This document shows positions 1 to 64,000 of a stretch of DNA of 64,000 nt, piece after piece. Below the pieces are notes generated by a model. That model ran no database searches, was not told where the DNA came from, and worked only from the letters and a program-made list of their open reading frames with translations. Within the stretch, counting starts at the first letter, position 1. Every line of letters begins with the position of its first letter. Both the position numbers and the translations under genes were made by a program. This DNA comes from Spirochaetota bacterium (lineage in GTDB: Bacteria > Spirochaetota > Spirochaetia > Treponematales > UBA12059): the NCBI GenBank assembly GCA_003247225.1, contig QKAK01000057.1, positions 4,774 through 68,773 of the forward strand. Reading direction: 5' to 3'.

Positions 1-1064
1 GGCGCCTTGATGCGATAGGCGCCGCAGACCCGCTTCCCGTCGCGCAGCGACGCGGTGAACACGGTCACCTCGTCGCTCGAGGGCCAGAGCACCTGGTCGA
101 CGACGGTATTGCCCTGCAGGAACAGGTAGGGCATCGCGTTGACCGCGGCCTCGCGGCCGAAGTCGTCCGGGTCGAGGCCGTACAGGAAGATGTTGCGGCC
201 GTCCTTGCAGAGCAGCACCTTGGAGCCGTCGGGCGATATCCAGAAGGAGTCGAAGTTCGGGTCGTAGGGGAAGGGGGCCTTGCCGACGAGGACGCCGGGC
301 TGGACGATGCCGGAGTAGATGGCCTGGGTGAAGAACTCCTGCGGCATGATGCGGTACATCGAGCGGTCGCGCAGCAGGTAGAGGCTGCCGTTGGCGCTCC
401 AGCGCGCCTGCGACACGCGGCCCGCGCCGACCTTGCGCCAGCTCTCGTCGGGCACGCGCCCGGCCCGGGCCTGCTCGGTGGAGAAGTAGTATATCTCCGA
501 GCCCTTGCCGTAGACGAAGTAGCGGCTGTCGGGCGACCACGAGGCGGGGAAGCTGTCGGCCGAGTACTCGATCGACAGCGCGACCGTCGTCTCGCTGCCG
601 GCGGAGAGGTCGAACAGGATCAGGTCGCCGCGCGCGGGGCTCGTCGGCGACAGGTAGAGCAGCATGGTGCCGTCGGGGGACGGCCTCGAGTCGACGAGGC
701 GGCCCTGCTGGACCGCCGAGCCGCGCGCGAACGACGGTATGCCGGCCAGCGGGGCGAGGCCGCCGAAGCCGCGCTCGGTCATGAACACGCCGAATCGGTT
801 GCGTATCTGGAGGCGTCGGCCGTCGTCGACGACGGCGATCGACTCGGGGTAGAAGGTCAGCTGGACGAGCTCGCCGGTCTCGGCGTCCGCCGAGAACAGC
901 GTCTCGTAGCCCGGCTCGCCCGGCACCTCGACGCGGGCGCTGAACAGGATCCTGTCGTCGGGCGATATGTCCAGCCCCGCGAACTCTATGTCGGCCGACG
1001 CCTCGAGCGCGACGGCGGCGGCTAGGATCGAGGCGGCCAGGATGCGGAATCGAACAGTGGTCAT
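1..1064 (-). CDS. PD40/TolB-like periplasmic beta-propeller repeat protein, N-terminal ~354 codons (gene continues beyond window start)
   Basis: Absent from the ORF track because it is open at the window edge. Reverse-strand ATG at 1064..1062. Hand translation gives MTTVRFRILAASILAAAVALEASA (signal-peptide-like), then recurring SPDG/SPDS...Y motifs (SPDGTMLLY, SPDSRYFVY, SPDGSKVLL) typical of PD40 repeats. Confidence 0.55.
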   Translation of the reverse strand, partial: MTTVRFRILAASILAAAVALEASADIEFAGLDISPDDRILFSARVEVPGEPGYETLFSADAETGELVQLTFYPESIAVVDDGRRLQIRNRFGVFMTERGFGGLAPLAGIPSFARGSAVQQGRLVDSRPSPDGTMLLYLSPTSPARGDLILFDLSAGSETTVALSIEYSADSFPASWSPDSRYFVYGKGSEIYYFSTEQARAGRVPDESWRKVGAGRVSQARWSANGSLYLLRDRSMYRIMPQEFFTQAIYSGIVQPGVLVGKAPFPYDPNFDSFWISPDGSKVLLCKDGRNIFLYGLDPDDFGREAAVNAMPYLFLQGNTVVDQVLWPSSDEVTVFTASLRDGKRVCGAYRIKA

Positions 1065-1145
1065 GGCGTTCCCCTTCGATCCATTTTCGGCTAAAAAGCC
1101 GCCGAGCGATAGGGGAAGCCGGCCCGGGGGGGCTCTAGGGTAGGA

Positions 1146-1334
1146 TTATCGCAGCGGGAAGTATTGCTCGCAGTGGCCGGAGCCCTTGGTCTTCTGATGG
1201 GTCATCAGGCAGACGCCGTCGCCGCCCTCGTCGACCTTGATCTTCTTCTTCTCCGGGTAGAACGTCCGCTGGCCGGTCCATTGGATGCAGGCGTAGCAGC
1301 GCTTGATACCGATATCCTTCATTTCCTGGGACAT
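1146..1334 (-). CDS. Small Cys-containing hypothetical protein (62 aa from the SD-preceded ATG; the ORF itself extends to 1358)
   Basis: ORF 1146..1358. The internal start MSQEMKD is preceded by AAAGGAGC. Four Cys (CxxC plus two distal). No family recognised. Confidence 0.4.
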   Translation of the reverse strand: MSQEMKDIGIKRCYACIQWTGQRTFYPEKKKIKVDEGGDGVCLMTHQKTKGSGHCEQYFPLR

Positions 1335-1394
1335 GGTCGCTCCTTTCCGTCTGTTCATATTCTCGTCAGGCGGGCCGGGGGAGTTGACGGGTAT

Positions 1395-2207
1395 TCAGCG
1401 GCGGAGGACGAGGCGGTCGATCAGGTCGGCGACGGCGCCGGAGTCGTGCGGCAGCGGCGATACGTGGAGGGCTACTGCCAGCACCTCGGGCCTGGCGTCC
1501 GCCGGGGCGCAGCCGACGCCGGCCCAGGAGACCATGCCCACGTCGTTGCCGGCGTCGCCGACGGCCATCACCGACTCGCGCGGCGTCCCGCGGGCGCCGG
1601 CCACCCAGGCCAGGGCCTCGCCCTTGTCGGCGCCGGCCGGCAGCACCTCGATGAAGTACGGCTTGGAGACGACCACCTCGGCGATGCCCGCGAGGCGCCG
1701 CTTCAGGACGGGCGATATCTCGGCGATGCGGTCGGGCTCGCCGGCCGAGATCAGCTTGCTCCTCGGGGCGCCGGCTATCTCGGAGCTGGAGCCGACCACG
1801 CGTATCGGCAGGCCGGTCAGCTCGCGGTCGCGGTCGGTCCAGCGGTTGCGCTCGGTGACGACGATGCCGCCGTCGTCGTAGGCCTGGACCGGGAGGCCGT
1901 AGCCCGCCAGCGCCTCGATCGCGGCTGAGCAGGCGTCGGCCGTAAGGGTGAGCCTGCGCGTCAGCTCGCCGGAGTCGACGTCGCGGACCTCGGAGCCGTT
2001 GGCGCAGATCATCGGCAGGCCGCGGCCCCTCATGCCGAGCTCGACGGCGTAGGGCATCATCGACTCGACGGTGCGCCCCGAGGCGAGCATGACGTCGACG
2101 CCCGAGTCGAGGGCGCGGCGCACCGCGTCGAGGTTGGCCGGGTGGATACGCAGTTCGGGCGTCAGCAGGGTATCGTCGAGGTCGAGGGCGATCAGTCGTA
2201 CGGGCAT
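1395..2207 (-). CDS. Cof-type HAD-IIB family hydrolase (sugar phosphatase-like)
   Basis: N-terminal IALDLDDTLL (HAD motif I) and C-terminal GDAGND (motif IV); 270 aa, as in Cof/YidA-type phosphatases. Confidence 0.8.
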   Translation of the reverse strand: MPVRLIALDLDDTLLTPELRIHPANLDAVRRALDSGVDVMLASGRTVESMMPYAVELGMRGRGLPMICANGSEVRDVDSGELTRRLTLTADACSAAIEALAGYGLPVQAYDDGGIVVTERNRWTDRDRELTGLPIRVVGSSSEIAGAPRSKLISAGEPDRIAEISPVLKRRLAGIAEVVVSKPYFIEVLPAGADKGEALAWVAGARGTPRESVMAVGDAGNDVGMVSWAGVGCAPADARPEVLAVALHVSPLPHDSGAVADLIDRLVLRR

Positions 2208-2338
2208 GCGGACCTTATACCACGGCCGGCATGGGCGTCACAAGGACGGCCTCCGGGCGGATGCCCAATCTAAAGGATGCGCCGTCCGGCCATCCGCGCT
2301 ATACTTACGCGCGTACTCGCCGTCGACATGGAGGGCGT

Positions 2339-3298
2339 ATGATAGGTAGGAGACTTCTAGCCGCGTTGCTGGCCGCCTCCGCTCTGGCCCTGGCCGGGGC
2401 CCAGGACGCGGAGCTGGCCGAGGCCCTGGACGCCGCCGCGTCGGGGTATTACCTGCCGGAGCTCAGGGCGGCGTTCGGCACCTTCACCTACGAGTACTCG
2501 GGCCTGCCGACGCCGTTCTCGCGATGGGTCGAGGATCGCGCCCTGCTAGCGGCGGCCGGCTCGTCCAGGGTCCGGGTGCTCAACCGCAACGCCGCGGCCG
2601 CGATGGACCCGGTGCTCGGCTCGACGTACGCCGATTTCATCCGCGAGACCGGCGCCGAGGCCATGCTGTCCGGCCGCTTCTTCGACGAGGGAGGCCGGGC
2701 CAGGGTCCGTTTCGAGCTGACCGAGCTGTCGAGCGGCACGCTGATAGGCGCCGGCGACTGGTACGTGCCGGCCTCCGCCATCCCGGCGTACGCGTCGGTG
2801 AGGCCGGCCTCGGGCGCCGTCGACCGGGCGCGCGAGCTGGCGAGGCTCTCGGGCTCCCCCGCGGGCAAGCTGTCCGTGTCGGTCAGCACCGACCGGGGCG
2901 CCGGCGCCGCGTACCGCGTAGGCGAGGAGCTCTCGTTGATCATAGGCGTCAACGAGGACGCGTACGCCCGCGTCTACCACGTGGACGGCTCGGGGAGGGT
3001 GCAGCTCATCTGGCCGAACGGCTTCGGCGGCGGCGACGGCCGTATCGCCGCCGGATCGCCCGTGCGGCTGCCGCCCGACGAGGCCGCGCCCTACGCGTTC
3101 GTGATGGAGCCGCCCTACGGCACCGAATTCATCAAGGTGATCGCGTCGACGCTGCCGTTCGACGACGGCCTCGAGGCTTTCAGCGACCTGGGGCCGGTCT
3201 CGTCCGGCATGATGACCCGCGGCCTGGCCGTTACCGATACGAAGTCCGTGGCCGCGAGCCTCGCGGAGGCCCTGGCCAGCTACTATATCGGCCCCTAG
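2339..3298 (+). CDS. Secreted protein with DUF4384-like C-terminal domain
   Basis: ORF 2231..3298. The start was moved to ATG 2339 (GGAGGG upstream), giving the signal peptide MIGRRLLAALLAASALALAGAQD. The C-terminal block (YHVDGSGRVQLIWPN...FIKVIAS) resembles DUF4384 from memory. Confidence 0.5.
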   Translation: MIGRRLLAALLAASALALAGAQDAELAEALDAAASGYYLPELRAAFGTFTYEYSGLPTPFSRWVEDRALLAAAGSSRVRVLNRNAAAAMDPVLGSTYADFIRETGAEAMLSGRFFDEGGRARVRFELTELSSGTLIGAGDWYVPASAIPAYASVRPASGAVDRARELARLSGSPAGKLSVSVSTDRGAGAAYRVGEELSLIIGVNEDAYARVYHVDGSGRVQLIWPNGFGGGDGRIAAGSPVRLPPDEAAPYAFVMEPPYGTEFIKVIASTLPFDDGLEAFSDLGPVSSGMMTRGLAVTDTKSVAASLAEALASYYIGP

Positions 3299-3396
3299 CG
3301 ACCCGGCCCGCGGCCGCGGCCGCTCGCGCGCCGTCGTTTCCGGCCGGAGGACGGCGCGCCTTGCGGCGCCGGCGCCTTTGACGCTACAGTGCCGTC

Positions 3397-4989
3397 ATGA
3401 GCGATGAATCGGAGGCGACCGGGCGCCTCGTCCGCGAGAGCGGCAAGCTGTCGGCGCTGACGATGGTCTCGCGGGTGCTCGGCCTGATACGCGACCGCAC
3501 GCGCGGCGCGCTGATGGGCACCGGCGTGCTGGCCGACGCCTTCACGGTGGCCTTCAGCGTGCCGAACCTGTTCCGGCGCCTGTTCGCCGAGGGCTCGATG
3601 TCCGTCGCGTTCATCCCGACGGTCAAGGCCTACCTGTCCGAGGGCGACCGCGAGAAGACCGAGGAATTCCTGTCGTCGATGTTCACGGCGCTGAGCCTGG
3701 CCGTCTGCGCGGTCGTCGCCGCCGGCGTCGCCGCCTCGCCGCTGCTGGTCGGGCTATTCGACTCCGAGCCCGTCGAGACGACCGTCCTGATGCGGATGAT
3801 GTTCCCGTTCCTGGCGCTCGTGTCGATCGCGGCCTTCTTCCAGGGCATCCTGAACGCCTACGGCTCGTTCACGCCGTCCGGCTTCGCCCCGATACTGTTC
3901 AACCTGAGCTTCATCTTCGTGCCGATGATGCTCGGCGGGCTCGCGGCCAACCCCGCGCGCGCGATGGCGGTCGGCGTCGTCGTAGGCGGCACCCTCCAGG
4001 CCCTATGCCAGCTGCCGTACGTGCTGCGCTTCGGCGCCCGTTTCGGCCTCGTGTCGCCGAGGCGCGCCTTCTCGAACCCGGGCGTGCGCCGCGTGCTGTC
4101 GCTGATCGCCCCGACCATCCTGGGCATGGCCGCCTACGAGGTGAACGGGCTCGTCTCGACGTCGCTGGCGACGCGGGCCGGCACCGGGGCGGCGACCGCG
4201 CTCAGCTTCTCGCTGCGCCTCCAGGAGCTGGTGCTCGGCGTGTTCGTCGTGTCGGTCGGCACGGTGCTCCTGCCGGAACTGTCCGGCCTCGCGGCCGAGG
4301 GCGACTGGAAGCGCTATCGGGAGCGGCTGACGAGGGCGCTCGACGCGATAGCGCTGATCACCGTGCCGATCGCGGTGCTCGCCATCCTCGAGCGCTTCGA
4401 TATCGTTTCGCTGCTGTTCAGGACCCGGGCCTTCGGCGACGATTCGGTGGCGCAGACCGCCGGCGCGTTCTTCTACCATATGCTCGGCCTGACGTTCATC
4501 GGCGCGAACCGCATCCTGGCCCCGGCCTTCTACGCCCGCGGCGATACGAGGACGCCGGCCTGGTCCGGCATCGTCGCGGTCGGCGTCAACGTGGCCGCGG
4601 CGTTCGCGCTGCAGCCCGTCATGGGCGGGGCGGGCATAGCCCTGGCCTTGTCCATAGCGAGCGCCGTCAATACGGGCGCGCTGATCGTCATGATGGTCAG
4701 GATGGGCGTGGACGGGCTGGGGGCGGCCCTCGGGGCCGTGGCGCTCTACGTGCTGAAGCTGCTGGCCTATTCCGCCGTCGCCGCCGCGCCGGTCCTGCTG
4801 CTGCGGCAGCCGTTGGCCGAGGCCTTCGGCGGCTCGCGCTCCAACCTGGTAGCCTACGGAGTCCCGTTCGCGCTGTCGGCGCTCGCGTTCGGGGCCGTCG
4901 GCGTGGCGCTGCTCGCCGCGACGAAGGATAGGGCGGCCGGGTTCCTGGTATCCTCGGTGACGGGTAGAAGCAAGAGGCGTTCCAACTAG
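3397..4989 (+). CDS. murJ: Lipid II flippase MurJ (MviN)
   Basis: 530 aa polytopic protein. The N-terminus SRVLGLIRDRTRGALMGTGVLADAFTVAFSVPNLFRRLFAEGSMSVAFIP is the canonical MurJ signature. Confidence 0.9.
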   Translation: MSDESEATGRLVRESGKLSALTMVSRVLGLIRDRTRGALMGTGVLADAFTVAFSVPNLFRRLFAEGSMSVAFIPTVKAYLSEGDREKTEEFLSSMFTALSLAVCAVVAAGVAASPLLVGLFDSEPVETTVLMRMMFPFLALVSIAAFFQGILNAYGSFTPSGFAPILFNLSFIFVPMMLGGLAANPARAMAVGVVVGGTLQALCQLPYVLRFGARFGLVSPRRAFSNPGVRRVLSLIAPTILGMAAYEVNGLVSTSLATRAGTGAATALSFSLRLQELVLGVFVVSVGTVLLPELSGLAAEGDWKRYRERLTRALDAIALITVPIAVLAILERFDIVSLLFRTRAFGDDSVAQTAGAFFYHMLGLTFIGANRILAPAFYARGDTRTPAWSGIVAVGVNVAAAFALQPVMGGAGIALALSIASAVNTGALIVMMVRMGVDGLGAALGAVALYVLKLLAYSAVAAAPVLLLRQPLAEAFGGSRSNLVAYGVPFALSALAFGAVGVALLAATKDRAAGFLVSSVTGRSKRRSN

Positions 4990-5009
4990 GACGAATCGTC
5001 GCCGCGCTA

Positions 5010-5038
5010 TTGACAAAGGCGGCGGCGGTTGGTATTGT
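5010..5038 (+). promoter_or_regulatory. Sigma70-type promoter for tRNA-Thr/rpmG/tRNA-Trp/secE/nusG
   Basis: TTGACA (5010-5015), 17-nt spacer, TATTGT (5033-5038). The tRNA begins 16 nt downstream. Confidence 0.55.
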
Positions 5039-5053
5039 ACCGGCGCTTATAAC

Positions 5054-5126
5054 GCCCTTGTAGCTCAGTTGGCAGAGCACATCCATGGTAAGGATGAGGT
5101 CATCGGTTCGATTCCGATCGAGGGCT
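5054..5126 (+). tRNA. tRNA-Thr (anticodon GGT)
   Basis: Hand-folded cloverleaf: acceptor GCCCTTG/CGAGGGC, D arm GCTC-AGTTGGC-AGAGC, anticodon arm CATCC-ATGGTAA-GGATG, T arm ATCGG-TTCGATT-CCGAT. No encoded CCA. Confidence 0.9.
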
Positions 5127-5262
5127 CTCTGTTCGCGTTTGGCGAACCAGGCGTTCAAGTCGGTCGTCGCTCCGCGTCGTCCGATCGAGGGCTCTATGCG
5201 CATCGCGGATGCGCCGGGCCTGCAAGTCGGTTGCCGCTCCGCGGTATCCGATCGAGGGCTTT
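5113..5262 (+). repeat. Tandem repeat with 67-nt period seeded by the tRNA-Thr 3' end (two full units plus a partial third)
   Basis: TCCGATCGAGGGCT(C/T)T occurs at 5113, 5180 and 5247. The units share CAAGTCGGTyGyCGCTCCGCG. The 5' halves of the units differ in sequence but each forms a hairpin. Confidence 0.85.
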
Positions 5263-5296
5263 TACTGGTATCTGGGGCTGGTCGGCGCGATTGACG

Positions 5297-5331
5297 CGGC
5301 GCGTCGCGACGCGCCGGGCTCCATTTTTTTT
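5297..5331 (+). terminator. GC palindrome plus T8 tract (possible attenuator/terminator before rpmG)
   Basis: CGGCGCGTCG/CGACGCGCCG is a perfect palindrome at 5297-5316. The T8 run at 5324-5331 is separated from the stem by 7 nt, so the geometry is imperfect for an intrinsic terminator. Confidence 0.3.
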
Positions 5332-5376
5332 CGACGATCGCCGAGGCGGCCGTCAATCTTCCGGGAGGGTCGGACC

Positions 5377-5550
5377 ATGGCTGGAAAGAAGCAGGTCGTT
5401 GAGATCATCGCCCTTGCATGCACCGAATGCAAGCGCCGAAACTATACGACGACGAAGAACAGGAAGACCAAGCAGGAGAAGCTTGAGCTCATGAAGTACT
5501 GCAAGTGGGATCATAAGCATACCCTGCATAAGGAAACGAAGGTAAAGTAA
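5377..5550 (+). CDS. rpmG: 50S ribosomal protein L33
   Basis: [63 protein letters not shown] lies 7 nt upstream. This is the internal start of ORF 5209..5550. Confidence 0.95.
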
Positions 5551-5631
5551 TCCTTCGCCGGGCGACGCGGCCGCGGTCGCGTCGCCTCGTGCGCCTGCTC
5601 GGTTCGGTTCGAGCCCGGCAGGCGCACGATT

Positions 5632-5704
5632 AGGCCAGTAGCTCTAATGGTAGAGCGCCGGTCTCCAAAACCGGATGTTGAGGGTTCGAATCCTTCCTGG
5701 CCTG
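5632..5704 (+). tRNA. tRNA-Trp (anticodon CCA)
   Basis: Hand-folded: acceptor AGGCCAG/CTGGCCT, anticodon loop CTCCAAA, T arm GAGGG-TTCGAAT-CCTTC. Confidence 0.9.
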
Positions 5705-5829
5705 TTTGCATGGCGCGGCTTTGACGGCCGCATATTCGTAGCCGCGCCGAATGGCGCGGCGGCTCTGTTTACGAGCCGTATGGCAAGAGCGCGAACCCGA
5801 GGGTTCGATATCGCCGCAAGGAGCCCCGC

Positions 5830-6009
5830 ATGAAAAAGATAGTCCAGTTCTTTAAGGATAGCTACGGCGAGCTCAGGAAGGTCGTTTGGCCGTCCAAGGA
5901 CAGCGTGATCGCCTCTACCAAGGTCGTGCTCGTCTCGACGCTGGTCGTGGCGCTGTTCCTGGGCGTCGTGGACTTCCTCCTCGTCCGCGGCATCGACCTG
6001 TTCTTCTGA
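5830..6009 (+). CDS. secE: Preprotein translocase subunit SecE (59 aa; below the ORF-track length cut-off)
   Basis: Hand translation MKKIVQFFKDSYGELRKVVWPSKDSVIASTKVVLVSTLVVALFLGVVDFLLVRGIDLFF. AAGGAG upstream. Conserved position before nusG. Confidence 0.9.
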   Translation: MKKIVQFFKDSYGELRKVVWPSKDSVIASTKVVLVSTLVVALFLGVVDFLLVRGIDLFF

Positions 6010-6025
6010 TCCGGTAACCGTACAG

Positions 6026-6583
6026 ATGGCTAAATCCTGGTACGTCCTGCACGTCTATTCAGGTTACGAGGCGAAGATCGAGCGGACCATCCGCATGCTC
6101 ATCGCCAACGGGGACCTGGACGGCGCGGTGGTGACCGATATTAAGATCCCGAGCGAGGAAGTGGTCGACGTCAAGGACGGCAAGCGCCGTACGTCGTCCA
6201 GGAAGATGCTTCCCGGATACATCCTCGTCGAGATGGACCTTCCGGAGAGCGACTGGAAGGCTACCTGCTCGACGATCAAGAAGATCACCGGCGTTACCGG
6301 CTTCGTCGGCGCCACGATGCACCATAAGCCCGCCCCCATTTCCGGCGAGGAGGCCAGGCATATCCTGCAGCGCGCCGGCGAGATCAAGGGCGACAGGCCG
6401 GCCAAGTCGAGGCAGACGTTCTCGGTAGGCGAGCAGGTAAAGATAATCGAGGGACCGTTCGATTCGTTCACCGGAACGATCGAGGAGGTCAGCCCCGATA
6501 AGAATAAGCTCCGGGTCATGGTGGGCATCTTCGGGCGCGCGACGCCCGTCGAGGTCGACATGCTCCAGGTGGAGAAGATGTAA
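6026..6583 (+). CDS. nusG: Transcription termination/antitermination factor NusG
   Basis: MAKSWYVLHVYSGYEAKIE...; KOW-region motif EGPFDSFTGTIEEV. Confidence 0.95.
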   Translation: MAKSWYVLHVYSGYEAKIERTIRMLIANGDLDGAVVTDIKIPSEEVVDVKDGKRRTSSRKMLPGYILVEMDLPESDWKATCSTIKKITGVTGFVGATMHHKPAPISGEEARHILQRAGEIKGDRPAKSRQTFSVGEQVKIIEGPFDSFTGTIEEVSPDKNKLRVMVGIFGRATPVEVDMLQVEKM

Positions 6584-6863
6584 CGAGGCAAGCGGCGCCC
6601 TAGGGCGCTTCTCATAGGTTCGGGATACAGCAGGAGCGCGCGGAGACGCGCGGCGCGCCCGGTAGGGCGCGGGATCGGATAGGCCGCCTCGTCGGCCCCT
6701 TCGGTACTCCGCTCCGTATGATGGGAGCCTTCCGTACTAAGGGCGCTAGTCGCGCTCTCCCGGCGGAAGGCGCTAACCCCGGCGACCTGACCCCTCGAAC
6801 GAGGGGAGGACCGGGGCCCGAGGCGCCATGGGGCGTCACGGGACACCACGAAAGGAGTCGATC

Positions 6864-7295
6864 ATGGCTAAGAAAGTGGTCACCGCGATCATCAAGTTGC
6901 AGTGCCCAGCAGGCAAGGCTACGCCCGCGCCGCCCGTAGGACCCGCTCTCGGTCCCCACGGCGTCAGCGCGCCGCAGTTCTGCCAGCAGTTCAACGACAG
7001 GACCAAGTCGATGGAGGCGGGGCTCACCATTCCCTGCGTCATCACGGTCTACAAGGACAAGTCCTTCACCTTCATCACGAAGACGCCGCCCGCGTCCGTC
7101 CTCATCAAGAAGGCCATCGGCCTCGATAAGGGCTCGGCGGTTCCTCACAAGCAGAAGGTGGGCAAGATCCCCCACGCCAAGGTGACGGAGATAGCCAAGC
7201 TCAAGCTCAAGGATCTCTCGGCCAACGACGTAGAGGCCGCCGAGCGCATCATAGCCGGTACCGCCCGCGCCATGGGCGTCGAAGTGGAGTGGTAA
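6864..7295 (+). CDS. rplK: 50S ribosomal protein L11
   Basis: Internal start [30 protein letters not shown] of ORF 6828..7295; GAAAGGAG upstream. Confidence 0.95.
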
Positions 7296-7298
7296 GCG

Positions 7299-7982
7299 AT
7301 GAAGCACGGTAAGAAATACAGGGAAGTCGTCAAGAAGGTCGAGGCCGGCAAGGCGTACGAGCTCGCCGAGGCCTGCGCGCTGCTCAAGGAGCTCAAGGTC
7401 GCCAAGTTCGACGAGACGGTCGAGGCCCACATCAAGCTCAACCTGAAGAAGAGCCAGACGGTCCGCGACACCGTCGTCCTCCCCCATCAGTTCAAGGCCG
7501 AGAAGAAGGTCCTCGTCTTCTGCAAGCCCGACAAGGAGAAGGAGGCCCTCGAGGCCGGGGCCGCCTACGTCGGAAGCGACGAACTGATCGAGAAGATCAA
7601 GGGCGGCTGGATGGACTTCGACATCGCCGTCGCGACGCCCGACATGATGAAGGACGTCGGTAAGCTCGGTATGGTCCTCGGCCGCCGCGGCCTCATGCCG
7701 AACCCGAAGACCGGCACCGTCACCTTCGACGTCAAGGCCGCCATCGGCGAGCTCAAGAAGGGCCGGACCGAGTTCAGGACCGACAAGACCAATATCATCC
7801 ATATCTCGGTGGGCAAGCTGTCGATGGAGCCGGCTCAGGTCGCCTCCAACCTCGAGACGCTGCTCGGCGAGATCCAGCGCAAGCGCCCGTCCGACGTGAA
7901 GGGCGAATTCGTCCAGTCCGTGTACGTGGCCGGCACGATGACGCCGAGCGTCAAGGTCGCCCTGGCCAAGGTAGAGAGGTAA
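7299..7982 (+). CDS. rplA: 50S ribosomal protein L1
   Basis: MKHGKKYREVVKKVEAGKAYELAEA...; follows rplK by 3 nt. Confidence 0.95.
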   Translation: MKHGKKYREVVKKVEAGKAYELAEACALLKELKVAKFDETVEAHIKLNLKKSQTVRDTVVLPHQFKAEKKVLVFCKPDKEKEALEAGAAYVGSDELIEKIKGGWMDFDIAVATPDMMKDVGKLGMVLGRRGLMPNPKTGTVTFDVKAAIGELKKGRTEFRTDKTNIIHISVGKLSMEPAQVASNLETLLGEIQRKRPSDVKGEFVQSVYVAGTMTPSVKVALAKVER

Positions 7983-7985
7983 GAC

Positions 7986-8519
7986 ATGGCCTTACGAGCG
8001 AAGAAGACCCAGCCTAGCAAGGTCGAGGCCATCGAGGCCGTCGGCGCCAAGATCGCCGCCTCGAGCGACTTCATATTCACCGATTACCGCGGCCTGACCG
8101 TGGAGCAGATCACCGCGCTCAGGGCGCAGCTCCGCGAGAAGAACGCCGAGTACCACATCGTCAAGAACAACTTCGCGCGCATCGCGTTCGAGCAGAAGCA
8201 GTTCCCCGACGTCAGCGGCCTGCTCGTCGGCCCGACCGCCGTCGCCTTCGCCAAGAAGGACTCGAACGAGGTCGCCAAGATCATCCTCGAGTTCGGCAAG
8301 GAGACCTCGGTCAAGCTCAAGGGCGGCCTCGTCGACAAGGACGTGTACGACAAGGTCCAGATGGAGGCGTTCTCCAAGCTGCCGGGCAAGAGCCAGCTGC
8401 TGTCGATGCTGATGAGCGCGATGAACGCGCCGCTCCAGAACCTGGTCTACGCCATCAACGGCGTCCCGACGAAGCTCGTGCGGACCCTGCAGGCCGTAGC
8501 CGACAAGAAGGGCGCGTAA
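7986..8519 (+). CDS. rplJ: 50S ribosomal protein L10
   Basis: 177 aa; synteny between rplA and rplL; motif DYRGLTVEQITALR. Confidence 0.93.
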   Translation: MALRAKKTQPSKVEAIEAVGAKIAASSDFIFTDYRGLTVEQITALRAQLREKNAEYHIVKNNFARIAFEQKQFPDVSGLLVGPTAVAFAKKDSNEVAKIILEFGKETSVKLKGGLVDKDVYDKVQMEAFSKLPGKSQLLSMLMSAMNAPLQNLVYAINGVPTKLVRTLQAVADKKGA

Positions 8520-8663
8520 GCGCCCCGACCGTGAGATTCGCGGCGTCCAGGCTTCGGTAGCTGCCGTACCTGTTCGCCTTGATACCTCCGCGCGGGGCGA
8601 CCCGCGCGGAAGACGCTCCTCCGTAGGAAGAGCTATCGTCTTTAGCCATAAGGAGAAGATAAT

Positions 8664-9050
8664 ATGGCAGCGCTTACCACCGATCAGATCCTGGACGCCA
8701 TCGCCGAGATGACCGTCCTCGAAGTCTCCGCCCTCGTCAAGGCCATGGAAGAGAAGTTCGGCGTCACCGCCGCGGCCCCCGTCGCGATGGTCGCCGGCGC
8801 CGCCGGCGCCGCGGCCGCCCCGGCCGAGGAGCAGACCGAGTTCACCGTGATCCTCAAGGGCAACGTCCCCGCCGACAAGAAGATCGCGATCATCAAGGAA
8901 GTCCGCACCATCACGGGCCTGGGCCTCAAGGAGGCCAAGGATCTCGTCGAGGCCGGCGACAAGCCCCTGAAGGAGGGCATCGCCAAGGACGAGGCCGAGA
9001 AGATCAAGAAGGCGATCACCGAGGCCGGCGGCGCGGTCGAGATAAAGTAA
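8664..9050 (+). CDS. rplL: 50S ribosomal protein L7/L12
   Basis: Ala-rich hinge, then C-terminal [19 protein letters not shown]... Confidence 0.95.
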
Positions 9051-9111
9051 GGAACTTGAAGAAAGCGTCGAATCAACGCTACTCCCGCCGCGGCTCCGTG
9101 CCGCGGTCAGA

Positions 9112-9146
9112 GGTACCGGGCGCCCTAGCGCGCCCGGTACCTTTTC
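9112..9146 (+). terminator. Intrinsic terminator/attenuator between rplL and rpoB
   Basis: GGTACCGGGCGC-CCTA-GCGCCCGGTACC stem followed by TTTT. A partial terminator at this junction is known in E. coli. Confidence 0.6.
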
Positions 9147-9278
9147 GCGCCTTCCGCGGCTGAACCGACGGAAGGCGCCCCTAGCGCGGCAAGTCGTCGC
9201 GGCGCCCCTCCGGGGGCGGCGCGTTTACCATAGACCGAGTTAAAAAAGCGTTCACCGGAACCACGAGAGGGGGTAACG

Positions 9279-12773
<3,495 letters not shown>

Positions 12774-12783
12774 CAAGAATTAG

Positions 12784-12896
12784 CCACGGAGTCACGGAGG
12801 CACGGAGAAGAGATGGATAAGGATCAATCAAGGATACTAGGGAAACGGATTTCTCTATGTCTTTCCTTCCATCTCCGCGTCTCCGTGTCTCCGTGG
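12784..12896 (+). repeat. Long imperfect inverted repeat (RNA hairpin) in the rpoB-rpoC spacer, built from tandem octamers
   Basis: The left arm is 3x NCACGGAG (12784-12807). The right arm is 3x CTCCGNGN (12873-12896). By hand, 22 of the first 24 positions pair (including 1 GU), then ATGGA/TCCAT and AGGA/TCCT extensions. The ~50-nt loop is A/T-rich. Confidence 0.8.
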
Positions 12897-12937
12897 TCTT
12901 CTTCTCCGATCAAAGCCCGCTTTAAGGGGGAGACTGC

Positions 12938-17326
<4,389 letters not shown>

Positions 17327-17353
17327 TGGGGACGGAGCCCCGGCGGCGGAGGA

Positions 17354-17383
17354 TTGACACGATGCCGCCGGGGGTTCTATTGT
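17354..17383 (+). promoter_or_regulatory. Candidate sigma70 promoter for rpsL-rpsG
   Basis: TTGACA (17354-17359), 18-nt spacer, TATTGT (17378-17383). Same -10 hexamer as the tRNA-Thr promoter. Confidence 0.45.
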
Positions 17384-17488
17384 CTATGCTCGGCGCGCCT
17401 CGGAGGCGCGAATACGTAGTATTTTCGTGTACCAATGAAATATGCCGGACGATGCTGACGCCCGGCTACAACAGGAGACCATGGTTTA

Positions 17489-17863
17489 ATGCCTACGATT
17501 AACCAGCTTATCCGGATGGGCCGAAAGCAGTCCGTCTGGAAGACCAAGAGCCCGGCGCTCAACGAGTGCCCTCAGAAGCGCGGCGTCTGCACCCGCGTGA
17601 TGACGGTAACGCCGAAGAAGCCGAACTCGGCCCTTCGCAAGGTAGCCCGCGTGCGCCTGTCGCACGGCATCGAGGTAACCGCCTACATCCCCGGCGTCGG
17701 CCATAACCTGCAGGAGCACTCCGTGGTGCTGCTGCGCGGCGGCCGCGTCAAGGACCTTCCGGGCGTTCGCTACCACATCATCCGCGGCGCGAAGGATACG
17801 CTCGGCGTAGCCGATCGCAAGCAGGCGCGCTCCAAGTACGGCGCCAAGCGGCCGAAGGCCTAA
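17489..17863 (+). CDS. rpsL: 30S ribosomal protein S12
   Basis: [13 protein letters not shown]...KKPNSALRK. Confidence 0.97.
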
Positions 17864-17874
17864 GGGGGACGATC

Positions 17875-18345
17875 ATGGGACGGAAGAAGAAGTCCGAGGA
17901 TCGCGGCCACCAGCCCGACGCCCGCTATAACAGCGTAATAGTCACCAAGTTCATCTGCAGGATGATGTGGCAGGGCAAGAAGTCCACCGTCACCACCATC
18001 ATGTACGACGCCATGGCGGCCCTCCAGGAGAAGACCGGCGCGCCGGCCCTCGAGGCCTTCATGAAGGCGATGGACAACGTCAAGCCGATGGTCGAGGTCA
18101 AGTCCAGGAGGGTAGGCGGCGCCACGTACCAGGTGCCGAACGAGATCCGGGATACCCGCCGCGAGGCCCTGGCGATGCGCTGGCTGATAGGCGCCGCCCG
18201 CAGCCGCTCCGGCAAGTCCATGGCCGACAGGCTCGCGGCCGAGCTGACCGACGCCTTCAACGGCACCGGCACCGCGGTCAAGAAGCGCGAGGATACGCAC
18301 AGGATGGCGGAGGCCAACAAGGCGTTCGCCCACTACCGCTGGTAA
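17875..18345 (+). CDS. rpsG: 30S ribosomal protein S7
   Basis: 156 aa; motifs [16 protein letters not shown] and [21 protein letters not shown]. Confidence 0.97.
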
Positions 18346-18368
18346 GGCGGGGAGGCGCGGCGCGACCC

Positions 18369-18397
18369 TTGAACAGGCCGCGCCGGCCGAATATACT
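18369..18397 (+). promoter_or_regulatory. Candidate internal sigma70 promoter for tuf
   Basis: TTGAAC (18369-18374), 17-nt spacer, TATACT (18392-18397), located 62 nt before the tuf ATG. Confidence 0.5.
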
Positions 18398-18458
18398 ATG
18401 GGGACCTGCGCTCGGCGCCGGTTCCATTGTTTCGTAATACCAGGCTAGGAGGATACCA

Positions 18459-19649
18459 ATGGCGAAAGAGAAATTCGAGCGCAACAAGCCGCACATGAAC
18501 GTCGGCACGATCGGCCACATCGACCACGGCAAGACGACGCTGTCCGCCGCTATTACCATGTACTGCGGCAAGAAGTTCGGCGACAAGGTCATGAAGTACG
18601 ACGAGATCGACAACGCCCCCGAAGAGAAGGCGCGCGGTATCACCATCAACACCAGGCACCTCGAGTACCAGTCGAACAAGCGCCACTACGCGCACATCGA
18701 CTGCCCGGGCCACGCCGACTATATCAAGAACATGATCACCGGCGCCGCCCAGATGGACGGCGCGATCCTGGTCGTGTCCGCCCCCGACTCCGTCATGCCC
18801 CAGACCCGCGAGCACGTGCTGCTGGCCCGCCAGGTAGGCGTCCCGGCCATCATCGTGTTCCTCAACAAGATCGACCTCCTCGACGACCCCGAGCTCGTCG
18901 AGCTCGTCGAGCAGGAAGTCCGCGACCTCCTGAACTTCCAGAAGTTCCCCGGCGACGAGACCCCGATCATCAAGGGCTCCGCGTTCAAGGCGATGTCCGA
19001 GCCGGACAACGCCGAGGCGACCAAGTGCCTCGAGGAGCTCCTGGAGGCGATGGATACCTACTTCAAGGACCCCGAGCGCCTCACCGACAAGCCCTTCCTG
19101 ATGCCGATCGAGGACGTGTTCTCGATCTCCGGCCGCGGAACGGTCGTTACCGGCGCCATCAACCGCGGCGTCGTCCACGTCAACGACGAGGTCGAGATCG
19201 TCGGTATCAAGCCGACCAAGAAGACCGTCGTCACCGGCGTCGAGATGTTCAACAAGCTGCTCGACGAGGGCCAGGCCGGCGATAACATCGGCGCCCTGCT
19301 CCGCGGTATCGACAAGAAGGAAGTGGAGCGCGGACAGGTCCTCGCCAAGCCGGGCTCCATCACCCCGCACACCAAGTTCAAGGGCCAGATCTACTGCCTG
19401 TCCCAGTCCGAGGGCGGTCGCCACAGCCCGTTCTTCGCCGGCTACAGGCCCCAGTTCTACTTCCGCACGACCGACATCACCGGTACCGTCACCCTCCCCG
19501 AGGGCAAGGAAATGGTTATGCCCGGCGACAACACCGAGATCTTCGGCGAGCTGATCTACCCGATCGCCATGGAGAAGGGCCTCAAGTTCGCTATCCGCGA
19601 AGGCGGCCGCACCGTGGCTTCCGGCCAGGTCACCGACATCCTCGCGTAA
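18459..19649 (+). CDS. tuf: Elongation factor Tu
   Basis: [28 protein letters not shown]...[26 protein letters not shown]; 396 aa. Confidence 0.98.
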
Positions 19650-19672
19650 GCGGATCGTTTCTTAGCTAATCG

Positions 19673-19702
19673 GGCCGCCCCTCGTCGGGGCGGCCTTTTT
19701 TT
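19673..19702 (+). terminator. Intrinsic terminator of tuf
   Basis: GGCCGCCCC-TCGTC-GGGGCGGCC followed by T7. Confidence 0.8.
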
Positions 19703-19924
19703 GGTCCGCGGCGTACCGCGGGCCTCCTTCGCGGGACTGCAAGGAAATTTATTCGGCGTCGCCGCTGAAAGCGGCGGGCATTACCGCGAAGGCGGCCGCA
19801 CCGTGGCTATCGCCCTTCGGGCGAAGCTCGCGAGGAAGTATTATCGTGCGCGCTGAAAGCGCGCGGCGCGGACCGGCCAGGTCACCGACATCCTCGCGTA
19901 AGCGGATCGTTTCTTAGCTAATCT

Positions 19925-19955
19925 GGCCGCCCCTCGTCGGGGCGGCCTTTTTTTT
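19925..19955 (+). terminator. Second copy of the tuf terminator
   Basis: Same GGCCGCCCC-TCGTC-GGGGCGGCC stem followed by T8. Confidence 0.7.
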
Positions 19956-20056
19956 AAGGTCCGCGGTATGCCGCGGACCGCCTTCGCGGGCTTTCGAAGC
20001 GCGAATACGATTCATTTTTCTCTAATTGAATACAGTTGCGGGCCTAACGAAACGGA

Positions 20057-20085
20057 TTTACACTACTATTCGCTTAGGATACGAT
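20057..20085 (+). promoter_or_regulatory. Candidate promoter of the ugp-like operon, bracketed by a 9-bp inverted repeat
   Basis: TTTACA (20057-20062), 17-nt spacer, TACGAT (20080-20085). GAAACGGAT (20049-20057) and ATCCGTTTC (20084-20092) are perfect inverted repeats spanning both hexamers. Confidence 0.35.
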
Positions 20086-20125
20086 CCGTTTCCCGGGTCG
20101 ATCATTCGATGCAATGGAGGCATAC

Positions 20126-21433
20126 ATGAAACGGTTTCTGTTAGCGTCCCTCGCTCTCGTCATGATCGCTGGGTCCGCGTTCGCGGCCCCTATCACGATC
20201 GACTTCTGGCACGCGATGACCGGCAAGAACGGCGATACGGTGCAGGCTATCTGCGATAAGTTCAACGCCAGCCAGTCGGACTATAAGGTCGTCCCGGTCT
20301 ACAAGGGATCGTATTCCGATACGATGAACGCCGGCATCGCCGCCTTCCGCGCCAAGTCGGCCCCCGCCATCATCCAGGTCTACGAGGTCGGTACCGCCAC
20401 GATGATGGCCGCCAAGGGCGCCGTCAAGCCGGTGTACCAGCTGATGAAGGAGACCAAGCAGAAGTTCGACCCGAAGATCTATATCCCGACGATCACGAGC
20501 TACTACTCGACGTCCAAGGGCGAGATGCTCTCCCTGCCGTTCAACTCGTCGACCTCGGTTATGTACTATAATAAGGACGCCTTCCGCAAGGCGGGCCTCG
20601 ATCCCGAGAAGCCCCCGGTCACCTGGCCCGAGTTCTTCGAGGTAGCCAAGAAGCTCAAGGCTTCCGGCATGGAGGGCGGCTTCTCCACCAACTGGATCTC
20701 CTGGATCCAGCTCGAGAATTTCTCCGCCTGGCATAACCAGCCCTTCGGCACCAGGTCCAACGGCTTCGACGGCCTCGATACCGAGCTCGTGTTCAATACT
20801 CCGCTGGTCCAGCGCCATCTCGAGACCATCTACCAGCTCAGCCTCGACAAGACCTTCATCTACGGCGGCCGCGAGAACAAGGCCAACCCGCTATTCTCGT
20901 CCGGCCAGGTAGGCATGCACTTCGAGTCCATCGGAGGATACGCCAACTTCAAGAATACCTGCAAGTTCGACTTCGGCGTCGCCCGGCTCCCGTACTATCC
21001 CGACGTCGCCGGCGCCCCGCAGAATTCGATCATCGGCGGCGCGAGCCTCTGGGTCTTCAACGGCAAGTCGAAGGACGAGTACAAGGGCGTAGCGTCGTTC
21101 TTCTCGTTCCTGTCCACCCCCGAGATCCAGGCGTTCTGGCACCAGAACACCGGCTACCTGCCGATAACCACCGCCGCGTACGAGCTGACCAAGTCGCAGG
21201 GCTTCTACGAGAAGAACCCCGGTCCCGAGGTGGCGATCAAGCAGCTGCTGAATAAGGCCCCGACCAAGAACTCGATGGGCATACGCTTCGGCAACTTCAA
21301 CATCATCCGCGAGATCGAGGACCAGACCTGGGAGGATATCCTCGCCGGGAAGATCTCCGTAAAGGCCGGACTCGACAGGATGGTCCGCGAGGGCAACGCC
21401 AAGCTCCGCGATTTCGAGCGCCTCAATAAGTAA
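20126..21433 (+). CDS. ugpB: sn-glycerol-3-phosphate/glycerophosphodiester ABC transporter substrate-binding protein (UgpB-like)
   Basis: Start moved to MKRFLLASLALVMIAGSAFA (GGAGG upstream). Long collinear similarity to E. coli UgpB as I recall it (IAAFRAKSAPAIIQVYEVGTATMMA, NSSTSVMYYNKDAFRKAGLDPE, WIQLENFSAW, PQNSIIGGASLWV, TGYLPIT). Confidence 0.85.
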   Translation: MKRFLLASLALVMIAGSAFAAPITIDFWHAMTGKNGDTVQAICDKFNASQSDYKVVPVYKGSYSDTMNAGIAAFRAKSAPAIIQVYEVGTATMMAAKGAVKPVYQLMKETKQKFDPKIYIPTITSYYSTSKGEMLSLPFNSSTSVMYYNKDAFRKAGLDPEKPPVTWPEFFEVAKKLKASGMEGGFSTNWISWIQLENFSAWHNQPFGTRSNGFDGLDTELVFNTPLVQRHLETIYQLSLDKTFIYGGRENKANPLFSSGQVGMHFESIGGYANFKNTCKFDFGVARLPYYPDVAGAPQNSIIGGASLWVFNGKSKDEYKGVASFFSFLSTPEIQAFWHQNTGYLPITTAAYELTKSQGFYEKNPGPEVAIKQLLNKAPTKNSMGIRFGNFNIIREIEDQTWEDILAGKISVKAGLDRMVREGNAKLRDFERLNK

Positions 21434-21447
21434 TTCGCTTCCGTAAC

Positions 21448-21472
21448 GAGGGGCGGCCGACGGCCGCCCCTC
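21448..21472 (+). other. Intercistronic GC stem-loop after the binding-protein gene
   Basis: GAGGGGCGGCCG-A-CGGCCGCCCCTC palindrome with no T tract. This matches the mRNA-stabilising hairpins often found after ABC binding-protein genes. Confidence 0.5.
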
Positions 21473-21494
21473 GACCCTTACCTCAGGATACTCC

Positions 21495-22385
21495 ATGGTT
21501 CAACAATACGAGTTCAAGGCGAAATGGCTTCCCTATCTCCTGGTCCTGCCTCAGATGGTGATAGTCTTCGTGTTCTTCTTCTGGCCGTCGCTGCAGGGGC
21601 TCTGGCAATCGTTCTTCCTGCAGGACCCGTTCGGCGGGCAGGTCATCTTCGTGGGCCTCGAGAACTATGTCCGGCTCTTCACCGATCCGGCGTACTCGTA
21701 CGGCGAGTCGTTCGCCGTATCGGTGGCCTTCGCGGTGTGCGTGGCGGGCCTGTCGATGATACTGGCGCTGTTCCTGGCTACGCAGACCAACAAGAAGATA
21801 CGCTTCGCGTCGTTCTATAAGACGATGATGATCTGGCCGTACGCGGTGGCGACCATGGTCGCGGGCGTGCTGTGGCTGTTCATGTTCAACCCGAACGTCG
21901 GCGTCGTCGCCTGGTTCCTCAAGAACCGCTTCGGCATCGAGTGGCAGCACCTGCTCAATTCCGGGCAGGCCTTCCTGCTCGTCACGCTGGCCGCGAGCTG
22001 GAAGCAGATATCGTATAACTTCGTATTCTTCCTGGCGGGCCTGCAGAGCGTACCGGTCGACTTCATCGAGGCGGCGGCGATAGACGGCGCCGGCCCCATG
22101 CGCCGCTTCTGGAAGATCATCTTCCCGCTCCTGTCGCCTACGACGTTCTACCTGCTCGTGATGAACCTCGTCTACGGCTTCTTCGAGACCTTCCCCATCA
22201 TCCACCAGGTGACGGCGGGCGGCCCGGGCAAGTCGACGAGCATACTGGTGTATAAGGTATGGCGCGACGGCGTCATCAACCTGGATCTCGGCGGATCCTC
22301 GGCCCAGTCGGTCATACTGATGATCATGGTGATCGGTCTTACCGTCGTACAGTTCCGCTTCATCGAGCGGCGCGTGCATTATTGA
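21495..22385 (+). CDS. ugpA: ABC transporter permease (UgpA-like)
   Basis: WLPYLLVLPQ..., WKQISYNFVFFLAGLQSVP...IEAAAIDGAGPMRRFWKI; collinear with E. coli UgpA from memory. Confidence 0.85.
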   Translation: MVQQYEFKAKWLPYLLVLPQMVIVFVFFFWPSLQGLWQSFFLQDPFGGQVIFVGLENYVRLFTDPAYSYGESFAVSVAFAVCVAGLSMILALFLATQTNKKIRFASFYKTMMIWPYAVATMVAGVLWLFMFNPNVGVVAWFLKNRFGIEWQHLLNSGQAFLLVTLAASWKQISYNFVFFLAGLQSVPVDFIEAAAIDGAGPMRRFWKIIFPLLSPTTFYLLVMNLVYGFFETFPIIHQVTAGGPGKSTSILVYKVWRDGVINLDLGGSSAQSVILMIMVIGLTVVQFRFIERRVHY

Positions 22386-22395
22386 GGAGCGATCG

Positions 22396-23241
22396 ATGAC
22401 CGAGCATAACCGCCTGCGGAGGTTTACCCCGCACCTGTACCTTTGGATCGCCATTGTCATACTGCTGTTCCCGATCATCCTCGTTTTTATCGCCTCGAGC
22501 CATACGAGCGCCGAGATCCTGGCCGCGCCCATGCCGATGAGGCCGGGTTCCCACCTTGTCGAGAACTACACGCGGGCGATACTCGAAGGCAACAAGAACC
22601 TGGGCGCCTCGGCGCTGACGATGATGAAGAATTCGCTCATAATGGCCCTCGGCATAGCGATCGGCAAGATCGTCGTGTCCCTGCTCGCGGCCTACGCCAT
22701 TGTGTTCTTCAAGTTCCCCCTCCGCAACTTCTGTTTCTGGGCTATATTCATCACGCTGATGCTGCCGGTCGAGGTTCGCATCATGCCGACGTATAAAGTC
22801 ATATCCGACCTGGGATTGCTTAACAGCTACGCGGGGCTTATCCTTCCGATGATCGTGTCGGCGACCGCGGTGTTCCTGTTCAGGCAGTTCTTCATGCAGA
22901 TCCCGCGCGAGATAGCCGAGGCCTCCCAGATAGACGGGGCCTCGCCGATGCAGTTCTTCTGGAGCATCCTGCTGCCGATGACCAGGACGCCGATCGCCGC
23001 GATGTTCGTCATCCAGTTCATCTACGGCTGGAACCAGTACCTGTGGCCGCTGCTGATCACCACGAAACAGGAGTATTACACCATACTGATCGGTATTAAC
23101 CGGATGCTCGCCGGGGCGGACGTAGTCATAGAGTGGCAGATAGTCATGGCCACGACCCTGCTCGCGATGATACCCCCGGCCCTTATCGTCGTCGTCATGC
23201 AGAAGCAGTTCATAGCCGGCATGACCGACACGGAGAAATGA
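22396..23241 (+). CDS. ugpE: ABC transporter permease (UgpE-like)
   Basis: FKFPLRNFCFWAIFITLMLPVEVRI, QIDGASPMQFFWSILLP, FIYGWNQYLWPLLIT; collinear with E. coli UgpE from memory. Confidence 0.85.
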   Translation: MTEHNRLRRFTPHLYLWIAIVILLFPIILVFIASSHTSAEILAAPMPMRPGSHLVENYTRAILEGNKNLGASALTMMKNSLIMALGIAIGKIVVSLLAAYAIVFFKFPLRNFCFWAIFITLMLPVEVRIMPTYKVISDLGLLNSYAGLILPMIVSATAVFLFRQFFMQIPREIAEASQIDGASPMQFFWSILLPMTRTPIAAMFVIQFIYGWNQYLWPLLITTKQEYYTILIGINRMLAGADVVIEWQIVMATTLLAMIPPALIVVVMQKQFIAGMTDTEK

Positions 23242-23348
23242 GCCACATTAGGGGCGGTTCATTGACAGGGGGCTCCCGGCCGTCCTAAGCTACCGACGAT
23301 ACGCGACCCTCTGGCCGCTAAAATAATTCAATATCGAGGAGTAGGGAC

Positions 23349-24356
23349 TTGAAACGTTTTCTGTTAGTTCTCGCGGCGATCGCCGCCTTGTACGCGTCAT
23401 GCTCGAAGGAGGCCGCCGTCGTTACGGAGGCGCCCGCCGGAAGCCCCGTCGCCGCCGTCGGTAAGACTCCCGAGGGGCGGCCCGCGATAATCATGCTCCA
23501 GGGGCTATCGCTCTGGACCCGCGACGGCGATGCCGCCGTGTGGGCCAAGTCGGCGACCCTCGCCGACCTCGTAACGATCGTCGGAGAGCCTGTAGAGCTC
23601 GAGTACAATAAGGTTAAGCGCGAGTATTGCGAGATCGCCGTCGCCGACGGCTCGAGGTATTACGTCCGGACCCCGTACCTCGCCGAGGACGTCATGCTGG
23701 CCGTCGTCGACAGCGAGAAGTGCGTCGTATACAACGAGCCTCGCGTTATCGGGGCGACGACCGACGTGGTGCCTTTCCTGACGGTCGTCGCGGTCGTGAA
23801 CACGGTCCTCGAGGACGGCTACGTGCGGGTGAGCTACGCGAACGCGGACTCGGTAATGGTGACGGATAAGTGGGTGCGTCGAGAATGCCTCGTTACCGGC
23901 GGCGATAACGTAGGAGCGGCGGTGAGCCTGGCGGTCGTCGGGGCGATCGATCCGAAGAACGTCGAACTCAAGCTGAACATACTCGATGGTGCCGCCAAGG
24001 CCTATTCCGGATCGAGGTTCGCCGCGAATATAAATAATGCGATACTGGAACTCCGAGGCGAACCCGCCGTCACAGCGGAACCGGCGGAACCGGAGATCCC
24101 GTCTATCTCTGAAACGTTCAAGGCGGTCTTTGACGGCTTCGTAATCGATTATTCAACGGTCAACGTCAGGGCGTTGCCCGATATAGAGTCGGATAGTGTC
24201 GCGAAGCTCGTCCGCGGCGATGTCGTCAAGGCGTCGGAGCGGACCGTCGCGAGGAGCGAGATCAAGGGCTACCTGGATCATTGGTATCACATCGTCAGTC
24301 CCGTCGACGGGTGGGTGTTCGGCTCGCTCGTCGATTGGAACGACGCGGCGAACTAA
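23349..24356 (+). CDS. Lipoprotein with C-terminal bacterial SH3 (SH3b)-like domain
   Basis: TTG start with GAGGAG upstream. Lipobox LYAS-C in MKRFLLVLAAIAALYASCSKE. C-terminal VNVRALPDIESDSVAKLVRGDVV...WYHIVSPVDGWVFGSLV is SH3b-like. Confidence 0.6.
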   Translation: MKRFLLVLAAIAALYASCSKEAAVVTEAPAGSPVAAVGKTPEGRPAIIMLQGLSLWTRDGDAAVWAKSATLADLVTIVGEPVELEYNKVKREYCEIAVADGSRYYVRTPYLAEDVMLAVVDSEKCVVYNEPRVIGATTDVVPFLTVVAVVNTVLEDGYVRVSYANADSVMVTDKWVRRECLVTGGDNVGAAVSLAVVGAIDPKNVELKLNILDGAAKAYSGSRFAANINNAILELRGEPAVTAEPAEPEIPSISETFKAVFDGFVIDYSTVNVRALPDIESDSVAKLVRGDVVKASERTVARSEIKGYLDHWYHIVSPVDGWVFGSLVDWNDAAN

Positions 24357-24562
24357 ATTTAGCGGAGAGGTTCTCTCCTAGCCGTTTGGCGAGCTGATCT
24401 TGGCCTTCCGGAGCGACTATTCGCCGATCCGGGAGGCCGAATCGTTTTTCTGCATGGTCGGGCAGCGCCGTCGCTCGAGCCGACGCCTCGCGGCATGGCC
24501 CCTCGGGAGCCGTCATGGCGCTCGTCGGGGCGCCGCGAGGGCTTCGTATGGGCAACTTTCCC

Positions 24563-24591
24563 TTGACATTTATTCCGTATAAGGGCATAAT
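24563..24591 (+). promoter_or_regulatory. Sigma70 promoter of the S10 operon
   Basis: TTGACA (24563-24568), 17-nt spacer, CATAAT (24586-24591). A ~170-nt GC-rich structured leader precedes rpsJ. Confidence 0.6.
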
Positions 24592-24762
24592 CCCCGGGCT
24601 ATTCGTCTGGGCGCCGTGGCGTCCGCGAAGGACGGGTAGTCGCCGTAAGCGGGTTACGCTACGGCGGCGCGAGGTTCCACGACCTCGAGCGTCCGGGTAT
24701 ATGGGCACGCCCGCCAGGGTACGGCCTGATGTATGCCGGCGCAAGCGATCTTTGGAGGACAC

Positions 24763-25068
24763 ATGAAAGACAGGATCCGTGTCAGGCTCAGGGGTTTCGA
24801 CGTCCGGCTTATAGACGACAGCGCGAAATCCATCGTAACGACAGTTCAGAGGGCTGGGGCGAAGGTCTCGGGGCCCATCCCGCTGCCGACCAAGATCAGC
24901 AAGTATACGGTGCTTCGATCCCCTCACGTGCACAAGAAGGCGCGCGAGCAGTTCGAGATGCGCACCCATAAGCGGCTGATCGACATTCTGAGCCCGACCC
25001 CCGACGTCATGGACGCGTTAATGAAGCTCGAGTTGCCCGCAGGGGTCGACGTCGAGATCAAGCAGTAA
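24763..25068 (+). CDS. rpsJ: 30S ribosomal protein S10
   Basis: Internal start [13 protein letters not shown]... of ORF 24733..25068; TGGAGGA upstream. Confidence 0.96.
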
Positions 25069-25112
25069 ACGGACGGTTTCGTACCGTACCGTTCAACGCT
25101 TAGGAGTAACCG

Positions 25113-25739
25113 ATGATTGGATTGATCGGAAAGAAGATCGGCATGACCCAGGTCTTCGACGACGCCGGCAGGCTGACGCCCGTCACGGTGGTCGCCGTAG
25201 GGCCGAACAAGGTCGTCGCCCGCAAGACCGCTGACAAGGACGGCTACGACGCCGTCGTGCTCGGCTACAAGGACATGAAGAAGGTCCAGGTAACCAAGCC
25301 GTACGCGGGCCAGTTCCCCGAGGGCGTGGCCCCGACGAAGGTCCTTCGCGAGCTTCGCGACTTCTCGGGCGAGGCCGAGGTCGGCAAGGAGCTCGGCGTA
25401 TCGCTGTTCGAGGGCACGCGCTTCGTCGACGTGATCGCCGTCAGCAAGGGCAAGGGATTCCAGGGCGTCATGAAGCGCTGGGGTTTCGGAGGCGGCCGCA
25501 ATACGCACGGCTCCAAGTTCCACCGCGAGCCCGGTTCCACCGGACAGAGCACCTACCCGCACAGGACGTTCAAGAACAAGAAGATGCCGGGCCGCATGGG
25601 CCGCGAGCGCGTCACCGTTCAGAACCTGAAGCTGGTCAAGGTAGACGTCGAGAACGGCTTCATGCTGATTCGCGGCGCCGTCCCCGGTCCGCGCAACTGC
25701 GTCGTCGTCGTGCGTTCGGCCGTAAAGAAAGCTAAGTGA
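25113..25739 (+). CDS. rplC: 50S ribosomal protein L3
   Basis: [16 protein letters not shown]... Confidence 0.97.
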
Positions 25740-25751
25740 GGATAGACTGAT

Positions 25752-26387
25752 ATGGAAGGCAAAGTCTTTTCCGTACAGGGCAAGGAGCTACGGTCGATAG
25801 AGCTGTCCGATGACGTGTTTGGCCTGCCGGTCAACGAGGACGTCATCTGGTACGCCATCAACAACGAGCTCGCGAACGCCCGCGTCGGCACCGCCGACAC
25901 GAAGACCCGCTCCGACGTCCACGGCTCCAACCGCAGGCCCTACGCCCAGAAGGGCACCGGCCGCGCCCGCCAGGGCGACGTCAAGTCGCCGATCTACGTC
26001 GGCGGCGGCACCGTCTTCGGCCCGCACCCGAGGGACTACTCGTACTCGATCAACAAGAAGGCCAAGCGCCTCGCGATGAAGAGCATCCTGAGCCTCAAGG
26101 CGCAGGGCTCCGCGATGAAGGTCGTCGAGGACTTCTCGGTCGAGAGCGGCAAGACGAAGGATCTCGCGTCCATCCTGTCCGGCCTCGTGCCCGAGGGCAA
26201 GGCCGAGAGGACCGTGGTGATCCTGAAGGACGACGACTCGATGGTCAAGCGCGCGGGCCGCAACATCCCGTGGCTGCACTTCCTGTCGTTCAACCGCCTC
26301 CGCGCCCACGACCTGTTCTACGGACGGACCGTGATCGTGATGGAATCCGCGGTGAAGAGCCTCAACGAATTCTACGCGGACAAGTAA
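25752..26387 (+). CDS. rplD: 50S ribosomal protein L4
   Basis: Synteny; motif [15 protein letters not shown]. Confidence 0.96.
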
Positions 26388-26401
26388 GGAAGGCTGAAGC
26401 A

Positions 26402-26686
26402 ATGCAGTACGAAAGCATACTGATAGAGCCTGTCCTCAGCGAGAAGACGAACCTTCTGCGCGAAGAGGGACAGTACGTTTTCCGCGTAGACCCGAGGGCG
26501 ACCAAGACCCAGGTCAAGGAAGCCGTAAGGCGGCTCTTCGAGGTGCACCCGATCTCGTGCACCATCATGAACGTCAAGGGCAAGCCGAAGAGGCTTCGCT
26601 ACCGCTCCGGATACACCTCGTCGTGGAAGAAGGCCGTCGTCCGTCTCGCCAAGGGCGAGACCATCAAGGCCTTCGAGGGCGCGTGA
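26402..26686 (+). CDS. rplW: 50S ribosomal protein L23
   Basis: Internal start MQYESILIEPVLSEKT... of ORF 26270..26686. Confidence 0.95.
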   Translation: MQYESILIEPVLSEKTNLLREEGQYVFRVDPRATKTQVKEAVRRLFEVHPISCTIMNVKGKPKRLRYRSGYTSSWKKAVVRLAKGETIKAFEGA

Positions 26687-26702
26687 GGAATAGGGGAACG
26701 CT

Positions 26703-27530
26703 ATGGCTATCAAGACATTCAGGCCGATAACCCCCGGACTCAGGCACCGGGTACAGGTCGTCAACGACGCGCTCACGGTCGGTAACGAGCCTGTCAAGGG
26801 CCTCACCAAGGGCAAGAAGCAGAACGCCGGCCGCGCCTCGAACGGCCGCATCTCGATGCGGCGCAAGGGCGGCGGGCATAAGAGGAAGCTCCGCGAGATC
26901 GACTGGAAGCGCGACAAGTTCGGCGTGCCGGGCAAGGTCGCGACCATCGAGTACGATCCGAACAGGTCCGCCAATATCGCGCTGATCAACTACGTCGACG
27001 GCGAGAAGCGCTACATCGTCGCTCCCTCCGGCCTCGCGGTCGGTCAGACGGTGGTCAGCGGGCCCGACGCCGCCCCCGAGGTCGGGAACGCGCTGCCGCT
27101 CGAGAACATCCCGGTCGGCTTCACCGTGCACAACGTCGAGCTGACCCTGGGCAAGGGCGCGCAGCTCGCCCGCTCGGCCGGCGCCGGCGCCCTGATCGTC
27201 GGTACGGACGGCGATTACGTCACGCTGAAGCTGCCGTCGAACGAGCTCAGGCTCGTGTTCAAGAAGTGCATCGCCACTATCGGCGGCGTCGGCAACGAAG
27301 ACCATATGAACGAGCGCTTCGGCAAGGCCGGACGCGTCCGATGGCTCGGCAAGCGGCCGCGGGTGCGCGGTATCGCGATGAACCCGGTCGACCACCCGCA
27401 CGGTGGCGGCGAGGGTCGCGGCAAGGGTTACAAGCAGCCGGTTACCCCGTGGGGCCAGCCTTGTAAGGGTTATAAGACGCGCGATCCGCACAAGCCGTCG
27501 AGCCGCTTCATTGTGAAGCGCCGCAAGTAA
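26703..27530 (+). CDS. rplB: 50S ribosomal protein L2
   Basis: [15 protein letters not shown]...[13 protein letters not shown]. Confidence 0.98.
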
Positions 27531-27546
27531 AGGATAGGAGCGAACC

Positions 27547-27828
27547 GTGTCCAGGTCAGTAAAGAAGGGCCCGTTCATTGAGAAGAGCCTCTACAAGAAG
27601 ATAATCGAGGCGTCGAAGGCGGGCGACAAGAAGGTGCTCAAGACCTTCTCCCGCTGCTCCACGATCATCCCCGAGATGGTCGGCCTCACCTTGTCGGTCT
27701 ATAACGGCAAGAGCTGGGTCCCGGTCTACGTGACCGAGAACCTCGTGGGACACAAGCTCGGCGAGTTCTCGCCGACCCGCGTGTTCCGCGGCCACGCCGG
27801 CTCCGACAAGAAAGCGGACAGGAGATAG
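27547..27828 (+). CDS. rpsS: 30S ribosomal protein S19
   Basis: GTG start; [14 protein letters not shown]...[11 protein letters not shown]. Confidence 0.97.
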
Positions 27829-28200
27829 GTGGCTAGCATGGCAAAGATTACCGGTTACCCGGCGACCGCCAAGTACCTGATGGGGTCGCCGTCGAAGATT
27901 CGGCCCGTGGCGGACCTCGTCCGCAATAAGCCGTATACCGAGGCCGTCGCGATCCTCGAGCACATGCCCCAGAAGGGCGCCGCGCTCATCAAGAAGGTCG
28001 TGGTCTCGGCCGCGTCGAACGCGCTGAACAAGAACAAGAAGCTCGGCGAGGACATGCTCTACGTCAAAGAGGTGCAGGTGAACGACGGCCCGAGGATGCG
28101 CCGCGTTTGGTTCCGCGCCCGCGGTAGGGCTGACATGCTCGTGAAGCAGATGTGCCACATCAGCGTGGTCGTCGACGAAATCGCAAGGTCGGAGGCGTAA
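27829..28200 (+). CDS. rplV: 50S ribosomal protein L22 (alternative start ATG 27838)
   Basis: Synteny; motif [15 protein letters not shown]. Both GTG 27829 and ATG 27838 are plausible starts. Confidence 0.93.
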
Positions 28201-28201
28201 G

Positions 28202-28978
28202 GTGGGCCAGAAAGTAAATCCTATCGGTCTGAGGATCGGCATCAACAAGGATTGGCAGTCTCGCTGGTTCGTCGACCCCCGCGACTACGCGAAGACGCTC
28301 CACGAGGACCTGGCGCTGCGCAAGCGGATGTACCAGCTCCCCGAGGCCAAGAACGCCGATATCTCCGAGATCGAGATCGTCAGGCATCCGCAGAAGGTGA
28401 CCATCGTCATCCATACCGCGAAGCCCGGCGTGCTGATCGGCCAGAAGGGCGCCAACATCGAGCGCATCGGCCTCGAGCTCCAGAAGTACGCTTCCAAGAA
28501 GATCAACATCAAGATCAAGGAAGTTAAGAAGGTCGAGACCAACTCGCAGATCGTCGCCCAGAACGTCTGCCGCCAGCTCGAGGGCCGCGGCTCGTTCCGC
28601 AGGACCATGAAGATGGCCGTCGGCACCGCGATGAAGGCCGGCGCGCAGGGCTGCAAGATCCGCATGTCCGGCCGCCTCGGCGGCGCCGACATGAGCCGCA
28701 CCGAGGAGTACAAGGAAGGCCGCGTGCCGCTCCATACCCTCAGGGCCGACATCGACTACGGCTTCTGGGAGGCCAACACCACGTACGGCAAGATCGGCGT
28801 CAAGGTGTGGATCTGCAAGAGCGACAACGCGATGATGGGCGATAAGAAGGACGACGCCGGCCTGATGCCGGGCCGCCCGCGCCGCGAGCATGGCGATAGG
28901 CCCGAGCGCGGCGGACAGCGCGGATCGCGCGGACCTAACCCGGGCTACGGCCGCGGGCCGCGCGAGGCGAGGAGCTAG
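28202..28978 (+). CDS. rpsC: 30S ribosomal protein S3 with an Arg/Gly-rich C-terminal extension
   Basis: GTG start; [13 protein letters not shown]...; tail [34 protein letters not shown]. Confidence 0.97.
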
Positions 28979-28981
28979 GAA

Positions 28982-29404
28982 ATGTTGCAGCCTAAGAGAG
29001 TAAAGCACCGCAAGGTGCAGCGCGGCAGGGTCAAGGGCAACGCCACCGCCGGTAACGCTATATCGTTCGGCGAGTTCGGCCTCGTCTGCGAGGAGCCGAT
29101 GTGGATCACCAACCGCCAGCTCGAGGCCGCCCGCGTGGCCTTGAACCGGTCGATCAAGCGCGGCGGCAAGCTGTGGGTCAGGGTCTTCCCCGATAAGCCG
29201 TTCTGCAAGAAGCCGCTCGAGGTCCGCATGGGCAAGGGCAAGGGCGGCCCGGAGTACTGGGTAGCCGTGGTCAGGCCGGGTACGGTCATGTTCGAGCTGT
29301 CCGGCGTTCCCCGTGACGCCGCCGCCGAGGCCATGCGCCTCGCCGGAAGCAAGCTCCCGATCAAGACCAAGTTCGTCGTCCGCGCGGACATGGAGATGGA
29401 GTGA
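28982..29404 (+). CDS. rplP: 50S ribosomal protein L16
   Basis: [16 protein letters not shown]... Confidence 0.97.
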
Positions 29405-29408
29405 TCGC

Positions 29409-29621
29409 ATGAAGAACTCGTTCAAGGAGCTGAAGCTCGAGGAACTCGTGGCTAAGCGCGACGAGCTCAGGAAGAAGTACTTCGACCTGCGCTTCCAGAT
29501 GGTCATCGGCCATGTAGAGAACCCGCTCGAGAAGCGGACGATGCGCAGGCAGATCGCGAGGCTCAACACCCTCATCTGCCAGCGCGAGCGCGGCGCCGAC
29601 GGCGCCGGCGCCAAGGCTTAA
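29409..29621 (+). CDS. rpmC: 50S ribosomal protein L29
   Basis: Internal start MKNSFKELKLEELVAKRDELRKKYFDLRFQ of ORF 29313..29621. Confidence 0.93.
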   Translation: MKNSFKELKLEELVAKRDELRKKYFDLRFQMVIGHVENPLEKRTMRRQIARLNTLICQRERGADGAGAKA

Positions 29622-29633
29622 CGGAGGCCGGAC

Positions 29634-29897
29634 ATGGAAGCAACGGTAAGGAAAGAGAAGCAGGTCCTGCAGGGCGTCGTGGTCAGCGACAAGATGGACA
29701 AGACCATCGTCGTCGAGATCATGATGCGCAAGCTGCACCCGCTGTACAAGAAGTACTTGACCCGGAGCAAGAAGGTAAAGGCACACGACGAGAAGAACGA
29801 CGCCAAGGTCGGCGATACCGTTAGGGTCGTGGAGACTCGGCCGCTTTCGCGCGATAAGCGCTGGCGCCTGGCCGAGATAGTCGAGCGCGCGAAGTAA
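29634..29897 (+). CDS. rpsQ: 30S ribosomal protein S17
   Basis: [14 protein letters not shown]...KVHDEKN-type sequence; synteny. Confidence 0.95.
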
Positions 29898-29915
29898 GCG
29901 GCGGAGAGGACCGGT

Positions 29916-30284
29916 ATGATACAGGTTGAATCCAGGCTGAACGTCGCGGACAACTCCGGCGCCAAGACGGTGCAATGCATCAAGGTGCTCGGCGGTTCGA
30001 AGCGGCGTTACGCATCCATCGGCGATATTATAGTCGTGGCCGTCAAGGCGGCCCTTCCTAATTCCGCCATCAAGAAGGGAACCATCGAGAAGGCCGTCAT
30101 CGTGCGCGTACACAAGGAGTACCGCAGGCCTGACGGGACCTACATCAGGTTCGACGATAACGCCTGCGTCATCATTGACGCGAACAAGAACCCGAAGGGC
30201 AAGCGCATCTTCGGTCCCGTCGCCAGGGAGCTGCGCGACAAGGACTACATGAAGATCGTCTCGCTGGCCCCCGAGGTCCTCTAA
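29916..30284 (+). CDS. rplN: 50S ribosomal protein L14
   Basis: [17 protein letters not shown]... Confidence 0.98.
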
Positions 30285-30294
30285 GGAGCGGGCG

Positions 30295-30618
30295 ATGAAT
30301 GACGTCAAGATAAAGACGAAGCTGAAGAAGGACGATCTCGTGCAGGTCATCTCCGGCAAGGAGCGCGGCAAGCAGGGGAAGATCGTCAAGATCGATCGCG
30401 ACAAGGGAAGGGCGATCGTTCAGGGCGTCAACATGGTCAAGAAGGCCATGCGGAAGAAGAACCAGAACGATCGCGGCGGAATCATAGAGATCGAGGCGCC
30501 CGTTCGCCTCTGCAACATGATGATCGTCTGCAAGAAGTGCGGACCTACCCGCGTCGGTTACAAGCTCGAGGGCGACGCGAAGAAGCGCGTCTGCCGGAAG
30601 TGCGGGGAGGCGCTCTGA
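30295..30618 (+). CDS. rplX: 50S ribosomal protein L24
   Basis: KOW motif [20 protein letters not shown]; synteny. Confidence 0.95.
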
Positions 30619-31187
30619 TGGCCGAGAAGCAGCAGAAGGACGCGTACGTTCCGAGGCTCAGGAAGATATACGCCGACAAGGTGGCGACCGAACTCAAGAG
30701 CGAGTTCGGCTACACCTCGACGATGCAGATCCCGAAAGTGGTCAAGGTCATCGTGTCGATGGGCGTCGGGGAGGCCAAGGAGAACAAGAAGATCCTCGAG
30801 GCCGCGGTCGAGGACATCGGCATCATCACCGGCCAGAAGGCCGTGAAGACGAAGTCGAGGAAGTCGATCGCGACGTTCAAGATCCGCGAGGGCCAGGAGA
30901 TCGGCTGTAGGGTGACGCTGCGCGGCGCGCAGATGTGGGAGTTCCTCGATAGGCTCCTGAACGTCGCCCTGCCGCGCGTGAAGGACTTCAGGGGAGTCAA
31001 CCCGAACGCCTTCGACGGTCACGGGAACTACTCGATGGGCCTTACCGAGCAGATCATCTTCCCGGAGATCGATTACGACAAGATCGAGAAGGTGATGGGA
31101 ATGAACATCGCCATCGTTACGAGCGCCCGTACCGACAAGGAAGCGAAGAGCCTCCTTGGCAAGCTGGGCATGCCGTTCAGGAAGTAG
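30618..31187 (+). CDS. rplE: 50S ribosomal protein L5
   Basis: Internal start [16 protein letters not shown]... of ORF 30537..31187. The ATG overlaps the rplX TGA. Confidence 0.95.
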
Positions 31188-31198
31188 GGGAGAATCGA

Positions 31199-31384
31199 AT
31201 GGCCAGGAAAGCTATGATACTGAAGGCGCTCGAGAAGCCGAAGTACATGACCAGGCACGTGAATCGATGCAAGATATGCGGTCGGCCCCGGGGGTATCTC
31301 CGGAAGTTCGACATGTGCCGTATTTGTTTCCGGAAGCTCGCGAGCGAGGGCCTCATTCCGGGCGTAACCAAATCGAGCTGGTAG
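31199..31384 (+). CDS. rpsN: 30S ribosomal protein S14, type Z (zinc-binding)
   Basis: 61 aa; [22 protein letters not shown]. Confidence 0.96.
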
Positions 31385-31394
31385 GAGGACTGGA

Positions 31395-31793
31395 ATGAGC
31401 GTTTCCGATCCCATCTCCGATATGCTGACCAAGGTCCGCAACGCGAGCATGGCTCGCCACGAGAAGGTAGACATCCCGACCTCGCGGCTCAAGCTCGAGA
31501 TCGTAAAGATCCTCAAGACCGAGGGCTTCATCAAGAACTTCAAGAAGATCGTGCAGGAGAACCAGAACTTCATCCGGGTCTTCCTCAAGTACGACGAGGA
31601 GAACGAACCGATCCTCCACGGCATCGAGAAGGTCTCCAAGCCCGGCCGCAGGGTCTATGCCGGCTACAAGGGTCTGCCGAGGGTGCATAACGGCTACGGA
31701 ACCCTGATCGTCTCGACCTCAGAGGGCGTGACCACCGGTAAGAAGGCCGCCGAGAAGAAGGTCGGCGGCGAACTCATCTGCACCGTCTGGTAG
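31395..31793 (+). CDS. rpsH: 30S ribosomal protein S8
   Basis: [17 protein letters not shown]... Confidence 0.97.
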
Positions 31794-31808
31794 AAGAGGG
31801 GAACCGCC

Positions 31809-32354
31809 ATGTCGAGAATAGGCTATCTGCCGATAACGGTACCGAAGGGCGTGAAGATCGCCGTACAGGGGAACAAGGTCAACGTGGAAGGCCCGAAGGG
31901 CAAGCTCTCCGAAGAGCTCGCCACGTCTCTCGTCACCGTGGACGTTAAGGACGACGTGATCAACGTCGGCCGCGCCAACGACGAGAAGCAGACCAAGGCT
32001 TTCCACGGCCTGTACCGCAATCTGATCAAGAATATGGTAGTCGGCGTTTCGGAGGGCTACAAGAAGGCCCTGATGATAAACGGCGTCGGCTTCAAGGCCG
32101 AGGTGCAGGGCAAGCTCCTGGTCCTCAGCCTCGGGTATTCCAGCGACGTGTACGTCGGGATCCCGGAGGGGCTTGCGGTCGCGATCGAGGGCAATAACCA
32201 GAAGGTCGTTGTCTCGGGCATCGACAAGCAGCTCGTAGGCAAGTTCGCGAGCGAGATCCGCGGGCTGCGGAAGCCCGAGCCGTACAAGGGCAAGGGAATC
32301 CGCTACGAGACCGAGACCATCCGCAAGAAGGTCGGCAAGACCGGCGTGAAGTAA
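31809..32354 (+). CDS. rplF: 50S ribosomal protein L6
   Basis: MSRIGYLPITVPKGVKI... Confidence 0.97.
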   Translation: MSRIGYLPITVPKGVKIAVQGNKVNVEGPKGKLSEELATSLVTVDVKDDVINVGRANDEKQTKAFHGLYRNLIKNMVVGVSEGYKKALMINGVGFKAEVQGKLLVLSLGYSSDVYVGIPEGLAVAIEGNNQKVVVSGIDKQLVGKFASEIRGLRKPEPYKGKGIRYETETIRKKVGKTGVK

Positions 32355-32363
32355 GGGACGGCC

Positions 32364-32729
32364 ATGAGCACGAAAGAGATATCTGAGAAGATCAGGCGGC
32401 GCGGGGCTCGCAAGGTCCACGTCCGCAAGAGCATAAGCGGAACCGCCGAGCGCCCGAGGCTGACGGTTTTCAAGTCGAACAAGTACCTGTACGTCCAGGC
32501 CATCGACGACGAGGCCGGCGTTACGATCGCCGCGGCCAGTACCCTCGAGAAGGCTCTCGAGGGCACCAGGCCGACCGTAGAGGGCGGCGCCAAGCTCGGT
32601 GAGCTGATGGGCGCCAGGCTCGGCGAGAAGAAGATCGGGGCCGTCGTGTTCGACAGGAACGGCTACAACTATCATGGCGTAGTCAAGGCCATCGCCGACG
32701 GTACCCGCAAGGCCGGGATCAAATTCTAG
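32364..32729 (+). CDS. rplR: 50S ribosomal protein L18
   Basis: Synteny; motifs [14 protein letters not shown] and [14 protein letters not shown]. Confidence 0.96.
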
Positions 32730-32738
32730 GGGGAACTC

Positions 32739-33248
32739 GTGGATAGGAGAGACAGGGACGACAGGTCCCGCGATATCTACGTCGAGAAGCTCGTCAAGCT
32801 GAATCGAACGGCCAAGGTCGTCAAGGGCGGTAGGCGGTTTTCGTTCTCCGCGCTGACCGTGGTCGGGGACCGCTCCGGCAACGTCGGCTACGGGTTCGGC
32901 AAGGCCAACGACGTGACCGAGGCGATCCGCAAGAGCATCGACAAGGCCAAGCGCAGCATGGTCAAGCTTCCCGTGAAGAACGGGACCATTCCGCACGACG
33001 TCATCGGCGAGTACAAGGCCTCCAGGGTCATCATGATGCCCGCCTGCCCCGGTTCCGGCATCATCGCCGGCGGAGCGGTCCGCGCCATCATGGAGGCCGG
33101 CGGCATCACCGACATCCAGGCCAAGTGCGTCGGCAGCCGGTCGGCCGTCAACGTGATCCGCGCCACCTTCAAGGGGCTCGAGGGCATCTTCGACGCCCGC
33201 GTCGTAGCCCATAACCGCGGCAAGGCGCTTAAGGATATGTGGGGTTAA
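32739..33248 (+). CDS. rpsE: 30S ribosomal protein S5
   Basis: GTG start; motif [24 protein letters not shown]. Confidence 0.96.
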
Positions 33249-33250
33249 CC

Positions 33251-33457
33251 ATGGCTGAAATGATCGTGATCAAGCTCAAGAAGAGCCTTATCGGACGCAA
33301 GCCCGAGCAGCGCGCCACCGTGCGCTCCCTCGGCCTGCGCAAGATAAGCTCGAGCGTGGTGCAGGAGGCGACTCCTTCGATACTCGGAATGGTCGACGCG
33401 GTCAAGCACCTCGTCGAGGTCAGGCCCTACGCGCCGGGCCAGGAGCAGAAGAAATGA
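33251..33457 (+). CDS. rpmD: 50S ribosomal protein L30
   Basis: Internal start [29 protein letters not shown] of ORF 33239..33457. Confidence 0.93.
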
Positions 33458-33900
33458 GCGACTTCAATCTACATCCGCCCGTCGGCGCCACGCACCGCAA
33501 GAAGATCGTAGGCCGCGGCCAGGGCTCCGGCCTCGGCGGCACCGCCGGCAAGGGCAATAAGGGACAGCAGTCCCGTTCCGGCGGCAAGACCTATCCGGGC
33601 TTCGAGGGCGGGCAGATGCCGCTGTACAGGCGGCTGGCGCACAGGGGCTTCAATAACAAGAACTTCAGGGTCGATTTCCAGATCGTCAACCTGAACGACA
33701 TCGAAGCCCGCTTCGAGGCCGGCGAGATCGTCGACGGCGTCTCGCTCGCGATAAAGGGTCTCGTCCGCAAGGCCGAGAAGCCGGTCAAGATTCTCGGCAA
33801 CGGTACGCTGTCAAAGGCGCTGACCTTCGTCGTGGATAAGATTTCCGCCTCCGCCAAGGCCAAGATCGAATCGGCCGGCGGCAAGGTAGAAACGCCCTGA
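33454..33900 (+). CDS. rplO: 50S ribosomal protein L15
   Basis: ATGA overlap with rpmD; motifs [19 protein letters not shown] and [13 protein letters not shown]. Confidence 0.96.
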
Positions 33901-33935
33901 TCGGGCGATTGCGACAAGAAAGAAGGTAACGGTCT

Positions 33936-35264
33936 ATGGCAGGCAACGCGTTGACGGACGTGTTCCGTATAAAAGAACTGCGGGAACGCATTCTCTATAC
34001 CCTCACCTGGCTCGTCGTGTTCAGGATCGGCGCCTTCCTGCCGATCCCCGGCATCAACGCCGGCGCGCTCAAGAGCTATTTCGCGTCGGTGAGCTCCCAG
34101 GGCGGCATCACCGATTACCTCGACTTCTTCGCCGGCGGAGCGTTCAAGAACTTCTCTGTCTTCATGCTCGGCGTCATGCCGTACATATCGACCCAGATCA
34201 TCATGCAGCTCCTGCTCGTCGTGTTCCCCAGCCTGAAGAAGATGGCCGAGGAAGAGGGCGGGCGCAAGAAGATCGCGCTGTACACCCGGCTCGGCGCCAT
34301 CCTGGTCGCGGTGCTCCAGTCGTTCGCGCTCGTCGCCTACGCCAAGAACATCGCGAAGACCCATCCCGACGTGCTGATGATCAGCCCGCAGGCCTACACG
34401 CTGCTGGCCATGCTGACGGTGACCACCGGCACCATGTTCCTCATCTGGATAGGCGAGCAGATCACCAAGCGCGGTATCGGCAACGGTATCTCGCTGATCA
34501 TCTTCGCCGGTATCGTGGCCAGGCTCCCGAACGCGCTGTACGCGCTGTTCTCGAAGATGGTCTCGGGCGAGGTGAACCCGGTGGTGGCCATCTTCGTGCT
34601 GCTACTGTTCGTCGCGGTGGTCGTGCTGGTCATCTTCGAGCAGCAGGGCCAGAGGAAGATCCCCGTCAACTACGCCAAGCGCGTGGTCGGGCGGAAGATG
34701 TACGGCGCGCAGAACACCTACATCCCGTTCAAGATCAACCCCTCCGGCGTCATCCCGGTCATCTTCGCGTCCAGCCTGCTGACGTTCCCGCTCCAGATCG
34801 CCCAGAGCCTCGGCGGCGGCGCTAAGTGGCTGCGCGATTTCGCGTACTTCCTGCGCCCCGAGGGTTGGTGGTACAATATCTTCTATATCCTGTTCATCGT
34901 CTTCTTCGCGTATTTCTATACGCAGGTGTCGCTGAACCCGCAGGAGATAAGCAAGAACATCCGCGAGAACGGCGGTTCGATCCCGGGCATCCGCTCGGAG
35001 AAGATGGAAGAGTACCTGTCCAAGATACTCAACCGTATCGTGCTGCCGGGCGCCCTGTACCTCGCGCTCATAGCGCTGATACCGACGATCGTGCAGCGGG
35101 TGTTCAATTTCCCGAGCGAGCTGTCCTACCTGTTGGGCGGTACCTCGCTCCTCATACTAGTCGGAGTCGACTTGGATACCATGTCCCAGGTGGAGGCGCA
35201 GCTCAAGATGCACCACCACGACGGGCTCACGAAGCGCGGCCACATCAAGTCGCGCAACCTGTAG
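33936..35264 (+). CDS. secY: Preprotein translocase subunit SecY
   Basis: 442 aa polytopic protein; motifs GIMPYISTQIIMQLL-like and GISLIIFAGIVA. Confidence 0.97.
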   Translation: MAGNALTDVFRIKELRERILYTLTWLVVFRIGAFLPIPGINAGALKSYFASVSSQGGITDYLDFFAGGAFKNFSVFMLGVMPYISTQIIMQLLLVVFPSLKKMAEEEGGRKKIALYTRLGAILVAVLQSFALVAYAKNIAKTHPDVLMISPQAYTLLAMLTVTTGTMFLIWIGEQITKRGIGNGISLIIFAGIVARLPNALYALFSKMVSGEVNPVVAIFVLLLFVAVVVLVIFEQQGQRKIPVNYAKRVVGRKMYGAQNTYIPFKINPSGVIPVIFASSLLTFPLQIAQSLGGGAKWLRDFAYFLRPEGWWYNIFYILFIVFFAYFYTQVSLNPQEISKNIRENGGSIPGIRSEKMEEYLSKILNRIVLPGALYLALIALIPTIVQRVFNFPSELSYLLGGTSLLILVGVDLDTMSQVEAQLKMHHHDGLTKRGHIKSRNL

Positions 35265-35330
35265 CATGGTAGACGAGGGCGGCCCGGGCGTGGTACAAAA
35301 CTTTTTCGGTACCTTACGGAGGAATCGACG

Positions 35331-35447
35331 ATGAAGGTCAGGACCAGCGTGAAGCGCATATGCGATAAATGCAAGGTTATCAAGCGGAACGGAGTAGTCC
35401 GCATTATTTGCGAGAGCAATCCCAAGCACAAGCAGAAGCAGGGATGA
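35331..35447 (+). CDS. rpmJ: 50S ribosomal protein L36 (38 aa; below the ORF-track cut-off)
   Basis: Hand translation [38 protein letters not shown]; GGAGG upstream. Confidence 0.95.
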
Positions 35448-35461
35448 GGAGGTAGGCCCCT

Positions 35462-35830
35462 ATGGCACGTATAGCGGGAGTAGACCTCCCCAACAAGCAC
35501 GTCGAGATCGCGCTTACGTACATCTACGGCATCGGCCGGACGAGCGCCAGGAAGATCTGCGAGACGGTCAAGGTCGACCCTAACCGGAACATCAACGACC
35601 TGTCGAACGAGGAAGTCAACGAGCTTCGCAAGCTGATCGAGAACGAGTATAAGGTCGAGGGAAGGCTCCGCTCGGAGACGGCCCTCAATATCAAGCGGCT
35701 CATGGATATAGGTTGCTACCGGGGCCTCAGGCACCGGAAGGGCCTGCCCGTCCGAGGCCAGCGCACGCGGACGAACGCGCGCACGCGCAAGGGCAAGAAG
35801 AAGACCGTGGCCAATAAGAAGAAGGCCTAA
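35462..35830 (+). CDS. rpsM: 30S ribosomal protein S13
   Basis: [25 protein letters not shown]... Confidence 0.97.
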
Positions 35831-35844
35831 GGAGGGTAGGGCTC

Positions 35845-36225
35845 GTGGCTCAGGCAAAGAAACGAAAAGAGAAGAAGAGCGTATACGAGGGCAACGTCTA
35901 TATCCAGGCGACCTTCAACAATACCATCATCACCGTCACCGACTTGAACGGTAACGCTATATCGTGGGGCTCCTCCGGTGGCCTCGGCTTCCGCGGCGCG
36001 AAGAAATCCACCCCCTTCGCGGCGCAGTCGGTCACCGAGCAGGCAGTGGCGAAGGCGCTCAACGTGGGCCTCCGCGAAGTGCACGTCTACGTAAAGGGTC
36101 CGGGAGTCGGTCGCGAGTCCGCGATCCGCCAGCTCGGCGCGCTGGGGCTCAAGATCAAGAGCATCAGCGACGTGACGCCCATTCCGCACAACGGCTGCCG
36201 CCCCCCGAAAGCGCGCAGGATGTAA
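35845..36225 (+). CDS. rpsK: 30S ribosomal protein S11
   Basis: GTG start; motifs [14 protein letters not shown] and [15 protein letters not shown]. Confidence 0.97.
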
Positions 36226-36242
36226 GGTAGGGGAGAAACAGA

Positions 36243-36878
36243 ATGGCACGTTACATTGGCCCTCGCTGCAGGCTCTGCCGCGCCGAGGGTAAGAGGCTTT
36301 TCCTGAAGGGCGACAAGTGCAAGAGCGACAAGTGCCCGATCAACCGCAAGCGCATGGCGCCCGGTAAGGACCCGAAGACCCGGCAGAAGAAGCAGTCCGA
36401 GTACGCCGTCCAGCTCAGGGAGAAGCAGAAGCTCAAGAGGTCCTACGGCCTCATGGAGAAGCAGTTCAAGCTGACCTTCGAGAAGGCCATGCGCATGCCC
36501 GGCAAGACCGGCGAGAACCTGTTCGGCCTGCTCGAGCGCAGGCTCGACAGCGTGGTCTACAGGCTCCGCTTCGCCACGAGCCGCTCGCAGGCCAGGCAGG
36601 TCGTGCTCCACGGGCACATCCTCGTCAACGGCAAGCGCGTGGACATTCCGTCCTACCAGGTGAAGACCGGCGACACGATCACCGTGCACCAGTCCTATAA
36701 GACCAATAAGGTCCTTCTCGCGGCCCTGGCCGAGTACGAGAAGAGCGGCGTCATGCCCTGGGTCTCGCTCGACGTGGACAAGCTCGAAGGTAAGTTCAAC
36801 GTCGTACCGCAGCGCCAGGACATTGTCGACATGGCCGATATCCGCGAACAGCTCGTGGTAGAGCTCTATTCGAAGTAA
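36243..36878 (+). CDS. rpsD: 30S ribosomal protein S4
   Basis: MARYIGPRCRLCRAEGKRLFLKGDKC... Confidence 0.97.
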   Translation: MARYIGPRCRLCRAEGKRLFLKGDKCKSDKCPINRKRMAPGKDPKTRQKKQSEYAVQLREKQKLKRSYGLMEKQFKLTFEKAMRMPGKTGENLFGLLERRLDSVVYRLRFATSRSQARQVVLHGHILVNGKRVDIPSYQVKTGDTITVHQSYKTNKVLLAALAEYEKSGVMPWVSLDVDKLEGKFNVVPQRQDIVDMADIREQLVVELYSK

Positions 36879-36887
36879 GGAGTGGAC

Positions 36888-37943
36888 ATGGCGCGAAAGA
36901 ACCTGCTCAAGGGATTCAAGAGGCCGAAAGGCATCACGTACGAGCAGAGCGAGAGCTCTACCGATTACGGAAAGTTCATAGCATATCCCTTCGAGCCCGG
37001 GTACGGTACCACTATAGGCAACACCCTGCGCCGCATCCTCCTCTCGTCGATACAGGGCTACGCCATCACCGCCGTGCGCGTCACCAGGCACGACGAGGAT
37101 GGCGTCCAGCACGTCGTCTCGTCCGAATTCGAGACGATACCGGGGGTCTCCGAGGACACCATCGAGCTGCTCAATAACCTGAAGCAGCTCCGCCTGCAGC
37201 TACCCGACGACGAGGAGCAGGAGACGTTCGTCTACGAGTTCACCGGTCCCGCCGAGATCAAGGGCGCCGACCTGATGAAGGACAAGGCGCTCAGGGTCTT
37301 CAATCCCGCTACCCACCTCATGAGCCTGATGGACGGGGTGAAGCTCGAGGTGGAGCTCCAGGTCGACCTCGGCCGCGGCTACGTCCCGAGCGAGGTGAAC
37401 GAGAAGTATATCGAGGTCGTCGGCACCATACCGATGGACGCGATCTTCTCGCCGGTCAGCAAGGCGCGCTACTCGGTCGAGCCGACGCGCGTCGGGCACC
37501 GCTCCGACTACGACAAGCTCGTCCTCGAGGTGTGGACCGACGGCACGCTCAAGCCGGAGGACGCGCTCGCCGAGGCCGCCAAGATCGCCAAGGACCACTT
37601 CTCGATCTTCGTCAACTTCGACGAGGGCGAGCCGAGCATGGACGAGGAGAGCGACGAGCTCGACGAGAAGATCAAGGCCATCCTGACCACCCCGGTCGAG
37701 GAGCTCGAGCTTTCCGTCCGCTCGTCGAACTGCCTCAAGAACGCCAACATCAAGACGATCGGCGACCTGACGCGCAAGACCGAGGACGATATCGCCAAGA
37801 CGAGGAACTTCGGTAAGAAGTCCTTGCAGGAGATCAAGGACCGCCTCAAGGAATGGAACCTGGGCCTCGGCATGACCGACTACGCCGAGCTCCGGGAGCA
37901 CTTGAAGCTGGAGAAGCAGAAGGAAGATATCCATGAACCATAA
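36888..37943 (+). CDS. rpoA: DNA-directed RNA polymerase subunit alpha
   Basis: The ORF starts at GTG 36882, but ATG 36888 is better spaced from AAGGA. Motifs [17 protein letters not shown] and C-terminal [16 protein letters not shown]. Confidence 0.96.
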
Positions 37944-38487
37944 GAAGGGCTTCAATAAGCTGAACCGGAACGCCTCGCATCGTAAGGCTCTCCTCCGGAA
38001 TATGGCTACCGTCCTCTTCAAGCACGAGCGGATCGTGACGACGAAGGCGAAGGCCATCGAGGTCCGCCGGGTCGCCGAGAAGATGATCACCAGGGCCAAG
38101 GAAGACAGCGTGCACAACAGGCGCATCGTCGGCGAGAAGATCACCGACCAGGCCGTCCTGGCCAAGCTGTTCACCGACATCGGGCCCAGGATGAAGGACC
38201 GCAACGGCGGCTACACCCGCATACTGAAGATCGGCTTCCGCGACCAGGACGCCGCCAGCATGGTGGTGCTCGAGCTGGTCGACCACAAGCTCGACGGCGA
38301 CAAGAAGGCCGACAAGAAGAAGCCCGAGGCGAAGGCCAAGAAGGCCGAGCCCAAGGCCGCCCCGAAGGCCAAGAAGCCGGACGCCAAGGCGGACGGCAAG
38401 GCCAAGGCGCCGCGCGCGACGAAGAAGGCCGCCGAGGCCAAGAAGTCCGAGCCCGAGTCGGCCGAACCGGCCAAGTCGGCCGAGTAA
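37933..38487 (+). CDS. rplQ: 50S ribosomal protein L17 with a Lys/Ala-rich C-terminal extension
   Basis: [24 protein letters not shown]...; ~65-aa tail [38 protein letters not shown]... Confidence 0.96.
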
Positions 38488-38500
38488 GGGAGGAAGCACC

Positions 38501-38671
38501 ATGTCCAAGGCCCATCGCGGTAAGGGAATAGCCGATCAGCCCGACGGCGGTCGCGGGATCTGCCCCGTCTGCAAGCGCGGCGGCGTCAAGCTGCTGTACG
38601 AGCAGGAGATCGAGGGACAGAAGACCAAGATCTGCAAGATGTGCAAGGCTACGATCGCTAACAAGAAATAA
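38501..38671 (+). CDS. Small four-Cys zinc-ribbon-like protein (56 aa; not in the ORF track)
   Basis: Hand translation MSKAHRGKGIADQPDGGRGICPVCKRGGVKLLYEQEIEGQKTKICKMCKATIANKK. Strong SD AAGGGAGGAAG 5 nt upstream. It starts 14 nt after rplQ and is followed by the operon terminator. Confidence 0.6.
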   Translation: MSKAHRGKGIADQPDGGRGICPVCKRGGVKLLYEQEIEGQKTKICKMCKATIANKK

Positions 38672-38696
38672 GGCGGGGCTCAGTCCGCGTCGTAAG

Positions 38697-38729
38697 GGGA
38701 GGCCGCTCGCTAGCGGCCTCCCGTTTTTA
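38697..38729 (+). terminator. Intrinsic terminator closing the alpha operon
   Basis: GGGAGGCCGC-TCGCTA-GCGGCCTCCC followed by GTTTTTA. Confidence 0.8.
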
Positions 38730-38742
38730 TTACGGAGGTACC

Positions 38743-39654
38743 ATGGGCGACGATAGGCGGGACAAGTCGGGGACCGAGTCGATCGGGATGCTGTTCGGCG
38801 TGGGCGCGTACGGCCTCTGGGGCCTGTTCCCGCTGTACTGGAAGCGGCTGTCGTCGGTGCCGTCGCTGCAGATCCTGATGCATCGGATAGCCTGGGCCTT
38901 CGCGCTGACCTTCGCGCTGGCCCTGCTGCTCGGCAAGCGGCGGCTGATCGCGGAGCTGCTGCGCGACCGCAGGCGACTCGGCGCGACGATAGCGGCCGGC
39001 TTCCTCGTCAGCCTCAACTGGGGCATCTACATCTGGGCGGTCAACGCCGGGCATATCGTCGAGACCAGCATAGGGTACTTCCTGAACCCGCTCGTCTCGG
39101 TCGCCCTCGGCTCGCTCGTGCTCAAGGAGAGGATAGACCGCGGCATCAAGGCTGCCTGCGCGATCGCGGCGGTCGGGATAGCGGTGCTCACGGTATCGTA
39201 CGGCAAGCTGCCCTGGATAGCGCTGTCGCTCGCGGCCACCTTCTCGCTCTACGGCCTCATAAAGAAGCTGACTAACCTCGACGGGCTGACCGGCCTGGCG
39301 ATGGAGACCGCCCCGGTCATGCCGCTCGCGATCGGGTACCTGGTATTCGAGGAGCTGGCGGGGCGCGGGGCCTTCGGGCGGGCAGGGGGCGTCGAGACGG
39401 CCATGCTGGTGCTGGCCGGGGCGGTGACCGCCCTGCCGCTGTTCTTCTTCGCCGAGGGGGTAAAGCGGGTGCCGCTGTCGAGGATGGGCTTCCTGCAGTA
39501 CATCTCGCCGACGCTCCAGCTGGCGCTCGGGCTGTTCGTGTTCGGGGAGACGCTTACGGCGCCGAAGGCGGCCGCCTTCGCGTTCATCGTGGCGGCCCTG
39601 GTCGTGTTCGCGGCGACGAGGCCGAGGCGCGCCCGCGACGGCGGGGCCGACTAG
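38743..39654 (+). CDS. rarD: EamA/RarD-family (DMT superfamily) transporter
   Basis: GMLFGVGAYGLWGLFPLYWKRL...HRIAWAF is the RarD signature; ~10 TM segments. Confidence 0.8.
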   Translation: MGDDRRDKSGTESIGMLFGVGAYGLWGLFPLYWKRLSSVPSLQILMHRIAWAFALTFALALLLGKRRLIAELLRDRRRLGATIAAGFLVSLNWGIYIWAVNAGHIVETSIGYFLNPLVSVALGSLVLKERIDRGIKAACAIAAVGIAVLTVSYGKLPWIALSLAATFSLYGLIKKLTNLDGLTGLAMETAPVMPLAIGYLVFEELAGRGAFGRAGGVETAMLVLAGAVTALPLFFFAEGVKRVPLSRMGFLQYISPTLQLALGLFVFGETLTAPKAAAFAFIVAALVVFAATRPRRARDGGAD

Positions 39655-39667
39655 GCGCGCGTCGGGA

Positions 39668-40456
39668 TCACATCGAGGCCAGCTCCTCGTCGCGCCTGTC
39701 GGTGACGAACATGTGGCCCGGCGCGTGGGTCACCACGCGCTCAAGGCCGGCGTTCATGATCGCGGCCTGGGAGGTCACGCCGCAGGCCCAGAATACCGGC
39801 ACCTCGCCGGGCCTGATATCCACGGCGTCGCCGAAGTCGGGCGAGGCTATATCGCGTATCCCGAGCGCCGCCGGGTCCCCGGCGTGCACCGGCGCGCCGT
39901 GCACCTCCGGGAAGCGCCCCGTGACCTCGTAGGCCTCGGCTACCATAGCCTCGGGCATCGGCCTCATGCTGACGACCAGCTCCCCGGAGAAGGGGCCGGC
40001 TACGGCGCAGGGCCGGTCCGTACGGTACATCGGCACGTTCCGGCCCTGCTCGAGGTGGCGTACCGGCAGTCCGGCCGCGGCGAGGGCGCCCTCGAAGGTG
40101 AAGCTGCAGCCTATCAGGAACGATACGTAGTCGTCGTCCCAGCTACCGAGCAGGTCCGCCGGCTCGGCGACGAGGCGGCCGCGCTCGTAGACCCTGTAGC
40201 GCGGGATATCGGTACGCACGTCGGAATCGGCGGCTACGCGCGCGGCGGCCGTGGACCCGGCCTCGCAGACGTCGAGCACGGGGCAGGCCTTGCGGTTCCG
40301 CTGGCAGAACAACAGGAAGTCGAAGGCGTAGCGCGAAGGCAGCGCTACGAAATTAGCCTGGGCGTAGCCCGGGGCCAGGCTGGCCGTCGGGCCCGTCCAG
40401 GCGCCGGAGCGTACCGCCAGTCGCGCCGACCTACCGTCCAAGAGCCTCGTATCCAT
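39668..40456 (-). CDS. YcsI/DUF1445 (UPF0317) putative hydro-lyase, D-glutamate-cyclase-like
   Basis: Internal start [18 protein letters not shown] (GGAGG upstream) of ORF 39668..40921. Motifs [38 protein letters not shown] and VFWACGVT match my memory of the family. Homologue of B. subtilis ycsI, which sits in the pxp/kip operon. Confidence 0.7.
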
Positions 40457-40479
40457 GATCGACCTCCATCTATCCGATT

Positions 40480-42285
40480 CTAGCGCGGCTCGACTTCGAC
40501 GTCGAAGCGCTCGCCGCCGACCGTCACCACGAAGCGGCGGACGACCGGCGCCGGCTGGCCGCGGATAAGCGCGGCCTCGAGCTCGCGTTCGCGCTCGAGC
40601 AGAGCGGCACCGGCCTCGGCGGCCGAGGCTATCTCGAAGCGTACGACGCCGCCCGGCGGCACCTGGGCCAGTACGCCCAGGTCCGCGCCGATCACGCTCG
40701 CTAGCCTCGGGTAGCCGCCGCAGGTCTGCCGGTCGGCCATCATCACGATCGGCATGCCGCTCGGCGGCGCCTGCACCGTACCGAAGTTGACTGCCGACGA
40801 GAGCATCTCGCGGGCGCCCCATCCGGCCATCGGCAGCGGGTCGCGGCCCTCGAGCCGGTAGCCCATGCGGTCCGAGTCGGCCGATACGCGGTACTCGCGC
40901 GACGCGAAGGCTTCGAGGCATCCGGGCCCGAGGGCGTCGGCCTCGGGCCCGGGGACGACGCGGACGCGCGCGGTCTCGCCGGCCGCGTAGAGCGGGACGC
41001 CGGGCGTCCGGGCTCGGACCGGCTCTCGATCCCGGTCGCCGGGGCCGAGGTTCGCGCCCGGCCGGCCGATAGGCAACCGGTCGCCGGCCTCGAGACGGCG
41101 GCCCGATACCCCGCCTAGGCGCGCGCGCGCGTAGGTGGAACGGGAGCCAAGGGCCGGTTCGACCGCGAAGCCGCCGGCGACGGCGACGTAGGAACGGGCT
41201 CCGCGCCCGACGGGCGGCATCTCGAGCACCGAGCCGCGCCTGGCGCGTACGCGCGCGTACATCGGAACGGGCTCTCCGTCGAGCGTCATAGGCGTCGGCG
41301 CGCCCGCCACGGCGAACTCTGCGTCGGACAGGAACTCGAGCGTCGGCCCTATCAGCGTCGTCTCGAGGCAGGCGGCCGACGGGGCGTTGCCGACGAGCCG
41401 GTTGGCGAGGCGGGCCGATAGTCGGTCCATGGCGCCGGAGACGGGGACGCCGTATTTCTGGTAGCCGCGGCGCCCGAGGTCCTGTATCGTCGTAGAAAGG
41501 CCGGGCTTGACGACTCGTATGGCCGCGGACTCCGGGCCGGACGGGGAATCGCAGGGATCTTCGCGCTCATCGGCGATGCCGCCCGGTTCGCGGCTCATCG
41601 ACTCGAACTCGTCATGGCCGATCGGATAGAAGCGCACCAAGTCGCCCGGACGCAGGACGGCCGGCGGCTCCTTTCGCGGGTCGAAGAGCCGCATGGGGGT
41701 GCGGCCTATCAGCTTCCAGCCGCCCGGGCTGTCGAAGGGGTATACGCCGGTCTGGCGGCCGGCTATCCCGACCGAGCCCGCGGGTATCCTGGGGCGGGGC
41801 GTCTTGAGCCGCCCCGAGGCGATGCGCTCGTCGACGCCGCCGAGGTACGGGAAGCCCGGCGCGAAGCCGAGCATGTATACCGGATAGTCCCTGCCACGGT
41901 GGACGGCCGCGACCTCGTCGGCCGACAGCCCCGCTTCAGCGGCTATCGACTCCAGGTCCGGCCCGGCGTCGCCGCCGTAGGCCACGGGCACGCGTACGAC
42001 CCTCCGCGCCTCGCCGCCCGGGACCGAAGGCCGCGCCGAGCGGACGAAGGCCTCGACCTTCGCGTGCGTCGTCAGGAGCGGATCGAAGTCTACCAGCACC
42101 GACGAATAGGCCGGGGACGCCTCGATGATCCCCTCGCCGGCCGGCCCGGCGGCTTTGGCCGCCTCTACGGCGTCCGCGAGCGAGCGCGCCCGCCCGTTCA
42201 GCTCCTCGGATAGCTCGTCCCCGAGCCGGACGAGCAGCGCGTCGTCGCCGAGCGGGACGCAGTCGAAGCGGCCCTGGCTAGCCAT
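40480..42285 (-). CDS. pxpBC: 5-oxoprolinase subunits PxpB-PxpC fused (KipI-KipA / allophanate hydrolase subunit 1+2 domains)
   Basis: The N-terminal ~230 aa are KipI/PxpB-like ([12 protein letters not shown]..., [10 protein letters not shown]). A linker follows, then a KipA/PxpC-like part ([32 protein letters not shown]...). Confidence 0.8.
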
Positions 42286-43048
42286 CGGCGCGGGAAAGGG
42301 GCCGTATATCGACGCCGGCCTCGCGGAGGGCCTTCGACAGCGCGGCCGCCAGCTCGAGCGCTCCGTCGCCGTCGCCGTGGAGGCAGATCGTATCGGGGCG
42401 CAGCTCCACGCGTTCGCCGCCGATAGCGGTCACGGATCCGTCGCTCACCATGCGGACGGCCCTGGCGGCGCAGGCGGCGGGATCGTCGATGACGGCGCCT
42501 GGCTGGCTGCGGGGGACGAGGGAACCGTCCGCGCGATAGGCGCGGTCCGCGAAGGCCTCGCCGGCGCAGCGGAGTCCTGCGGCGTTCCCGGCCTTGACGA
42601 GCTCCGATCCGTAGAGGCCGACGAGGACCAGCGACGGGTCGTAGGCGGCTACCGCCTCGGCTATGGCCACCGCGAGGTCGGTCCGCCTCGCCGCCATGTT
42701 GTAGAGCGCGCCGTGCGGCTTAACGTGCGTCAGCGCGACGCCGCGGGCAGCGGCGAACGCGCCGAGCGCGCCGACCTGGTAGAGCACCATCGCGCGCACC
42801 TCGTCGGCGCTCGCCGCCAGCTCCCGCCTACCGAAGCCGGCGAGGTCGGGGAAGCCCGGGTGGGCGCCGACCGAGACGCCGGCCGCCGCGGCCAGGGCGA
42901 CCGTGCGCTCCATGACCGACGGATCGCCGGCGTGGAAGCCGCACGCCACGTTGGCCGAGGTGACGTAGCGCAGCACGCCCTCGTCGTCCCCTATGGAATA
43001 GGCTCCGAAGCCCTCTCCCATGTCGCAATTCAGATCGACGCTAATCAT
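42278..43048 (-). CDS. pxpA: 5-oxoprolinase subunit PxpA (LamB/YcsF family)
   Basis: MISVDLNCDMGEGFGAYSIGDDEGVLRYVTSANVACGFHAGDPSVM is canonical LamB/YcsF. Confidence 0.9.
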   Translation of the reverse strand: MISVDLNCDMGEGFGAYSIGDDEGVLRYVTSANVACGFHAGDPSVMERTVALAAAAGVSVGAHPGFPDLAGFGRRELAASADEVRAMVLYQVGALGAFAAARGVALTHVKPHGALYNMAARRTDLAVAIAEAVAAYDPSLVLVGLYGSELVKAGNAAGLRCAGEAFADRAYRADGSLVPRSQPGAVIDDPAACAARAVRMVSDGSVTAIGGERVELRPDTICLHGDGDGALELAAALSKALREAGVDIRPLSRADG

Positions 43049-43973
43049 CGGGATTCCCCTCGCCTTCGATGGAGGTAGCGGCGCGTATGGCCTCGAGGGC
43101 GGCCAGGTCGGCCTCGGGGCTGACGCCGTCGACGGTAGGTTCGCGTCGGCCGGAGCAGCCGTCGACGCCGCCGGCCGCCGCGACGGCCTCGAGCATGGCC
43201 GTCTCGTCGCCCGGTCCGTGGAGGAGCCGGACGGTCCGGCCTTGGTCGCGCAGCAGCAGCTCGATCGCCCTGACGAGGGCGTACGCTCCCCAGTTGGACA
43301 CGCCGGCCACGATCAGCTCGTCGGCGCGCGTGACGGCCTTTATAGTAGGGCCGAGCGGCACCCGCTCGTCTATGATGGCGCCGATGGAGCCCATGCCCAG
43401 CTCGTTGCCTCCGTCGCCGACCGCCACGGAGACGGCGCCGTGGTCGGCGGCCCTGGCGACGAGCGCGTCGGCGTCCGGCACGAGCGCGCGCATGTCGGAG
43501 CCGCGCATCGAGTAGAAGCCGCCGTCGGCCGCCTTGCCCGGCCGCTCGACGGCCACGACGACGTCCGGCCGGAAATCCGACAGGATGGAGACGCAGGAGG
43601 CTTCCCCGTCGGCGGGAGATAGCGCTTGGACGCGCGGACGCTCCCCGAGCGCGGCCGCGGCCGCCTCGACCAACGCGGCCGAGTAGCCGTCGGTGACGAT
43701 GCGGACGTCCTTGCCGAGGCGGGCCAGGGCCCTCGCCAGTACGGCGGCGCCCGGCGGGCCGTCGCTCTCGCCGACCCCGGCCCGCTCTATCAGGAAGCCG
43801 GTAACGATCAGGACCCTGTCGGCCCTTGCGAGCCCGGACGCTGCCCGCCGGATAGCGCCCCGTAGCGCGGCGCGTAGCCGCGGGTCCCCGCATAGCCCTC
43901 GGCCGCCCGGATCGTCGGCGAGCGCGGCCTCGATCGACGTCGGGCCGGTCGCCGCTTTCTGTGAAACGCTCAT
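43041..43973 (-). CDS. DUF4392 (glutamate-cyclase-domain) protein
   Basis: Motifs ESDGPPGA, VERPGKAADG, GDGGNELGMG and VSNWGAYAL match my recollection of DUF4392. 8-nt overlap with pxpA. Confidence 0.6.
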   Translation of the reverse strand: MSVSQKAATGPTSIEAALADDPGGRGLCGDPRLRAALRGAIRRAASGLARADRVLIVTGFLIERAGVGESDGPPGAAVLARALARLGKDVRIVTDGYSAALVEAAAAALGERPRVQALSPADGEASCVSILSDFRPDVVVAVERPGKAADGGFYSMRGSDMRALVPDADALVARAADHGAVSVAVGDGGNELGMGSIGAIIDERVPLGPTIKAVTRADELIVAGVSNWGAYALVRAIELLLRDQGRTVRLLHGPGDETAMLEAVAAAGGVDGCSGRREPTVDGVSPEADLAALEAIRAATSIEGEGNPDD

Positions 43974-44001
43974 GATGCTCCTCGAGGCCCGTTCCGACCG
44001 G

Positions 44002-45252
44002 CTAGGCCCTTACGCCGACGATCTTGCCGCGCTTGACGACGGCGCCGACGAGGTTCATGCCCACGTGGTACGCCAGGTGGCGGTACGACGGGGCGTCCAG
44101 CACGAGCAGGTCGGCCAGCTTGCCCGCCTCTATAGAGCCGCGGTCGCCGGCGAGGCCGAGCGCGGCGGCCGCGTTCAGGGTCAGCGCGGTCAGCGTCTCC
44201 TCGATCGTCATGCCCATGTACAGCACGGCGAGGGCCGCGGCCAGGGGGATGGACTGGCTGTAGCACGAGCCGGGGTTGAGGTCGGACGCTACGGCGACCG
44301 CCAGACCGCGGTCTACCATCGCCCTGGCGGGCGCGTACGGCTCGCGCAGGCTGAACGCGGTCAGCGGCAGGCAGGTCGCGACGACGCCGGCCTCCGCCAT
44401 CGCCCCGAGATCGTCGTCGGACGCCTTGAGCAGGTGGTCGGCGCTGACCGCGCCTACGGCCGCGGCCAGGCCGGCGCCGCCTAGCCGGACGATCTCGTCG
44501 GCGTGCAGCTTGACGCCGAAGCCCATCGACCTGGCCGCCTCGAGGAAGCGCCTCGAGTCGTCGAGCTCGAAGACCCCGCGCTCGCAGAAGACGTCGCAGA
44601 AACGCGCCAGGCCGCCTTCCTTGACCCGCGGCAGCACCTCGCGTATCGCGAAGTCGATGTATCCCGACGGGTTTCCCTTGTATTCGACGGGGATGGAATG
44701 CGGGCCCATATAGGTCGATACGATATCGACCGGCTGCCTCGCATCGAGCAGCCGCATGACCTCGAGCTGGCGGAGCTCGGTCTCCAGGTCGAGGCCGTAG
44801 CCCGACTTGCCCTCGACGGTGGTGACGCCGAGCCCGAGCATCCGCTCGAGCCGGGCGGCGGCGCTCGCCTCGAGCTCCTCGGCCGAGGCGTTCCGCGTGT
44901 CGCGCACCGTGTTGGCTATGCCGCCCCCGCGGGCGTGGATCTCCATATACGGCAGGCCCTCGGCCCGCCAGAAGAACTCGTCGTCTCGGTAGCCGCCGAA
45001 CACGAAATGGGTGTGCGAGTCGACGAAGCCCGGTACGACGGCGCCTCCGCGCGCGTCGACGCGCTCTGGCGGCGGCCCGTCGAGCCTCGGCAGCTCGGAG
45101 GCAGGGCCGGCCCAGGCTATCGTCTCCACGTCGACGGCGACGGCGGCGTCGCGGACGATCCGCAACTCTCGCATGCGAGCGCCGGCGCGAGCCGACGAGC
45201 CGACGGGCGTCGCCAGCTCGCCGATGTTCTCGATCAGCAGCGTCGCCCTCAT
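44002..45252 (-). CDS. hutI: Imidazolonepropionase
   Basis: 416 aa amidohydrolase; motifs PGFVDSHTHFVFGG, KLHADE, VSADHL and ASDLNPGS. Confidence 0.9.
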   Translation of the reverse strand: MRATLLIENIGELATPVGSSARAGARMRELRIVRDAAVAVDVETIAWAGPASELPRLDGPPPERVDARGGAVVPGFVDSHTHFVFGGYRDDEFFWRAEGLPYMEIHARGGGIANTVRDTRNASAEELEASAAARLERMLGLGVTTVEGKSGYGLDLETELRQLEVMRLLDARQPVDIVSTYMGPHSIPVEYKGNPSGYIDFAIREVLPRVKEGGLARFCDVFCERGVFELDDSRRFLEAARSMGFGVKLHADEIVRLGGAGLAAAVGAVSADHLLKASDDDLGAMAEAGVVATCLPLTAFSLREPYAPARAMVDRGLAVAVASDLNPGSCYSQSIPLAAALAVLYMGMTIEETLTALTLNAAAALGLAGDRGSIEAGKLADLLVLDAPSYRHLAYHVGMNLVGAVVKRGKIVGVRA

Positions 45253-48200
45253 CGCCCGCCCGCCTCGCGGCCGCGGTACAGCGGGTCGACGCCTATCGTA
45301 CCGACGAGCGAAGCGGCGTATCCCGGCCGCGACGCCCGCTCGAGGCTCTCCCGGACGGTCGCGAGCTCGCGGCGGGCCTTCGCGAGGTCTCGCTCGTCGC
45401 GGCCGCGCGGTGAGCCGAGGAATTCCTCGAGGTAGGCGACGCCCTCGCGGAGCCTCGCGCGCTCGGCCTCGGCGTAGGCTTCGAGGCGCGCGGCGTACCA
45501 GTCCGAGGACAGCACGTAGTCGCGGTCGAACAGGCGCCGCAGCTCGGGGTCGCCCAGGCCCTTGCCGTTCCAGGAGCCCTCGGCCATCACGCGCAGGATG
45601 GCCTGGAGCGGCGGGATGGCCGCCTCGATCGAGCCGTCCTGGACGTAGTCGCGCGCGACGCGCTCCTGGGCCTCGGCGATGTTGAGGACGCCGTCGGCGA
45701 AGTACTCGAGGCTCTGCAGCTCGGGCCGGAGCACCTCCTCGGGGAACACCGACGACGGGGCGTCGAAGATGCGGCCGAGGAAGTGCGACGCGAACAGCGG
45801 CGTGATGCGCCAGCCGAGCCGGCCCGCCGGTATGGTCCGGCCGCCGAGCTCGAAGTCCTCGACGCGCTCGAGGTAGCCGTGCTCGATCAAGAAGGCCGGG
45901 TCACGCTCCTCGGGCGTCAGCCTGGCCCACAGCTCGGGCACTAGCAGCGATATATCGTGGTCTATCCTGTACTTGTGGCCGATGTAGCCGGCGGCCGTGG
46001 AGAAACCGTCGTATCCCCCGAGTATGAAGCCGAGCAGGGCGTTGTTCAGGTCCGAGGTCGGCGTCAGCGAGTTGAACGGGCCCTTGGTCAGCGCTCCCTC
46101 GGATCCGGCGCCGGTCGTCGACGGGCTCTTCCCGGTCAGCGAGCAGATGAAGTCCATGAACAGCTCTGGCAGCTCCTGGTAATGGACCGGCCCGTAGACG
46201 GCCAGCGGCCTGATGCCGGCCTCCGGCTCTGGCGGGTTGTTGCGCCTGCCCGGCAGCACGGCGCCGACCGGGTAGTAGACCGGCGCGTCGGCCCTGACCA
46301 TGCGGAACAGCCTGGCCCCGACGTCGGCCAGGTAGCGATCGAGCGGCGCGGCGTAGTTGCGGTCCAGCTGCAGGTAGCGCGGGTTCTTGGACGGCTTGCC
46401 GTCGACGATACGGGGCTTCGACGAGACGACGAACCAGCGGAACCCGTCGTCGCCCTCGGCGCCGACTATCATCTCGCGCATCGGCTCGGTGTACTCGGAC
46501 AGCTCCACGGTGCGCTCGACCATCTCGTTGGCGTTGGCGCGCGACAGCGGCTCGAAGTTCGAGATGAAGTTGTCGGGCCGCGCCATGTCGGCCTCGGCCT
46601 GCTTGTCGTAGCCGCGATGGATCGCGTCGTCGGGGCGCTGGAAGAACCTGGCCTCGCAGTTCTTGACGAACTTGACCGATTCGCCCCGTACGTCGTCGGG
46701 CAGGCCCGACAGGGCCGGCGTCGGCGCTATGACCGACGCGGTGATGTCGTCCTCCCACTGGATCTTCGCCGCGGGCATGTAGTCCTGCCTGAGCTTGTGG
46801 ATGGACCTGGCGCCTTCGGGGGTGAAGCCGACGCGAAGGTACGAGCCCTGGACGGGGCGGCCGTCGTACTTGACCACGTTGCCGGCGGCGCCGTTGACGA
46901 CGTCGGTGGTGAAATGGGACGCCCAGTCGTCGCCCCACTCCGGGCGGTAGAAGCGCTTGACCAGGAAGACGAGCGCCTTGACGCGATCCGGTATGGCGGC
47001 CAGCCACTCGTTGTACACGTCGGTGTACAGCTCCGAGGGTGAAAGCAGCTTGATGACGCTGCCGAGGGAGCGCTTGTCCGACAGGATCGAGCGGCTGGCG
47101 GAGCCGTGGTTCTCCGCGGGGTCCTTGAAGCGGGTGCCGTACGGATACTCGATGACGGCCTTGACCATCGCCATGTCGGCGGCGAAGTCGCCGGTGACGA
47201 TCGGGCCGTCGCTCATCGCGTCGGTGATCTGCTTGGATATCTCGGACTTGCCGCCGCCGGAGACCGTGCACGGCTTATGGCACAGGAGGCCGTCGGCCTG
47301 CGTGCCGATGAGGCGCCACGAACCGGTCTTGGGGTGCTGCTGCATCTCGATCCTGTAGCCGGTCGGATGCACGTAGGTCTCGCCGGGGAGTATCCGCAGG
47401 CTCTGCTCGACGCCGTCCCTGCGCCAGACGGCCTTCTGCGTGTCGATGGACAGCACGGCGTCCTCCGGCAGGTAGATCACGCTCGGGAAGACGGCGTCGA
47501 TGGCGTAGCCCTCCGGCCGCAGCTCGATGCGGTCGCCGAGCAGGCGCACCACGTCGTCGAAGCGCTGGCCCTTCGAGCGCAGGTTGGTATCCGGCACGAA
47601 GCGGTTCCCGAGGTTGAAGCTGGGCAGCACGAGCGCGCCGCCGGCGTGCTCCTCCTCGGTCAGGCCGAGCAGGTTCGACGAGTAGGAGATCTGCGTCTTG
47701 ATCTCCTTCTTGGAGTACCCGAAGTAGTTGTCCGCGATGATGGTGACGATGACGCCGCGCTCGTCGCGGGCGCAGAGCTTGAACGGCTGGCCGCCGTTGT
47801 ACGGTTCGGACGGATCCTTCCAGGCCATGCCGTCGCGCCTCTGGCGCTCGGTGGCCTCGTCCCAGGACGGCAGGCCGAGCGCCTTCTTCGGCGTCCCGAC
47901 GAGGTGGGTGGCCAGGATGATGCAGCCCGTGTGGCCCGACCAGTGGAGCGGGTCGAGCGCGGCGTCGTTGGCCGAGACGTAGGGGTCTCCGGAGTTCCCG
48001 AAGATGCTCTCGACGAAGTCGAGGTTGGCGGCGAGCGAGGCCGGCGCGAAGAAGCGGGTCTCCATCGAGCGCTCCTCGTAGAGCCCGGGCACCTCCGGCC
48101 GCACCGTCGGCCTCATCAGCAGGGACAGGAAGCAGCGGGCGGGCTCCGGCTCCTGGGCCGTGAACGGCAGTACCAGGAGATCGTCCGGCGGGTTCAGCGC

Positions 48201-48722
48201 CGCGGCGAGCATCCTGGCGAACGCTATCTTCGGCACGGCCAGCTTGTCGAGCGGGATCGGCAGGCCCCCCTCGGCTATATGGAAGACGCCCTTCGTGGTG
48301 CGCCGGTCGTTCTTGGGGTTATGGAGGATGCCGTTGCGCACCCGGTACGAGGCCAGGGTCGGCGATCGGTACTCGTGGGCGTCAGGCGGCAGCGACAGCT
48401 CCCTGGCCATGCCGTATCGGTCGAGCGTCAGCGTGTTCGAGGGCAGTCGGGGCGCCTCGCCGTCGGGCAGGTCGGCTAGGTACGAGTCGAGGAACGCCTG
48501 GATGCGGGCGTCGGCCGGGGGGAGGTAGTCGGCGAGCAGCCGCGCCTTCTCCCGGTAGTTGAGCAGCATGTCGTTGGCGAGCTCGAGGAACGCGGTGCCT
48601 TCCTTGCCGTAGACCGGCAGGCCGAGGGCCGATAGCTTCAGGTTGATGTATGCGATGAGCCTTCCCCGTTCAGACGGCGAGCGTCGATCCAGGGTGACTC
48701 CGAAGTCGCGTTTTGCCGGCAT
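45249..48722 (-). CDS. Large (1157 aa) conserved protein with PEPCK-like kinase motifs; candidate PPi-type phosphoenolpyruvate carboxykinase
   Basis: The size matches the ~1150-aa PPi-PEPCK class. TVSGGGKSEISK resembles the PEPCK kinase-1a P-loop (GLSGTGKTT in ATP-PEPCK). NYFGYSKKEIK resembles the PEPCK-specific YGGxxKK motif. Its stop overlaps the hutI ATG (ATGA). Confidence 0.4.
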   Translation of the reverse strand: MPAKRDFGVTLDRRSPSERGRLIAYINLKLSALGLPVYGKEGTAFLELANDMLLNYREKARLLADYLPPADARIQAFLDSYLADLPDGEAPRLPSNTLTLDRYGMARELSLPPDAHEYRSPTLASYRVRNGILHNPKNDRRTTKGVFHIAEGGLPIPLDKLAVPKIAFARMLAAALNPPDDLLVLPFTAQEPEPARCFLSLLMRPTVRPEVPGLYEERSMETRFFAPASLAANLDFVESIFGNSGDPYVSANDAALDPLHWSGHTGCIILATHLVGTPKKALGLPSWDEATERQRRDGMAWKDPSEPYNGGQPFKLCARDERGVIVTIIADNYFGYSKKEIKTQISYSSNLLGLTEEEHAGGALVLPSFNLGNRFVPDTNLRSKGQRFDDVVRLLGDRIELRPEGYAIDAVFPSVIYLPEDAVLSIDTQKAVWRRDGVEQSLRILPGETYVHPTGYRIEMQQHPKTGSWRLIGTQADGLLCHKPCTVSGGGKSEISKQITDAMSDGPIVTGDFAADMAMVKAVIEYPYGTRFKDPAENHGSASRSILSDKRSLGSVIKLLSPSELYTDVYNEWLAAIPDRVKALVFLVKRFYRPEWGDDWASHFTTDVVNGAAGNVVKYDGRPVQGSYLRVGFTPEGARSIHKLRQDYMPAAKIQWEDDITASVIAPTPALSGLPDDVRGESVKFVKNCEARFFQRPDDAIHRGYDKQAEADMARPDNFISNFEPLSRANANEMVERTVELSEYTEPMREMIVGAEGDDGFRWFVVSSKPRIVDGKPSKNPRYLQLDRNYAAPLDRYLADVGARLFRMVRADAPVYYPVGAVLPGRRNNPPEPEAGIRPLAVYGPVHYQELPELFMDFICSLTGKSPSTTGAGSEGALTKGPFNSLTPTSDLNNALLGFILGGYDGFSTAAGYIGHKYRIDHDISLLVPELWARLTPEERDPAFLIEHGYLERVEDFELGGRTIPAGRLGWRITPLFASHFLGRIFDAPSSVFPEEVLRPELQSLEYFADGVLNIAEAQERVARDYVQDGSIEAAIPPLQAILRVMAEGSWNGKGLGDPELRRLFDRDYVLSSDWYAARLEAYAEAERARLREGVAYLEEFLGSPRGRDERDLAKARRELATVRESLERASRPGYAASLVGTIGVDPLYRGREAGGR

Positions 48723-48851
48723 ATGAGCCTCCGTTCGTGCGAATGGGACGGGCCTTCGCGGCCCGTGACCATCGTAGTATGAACGGCGACTTTTTGCCAG
48801 GGCGGGCGCCGACGACAGACTCGCCGACCCCGACGATGCTATAGTGGCGGC

Positions 48852-49436
48852 ATGTCAAGGAAAGAATTGGAAGCGGCGCTCGACTTCATCCTCAACCGGG
48901 CGGACCCGTCCGAGTTCGAGGTCGTCGCGAAGGCCTGCGAGCGCAGGCGGCGCGATATGGGCAAGTACGCCGGGCTCGGCGGGCTCAATCCGGGGGCGTT
49001 GGCGGAGAAGATGGCCGCCTCGGTCCAGGAGGGCGTCGGGCGCAGCCTGGACGGGCTGCGCGATACCGTACGCGACTACGTGGCCCGCCTCGTCCGCCAG
49101 AAGGAGCCCGGCGCGACCGACGAGCAGATCGAGGCGCTGCTCGACGAATGCCTGCCCGACAGGTCCGACCCCTCGTCGGGGGCTCGGGCCGGCTCGGCCG
49201 CCGACGACCTGCCGCCCGAGGCCGTCGCGATGATGGTCAGGGACTTCGTCGACTATTCGCTCGGCCTGATGCCGCCCTCGCGGCAGCAGGAGCTATGGGA
49301 GGGCATCGACGCCTGGCAGGACAAGTACTGGCAGGCCTTCTCCCCGGAGCTGCGGGCCTTCGTCAAGGCCAGGCTCGAGGAACGGCTCGGCGAGGACGAA
49401 TTCTGGTCGGCCGTGTTCAGCCTGCTCGGGCTCTGA
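48852..49436 (+). CDS. Hypothetical protein (194 aa), no family recognised
   Basis: Complete ORF with coding-like composition and no SD. TATAGT ends 6 nt before the ATG, so the mRNA may be leaderless. Confidence 0.5.
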   Translation: MSRKELEAALDFILNRADPSEFEVVAKACERRRRDMGKYAGLGGLNPGALAEKMAASVQEGVGRSLDGLRDTVRDYVARLVRQKEPGATDEQIEALLDECLPDRSDPSSGARAGSAADDLPPEAVAMMVRDFVDYSLGLMPPSRQQELWEGIDAWQDKYWQAFSPELRAFVKARLEERLGEDEFWSAVFSLLGL

Positions 49437-49556
49437 GCGCCGCGCTCGATAGAATCGCCCGGACGCCTCGCCCCGCCGCGGGCCCCGTGGTATACTGCGG
49501 CCCGATCCAGCTTGAGGCGCGGTCCCGCCGGCGGCGGGGCCCGGAAGAGGTTCCCG

Positions 49557-51098
49557 ATGAAGACTATAGTGCTAGACGGACGAGGGCTCCGCATAGGCGA
49601 CGTGGCGCTGGCGGCCCGCTTCGGGGCGAAGGCGGAACTGTCGAAGGACGCGATCCCGAGGATGAACGCCTCCAGGGCCGTCGTCGAGCGATGCGTCGAC
49701 GAGTCGCTGATCCGCTACGGCATAACGACCGGCTTCGGGAAATTCTGCGACGTCGTCATCAGCCGGGAGAGCAACGCGACGCTGCAGCGCAACCTGATCA
49801 TGAGCCACGCCGTGGGCGTCGGCGACCCGCTCCCCGACGAGGTGGTGCGAGCGATGATGCTGCTGCGCGTCAACGCCCTCGCCGTCGGCAACTCCGGGGC
49901 CAGGCTGTCCACGGCCCAGGCCCTGCTCGATATGCTGAACGCCGGCGTGACGCCGGTGGTGCCCGAGAAGGGCTCCCTCGGGGCGTCGGGCGACCTCGCC
50001 CCTCTGTCCCACGTCGCCATAGCGCTCTGCGGCATGGGCGAGTGCTTCTATAAGGGCAGGCGGATGCCGTCCGCCGAGGCGCTCGCCGCCGCGGGGCTTA
50101 CGCCGGTCGAGCTTGCCGCCAAGGAGGGCCTCGCGCTCATCAACGGCACCCAGTGCATGACCGCGGTCGCCGCGCTCGCCGCGTACGACGCCGAGCGGCT
50201 GGCGCGGACCGCCGACGTCGCGGCCGCGCTGACCTCGCAGGCGCTGCGCGGCATCGTCGACGCCTACGACCCGCGCGTGCACGAGGTCCGCGGGCAGCCG
50301 GGGCAGGTAGAGTGCGCGGCCCGGCTCCGCGCCCTGCTCGACGGCTCCTCGTATACGACCAGGCAGGGCCAGGAGCGCGTCCAGGACGCCTACGCCCTGC
50401 GCTGCGTGCCGCAGGTCCACGGCGCCTCTCGCGACGCCATAGGCTACGTCGTCGGCGCGGTGTCGCGCGAGCTGAACGCCGCCACCGATAACCCGCTCAT
50501 ATTCGCCAACCCGGACGACCCGTCCGGCGGCGACATCATCTCCGGCGGCAACTTCCACGGCCAGCCGATCGCGCTCGCGATGGACTTCCTGGGCATAGCG
50601 CTCGCGGAGCTGGCCAACGTGTCGGAGCGCCGCCTCGAGCGCCTCGTCAACCCGGCCCTGTCGAACGGCCTGCCCGCCTTCCTCGTCAAGGACGGCGGCC
50701 TGAACTCCGGCTTCATGATCGTGCAGTACAGCGCCGCGTCGCTCGTCTCCGAGAACAAGGTCCTGGCCCATCCCGCCAGCGTCGACTCGATCCCGTCGAG
50801 CGCCAACCAGGAAGACCACGTATCGATGGGTACTATCGCGGCCAGGAAGGCGCGCGAGATACTCGGCAACGCGCGGACCGTGCTGGCCCTCGAGCTGCTG
50901 GCCGCGTGCCAGGCAGTCGACCTGCGAGGGGGCCCGGACGGCCTGTCGCCGGCGACGAGGGCCGCGTACCGCGCGCTGCGCTCGGTCGCGCCGATGGTCG
51001 AGCGGGACCGCGTGATGCAGGACGACATCAAGGCCGCCGAGGCTCTCGTGTCCGACGGTACCGCGCTCGAGGCCGTCGAGGAGGCGTTGGGCGCGTAG
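49557..51098 (+). CDS. hutH: Histidine ammonia-lyase
   Basis: Internal start MKTIVLDGRGL... of ORF 49512..51098. Motifs YGITTGFG and the GSLGASGDLAPLSH MIO-forming ASG motif. Confidence 0.93.
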   Translation: MKTIVLDGRGLRIGDVALAARFGAKAELSKDAIPRMNASRAVVERCVDESLIRYGITTGFGKFCDVVISRESNATLQRNLIMSHAVGVGDPLPDEVVRAMMLLRVNALAVGNSGARLSTAQALLDMLNAGVTPVVPEKGSLGASGDLAPLSHVAIALCGMGECFYKGRRMPSAEALAAAGLTPVELAAKEGLALINGTQCMTAVAALAAYDAERLARTADVAAALTSQALRGIVDAYDPRVHEVRGQPGQVECAARLRALLDGSSYTTRQGQERVQDAYALRCVPQVHGASRDAIGYVVGAVSRELNAATDNPLIFANPDDPSGGDIISGGNFHGQPIALAMDFLGIALAELANVSERRLERLVNPALSNGLPAFLVKDGGLNSGFMIVQYSAASLVSENKVLAHPASVDSIPSSANQEDHVSMGTIAARKAREILGNARTVLALELLAACQAVDLRGGPDGLSPATRAAYRALRSVAPMVERDRVMQDDIKAAEALVSDGTALEAVEEALGA

Positions 51099-51209
51099 TC
51101 GGTCCGGCCCTATCGTCCTTTATTTAGCGGATTTTTAATCGCGCGCTTGACTTCCCCGGACGGAACCCTAGACTTCTATACAAGGTATAGAAGATTAGGA
51201 GTATCCGGC

Positions 51210-52067
51210 ATGTTCTCCGTTTCGCTGGCGCTGTCGTGCGCGCTGTTCGCGGCCGTACTGCCCGCGAGCGCCCAGCGCGGTCCCGACGACGGGGCCGCGC
51301 CGACGACGGAACTGCGCTTCGGCGTATTCCCGTTCTACGACGCCAAGACGACCATCCGCGTTTTCCAGCCCCTCGCGGGATACCTCTCGTCGGAACTGGG
51401 GCAGCCGGTACGGCTCGTCTCCGCCGAGAGCCGCGACTCCTTCCTGGCGCACGCGCTAGCGGGATCGTACGACCTGCTCTGGACGACCAACGAGGTCTAC
51501 CTGATACTCCGGGATCGAGGCGCCGCCTCGGCCCTGGCCCGCGGCGAGCCGTCCTTCCACGGTATAGTCGTCGTCCGGGCCGACTCGGCGTACCGGGGCG
51601 TGGCCGACCTCGCGGGCGCCAGGATCGCGGCCGTCTCGCCCCAATCGGTGGCCGGCTTCCTATTCCTCCGCGGGCTGTTCGCCGACCTCGGCCTGGACGT
51701 CTACGAGGACGCGGAGGTCGGTTTCCCCGCGAAGATCGAGTCCATCCCCTTCCTCGTGCTTACGGGCAGGGCGGACGCGGGCGTGTTCGTCGAGCATAAG
51801 TACGACGGATCCGCCGCCTACGAGAAGGCCATGCATAGCCTACGCGTCATAGCCAGGTCCGTCCCTATCCCCCAGTTCCCGTTCCTGGCGGCCTCGGGCC
51901 TCGATCCCGGCGCCGCCGCGGCGGCGCGGGCGGCGCTCGCGAGGATAGACGGCTCGAACGGCTTCGAGCGGGCGTTCCTGGACGAGCTCGGGATAGAGCG
52001 CGTCGTCGCGGTAGGCGACGACGCCTACGACGAATTCAGCGCCTTCTATCGGACGATGAGGCGCTGA
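51210..52067 (+). CDS. PhnD-like (phosphonate-bd family) periplasmic substrate-binding protein
   Basis: Internal start MFSVSLALSCALFAAVLPASAQ (AGGAG upstream) of ORF 51147..52067. Motifs LRFGVFPF...PLAGYLSSELG and DLAGARIAAVSPQSVAGF are typical of PF12974-type binding proteins often paired with sensor kinases. Confidence 0.65.
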   Translation: MFSVSLALSCALFAAVLPASAQRGPDDGAAPTTELRFGVFPFYDAKTTIRVFQPLAGYLSSELGQPVRLVSAESRDSFLAHALAGSYDLLWTTNEVYLILRDRGAASALARGEPSFHGIVVVRADSAYRGVADLAGARIAAVSPQSVAGFLFLRGLFADLGLDVYEDAEVGFPAKIESIPFLVLTGRADAGVFVEHKYDGSAAYEKAMHSLRVIARSVPIPQFPFLAASGLDPGAAAAARAALARIDGSNGFERAFLDELGIERVVAVGDDAYDEFSAFYRTMRR

Positions 52068-52070
52068 ACG

Positions 52071-53516
52071 ATGGCCGCGAGGAGCGCCCGGCCCGTTCGG
52101 CGGATGGCCTTCACCGTTATACTCGTCTCGGGCCTGACGACCCTCGCGCTGACGCTCTCGGCGAGCGCGTACCTGTTCCTCGACGACGCGACGCATACGC
52201 TCCGCGCCTACGCGGATTATATGGCCGAGTCGCTGGCCTACTCGTCGATCGATCCGCTCCTTACCGAGGCCTACGTCTCGCTCGAGGGGGTCGTCGAGAC
52301 GTTCCGGGGCCGGCGGGACATAGCGGAGGCCTATGTCGTCAACGGGGACGGGCGGGTGGTCGCGTCGCTCGACCGGGGCGACCTCGGGACGCTCCGGCCC
52401 TCGATAGGCGCCGGCGCCCCCGACGACGGACCGTTCGGCTGGGGGACGCTCCGCGCCGATTCGTTCACCGTCTCGCGATCCGTCCTGTACCTCGGGACGC
52501 GGCTCGGCGAGGCCGTCGTCGGCTTGTCGCTCGACGGCGTCCGGCGGCGCGTCGCCGTCATCCTCGCGCGCGGCGTGGCGGTGGGCGCCTGCGCCTTGTC
52601 GGCGGCCCTGCTAGTCGGCCTCGGGCTATCGAGGCGGGTCTCGGGGCCGCTGGAGGCGCTAGCCTCGCGCGCGGCCGGGATAGCGCGCGGCGAGCCGCCC
52701 GGCGACGCGCCGGCGTCCGCCATACGCGAGATCGCGATCCTCGGCGAGACCGTGATAGGCATGGCGAGGAAGCTCGACGCCGGGAGGCGGTCCGCCGAGT
52801 CCGCGCTGGCCCTGGCCGCCGCCGCGCGCGACGAGTCGTCGGCATCCGCCGCGCGCCTGTCCGACGCGCTCGAGGAGAAGACCGTCCTCCTCCGCGAGAT
52901 ACACCATAGGGTCAAGAACAACCTCCAAGTGATCATCAGTCTCCTGCACCTGGAGCAGGAGGAGATGAGCGTCCCGACGGACGCCCAGGTCCTCGAGCAG
53001 GCCGAGGCTAGGATACGCTCGATGGCGATCGTGCACGAGATGCTGTACCGCTCCGACGACCTCTCCGACATCGACATGCGGGAGTACTTCGACGCCCTCT
53101 GCGCCGACATCGGGCGCTCGGCGTCGAGGGGCGACGGCGTCAGGCTGGTCCTCGACGTCGACGCCGTCACCCTCAGCATAGAGGACGCCATACCGCTGGG
53201 GCTCATCGCCAACGAACTGATCTCGAACGCGCTCAAGCACGGCCTCGGCGACCGCGATTCCGGTACGATACGCCTGTCCCTCGGGCGCAGCGGCGGCTGC
53301 TACCGTTTCAGCGTGTCGGACGACGGGGGCGGTACGCCGTCGGGGCGGCCGCCCGAGCCGTCGCTCGGCCTGACGCTCATAGGCGCGCTGGCGGACCAGC
53401 TCGGCGCCAGCGTCGAGTGGCGGTGGGACGGCATGGCCTCGGCACGGATCTGCTTCGCCGGGCATGGCTCCTGTTCAGCCCGCGCCGGGGGTGCTATTAT
53501 GGGGGGACCGCAATAA
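52071..53516 (+). CDS. Membrane sensor histidine kinase, HAMP + HisKA_2 + HATPase
   Basis: N-terminal TM segment, second TM/HAMP segment, phospho-acceptor box LLREIHHRVKNNLQVIISLL (HisKA_2/HWE type) and an ATPase region LIANELISNALKHG. No response regulator in the window. Confidence 0.8.
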   Translation: MAARSARPVRRMAFTVILVSGLTTLALTLSASAYLFLDDATHTLRAYADYMAESLAYSSIDPLLTEAYVSLEGVVETFRGRRDIAEAYVVNGDGRVVASLDRGDLGTLRPSIGAGAPDDGPFGWGTLRADSFTVSRSVLYLGTRLGEAVVGLSLDGVRRRVAVILARGVAVGACALSAALLVGLGLSRRVSGPLEALASRAAGIARGEPPGDAPASAIREIAILGETVIGMARKLDAGRRSAESALALAAAARDESSASAARLSDALEEKTVLLREIHHRVKNNLQVIISLLHLEQEEMSVPTDAQVLEQAEARIRSMAIVHEMLYRSDDLSDIDMREYFDALCADIGRSASRGDGVRLVLDVDAVTLSIEDAIPLGLIANELISNALKHGLGDRDSGTIRLSLGRSGGCYRFSVSDDGGGTPSGRPPEPSLGLTLIGALADQLGASVEWRWDGMASARICFAGHGSCSARAGGAIMGGPQ

Positions 53517-53526
53517 AGGAGATACC

Positions 53527-55545
53527 ATGGTCACGAACGACATAGCCGGAGGCCTCCGGTTGGATTTCGACGAGCTACCGCCCGATCCCGTCTTCGAGGA
53601 GGGTATCCGCCGAGCGCCGAGGCGCGAGGCGCGCCTGACGCGAGCCCAGGAGGCGCTCGCCGTCAAGAACGCCCTCCGCTACGTGCCGGAACGTTGGCAC
53701 GCGCGCCTGGCGCCCGAGTTCGCAGACGAGCTCAGGGAGCGCGGCCGTATCTACGGCTATCGCTTCAGGCCGGAAGGCAAGCTGTACGGCAAGCCGATAG
53801 ACTCCTACGCCGGCGCCTGCGTCGAGGGGCGGGCCTTCCAGGTGATGATCGACAACAACCTCGACTTCGACGTGGCGCTGTACCCGTACGAGCTCGTCAC
53901 CTACGGCGAGACCGGCCAGGTCTGCCAGAACTGGATGCAGTACCGGCTGATAAAGAAGTACCTGGAGCGGCTCGACCATACGACGACCCTCGTCGTGGAG
54001 TCCGGCCACCCGCTCGGCCTGTTCAAGAGCCACGAGCTCGCGCCGCGCGTCGTGATCACGAACGGCCTGATGATAGGCATGTTCGACAACCAGAAGGACT
54101 TCAACCACGCGGCCGCCCTCGGCGTGGCCAACTACGGACAGATGACCGCCGGCGGCTGGATGTACATCGGACCCCAGGGCATCGTCCACGGCACCTTCAA
54201 CACGCTGCTCAACGCCGGCCGCCTCAAGCTCGGCGTCTCGCGCGACGGCGACCTCGGCGGCAAGCTGTTCGTCTCGTCGGGCCTGGGCGGCATGTCCGGC
54301 GCCCAGGGCAAGGCCGCCGTGATAGCCGGGGCCAGCTCCATCATCGCCGAGGTCGACGAGAGCCGGGTCGCCACGCGGCATTCCCAGGGCTGGGTCGACC
54401 GCGTCGAGAAGACGGTGGCCGGCGCCTTCGCCCGGGCGGAGGACGCCCGCTCGAAGGGCGAGGCGATCGCCGTCGCCTACCTGGGCAATATCGTCGACCT
54501 GCTCGAGTACGCAGACTCCCACGGCGTGCGGATAGACCTCCTGTCCGACCAGACGAGCTGCCACGCCGCGTACGAGGGCGGTTACTGCCCCGTCGGCCTG
54601 TCGTTCGAGGAGCGTACCCGCCTGCTCGCCGACGATCCCGCGCGGTTCCGCTCCTTGGTCGACGCGAGCCTCCGCCGTCATTTCGACGTGATCGGGCGCC
54701 TGACCGCCAAGGGCACCTACTTCTTCGACTACGGCAACTCGTTCCTCAAGGCGGTCTACGACGCCGGCGTGCGCGAGGTCTCGAAGAACGGCGTCGACGA
54801 GAAGGACGGCTTCGTCTTCCCGAGCTACGTCGAGGACATACTCGGCCCGGAGCTGTTCGACTACGGCTACGGCCCGTTCCGCTGGGTCTGCCTGTCCGGC
54901 AAGGACGAGGACCTGCGCAAGACCGACGCCGCCGCGATGGCCTGCATCGACCCGAACCGCCGGGGCCAGGACCGGGACAACTGGGCCTGGATACGGGACG
55001 CCGAGAAGAACCGGCTCGTCGTCGGCACGAAGGCGCGCATCCTGTACCAGGACGCGATCGGCCGCACCAAGATAGCCCTCGAGTTCAACCACATGGTCCG
55101 CAAGGGCGAGATAGGGCCGGTCATGCTCGGCCGCGACCACCACGACTGCGGCGGCACCGACAGCCCGTTCCGCGAGACGAGCAACGTCAAGGACGGCTCG
55201 AACGTGATGGCCGACATGGCGGTGCAGAACTTCGCCGGCGACGCGGCCCGCGGCATGAGCCTCATCGCGCTGCATAACGGCGGAGGCGTCGGCATCGGCA
55301 AGAGCGTCAACGGCGGCTTCGGCCTCGTGCTCGACGGCTCCGAGCGCGTCGACGCGATCATATCGATGGCCATGCCCTGGGACGTGATGGGCGGCGTCGC
55401 GCGCCGGTCCTGGGCGAGGAACGAGCACGCGGTGGCGACCTGCGCCGAGTACAACGAGGTCTACTCGGGCTCCGGCTCCATAACGCTGCCGTACATAGCC
55501 GACGACCGCATCGTCGAATCCGCCCTCGGAGGCTCCGGGAAATGA
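53527..55545 (+). CDS. hutU: Urocanate hydratase (long, ~670-aa form)
   Basis: Internal start MVTNDIAGG... (GGAGA upstream) of ORF 53464..55545. Motifs YGQMTAGGWMYIGPQGIVHGT, GLGGMSGAQ and LGRDHHDCGGTDSPFRETSN. Confidence 0.92.
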   Translation: MVTNDIAGGLRLDFDELPPDPVFEEGIRRAPRREARLTRAQEALAVKNALRYVPERWHARLAPEFADELRERGRIYGYRFRPEGKLYGKPIDSYAGACVEGRAFQVMIDNNLDFDVALYPYELVTYGETGQVCQNWMQYRLIKKYLERLDHTTTLVVESGHPLGLFKSHELAPRVVITNGLMIGMFDNQKDFNHAAALGVANYGQMTAGGWMYIGPQGIVHGTFNTLLNAGRLKLGVSRDGDLGGKLFVSSGLGGMSGAQGKAAVIAGASSIIAEVDESRVATRHSQGWVDRVEKTVAGAFARAEDARSKGEAIAVAYLGNIVDLLEYADSHGVRIDLLSDQTSCHAAYEGGYCPVGLSFEERTRLLADDPARFRSLVDASLRRHFDVIGRLTAKGTYFFDYGNSFLKAVYDAGVREVSKNGVDEKDGFVFPSYVEDILGPELFDYGYGPFRWVCLSGKDEDLRKTDAAAMACIDPNRRGQDRDNWAWIRDAEKNRLVVGTKARILYQDAIGRTKIALEFNHMVRKGEIGPVMLGRDHHDCGGTDSPFRETSNVKDGSNVMADMAVQNFAGDAARGMSLIALHNGGGVGIGKSVNGGFGLVLDGSERVDAIISMAMPWDVMGGVARRSWARNEHAVATCAEYNEVYSGSGSITLPYIADDRIVESALGGSGK

Positions 55546-56645
55546 ACCCGGCCGCCGGCCCGACCGACTCGATCGTCGACGTGCCAGGCGTCTCGGTCGG
55601 GCACGCGACCATCGCCGACGGCGACCTGCAGACCGGGGTGACCGCGGTGCTGCCCCACGCGGGCAACCTCTTCCGCGATAAGGTCCCGGCCGCCTGCCGC
55701 GTCTTCAACGGCTTCGGCAAGTCGGTCGGGCTCCTGCAGGTCGAGGAGCTCGGCGTCGTCGAGTCGCCCATACTGCTTTCGAACACCTTCGCGATGCCGG
55801 CCTGCGTCGACGGCGCCCTCGACCTGCTGCTGGCGGAGAACCCCGACATCGCCCGCGGGACCGGCAGCGCCAACGTCGTCGCGCTCGAGTGCAACGACGG
55901 CTACCTGTCCGACATGCGCAGGCGCGCCGTCTCGCGGGAGCACGTCGCCGAGGCGCTGCGGTCGGCCCGGGAGGCGGCGCGGCGGATAGAGGCCGGCGGC
56001 CCGCCCGCCGGCGCGTTCGACCGCGGCTCGGTCGGGGCCGGTCGCGGCATGAGCTGCTACGGGCTCAAGGGCGGCATAGGCACGGCCAGCCGCGTCGCGG
56101 ACTGCGGCGGCCGCCGTTACGTCGTAGGCGCCCTTCTGCTCACCAACTTCGGCCGCCTATCGGACCTCGCGCCGCGCGGTAGGCCGCTCGGGAAGGAAAT
56201 CGAGGAGCTCGGCGGCCCCGCGGCCGCGCGCGTACGCGCGGCCGCTTCCGACGGCTCCGGCGTCGGGAGGCCCGGCGACGGCTCGGTCATCGTCATACTC
56301 GCGACCGACGCCCCCGCCGACTCGCGCCAGCTCCGCAGGCTGTGCATGCGCGCGGCCTCCGGCCTGGCGCGCACCGGCGCCGTGATAAGCGGCGGCTCCG
56401 GGGAGATAGCGCTCGCGTTCTCCACCGCGTACACCCTGCCGCACGATCCTCCTGCGGCCGTCGCCGGCGCCCCGCCGCCGGCTATCATGCTGCCGGCGAT
56501 CCACGAGGACCTGCTCGATCCGCTGTTCAGGGCCGCCACCGAGTGCGTCGAGGCGGCCGCGCTCGACTCGCTGTACAGCGCGGAGACGGTCGTCGGACGG
56601 GACGGCCACGTCCGCGTCGCGTTGTCCGAGCTAGCGCTGGGCTAG
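55542..56645 (+). CDS. P1-family (DmpA/S58-like) Ntn-hydrolase/aminopeptidase
   Basis: DVPGVSVGHATIADGDLQTGVTAVLP N-terminus and a GSVGAGRG block typical of DmpA-like proteins. ATGA overlap with the hutU stop. Confidence 0.65.
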   Translation: MNPAAGPTDSIVDVPGVSVGHATIADGDLQTGVTAVLPHAGNLFRDKVPAACRVFNGFGKSVGLLQVEELGVVESPILLSNTFAMPACVDGALDLLLAENPDIARGTGSANVVALECNDGYLSDMRRRAVSREHVAEALRSAREAARRIEAGGPPAGAFDRGSVGAGRGMSCYGLKGGIGTASRVADCGGRRYVVGALLLTNFGRLSDLAPRGRPLGKEIEELGGPAAARVRAAASDGSGVGRPGDGSVIVILATDAPADSRQLRRLCMRAASGLARTGAVISGGSGEIALAFSTAYTLPHDPPAAVAGAPPPAIMLPAIHEDLLDPLFRAATECVEAAALDSLYSAETVVGRDGHVRVALSELALG

Positions 56646-56651
56646 CCCGCG

Positions 56652-57908
56652 CTAGCGCTCGCGCCGCAGCACGCTGACGCAGTTCGTCGCCGCGCTGCCT
56701 CCGACGTTCAGCGTCGCCCCGATCTCCGGCGCCTTGGCCGGCGCCAGCCCGATGGGCTCGCCGACCAGCTGCTTATAGAGGAGCGCGTGCATCGAGACGC
56801 CGGTCGCGCCGACCGGGTGCCCCTTGGCCTTGAGTCCGCCAGACAGGTTGACCGAGACCTGGTCGTCGGGCCCGAAGCGCCCGTCGACGTAGTCGTAGCC
56901 CGCGCGGCCGTCGGCCGACAGCCCGAGGGCCTCGGTGCACAGGAGCTGGTTGATCGTGAAGCAGTCGTGGACCTCGGCGACGTCTATGTCGCCGGACGAG
57001 ACGCCGGCCTCGGCGAACGCCAGGGAGGCCGCGCGCTTGGCGGCCTGCAGCTCGTACATATTCTCCCTGCTCGAGATGGCGAGGCGCTCGTTCGCGTGGC
57101 CGACGCCGGCGATGCGCACGGCGCGGCCTCGCTTGGCCGCCGGGTGGTCCGGGCCGACGATGACGAGGGCCGCGGCGCCGTCGGTGACCAGAGAGCAGTC
57201 GTGCAGGCGCAGCGGCTCGGCTATCATCGGGTTCTTCTCGGGCGGCAGCGCGAGTATCGCCTCGGCGGTGACGAGCCCGAGGCGGTCGGACGGTCCGCCC
57301 CTGCCGAAGTGGGCCAGCGGGTTCTCGAGGCCGTTTCGGTAGCACAGCGCGGCGACGCTCGCGAGCATGCGCGCTAGCGCGCCGTCGCCCAGGCCGTAGC
57401 GGTCGCGGTAGCCCTTGGCGTACTCGGCGAACAGGGCCGGGAAGGTCATGCCCCTCGCGCCTTCCTCCGGCCAGTACGAGCAGGTCGCGAGCGCGTGGGT
57501 AACGCCCTTGGTGTCGAGCAGGTTCATCTTCTCGACGCCGACGACGAGGGCCGCCTCGACGCGGCCGGCCTCTACGGCGTACAGCGCGTCGTAGAGCGCC
57601 ACCGATCCCGAGGCGCAGGCGTCCTCGCAGCGGGTCATCGGCTTGAAGCGCAGGCCCTCCGGGTCGATCTCGGGGGCGAAGGCCGCGACGTGCTCCTGGT
57701 CGGCGAAGAGCCCGGGCGCGCAGGAGCCGACCCAGACGCCGCCTATCTCGTCGGCCTGGACGCCCGCGTCCGCGAGCGCGCCCTTGCCGGCCTCGAGCGT
57801 CAGCTCGTAGAGGCTCGCGAGGTCGGAGACCGCGCCCGTCTCCCTGTCCTTCCTGACCAGGCTGCCGAACCTGGTGTTGTACGCGCCGACGATAGATACC
57901 TTCGACAT
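56652..57908 (-). CDS. Thiolase-domain protein (SCP-x/archaeal-type acetyl-CoA C-acyltransferase-like)
   Basis: MSKVSIVGAYNTRFG..., nucleophile region CEDACASGS, C-terminal HDCF and GGLKAKGHPVGATG. Confidence 0.8.
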   Translation of the reverse strand: MSKVSIVGAYNTRFGSLVRKDRETGAVSDLASLYELTLEAGKGALADAGVQADEIGGVWVGSCAPGLFADQEHVAAFAPEIDPEGLRFKPMTRCEDACASGSVALYDALYAVEAGRVEAALVVGVEKMNLLDTKGVTHALATCSYWPEEGARGMTFPALFAEYAKGYRDRYGLGDGALARMLASVAALCYRNGLENPLAHFGRGGPSDRLGLVTAEAILALPPEKNPMIAEPLRLHDCSLVTDGAAALVIVGPDHPAAKRGRAVRIAGVGHANERLAISSRENMYELQAAKRAASLAFAEAGVSSGDIDVAEVHDCFTINQLLCTEALGLSADGRAGYDYVDGRFGPDDQVSVNLSGGLKAKGHPVGATGVSMHALLYKQLVGEPIGLAPAKAPEIGATLNVGGSAATNCVSVLRRER

Positions 57909-57941
57909 TCCCGCCTCCTCCGCGCGCCTTCGACCGAAGGC

Positions 57942-59252
57942 CTAGATATAGCCGAGGCGCTTGGCCTGGGACTTGAGCTCGTCGCGGAATTCCGGCGCCG
58001 CGACGGCGATGAGCTCGAGCGCGCGCTCCTTGACCGTGCGGCCGCGCAGCCTCGCGACGCCGTTCTCGGTGACCACGTGGTCCGTATAGCTGCGGTGCAG
58101 GGTCACGGCGCTGCCCTCGGGCAGGGTAGGGACGATCGTACTCACCGCGCCGCCCTTCGCGGTCGAGTAGCACGCGATGATGGACTTGCCGAGGCCGTCG
58201 AAGCCTCCGGTAGCGCCCTGGGCCGTGTCGGACTGGCCGCCCGTGCCCGAGTACTGCGTCGAGCCTATGGTCTCGCTGCAGACCTGCCCGGTCAGGTCGA
58301 CCATCAGGCAGGTGTTGATGCTGGTCATGCGGGAATTCCTGGCCACGATCGCGGGGTCGATGACGTTGCGGCCGCGCTGGAATTCGACGCCCATGTTGCC
58401 GTCGAGCCAGTCGTACAGCTTGCGGCTGCCCATCGAGAACGTCACGATCGACTTATCCTTGTTATAGGCCTTGCGCCGGTTCGTGATGACGCCGAGCTCG
58501 TACAGCTCCATCATGGCGTCGACGAACATCTCCGTATGCACGCCCAGGTCCTTCTTGCCGCGTAGCGCGAGGGCGGCGGCGTTCGGTATGCCGCCGATGC
58601 CGAGCTGGATCGTGGCGCCGTCGTCGACGAGGTCGGCGATGTGCTCGCCTATGCGCAGGTCGGTCGGGCTCGGCTGCGGCTCGGGCAGGCTCGGCACCTC
58701 GTAGTCGGCCTCGACGAAGTAGGTGGCCTGGTCGACGCGGAGCTGGGTGTCTCCGAAGGTGACCGGCAACCGCGGGTTGACCTCGAGGATCACGTACTTG
58801 GCGGCCTCTAGGATGTCCTTCTCGTAGGTGATGCCGAGCGATAGGCTGACGAAGCCGTGGCGGTCGGGCGGCGTGCAGGTGCCGATGAACACCTCCGGCG
58901 GCCTCGCGCGGATCCGGTCGGCCGCGGAGCGGTGCAGCATGTTCGGCACGTAGGTCACCGTGCCGACGCCGGCCTTCAGCGCCGCCCTCGACCCCGGCGC
59001 GTGGAACCAGCTGGCCAGCTCGAAGTGGCCCCTCATCTCCGGCTTCATGTAGAAGTCGTACGGCTTCAGCGTCAGTACCGAGAACACCCTGACGCCGCTC
59101 ACCTTCGGCGCCAGGATATGGAGCCGGCCCATGGTCGCCTGCGGCTCGCTGGCGCACTGGGCCACCACGACGTCGTAGTCGGAGCCTATGCACTGGATGG
59201 CCTCGTCTATCGGGCGGAGCCTCGAGCGGTATTCGTCATCCCATTTCGACAT
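57942..59252 (-). CDS. Acetyl-CoA hydrolase/transferase family protein (4-hydroxybutyrate/butyryl-CoA:acetate CoA-transferase-like)
   Basis: 436 aa. Motifs IQLGIGGIPNA, HTEMF and GSRKLYDW are typical of the family. Confidence 0.75.
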   Translation of the reverse strand: MSKWDDEYRSRLRPIDEAIQCIGSDYDVVVAQCASEPQATMGRLHILAPKVSGVRVFSVLTLKPYDFYMKPEMRGHFELASWFHAPGSRAALKAGVGTVTYVPNMLHRSAADRIRARPPEVFIGTCTPPDRHGFVSLSLGITYEKDILEAAKYVILEVNPRLPVTFGDTQLRVDQATYFVEADYEVPSLPEPQPSPTDLRIGEHIADLVDDGATIQLGIGGIPNAAALALRGKKDLGVHTEMFVDAMMELYELGVITNRRKAYNKDKSIVTFSMGSRKLYDWLDGNMGVEFQRGRNVIDPAIVARNSRMTSINTCLMVDLTGQVCSETIGSTQYSGTGGQSDTAQGATGGFDGLGKSIIACYSTAKGGAVSTIVPTLPEGSAVTLHRSYTDHVVTENGVARLRGRTVKERALELIAVAAPEFRDELKSQAKRLGYI

Positions 59253-59273
59253 ATAATGCCTCCTTTACGAATA

Positions 59274-59379
59274 CGAACGAAGAGAATACGAGTAAAAGAG
59301 AAAGGAATGAGCAAGAGCTAAAGCCCAAAAAAGTCTTTTTTCTCTTTCTTGCCTCTTATGCTCTTATCCTCTTCTTTCG
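59274..59379 (-). repeat. A/T-rich polypurine/polypyrimidine imperfect hairpin between KAS III and the CoA-transferase gene
   Basis: 59274-59300 (CGAACGAAGAGAATACGAGTAAAAGAG) pairs with 59353-59379 at about 23 of 27 positions by hand. It lies immediately upstream of the CoA-transferase SD on the transcript. Confidence 0.6.
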
Positions 59380-59401
59380 CCTTGATCGTTCATTTAAAAT
59401 C

Positions 59402-60412
59402 TTAATAGGTGAACAGGTTGGCGCCGACGGCGAGCCCGGCTCCCGAGGCGCAGAAGACGACCGGATCGCCGCGAGCGACGCTCCCGCTCCTGACCGCCTC
59501 GTGGAAGGCCATCGGCACGCAGGCGGAGCCGGTGTAGCCGTAGCGGTCCATCGCGAGGGCGGCTAGCGACGCCGGCCGGCCGAGCATCGCCATGGTCTCC
59601 AGGATCGTGGCCTTGCTGATCTGCGTGAAGACGAAGCTGGCGACCCGCTCGACCGGCATGCCGCCCTTCTCGCAAAGCGCGCGGACCATCGGCGCCCAGA
59701 GCCGAGGGTTCCTGTCGCCGGGCATGATCTGGAGCAGCTGGAGTCCGTACTCGCCGGACTCTAGTACCTCCGCGCTTACCGGCTTCCGGGCGCCGCCGGC
59801 GTACACGCCGATGTAGTCCCACTGGGTACCGTCCGATAGGAAGCGGCCGGCCACGTAGCCCGACGGGTCGTCGTCGGGGACGCGCTCGAGGACGACGGCC
59901 CCGGCCCCGTCGCCGAAGACCCCCCAGCCGAACGCGTCGCCCGGCCGGATGTGCGCGGACATGCAGTAGGCGCCGACGACGACGGCGTATCGGTACGACG
60001 GCTCGGCCGCTAGGAGCTTCGCCGCGAGGTCGAACGCGGTGACGAAGCCGGCGCAGCTCGCGTTCACGTCGAGGGTCTCGGCGTCCGCCTGCCCGCCCTG
60101 GATGCGGCCCTGCACGAGCATCGAGGTCGGCGGGCTGATGTACTCGGGCGTGTCGGTGGCCACGACGAAGAGGCTCGGGTCGGACGCCGCGACGCCGGCG
60201 TCGGCCATGGCCGCCCTGGCGGCCTTCTCGGCGAAGTCCGCGGTGCTCTCGTCGAGGCCCCGCAGCCGCGCGAAGTGGCGGCCCCGGATGCCCCGGACCT
60301 CGGCCACCCGCTCCTCGTCGAATTCCACCCCGGCCAGCCGCCTGATCTCGTCGTTCGATATGCGCTCGCCCGGCGCGTAGGCGCCGGTACCTATTATCTT
60401 CGCCTTAGCCAT
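59402..60412 (-). CDS. KAS III (FabH)-fold protein lacking the canonical His/Asn of the catalytic triad
   Basis: Collinear with E. coli FabH from memory. Cys retained (DVNASCAGF). PHQAN is replaced by FTQIS, and GNTSAAS by GYTGSAC. Confidence 0.75.
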   Translation of the reverse strand: MAKAKIIGTGAYAPGERISNDEIRRLAGVEFDEERVAEVRGIRGRHFARLRGLDESTADFAEKAARAAMADAGVAASDPSLFVVATDTPEYISPPTSMLVQGRIQGGQADAETLDVNASCAGFVTAFDLAAKLLAAEPSYRYAVVVGAYCMSAHIRPGDAFGWGVFGDGAGAVVLERVPDDDPSGYVAGRFLSDGTQWDYIGVYAGGARKPVSAEVLESGEYGLQLLQIMPGDRNPRLWAPMVRALCEKGGMPVERVASFVFTQISKATILETMAMLGRPASLAALAMDRYGYTGSACVPMAFHEAVRSGSVARGDPVVFCASGAGLAVGANLFTY

Positions 60413-60431
60413 CGTCCCTCCGGTCCGGGCG

Positions 60432-61598
60432 TCATTGGCGCCCCGCCAATCCGTATCGCAGGTAGTTCCCGACCCCCTCGACGATCGCGCGCGCGTTGTG
60501 CGGCGACTCGTCGAAGGCGACCTCGAGCCCGTAGTAGTGGGATAGCCCCATGAAGAACTCCGCGGCGCTGTCGAGGTAGGCCGGGTCGGAGGCCACGGCC
60601 GCCGGATCCATGCCGGCGGCGCCGTGCCGCTCGTAGCCTCGCCTGAACGCGGCGTAGTACTCCTTGACCGTCGGCAGCGCGACGAACTCGCCCTCTCGGG
60701 CGATGTTGTAGCACCATCGGTCGAGCGACAGGTACACGCCGAACAGGAACATGCCCTGCATCTCCTCCTCCAGGCGGTTCAAGCCCGGGGTCATGTTCGC
60801 GGAGATGAAGTGCCTGACTTCCTTGCCCGCCGACGTTATCTGCTCGCGGAAGAAGCCTTCCTTGCTGTCGAAGTGCTTATAGAAGGCGCCGACCGAGAGG
60901 TCGGCCGCGTCGGTGATCTCGTGGATGTTGACCGCGTGGAAGCCGCGCTCGCCGAACAGGCGCTTGCCGGCCTTCATCAGGCGGTCGCGGCTCGATTCCT
61001 CGAGCCGTATCGGCGGCGGCGATATCGACAGGCCGAAGACCCGCTCCGGATCCCAGTCCAGCCCGGGGAACACGCCGTTCGCCGCGATGTCCGCCAGGGC
61101 GGAGGTGGATATCCGCGTGCCCTGCAGCGCCGATCGCACGGCGGCGAAGCGGGGCCCGCCGATCCCGACGAGGTACTCGGCTATGCCCGCCGGCCGCCCG
61201 AGGGTCTTGGATAGGATGCGGCGGTAGGTCTCGGTCAGCCTGCGCTCGTACTCGAAGTAGCGGTACTGCCCTTCCCGGAAGACGGTGATGAGGTCCGGAT
61301 GCTCGGCCGAGAAGCCGACGAGTATCTCGGTCATGCTCTGTATCCGGGCCTCTATCGTCTCGCCGTCGGTGCGGTCCAGGGCGGCGGCGATCCGCTCTAT
61401 CACGTCCTCGAGGATATGGAGGAAGATCGACTCCTTGTTCGGGAAGTATCGATAGAAGACGCCGTTCGAGAGGCCGGCTTCACGGCATATCTCGGCTACC
61501 GATACCGAGGCGTACCAACGCGACGAGAAGAGGGAGATCGCGGTCTCGACGAGCCGGCGTTGCGTATCGGCGCCTTGTTGAACCATATACAGCTCCAC
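60432..61598 (-). CDS. Single-chain double TetR-family regulator (two TetR_N HTH modules)
   Basis: HTH 1 is LVETAISLFSSRWYASVSVAEICREAGLSNGVFYRYFPNKESIF. HTH 2 is LMKAGKRLFGERGFHAVNIHEITDAADLSVGAFYKHFDSKEGFF, ~190 aa later. Alternative start MVQQ at 61586. Confidence 0.75.
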   Translation of the reverse strand: MELYMVQQGADTQRRLVETAISLFSSRWYASVSVAEICREAGLSNGVFYRYFPNKESIFLHILEDVIERIAAALDRTDGETIEARIQSMTEILVGFSAEHPDLITVFREGQYRYFEYERRLTETYRRILSKTLGRPAGIAEYLVGIGGPRFAAVRSALQGTRISTSALADIAANGVFPGLDWDPERVFGLSISPPPIRLEESSRDRLMKAGKRLFGERGFHAVNIHEITDAADLSVGAFYKHFDSKEGFFREQITSAGKEVRHFISANMTPGLNRLEEEMQGMFLFGVYLSLDRWCYNIAREGEFVALPTVKEYYAAFRRGYERHGAAGMDPAAVASDPAYLDSAAEFFMGLSHYYGLEVAFDESPHNARAIVEGVGNYLRYGLAGRQ

Positions 61599-61793
61599 GA
61601 TATCGGGGATGAGAGACGATTCACGTGATTAGGCGGAATTATAGGACTATACCGATGATATGGCAAGGGATTTCGTTCGGGCATGGTTGTAGTAGCGACG
61701 AATCTGCGGATGCCAATGCGAATTCGCTTGACGGAATTAAAAAACCGTTCAATAAGTAGCTGAGAGATGATTCACCTCTATCGAGGAGCGATA

Positions 61794-62810
61794 ATGCATG
61801 TTGGTGTGATCGGTATCGGTACCTACGTACCGGATACGTATTTGAGCGCCGCGGACCTATCCAAGGCTACCGGCGTGCCGGAGGCGGTCGTAGCCGAGAA
61901 GTTCGGCGTACGGCGCAAGCCGGTCGCCGGGCCGGAGGATACCACGGCCGTTATGGGCCTGAAGGCGGCCCGGGCCGCTCTCGCCGAGGCCGGCGTAGCG
62001 GGGGAGGACGTCGGCCTCGTGCTCTGGTGCGGGGCGCAGCACAAGGATTACCCGTGCTGGCTGGCCGGGCTGTACGTGGCGAACGAGATAGGCGCGACGA
62101 AGGCCTGGAGCTTCGACATGGAGGCGATGTGCGGCTCCATGATGGCGGCGCTCGACGTCGCCAAGAGCCTGATGCTGACGAGGGACGACCTCGACACGGT
62201 CCTGCTCGTCTCCGGCTACCGTAACAACGACCTCATCGACCTCTCGGAGCCGACGACGCGCTGGATGATGGACATAGGATCGGGCGGATCGGCCTGCGTG
62301 CTCAGGAAGAACGCGGGCAGGAACGCCGTGCTCGGCTCGTCGTTCCGCGGCGACGGCTCGATGAGCCTCGACTGCGTCGTGCCCGTCCTCGGTTCGAAGG
62401 CCTGGCCTCCCAGGCCGGAGGACCTCGGGCGGGCGCATTTCTCCATCCCCGACGAGCCCGCCTTCAAGGCGAAGCTCGGCGAGCGGACCATGCCCAACTT
62501 CTACGCGGTGATCGACCGGGCGCTCGAGCTGTCCGGCGGCCTCGGCCGCGCCGACATCGGCTACCTCGCGATGCTCCACTTCAAGCGGAGCGCGCACGAC
62601 GGGATACTCGCCGAGCTCGGGCTGACGGAGGCGCAGTCGACCTACCTGGACCAGTACGGCCACGTCGGCCAGAACGACCAGCTGCTGTCGATCGAGCTGG
62701 GACGGCGCGACGGCAGGATCAAGGACGGCGATAACCTGGTGCTCGTCGGCGCCGGGCTCGGATTCGTATGGGCGGCCAGCGTGATCCGCTGGGGGCCGTA
62801 TCAGGAATAG
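61794..62810 (+). CDS. KAS III-like condensing-enzyme-fold protein with an apparent Cys-His-His arrangement
   Basis: Internal start MHVGVIGIGTYVP (GAGGAG upstream) of ORF 61767..62810. Cys in DMEAMCGS, His in AMLHFK; the Asn position reads GHVGQ. Confidence 0.7.
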   Translation: MHVGVIGIGTYVPDTYLSAADLSKATGVPEAVVAEKFGVRRKPVAGPEDTTAVMGLKAARAALAEAGVAGEDVGLVLWCGAQHKDYPCWLAGLYVANEIGATKAWSFDMEAMCGSMMAALDVAKSLMLTRDDLDTVLLVSGYRNNDLIDLSEPTTRWMMDIGSGGSACVLRKNAGRNAVLGSSFRGDGSMSLDCVVPVLGSKAWPPRPEDLGRAHFSIPDEPAFKAKLGERTMPNFYAVIDRALELSGGLGRADIGYLAMLHFKRSAHDGILAELGLTEAQSTYLDQYGHVGQNDQLLSIELGRRDGRIKDGDNLVLVGAGLGFVWAASVIRWGPYQE

Positions 62811-62852
62811 CGTCGCCGCCGCGCGGCGGACGCCTACGTAAGGAGCGTTGCA

Positions 62853-63593
62853 ATGGACAGGATGAAGGATAAGGTGTGCGTCGTCACGGGCGGCGCGCGC
62901 GGCATAGGGCGCGGGATCGTCGAGACCTTCGCCCGCGAGGGGGCCCTGCGGGTGTGGGCCATCGACATGAACGCCGCCGACCTCGCGGCGCTCGAGAGGG
63001 ATATCCCCTGCGTCAAGGGCGAGGTCGTGAACGTGGCCGACGGCGCGGCCGTCGAGGCGTTCGTCGCGAAGGCCAAGGCCGAGCACGGGCGCATCGACGT
63101 GCTCGTCAATAACGCCGGCATCACGCGCGACGCGCTGATCCAGAAGATGACCGAGTCCGACTGGGACGCGGTCATCAACGTGAACCTGAAGGGGCCGTTC
63201 CTGATGACCAAGTACGTCGCCCCGGTGATGATGGAGGGCGGCTCCGGGTCGATCGTGTCGATCTCGAGCGTCGTCGGCCTCGACGGCAATATCGGGCAGA
63301 CGAACTACGCCGCGACCAAGGGCGGCGTCGTCGCGATGACCAAGGGCTGGGCGCGGGAATTCTCGCGCAAGGGCGCCAAGATCAGGGCCAACTGCGTGTC
63401 GCCGGGCTATACCCGCACCCCGATGATCGAGACGGTGCCCGAGAAGGTGCTCGAGCCGATCATCGCCCGTACCCCGCTCGGCAGGCTCGCCGAGATCCAG
63501 GACATCGCCAACGGCGTGCTGTTCCTTTCCTGCGACGAGGGCTCGTTCGTCAACGGCCAGGTGCTCCGCGTCGACGGCGGCCTGACCCTATAG
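62853..63593 (+). CDS. fabG: 3-oxoacyl-(ACP/CoA) reductase, SDR family
   Basis: VTGGARGIGRGI, NNAGI, S...YAATK and VNGQVLRVDGG; 246 aa. Confidence 0.85.
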   Translation: MDRMKDKVCVVTGGARGIGRGIVETFAREGALRVWAIDMNAADLAALERDIPCVKGEVVNVADGAAVEAFVAKAKAEHGRIDVLVNNAGITRDALIQKMTESDWDAVINVNLKGPFLMTKYVAPVMMEGGSGSIVSISSVVGLDGNIGQTNYAATKGGVVAMTKGWAREFSRKGAKIRANCVSPGYTRTPMIETVPEKVLEPIIARTPLGRLAEIQDIANGVLFLSCDEGSFVNGQVLRVDGGLTL

Positions 63594-63600
63594 GCCTCTG

Positions 63601-63631
63601 GGGCCGGGGCCGCCGACGGCGGTCCCGGCCC
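63601..63631 (+). other. GC stem-loop after fabG (no T tract)
   Basis: GGGCCGGGGCCGCC-GAC-GGCGGTCCCGGCCC; 14-bp stem with one GU pair. Confidence 0.4.
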
Positions 63632-63684
63632 TGATTGCATAGTTTCGGGCGCGTATGCGCCCGTCAGGTACAAGGAGGACAGTA

Positions 63685-64000
63685 ATGAAGAAAGCGCTCG
63701 CGATCCTCATGGTCGCCTGCCTCGCCGTCCCCGCCTTCGCCCAGTCGGGCGGGACCATCAAGATAGGCGGCACCTGGCCGCTCGGCGACATCACCGGGAA
63801 GCAGGGCAGCATGGCCGCCCAGCAGGCCGTGGACGAGATCAACGCCGCCGGCGGCGTGCTCGGCAAGAAGCTCGAGCTGATCGTCATCGACGACGAGCTC
63901 AAGGCCGACAAGGGCGCCGCCGCCATCGAGAAGCTGGTGACGGTCGATCAGGTCGACGTGCTGATGGGCGGCATGGCCTCCGGCGTGGCCCTCGGCCAGG
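63685..64000 (+). CDS. Branched-chain amino acid (Liv/Peripla_BP_6-type) ABC substrate-binding protein, N-terminal fragment (runs off window)
   Basis: Hand translation MKKALAILMVACLAVPAFAQSGGTIKIGGTWPLGDITGKQGSMAAQQAVDEINAAGGVLGKKLELIVIDDE...; AAGGAGG upstream. Confidence 0.75.
   Translation, partial: MKKALAILMVACLAVPAFAQSGGTIKIGGTWPLGDITGKQGSMAAQQAVDEINAAGGVLGKKLELIVIDDELKADKGAAAIEKLVTVDQVDVLMGGMASGVALGQ

Follow-up and report, generated by a model that had tools for sequence, protein, structure and literature searches.

Integrative elements target the 3' ends of conserved genes and carry a replacement 3' end with them, and CIMEs are integrase-less relics that are bounded by attachment sites. 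REP, BIME and MITE sequences are extragenic palindromes and short G+C-rich hairpin sequences. At rhs, CDI and T6SS effector loci, orphaned 3' ends are lined up in C-terminal or sequential displacement arrays, whose origin has been ascribed to homology-facilitated illegitimate recombination (Kirchberger et al. 2017, PMC5361080; Jackson et al. 2009, as cited in PMC5361080). This type of recombination has been treated in the context of transformation (de Vries and Wackernagel 2002; Prudhomme et al. 2002; Meier and Wackernagel 2003, all as cited in PMC5361080), and in E. coli conjugation, duplications of 109-950 bp arose via single crossover of circularised molecules (PMC3240628). Here we describe a displaced gene end behind tuf in a 64-kb stretch of Spirochaetota DNA (the window). 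We consider that the extra tuf end is most likely a leftover of recombination, and not a trace left by a second tuf since lost or by the neighboring transporter genes.

The duplicated tuf 3' end and its X sequences

The features of the locus, all on the forward (+) strand, are as follows.

18459-19649, +, tuf (EF-Tu, 396 aa), intact (open reading frame, translation)
19595-19619 and 19620-19649, +, A1 and B1, the last 55 nt of tuf, B1 including the TAA stop
19650-19702, +, T1, the intrinsic terminator of tuf, with a stem-loop at 19672-19696 and T7 (terminator scan)
19703-19724, +, H1, a perfect hairpin with loop CGTA
19725-19735, +, tail t1, TCCTTCGCGGG, complementary to the start of A
19725-19783, +, X1, made up of tail t1 and spacer S1 (19736-19783) (nhmmer, covariance model)
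19760-19776, +, inner hairpin of X1, CGCCGC-TGAAA-GCGGCG
19724-19794, +, long X-a hairpin, in which an outer 11-bp stem (19724-19734 with 19784-19794) surrounds the inner hairpin
19784-19808, +, A2, the first 25 nt of the displaced tuf 3' remnant, equal to A1; its junction, at which TTA meets CCGCGA, is common to L093 and L111
19809-19872, +, X2, a full-length but divergent X copy inside the remnant (nhmmer, E = 2.4e-7)
19811-19823 and 19848-19864, +, hairpins of X2, CGCCC-TTC-GGGCG and GCGCGC-TGAAA-GCGCGC
19873-19901, +, B2, the remainder of the displaced remnant, with TAA and without the first T of B
19902-19956, +, T2, the second terminator copy, with a stem-loop at 19925-19947 and T8 (terminator scan)
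19957-19990, +, H2 (hairpin 19958-19979, loop TATG) and tail t2 (19980-19990)
19991-20113, +, native tuf-ugp spacer, promoter and 5' UTR, collinear with single-copy strains
20036-20041 and 20059-20064, +, conserved ugp promoter, TTGCGG and TACACT, separated by 17 nt
20114-21433, +, solute-binding protein gene, first of a ugp-like cassette, given as context outside the duplication (Pfam SBP_bac_1, SBP_bac_8)

The tuf gene remains intact, its product is 95-98% identical to Spirochaetia EF-Tu, and T1 is 94% identical to the terminator of same-species contigs; two terminators and several hairpins now lie between tuf and the ugp promoter, as judged from the sequence and the terminator scan. This promoter was missed by the consensus scan, and the same hexamer layout was read directly in the related contigs L082 and L112.

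The original prediction described a second copy of the tuf end, and this duplication is real: the last 55 nt, the terminator and the second hairpin recur ~190-250 nt downstream. Its finer details also agreed with our alignment, in which A1 and A2 match at 25/25 positions, the 64-nt insert X2 splits copy 2 at 19809-19872, and 19621-19702 matches 19873-19954 at 81/82 positions, with one substitution (G19672 vs T19924) and one extra T (7 T vs 8 T). In addition, T19620, the first T of the second tuf piece, is absent from copy 2. The repeat had been described as running through the terminator; homology extends beyond this, through the second hairpin and CCTTCGCGGG, and reaches 19735 and 19990, respectively (blastn, E = 2.5e-44, 92% identity over 118 columns). 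A third CCTTCGCGGG, reported after copy 2, is found at 19981-19990. In the single-copy strains L091 and L094, the segment corresponding to H1 and t1 occurs once, and H2 and t2 of the window are continuous with the sequence 3' of their single tuf end. A self-comparison of the window found no other part that resembles any piece of the duplicated region. Exact-protein look-ups with the tuf, ugpB and ugpA products of the window gave no match, and the one with rpsG led to a contig of 50-200 kb.

The suspected kinship of the spacer and the insert was borne out, as their local alignment score was 27-31, compared with 12 on average (sd 2.3) for shuffled sequences, and 0/2000 shuffles reached it when the spacer was taken together with the CCTTCGCGGG tail. 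In each, a G+C stem of 6 bp closes a TGAAA loop (19760-19776 in the spacer, 19848-19864 in the insert), and GCTGAAAGC occurs 3 times in 64 kb, where 0.39 occurrences are expected. X2 is 69% identical to X1 (global alignment) and 73% identical to X111, the X copy of the related contig L111, while X1 is 85% identical to X111 and 71% identical to X93 of L093. Moreover, the ends of X2 coincide with those of X111, both starting with A behind a T and finishing with A in front of CCG. The tail and the start of A form an inverted repeat of 11-14 bp, whose right arm is tuf sequence, and the right arm of the outer stem of X-a likewise consists of the first bases of the tuf remnant. X together with the start of the remnant folds into a conserved hairpin, for which the three-locus consensus has 22 pairs, 2 of them compensatory, and the DNA fold of X-a gives z = -4.2, -5.0 and -3.9 at the three loci. 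The idea of a small hairpin element that inserted repeatedly stands in so far as the spacer and the insert belong to one family (X), which recurs in L093 and L111, but this family is not dispersed. X was found only behind tuf, and blastn, nhmmer with 2- and 3-sequence profiles, a hairpin regular expression and a covariance model found no further copies in the window and 43 related loci (545 kb), so that the dispersal expected of a MITE or REP was not seen there.

Several sources of X were considered and rejected. The native tuf-ugp spacer has no similarity to X (p = 0.3-0.99), the S10 leader gave no blast match, and the single match to the ugp 5' UTR and gene start among 44 tests (p = 0.007) was taken as chance. 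An ISL3 element was also dismissed as a source because it is not in the window. A small ORF running from X into the remnant, called with 30 aa in L111, was discarded as X93 has stops and X1 is without a start codon; the whole module spans 110-250 nt and has no ORF of note inside.

Presence and absence among related contigs

Five contigs of the same species (L089-L092 and L094, 98-99% nucleotide identity) have one tuf end followed by the native terminator T, the hairpin H, the tail and the ugp promoter, and no X. In L093, which belongs to the same species, tuf is followed by a different terminator (T'), X93, an uninterrupted 55-nt remnant and the native T. The same order is found in L111, a contig of another species (tuf 93% identical in amino acids), with its own extra terminator (T^111), X111, an uninterrupted 55-nt remnant and the native T. 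The junction of X with the remnant, joining TTA to CCGCGA, is identical in the window, L093 and L111, while the terminator before X differs in each. In all three, the remnant begins at one and the same position, 55 nt ahead of the stop, and X and an extra terminator always precede it. Over 7 kb, exactly a 166-nt block and one SNP distinguish L111 from L112 and L113, and the identity between L093 and L090 is 99.7-99.9%. Neither T' with X93 nor T^111 with X111 is found in L090-L092, L094 and L112-L114. The samples in question are ERZ27257452 for L093, 3300010349 for L090, 3300038336 for L111, and ERZ27239242 and ERZ27239240 for L112/L113. The module is thus present or absent in nearly identical strains.

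The extra terminators (collectively T*) are diverged orthologues of clade-typical tuf terminators, at 25-35% divergence from native T. T' is nearest to the terminator of L102 (70%), T^111 is nearest to that of L112 (75%), and the two are 60% identical to each other. The right end of the module (X) is conserved at 71-85%, and the left end (T*) at 60% is at background level. Nine SNPs are clustered at 19511-19631 among otherwise identical tuf genes, and the remnant of L093 has the alternative SNP allele, which is that of the real tuf end of L094 and L098. We read this cluster as a recombination tract ending at the tuf 3' end. A module-free strain of the window's own lineage was not found among the relatives, and the donor-SNP tract is thus read in those relatives. 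Neither 55-nt copy of L111 has donor SNPs, though the divergence of T^111 is 25%. X1 resembles X111 from the other species more than X93 from the same species, which indicates horizontal movement.

A further contig, L104, has the first 17 nt of X 3' of its tuf terminator (0/500 shuffles), and this looks like a decayed module; a tuf 3' remnant after the fragment is suggestive only (p = 0.026, uncorrected for the 8 alleles tested). The terminator of L105 contains a 12-14-nt match of CCGCGAGGGCGG(CC), which indicates that such G+C-rich matches can arise by chance, and the complementarity between tail and A in single-copy strains should be viewed with the same caution. Most comparison sequences are metagenome contigs, in which strain mixing in assembly graphs may blur the assignment of flanks to modules. 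The sole nearby transposase in the relatives belongs to an unrelated ISL3 element.

Proposed origin of the module and its rivals

We give roughly even chances to the explanation that the locus is a segregating "3'-end displacement" module, which was generated by one-sided or illegitimate recombination and was then spread and lost by homologous recombination. The window, L093 and L111 all have an intact tuf followed by an orphan copy of its own 3' end, the DNA between the new end and the orphan is non-homologous and absent from sister strains, and relatives have a donor-type SNP tract inside tuf that extends up to the 3' end. The junction of X with the remnant sits at the palindrome CCGCGARGGCGG, and X2 ends at GCT/T and CCG.

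The module would combine a functional tuf 3' end with an intrinsic terminator and X (~60 nt), placed ahead of the displaced, non-coding last 55 nt and the original terminator. Its junction, with TTA meeting CCGCGA, may have been made by one-sided, homology-facilitated illegitimate recombination, in which the highly conserved tuf would have served as the anchor and the other end would have been joined at the G+C-rich palindrome CCGCGARGGCGG within tuf. Tuf sequence would then bound the module on both sides, as the gene upstream and as the 55-nt remnant downstream. Related genomes could thus pass the module on by ordinary homologous recombination, the remnant arm pairing with the tuf end of the recipient, and recombination between the two 55-nt repeats could remove it precisely. 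This gain and loss through tuf on both flanks would lead to the presence/absence polymorphism in near-identical strains. The window itself may have gone through two stacked rounds, with X1 as the newer and X2 as the older and more decayed product, after which the terminator of the upper copy would have been overwritten by gene conversion from the lower one, in a tract bounded on the left by B and on the right by the CCTTCGCGGG tail. Two microhomology deletions (GCT/T-run and CCG..CCG) may have wedged X2 between A2 and B2. T1 and T2 are 96-99% identical and have lineage-specific SNPs in common, and this near identity beside the 69% between X1 and X2 fits conversion of the tuf-derived parts, in line with the gene conversion or recent event that had originally been proposed.

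Nevertheless, several points weigh against this origin. Among the loci examined, we found no donor lineage in which native X is followed by non-tuf DNA, and the illegitimate step is thus one that we infer and do not see. A single origin with co-transfer predicts that T* and X share one history, and the modules counter this, as they share X and the junction but have unlike T*, for which extra conversions or several donors are needed. The layout of the window requires at least four steps. Finally, the kept 11-bp stem with its compensatory change, and the fact that X2 shares both ends of X111, would fit a discrete selected or mobile element as well.

A mobile element is the leading rival, though unlikely in our view. 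X, alone or with the tuf 3' repeat, would be a tiny non-autonomous element of the MITE, REP or CIME type, mobilised in trans by a recombinase or transposase encoded elsewhere, with a preference for T^CCG sites in or beside the tuf 3' end or just past terminators, and the 55-nt repeats would be a duplication of its attachment site. The full-length X2 in a second context (A2/B2) with the ends of X111 argues for it, and both insertion points lie between T and CCG (ATC before the CGCGAAGG region, CTT before CCGGCCAGG). X and the remnant start form a conserved inverted-repeat hairpin of ~72 nt, the phylogeny of X is at odds with that of its hosts, and near-identical strains differ in whether they have the block. 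Flanking direct repeats, as in an integrative element or CIME, are found as well (55 nt in L093 and L111; 25 nt and 118 nt in the window). However, neither the window nor ~0.5 Mb of related loci contains X at any place other than behind tuf. A target-site duplication is lacking, tuf itself supplies the right "terminal repeat", and the left side (T*) is not conserved across modules, so that the element ends are not both conserved between copies. No recombinase gene or relic was seen in or near the module, the 26 scanned ORFs of the window include no integrase or transposase, and three scans of viral contigs with X and the tuf end, as a phage or integrative-element attachment site, were empty. 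It is rather improbable, in particular, that X and the 55-nt tuf repeat constitute a minimal, gene-less, site-specific mobile element, which lands at the 3' end of the essential and near-invariant tuf with its own replacement gene end and terminator, has spread across uncultured Spirochaetia species, and uses the X hairpin as the recognition structure for a recombinase encoded elsewhere. A diversity-generating retroelement was also considered and rejected, as the repeats are 99-100% identical and no reverse transcriptase is among the scanned ORFs.

We are still more doubtful that the module is kept as a useful RNA or transcription signal, whether tandem terminators and the X hairpin insulate ugp, as a separately regulated operon, from read-through of the very strongly expressed str/tuf transcript, or the module stabilises the 3' end of the tuf mRNA or yields a 3'-derived small RNA. 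Every module does add a complete intrinsic terminator, compensatory changes separate the terminator stem of T^111 from that of native T and indicate a long functional life, and the hairpin has preserved its stem through a compensatory change from UA to CG. The region as a whole (416 nt) also folds far better than its shuffles (z = -7.4), but this is largely because of the repeated palindromes, and the fold of X2 is not significant (z = -0.3 to -1.3). Furthermore, the covariation is anecdotal (n = 3-4 sequences), and most strains and species are without the module. No Rfam family matched the locus at the gathering score: in Rfam 15, the region gave only sub-threshold terminator matches at E up to 10 (suhB/mmgR, 25.8 and 23.9 bits vs 41), and the whole window gave 2 tRNAs only.

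A plain in-situ tandem duplication by replication slippage with a random 64-nt insertion, the simplest version of the original view, is very improbable. The direct repeats lie close together and their tuf-derived parts are nearly identical, as slippage would have it, but S1 is not what originally lay downstream (it does not resemble the native spacer, p > 0.2), X1 and X2 are only 69% identical, and the upstream copies of L093 and L111 combine the same X and junction with terminators that are 25-35% diverged. Simple tandem duplication was rejected since S1 has no counterpart after copy 2 and the units of L093 and L111 have different terminators; on this comparison, slippage appears to be already contradicted by these two contigs.

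An assembly artefact in the source of the window, for example from a repeat resolved wrongly or from mixed strains, has equally little to commend it. The spot seems hard to assemble, as the related contigs L088, L096, L097, L098 and L108 break at or near the tuf end, and the comparison material is largely metagenomic. However, three assemblies made independently from different samples all contain the junction of X with the remnant, each amid other variants, and a junction needs real spanning k-mers; in addition, diagnostic changes tell the two copies of the window apart.

Least credible is the original suggestion of a footprint left by insertion of the ugp cassette at the tuf-rpsJ junction or by a lost second tuf, which the position at the tuf/ugp boundary and the canonical junction of the more distant L110, with rpsJ directly after tuf, might favor, but which the comparative data already contradict, as all relatives from ~90% tuf nucleotide identity upwards have the cassette between tuf and rpsJ, nearly all of them with a single tuf end, the duplication is polymorphic within the species, the remnant is always exactly 55 nt with X and an extra terminator in front, and no second tuf was found in the window, where the antisense 396-aa ORF at 6612-7802, tried as a candidate, is unrelated to tuf.

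Meaning and comparison with known systems

If displacement by one-sided recombination is true, the locus would be a compact and well-resolved natural example of orphaned gene ends arising by recombination anchored in an ultra-conserved housekeeping gene, and its scar would travel between species simply because conserved gene sequence lies on both flanks. This could help to interpret odd partial duplications beside core genes, and it is relevant to strain-level recombination studies in uncultured bacteria and to the question of why metagenome contigs break at tuf. The tuf displacement module is not a new biological system, and greater significance would follow only if X were a dedicated mobile or regulatory element.

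Like REP, BIME and MITE sequences, X consists of short G+C-rich hairpins just past terminators; unlike them, it is not dispersed, the data examined containing no copy other than at the tuf locus, it shows no target-site duplication, and one arm of its hairpin is tuf coding sequence. The resemblance to CIMEs lies in the intact gene, the displaced 3' end that forms a direct repeat, and the gene-less element between attachment-like repeats. However, no integrase is present in the window or in the loci examined, the left end is not conserved, and the element is far smaller than known CIMEs; our literature search found no report of tuf as a known attachment site. Homology-facilitated illegitimate recombination offers a parallel, with one homologous anchor, one illegitimate join of the microhomology type and the possibility of short duplications of the anchor region. 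The tuf locus departs from it in having a junction that recurs in three lineages, which suggests either that the junction arose once and spread or that the 12-nt palindrome is a strong hot spot.

The rhs, CDI and T6SS arrays differ from the tuf locus in that tuf is an essential housekeeping gene whose new and old ends encode the same protein, so that no function is gained; the tuf block is only 110-250 nt long, and the hairpin X always marks its junction. What the tuf locus would share with these arrays is the course of events, in which a segment comes in, anchored in the conserved upstream part of the gene, and supplies a new 3' end, the previous end is displaced further downstream and orphaned, successive rounds stack the orphans, and the resulting arrays are then exchanged via homologous recombination.

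The duplicated tuf end in the window

The duplication of the tuf end is real, and it is more structured than could be seen in the original prediction, which had described a repeated gene end and terminator with a 64-nt hairpin-rich insert splitting the second copy. The layout is as follows.

18459-19649: tuf, an ORF of 396 aa
19595-19619: A1, the initial 25 nt of the final 55 nt of tuf
19620-19649: B1, the other 30 nt, stop codon included
19650-19702: T1, terminator
19703-19735: H1 and t1, second hairpin, then the tail TCCTTCGCGGG
19736-19783: S1, spacer
19784-19808: A2, second copy of A
19809-19872: S2 (also X2), 64-nt insert
19873-19901: B2, without the first T of B
19902-19956: T2, second copy of the terminator
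19957-19990: H2 and t2, second hairpin and tail
19991-20113: native spacer, containing the ugp promoter
from 20114: solute-binding protein (SBP) gene

The split duplication was borne out by identity at 25 of 25 positions in A and 81 of 82 in B-T, and homology between the copies extends through H and the tail at lower identity (92% over 118 columns). The kinship proposed between spacer and insert also held: X1 (tail plus S1) and X2 share 69% global identity, and none of 2000 shuffles scored as high as observed. The repeat unit starts with CCGCGAAGGCGG and ends with the reverse complement CCGCCTTCGCGG, a motif that is locally enriched, as four of its nine near-matches within 64 kb fall in this region. 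The H1 loop (19712-19715) is CGTA, as in all other strains, and the H2 loop (19967-19970) is TATG; H2 fits the reverse complement of H1 (21/23) better than a direct copy, as if the hairpin loop had been inverted, with one change besides. Separately, 15 nt of the tuf A segment are found on the opposite strand in a G+C-rich palindrome at 39563-39582 (GGCCGCCTTCGCGG...). The L105 terminator has a similar match, and the two show that A-type motifs recur by chance in these genomes.

Tuf ends in related strains

A dozen same-species contigs, 98-99% identical to the window, were obtained by scanning for a DNA pattern and looking up the exact rpsL. Two of them (L091, L094) have a single tuf end followed by T, H, tail, spacer, promoter and SBP gene, exactly what stands 3' of copy 2 in the window, and L089, L090 and L092 share this layout with an ISL3-family insertion sequence in the terminator T-run; S1 and S2 are absent from all five. 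The insertion sequence (L089:1214-2540, minus orientation, 1327 bp) encodes a 402-aa transposase, has the terminal repeat GGTTCTTCCGGGTTTTCAGGGA and an 8-bp duplication TTTTTTTA, and also lies in the tuf terminator T-run of L093 and L103; the window is without it. Relative to L091 and L090, the window also lacks 13 nt (GGGACTTCAGAGC) of the tuf-ugp spacer at 20003-20004, a gap flanked by short direct repeats (GAAGCG.GGAATACG).

In L093, which is 99.7-99.9% identical to L090 and falls in its strain cluster, tuf is followed by a different terminator (T'), by X93, by an unbroken 55-nt tuf remnant and by the native T. X93 is clearly homologous to X1 (z = 7.4), and X meets the remnant at ..TTA|CCGCGA.., just as in the window. 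Among same-species contigs whose tuf genes otherwise agree throughout, as in the L093/L090 cluster, nine synonymous SNPs are clustered at 19511-19631 (last 140 nt); they define two alleles, and L097 is a hybrid of these. In L093 the intact gene ends in one allele, and the remnant has the alternative one, which forms the genuine tuf end of L094 and L098. This pattern is the signature of a recombination tract ending at the gene 3' end, with the old end displaced. Plain slippage duplication is unlikely. The tuf 3' end is a recombination hot spot.

A second lineage has the same arrangement. In L111, whose EF-Tu (P0008, HGW-Spirochaetae-7 lineage) is 93% identical in amino acids to that of the window, tuf is followed by T^111, X111, a 55-nt remnant, native T and the ugp promoter; the three contigs with identical EF-Tu (L112-L114) all have a single tuf end, and over 7 kb L111 differs from L112/L113 only by this extra block, 166 nt long, and one SNP. 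An assembly artefact is unlikely. X111 is 85% identical to X1, with an identical inner hairpin CGCCGCTGAAAGCGGCG, and X1 is just 71% identical to X93 of its own species. The extra terminators T' and T^111 are unrelated (60% identical), and their closest counterparts come from the host's own clade (L102, 70%, and L112, 75%, respectively). In all three loci, X folds with the 11 bases that open the remnant into a hairpin of about 72 nt, with an outer 11-bp stem, three more pairs and an inner G+C hairpin (DNA folding z = -3.9 to -5.0), and one outer pair switches from U-A to C-G along with the tuf allele. In L104, of a further lineage, the first 17 nt of X lie directly 3' of the tuf terminator (0/500 shuffles), which may be a decayed module.

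Breaks are common in this species' metagenome contigs within the final 60 nt of tuf, the terminator or the CCTTCGCGGG tail, or directly behind them (3' ends of L088, L096, L097 and L098; 5' ends of L108 and L109), consistent with graph branching from the module, the insertion sequence and two tuf-end alleles.

The transporter cassette and its surroundings

The window EF-Tu is 95-98% identical to uncultured Spirochaetia proteins, such as that of 'Spirochaetes bacterium GWB1_59_5', and the gene order is rpoB-rpoC-rpsL-rpsG-tuf, with no fusA, followed by the SBP gene, two permease genes, an SH3-domain ORF, and rpsJ with the S10 operon. The ugp-like cassette (20114-23241; SBP and two permeases, ATPase gene absent) interrupts the tuf-rpsJ junction across a whole Spirochaetia clade (L082-L114). 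Because it is present in all relatives whose tuf is at least about 90% identical in nucleotides, the cassette is much older than the duplication, so the earlier suggestion that the duplication may be a footprint of the ugp insertion is not supported and that origin is unlikely. A lost second tuf is also unlikely. In the more distant L110 (EF-Tu 87% identical), tuf is followed by 64 nt and then rpsJ.

Behind the second permease gene and ahead of rpsJ, the 335-aa ORF at 23349-24356 (+) has an N-terminus like that of a lipoprotein and an SH3_3 domain at the C-terminus; it is a strain-specific insertion within the str-S10 region, since same-species L103 and L106 have merely about 400-475 nt at that place. 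Upstream of rpsJ, the stretch 24560-24762 contains a sigma-70-like promoter of good quality (TTGACA and, after a 17-nt spacer, a sequence ending in ATAAT), together with a long leader that is structured and rich in G+C. The leader includes GTCCGCGAAGGACGG, and no S10-leader match was found at the Rfam gathering score. A 1157-aa ORF at 45249-48722 (-), adjoining a 5-oxoprolinase/D-glutamate-cyclase-like gene cluster, had no Pfam match at E <= 1e-5.

Origin of the module

The feature behind tuf is most likely a 3'-end displacement module that is polymorphic and exchanged horizontally: a working tuf end, terminator and X placed before the displaced remnant. The tuf gene is extremely conserved and the DNA 3' of it is variable. 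One-sided homology-facilitated illegitimate recombination requires homology to anchor one end and microhomology to join the other, and this is an ideal setting for it. We infer that such recombination, anchored in tuf, is the most likely origin of the module. A single illegitimate event would join X to tuf position -55, at the palindrome CCGCGARGGCGG; thereafter the block would have tuf sequence on either side, and ordinary homologous recombination could carry it into any related genome. Recombination between the 55-nt repeats could delete the block precisely, which would explain its presence or absence among near-identical strains, and transfer and deletion would also explain L091-type strains, whose single end would be an 'imported' allele fused to the native terminator.

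To reach the window layout, four more steps are needed. An older second module would have been present, with X2 as its remains. The upper terminator would have been gene-converted by the lower T-H-tail segment: the shared tail is the exact point where homology between the copies ends, and lineage-specific SNPs are common to T1 and T2. The other steps would be two deletions, one between GGCT and the T-run and one between two CCG triplets, the latter leaving X2 between A2 and B2.

The proposed origin has its weak points: no lineage with a 'native' X was found among the loci compared, the extra terminators and X have different histories (awkward for simple co-transfer), donor SNPs are in neither 55-nt repeat of L111, and X2 and X111 share both ends, as expected of a discrete element. 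A small trans-mobilised element targeting T^CCG in the tuf end is therefore a live alternative, at a fairly low probability. Neither the rest of the window nor 545 kb of related loci yielded a further copy of X, which matched no viral contigs and had no conserved ORF through it; the 26 window ORFs scanned included no recombinase or transposase. Selection of the extra terminator and hairpin as an insulator or for an RNA role is also live, at a still lower probability; T1 and T2 are both positive in a terminator scan, and X had no Rfam match at gathering score.

[quoted passage not shown] The tuf module resembles these loci in its orphaned 3' end and, in the window, its apparent stacking, and the same mechanism is proposed for both. 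On this reading the kind of recombination scar is known already, and the tuf variant is new.

Follow-up and report, generated by a model that had tools for sequence, protein, structure and literature searches.

A probable autonomous glutamate/5-oxoproline cassette behind hutI in a spirochaete hut locus

The spirochaete locus analysed here raises two linked questions: what a predicted 5-oxoprolinase and two cyclase-like proteins do directly behind hutI, and which enzyme acts on formiminoglutamate (FIGLU). An earlier note on this DNA had proposed that the two answer each other, with the cassette completing histidine catabolism by a route not previously described. We consider a new last step unlikely, since the cassette is self-contained and stands behind hutI only in the closest relatives of this organism. 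Instead, we regard it as probably an inserted, autonomous glutamate/5-oxoproline unit, with the FIGLU step left to an S58-family hydrolase or to FtcD or HutG encoded outside the window (the whole 64-kb stretch of DNA that was analysed).

Layout of the locus

The features, with activities predicted from family membership, are:

38743-39654, plus strand: EamA-family transporter gene, convergent (PF00892)
39628-43998: cassette (indel) of 4.37 kb, DUF4392–pxpA–pxpBC–DUF1445, between the hutI stop and the 3' end of EamA
39668-40456, minus strand: DUF1445/YcsI-type "putative hydro-lyase", 262 aa (PF07286, E 3.3e-67)
40480-42285, minus strand: pxpB-pxpC fusion, 601 aa (CT_C_D and CT_A_B domains)
42278-43048, minus strand: pxpA, 5-oxoprolinase subunit A, 256 aa (PF03746, E 3.4e-103; NF003814, 370 bits vs 226)
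43041-43973, minus strand: DUF4392/GLUCM-like_C protein, 310 aa (PF14336, E 1.7e-76)
44002-45252, minus strand: hutI, imidazolonepropionase, 416 aa (TIGR01224 equivalog, 453.6 bits vs cut-off 298)
45249-48722, minus strand: PPi-dependent phosphoenolpyruvate carboxykinase (PEPCK), 1157 aa, first in the string (phmmer against PDB)
48852-49436, plus strand: conserved 194-aa protein (p194), first gene of the divergent hutH operon
49512-51098, plus strand: hutH, histidine ammonia-lyase (TIGR01225, 681 bits vs cut-off 539)
51096-53470, plus strand: strain-specific insertion between hutH and hutU (Pfam)
51147-52067, plus strand: PhnD-like binding protein, in this insertion (Pfam)
52071-53516, plus strand: HisKA_2 histidine kinase, in this insertion (Pfam)
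53464-55545, plus strand: hutU, urocanate hydratase, long form (TIGR01228, 427 bits vs 375)
55542-56645, plus strand: Peptidase_S58 (DmpA/BapA-type Ntn hydrolase), 367 aa (PF03576, E 3.9e-105)

Six minus-strand genes run 5' to 3' as PEPCK, hutI, DUF4392, pxpA, pxpBC and DUF1445, with overlaps of 4–8 nt or gaps no longer than 28 nt. The PEPCK gene and hutI overlap by 4 nt (ATGA), a 28-nt gap precedes DUF4392, DUF4392/pxpA and pxpA/pxpBC overlap by 8 nt each, and DUF1445 follows after 23 nt, with GGAGG ahead of its ATG. The 417-aa mechanical ORF for DUF1445 overlaps pxpBC and was rejected in favour of the 262-aa gene with its ATG at 40456, whose stop lies 13 nt from that of EamA. No terminator-like site was found on the minus strand from 48722 to 39668, so that hutI and the four genes downstream form one tightly packed, terminator-free string, which is presumably co-transcribed; the gene order of the string is the same in L082, L083 and L163-165. 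The mapped coordinates agree with what the earlier note had described of this packing, of the ATGA coupling and of hutH and hutU at a distance of 4-10 kb. Its 1157-aa gene stands as well, and gains an identity from PDB matches (6k31_A, 1184 bits; 8e1u_A, 1166 bits; both E=0) as PPi-dependent PEPCK, for whose orthologues PF26300 (PEPCK_PPi_lobe_2) is recorded.

The PEPCK-hutI pair recurs in L084, L103, L163, L169 and L172, and we propose that it is ancestral in the spirochaete clade, facing a divergent p194-hutH-hutU-S58 operon. The string would thereby be a composite transcription unit, with an ancestral and an inserted part.

The cassette, its relatives and its company elsewhere

The cassette enzymes look intact, judging by HMM scores above curated cut-offs and by conserved ligands. 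The DUF4392 protein is homologous to TON_0340 and to the C-terminal half of animal D-glutamate cyclase; it matches PDB 4dwz (E 3e-35) and keeps all six metal ligands described for TON_0340 (PMC5132392), namely E69, D71, E143, D187, E191 and D282. The DUF1445 protein (NF003969, 400 bits vs cut-off 324; PDB 2pif, E 5e-94) is a homologue of the N-terminal half of the same animal enzyme. DGLUCY is indeed, as the earlier note stated, a DUF1445+DUF4392 fusion whose product is 5-oxo-D-proline (PMC5339696). The fusion protein exceeds the cut-offs in its PxpB part (TIGR00370, 196 bits vs 146) and its PxpC domain (TIGR00724, 302 bits vs 230), and scores 245 bits with the PxpC equivalog NF045499, under the cut-off of 500. 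Going by family membership, PxpA and PxpBC would form an ATP-dependent 5-oxoprolinase, opening the lactam to give L-glutamate, and DUF1445 and DUF4392 would most likely make or process this lactam or a phosphorylated intermediate, e.g. by converting D-glutamate to 5-oxo-D-proline. Thus, the substrates would be the glutamate/5-oxoproline pair rather than Hut intermediates.

Comparison of relatives indicates that the cassette was inserted behind hutI only in the closest relatives of this spirochaete. It is found only in the window, in L083 (99%) and in one close sister, L082/L163-165 (HutI 92%, DUF4392 82-83%). Five related spirochaete lineages keep the hutI locus and lack the cassette (HutI identity 80% for L084 and L169-171, 70% for L088, 72% for L172 and 65% for L086); PEPCK accompanies hutI in L084, L169-171, L172 and L086, with a TetR gene between the two in L086, and the L088 locus is too short to show it. 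The blastn alignment of L084 and L169 with the window runs to 43999 and restarts at 39627, and only about 160 nt separate hutI from EamA in these two loci; EamA follows hutI directly in L084, L088 and L169. The third-position GC content (GC3) of the cassette (0.88-0.89) is lower than that of the flanking genes (0.92-0.94), and no flanking repeats of at least 9 nt were found. The organism's immediate ancestors would therefore have acquired the cassette in the interval that separates the hutI stop codon from the convergent EamA gene. A distant DUF4392 cassette (at most 48% identity) might nevertheless reside elsewhere in the sister genomes; in a collection of 5.8 billion proteins, which includes S58 proteins from NCBI MAGs of sister lineages, no DUF4392 homologue falls in the range from 83% down to 48% identity.

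In other species the cassette genes keep different company. Among 80 DUF4392 loci, none has hutH, hutU or hutI within 10 kb. DUF1445 is nearby in 22, PxpA/B/C in 14, an OPLAH-type fused HyuA/HyuB 5-oxoprolinase in nine and a TAXI-TRAP binding protein in seven; 13 show a DUF4392::MurD-like fusion or a close MurD-like gene, and γ-glutamyltranspeptidase lies immediately upstream of DUF4392 in loci from Rokubacteria and Acidobacteria. The DUF4392/DUF1445 pair thus accompanies either of two unrelated ATP-dependent 5-oxoprolinases, of the PxpABC or the OPLAH type, and these partners, together with glutamate-type transporter genes, suggest that the cassette has a function of its own. Conversely, neither pxp nor DUF4392 genes occur in the 80 metagenome-derived hutI loci that fall outside the window lineage. 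The best reading is an independent glutamate/5-oxoproline unit whose link with hutI in this locus is no more than shared transcription.

These data bear directly on the proposal of the earlier note, in which DUF4392 and DUF1445 would cyclise N-formimino- or N-formyl-glutamate to 5-oxoproline and PxpABC would reopen it to glutamate, replacing HutG, HutF or FtcD. The position of hutI immediately upstream, the 28-nt gap and the lack of a terminator speak for it, as do the lack of a known FIGLU enzyme in the window, the lack of any L103-type hutG orthologue from NCBI MAGs of the window lineage among the best homologues, and the formiminotransferase-like gene 3-9 kb from DUF4392 in five of the 80 loci (L025, L029, L054, L062 and L066), which leaves room for a loose link between DUF4392 and formiminoglutamate metabolism. 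However, the cassette is an indel, and the sister lineages with a matching hut locus have neither the cassette nor a neighbouring FIGLU enzyme; elsewhere it recurs as its own unit, away from hut genes; and the hutG slot is already taken (see below). The route would also spend ATP, in an organism that uses a PPi-PEPCK, on what plain hydrolysis achieves elsewhere, and we know of no cyclase whose substrate is an N-substituted glutamate. We consider this proposal very improbable, although a genome truly devoid of FtcD, HutG and HutF would leave it some room.

The conservative fallback of the earlier note, that the operon removes 5-oxoproline formed during glutamate production from histidine, fares better in part. 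Having neither a terminator nor a convincing promoter of its own, the cassette is probably transcribed by read-through from the PEPCK/hutI promoter and would be expressed alongside another glutamate-yielding pathway in the window lineage, which is compatible with such a unit. A stronger version would have selection favour the cassette at this very site, for clearing 5-oxoproline that arises from the flood of Hut glutamate, which would make the link to hutI a functional one. The insertion in frame with the hut operon, its retention in two lineages whose proteins have diverged by 8-17%, and the ability of PxpABC-type enzymes to detoxify 5-oxoproline and permit its use as a nutrient (bioRxiv 10.1101/2024.05.01.592088; PMC13274462) are in its favour, and selection for co-expression may count against a purely incidental link. 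Yet the association recurs in neither set of 80 loci, the sister lineages do without the cassette at this site, and detoxification leaves the need for a cyclase-like pair unexplained. Selection at this site is thus unlikely, and the autonomous unit remains our preferred reading.

Candidates for the FIGLU step

The earlier note reported no HutG, HutF or FtcD in the window, and we agree. Pfam scans of 31 window ORFs, i.e. all those outside the ribosomal-protein/RNA-polymerase block, found no member of the arginase, FGase or FTCD families, and HutI (Amidohydro_1, Amidohydro_3) is the only amidohydrolase among them; tblastn of the whole window with HutG-like, FtcD formiminotransferase and cyclodeaminase queries taken from related loci gave nothing at E<=1e-3. 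Nonetheless, in a set of 46 ordinary hutI loci, all from other lineages and 6 kb or longer, FtcD or HutG adjoins hutI in only 21, and about half (25) have no FIGLU enzyme beside it, so that absence from the neighbourhood is weak evidence.

What the earlier note left out of its gene list is the S58 gene, which has a 4-nt overlap with the hutU stop. Its product matches PDB 2drh (E 3.5e-83), and its Gly|Ser nucleophile motif GDGSVIVILATDAP aligns to BapA. The order hutU-S58 is conserved in L163, L166, L169, L175 and L176, with the 4-nt overlap in six lineages, whereas in three outgroup lineages (L103, L177 and L178) the equivalent slot holds hutG, with the same overlap. On this basis S58 may have displaced HutG, and it is a better candidate than the cassette for the FIGLU step; alternatively, it may be a carnosinase-type peptidase.

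The latter possibility belongs to a broader explanation, to which we give somewhat less than even weight: a canonical gene for FtcD, HutG or HutF lies elsewhere in the genome, cassette and S58 are irrelevant to FIGLU, and S58 is a beta-alanyl-dipeptidase or carnosinase-type peptidase supplying the pathway with histidine. Unlinked FIGLU genes are common, as the 46 loci illustrate; relatives of DmpA/BapA cleave beta-alanyl peptides including carnosine, according to PMC9570944 and its reference 30; and a 53%-identity S58 homologue (L174) lies in a cell-wall peptide context. On the other hand, neither FtcD nor HutG was found in the 18 clade loci other than L103. Moreover, S58 sits in the exact hutG slot, and in L172 it still adjoins PEPCK-hutI with hutH and hutU outside the 17-kb locus, which is not expected of a histidine-supplying peptidase.

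The remainder of the divergent operon shows variation of its own. The insertion between hutH and hutU is missing from L083, with flanks 97-98% identical, and from L163. HutU has three urocanase Pfam domains and an N-terminal extension of ~100 aa, the TIGR01228 alignment beginning at residue 124. The p194 protein, for which no match was found in Pfam, NCBIfam or PDB, is conserved in L084, L163, L166, L169 and L172, and its family has 223 representatives in a 50%-identity library.

The minus-strand string that includes hutI

The GC-rich window belongs to a member of the Spirochaetia (proteins that share 99% identity with the DUF4392 product carry the label "MAG TPA: Spirochaetia bacterium"), and six genes follow one another in the same orientation on its minus strand. 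Profile and structure-database scores make their family assignments firm:

45249-48722, minus: PPi-dependent PEPCK, 1157 aa; full-length match to PDB 6k31 and 8e1u (E=0)
44002-45252, minus: hutI, ATGA overlap with the PEPCK gene; TIGR01224, 454 bits (cut-off 298)
43041-43973, minus: DUF4392, 28 nt after hutI; PF14336, E 1.7e-76
42278-43048, minus: pxpA, 8-nt overlap with DUF4392; NF003814, 370 bits (cut-off 226)
40480-42285, minus: pxpB-pxpC fusion (pxpBC), 8-nt overlap with pxpA; TIGR00370 (PxpB), 196 bits (cut-off 146)
39668-40456, minus: DUF1445, 262 aa, 23 nt and a GGAGG after pxpBC; NF003969, 400 bits (cut-off 324); PF07286, E 3.3e-67

The PxpC domain of the fusion matches TIGR00724 (302 bits, cut-off 230), and the PxpC equivalog NF045499 gives only 245 bits (cut-off 500). 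A 417-aa version of DUF1445 is a mechanical ORF, the real gene encoding 262 aa. No terminator-like site was seen on the minus strand from 48722 to 39668. The stops of DUF1445 and of the convergent EamA gene lie 13 nt apart (39654-39668), and neither strand shows a terminator-like structure there.

These coordinates and family scores bear out the packed string of hutI, DUF4392, pxpA, pxpBC and DUF1445 that the earlier note had described. The ATGA coupling of a 1157-aa gene to hutI, also claimed there, holds as well; what could not be seen at that point is the identity of the product, PPi-dependent PEPCK, so that the string starts with an enzyme of central metabolism and not with an unknown protein. 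At least six related spirochaete lineages keep the PEPCK gene paired with hutI, in many cases through overlapping stop and start codons. Compared with the PEPCKs of Actinomyces israelii (6k31) and Propionibacterium freudenreichii (8e1u), the enzyme of this spirochaete clade differs in its translational coupling to hutI. We found no description of this pairing in the literature searched, and regard it as a conserved oddity of the clade.

Probable gain and predicted function of the four-gene cassette

The four genes between hutI and EamA (DUF4392-pxpA-pxpBC-DUF1445, the cassette) form an insertion. Among 80 homologous loci recovered by a metagenome scan with HutI, the same gene order occurs without the cassette in L084 and L169-171 (both HutI 80% identical), L088 (70%), L172 (72%) and L086 (65%). 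The PEPCK gene directly precedes hutI in L084, L169-171 and L172, a TetR gene intervenes in L086, and the L088 locus ends too early to show this side. Downstream, hutI is followed directly by EamA in L084, L088 and L169-171, two SPFH/Band-7 genes precede EamA in L086, and a ribosomal-protein cluster follows hutI in L172, which has no EamA gene there. The breakpoints mapped by blastn (window 43999/43998 and 39628/39627) delimit a segment of 4.37 kb. The only relatives that carry the cassette are L083 (99%) and L082/L163-165 (HutI 92%, DUF4392 82-83%). Furthermore, the protein collection that holds the sister-lineage copies of the Peptidase_S58 gene found behind hutU (S58), taken from NCBI MAGs, has an empty range between 83% and 48% identity among its DUF4392 homologues, which indicates that the sisters have no orthologous copy anywhere sampled. 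The GC3 of the cassette genes (0.88-0.89) is lower than that of the flanking genes (0.92-0.94). Parsimony favours a gain of the cassette in the crown lineage. A mobile element or genomic island was considered as its vehicle and rejected: the junctions share no k-mer of 9 nt or more and lack flanking repeats, no tRNA that could serve as a target is nearby, and none of the four genes encodes an integrase, a transposase or another mobility function.

Judged by its gene content, the cassette is a variant of the known pxp operons. PxpA (LamB/YcsF), PxpB (CT_C_D) and PxpC (CT_A_B) are all present and adjacent, and, as in the Bacillus subtilis operon pxpA(ycsF)-ycsG-ycsI(pxpI)-pxpB(kipI)-pxpC(kipA), a DUF1445/YcsI gene shares the operon (pxpI is listed in the kip region; preprint 10.1101/2024.05.01.592088). 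It differs from the B. subtilis operon and from kipOTIA of Clostridioides difficile in the fusion of PxpB with PxpC, in the additional DUF4392 gene, in the lack of a dedicated transporter or regulator, and in its presumed read-through from PEPCK-hutI. The two remaining domains are those of animal DGLUCY (C14orf159/9030617O03Rik), a DUF1445 + DUF4392 protein; the mouse enzyme converts D-glutamate to 5-oxo-D-proline (PMC5339696). Both are present in the cassette; however, they are not fused in one polypeptide as in the animal enzyme, but encoded by separate genes 2.6 kb apart, with pxpA and pxpBC in between. The literature searched contains no assay of a bacterial DGLUCY homologue, nor any description of DUF4392, DUF1445 or pxp genes linked to hut. 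The window DUF4392 protein also matches TON_0340 of Thermococcus onnurineus (4dwz, 5gl2-4; E 3e-35), described as a Mn-dependent phosphatase on artificial substrates (PMC5132392). All six metal ligands of TON_0340 (E59, D61, E115, D157, E161, D246) are kept as E69, D71, E143, D187, E191 and D282, and these acidic residues are invariant in our alignment A1.

The company kept by DUF4392 in other organisms was assessed in a scan with the DUF4392 alignment over one genome per species, which yielded 80 loci from Clostridia, Spirochaetes, Planctomycetes, Rokubacteria, Proteobacteria, Synergistetes and archaea; the best match among these species representatives is 47% identical to the window protein. 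Neighbours were counted by tblastn, and the OPLAH-type, TAXI-TRAP and MurD-like identities are backed by Pfam.

Neighbours of DUF4392 at 80 loci
HutI, HutH or HutU: 0/80
DUF1445: 22/80
PxpA, PxpB or PxpC: 14/80
MurD-like domains, fused to DUF4392 or nearby: 13/80
OPLAH-type 5-oxoprolinase (fused Hydantoinase_A/B, ~1300 aa): 9/80
TAXI-TRAP binding protein: 7/80

DUF4392 and DUF1445 are usually adjacent in other bacteria, yet encoded by separate genes. They associate with two non-homologous 5-oxoprolinases, PxpABC and the OPLAH type, a textbook sign that their function is linked to 5-oxoproline as such. In Phycisphaerae (L061, L064, L065 (9983-11758), L067, L071, L072, L079, L081) MurD-like N-terminal and middle domains are fused to DUF4392, the ~1300-aa OPLAH-type 5-oxoprolinase precedes the fusion, and DUF1445 follows it where the contig is long enough (L061, L064, L065, L079); this arrangement hints at D-glutamate chemistry. 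The remaining neighbours all share a glutamate or γ-glutamyl theme. In Rokubacteria and Acidobacteria DUF4392 lies in the middle between γ-glutamyltranspeptidase and a class-III aminotransferase, and at L025, L029, L030, L049, L054 and L066 (also L062; Rokubacteria, Acidobacteria, Deferrimicrobia) the genes for these two enzymes and for an AIR-synthase-like protein line up with it. A caveat is that at five of these loci (L025, L029, L054, L062 and L066) a formiminotransferase-like gene is located 3-9 kb from DUF4392, on the opposite strand.

The cassette, presumably transcribed by read-through from PEPCK-hutI, might encode an ATP-driven route that would turn D-glutamate into L-glutamate via 5-oxoproline. 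By family membership, PxpA and PxpBC would open 5-oxoproline to L-glutamate at the expense of ATP. DUF1445 and DUF4392 may make or process the lactam, because together they correspond to the animal D-glutamate cyclase and because the TON_0340 ligands are kept, with the MurD-like fusions as a pointer to D-glutamate. This salvage reading is tied to the two unrelated oxoprolinases and to the MurD-like fusions around DUF4392/DUF1445. Across many phyla the split homologues of D-glutamate cyclase keep company with two unrelated kinds of ATP-dependent 5-oxoprolinase, which ties the uncharacterized bacterial families DUF4392 and DUF1445 to lactam (5-oxoproline) chemistry. In the window lineage the cassette would be co-expressed with another glutamate-producing route and would not act on Hut intermediates; it is probably an autonomous unit.

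The earlier note had put forward the idea that a split cyclase and PxpABC might complete histidine degradation by a new branch, which would have given a textbook pathway a fourth ending, one that consumes ATP. The complete lack of hutI, hutH and hutU at the 80 DUF4392 loci and the absence of the inserted cassette from the sister lineages speak against it, and on this comparative evidence we consider it very unlikely.

The hut operon and the gene behind hutU

The known endings of the Hut pathway, by which N-formimino-L-glutamate (FIGLU) is processed, are HutG (arginase family), HutF with N-formylglutamate amidohydrolase (FGase), and FtcD (formiminotransferase and cyclodeaminase). HutH (TIGR01225, 681 bits against 539), HutU (TIGR01228, 427 against 375) and HutI are all present in the window, each at equivalog level, the first two in a divergent plus-strand operon with the order p194, hutH, PhnD-like binding protein, HisKA_2 kinase, hutU, Peptidase_S58:

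48852-49436, plus: p194, 194 aa, all-helical; heads the hutH(-hutU)-S58 operon in every case
51096-53470, plus: PhnD-like protein and HisKA_2 kinase
53464-55545, plus: hutU, long form
55542-56645, plus: Peptidase_S58 (S58), 4-nt overlap with the hutU stop; PF03576, E 3.9e-105, 352 bits

The earlier note was right that hutH and hutU are present, and overlooked S58 behind them. Its statement that the window encodes no known FIGLU enzyme agrees with our searches: the 31 ORFs outside the ribosomal-protein/RNA-polymerase block gave zero Pfam matches to the Arginase, FGase and FTCD families and include no amidohydrolase besides HutI, and when a HutG-like protein, an FtcD transferase and a cyclodeaminase from related loci were run against the window by tblastn, no match came up. 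All three canonical endings are likewise absent from 18 related clade loci. Such absence near hutI is weak evidence, since FtcD or HutG adjoins hutI at just 21 of 46 ordinary loci (those of other lineages that span 6 kb or more), and FtcD encoded at another place in the genome is a possible source of the activity.

S58 follows hutU with a 4-nt overlap in the window, L163 (S58 83% identical), L166 (68%), L169, L175 and L176 (64%). In L172 (56%) the pair of the p194 counterpart (p191) and S58 remains beside PEPCK-hutI, although the 17-kb locus contains neither hutH nor hutU. At the outgroup loci L103, L177 and L178 a hutG-like gene of the arginase family overlaps the end of hutU, likewise by 4 nt:

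L103:10041-11084, L177:10001-11092, L178:10001-11056: hutG-like gene in the hutU slot

The L103 gene has TIGR01227 (hutG) as its best model, at 181 bits, under the cut-off of 229, and its homologues are annotated as formimidoylglutamase. The gene behind hutU in the window matches neither an arginase-fold Pfam family nor TIGR01227. The presence of S58 in the clade and of a hutG-like gene in the outgroups at an identical slot is the pattern expected of non-orthologous displacement in situ. When the L103 protein was used as a query, all matches of at least 54% identity came from sources other than NCBI MAGs, with one Acidobacteriota MAG as the sole exception; as a sign that NCBI MAGs from the window lineage lack a hutG orthologue, this is suggestive only.

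S58 aligns with 2drh, 3n2w and 1b65, has the Peptidase S58 fold with the family's Gly/Asn|Ser self-cleavage site, here Gly|Ser, which supplies the nucleophile, and matched no NCBIfam model. Its nucleophile motif, GDG|SVIVILATDAP, corresponds to GKG|SIIMIIATDAP in 2drh and KN|SLLIVIATDAP in BapA; DmpA-type enzymes are cleaved at Gly-Ser (PMC9570944). This kinship allows for a DmpA/BapA-type beta-alanyl-dipeptidase or carnosinase that supplies histidine, a reading drawn from PMC9570944 and its reference 30. Compared with the DmpA and BapA aminopeptidases, the spirochaete gene is fixed in the hut operon, overlapping the hutU stop. S58 could be an enzyme not recognised before that hydrolyses formiminoglutamate (or N-formylglutamate), lacks homology to HutG and displaced it in situ; we advance this tentatively, as a possibility with the odds against it. 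The literature searched does not describe any link between S58 and hut, and the apparent swap makes S58 a concrete candidate, open to testing, for a FIGLU enzyme that is not orthologous to HutG.

The p194 family comprises ~223 representatives at 50% identity, and its counterpart adjoins S58 in L172 too. Nothing in Pfam, NCBIfam or the PDB matches the protein, a profile search of the PDB was equally negative, and the single-sequence AlphaFold model is unusable (pLDDT 48). The possibility that p194 is a hidden cyclodeaminase was rejected: comparison of an alignment of five members with ten FTCD_C proteins by hhalign yielded a probability of 0.6%.

Other features of the operon vary among relatives. 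The PhnD-like and HisKA_2 genes between hutH and hutU are missing in L083 (flanks 97-98% identical) and in L163, where hutH and hutU are ~40-80 nt apart; the two genes, a sensor pair, entered the hut operon as a strain-level insertion. In L166 (4807-7556) the hutH-hutU spacer carries other cargo, cysK/cysE-like genes and IS66 fragments. The hutU model aligns with the window protein from residue 124 only, and the N-terminal extension of ~100 aa is kept in relatives, whose proteins measure 661-675 aa. Because the annotated start overlaps with the kinase gene, translation probably begins slightly downstream of it. In L175 (3204-5238) hutU is seemingly split into two ORFs, maybe by a frameshift or as a pseudogene. 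Elsewhere in the window, the ribosomal-protein region contains, between tuf and rpsJ, genes for the binding protein and two permeases of a sugar-type ABC transporter and for an SH3-domain protein (20078-24356, plus strand), with a GC content of 0.59-0.60, below that of the surroundings.
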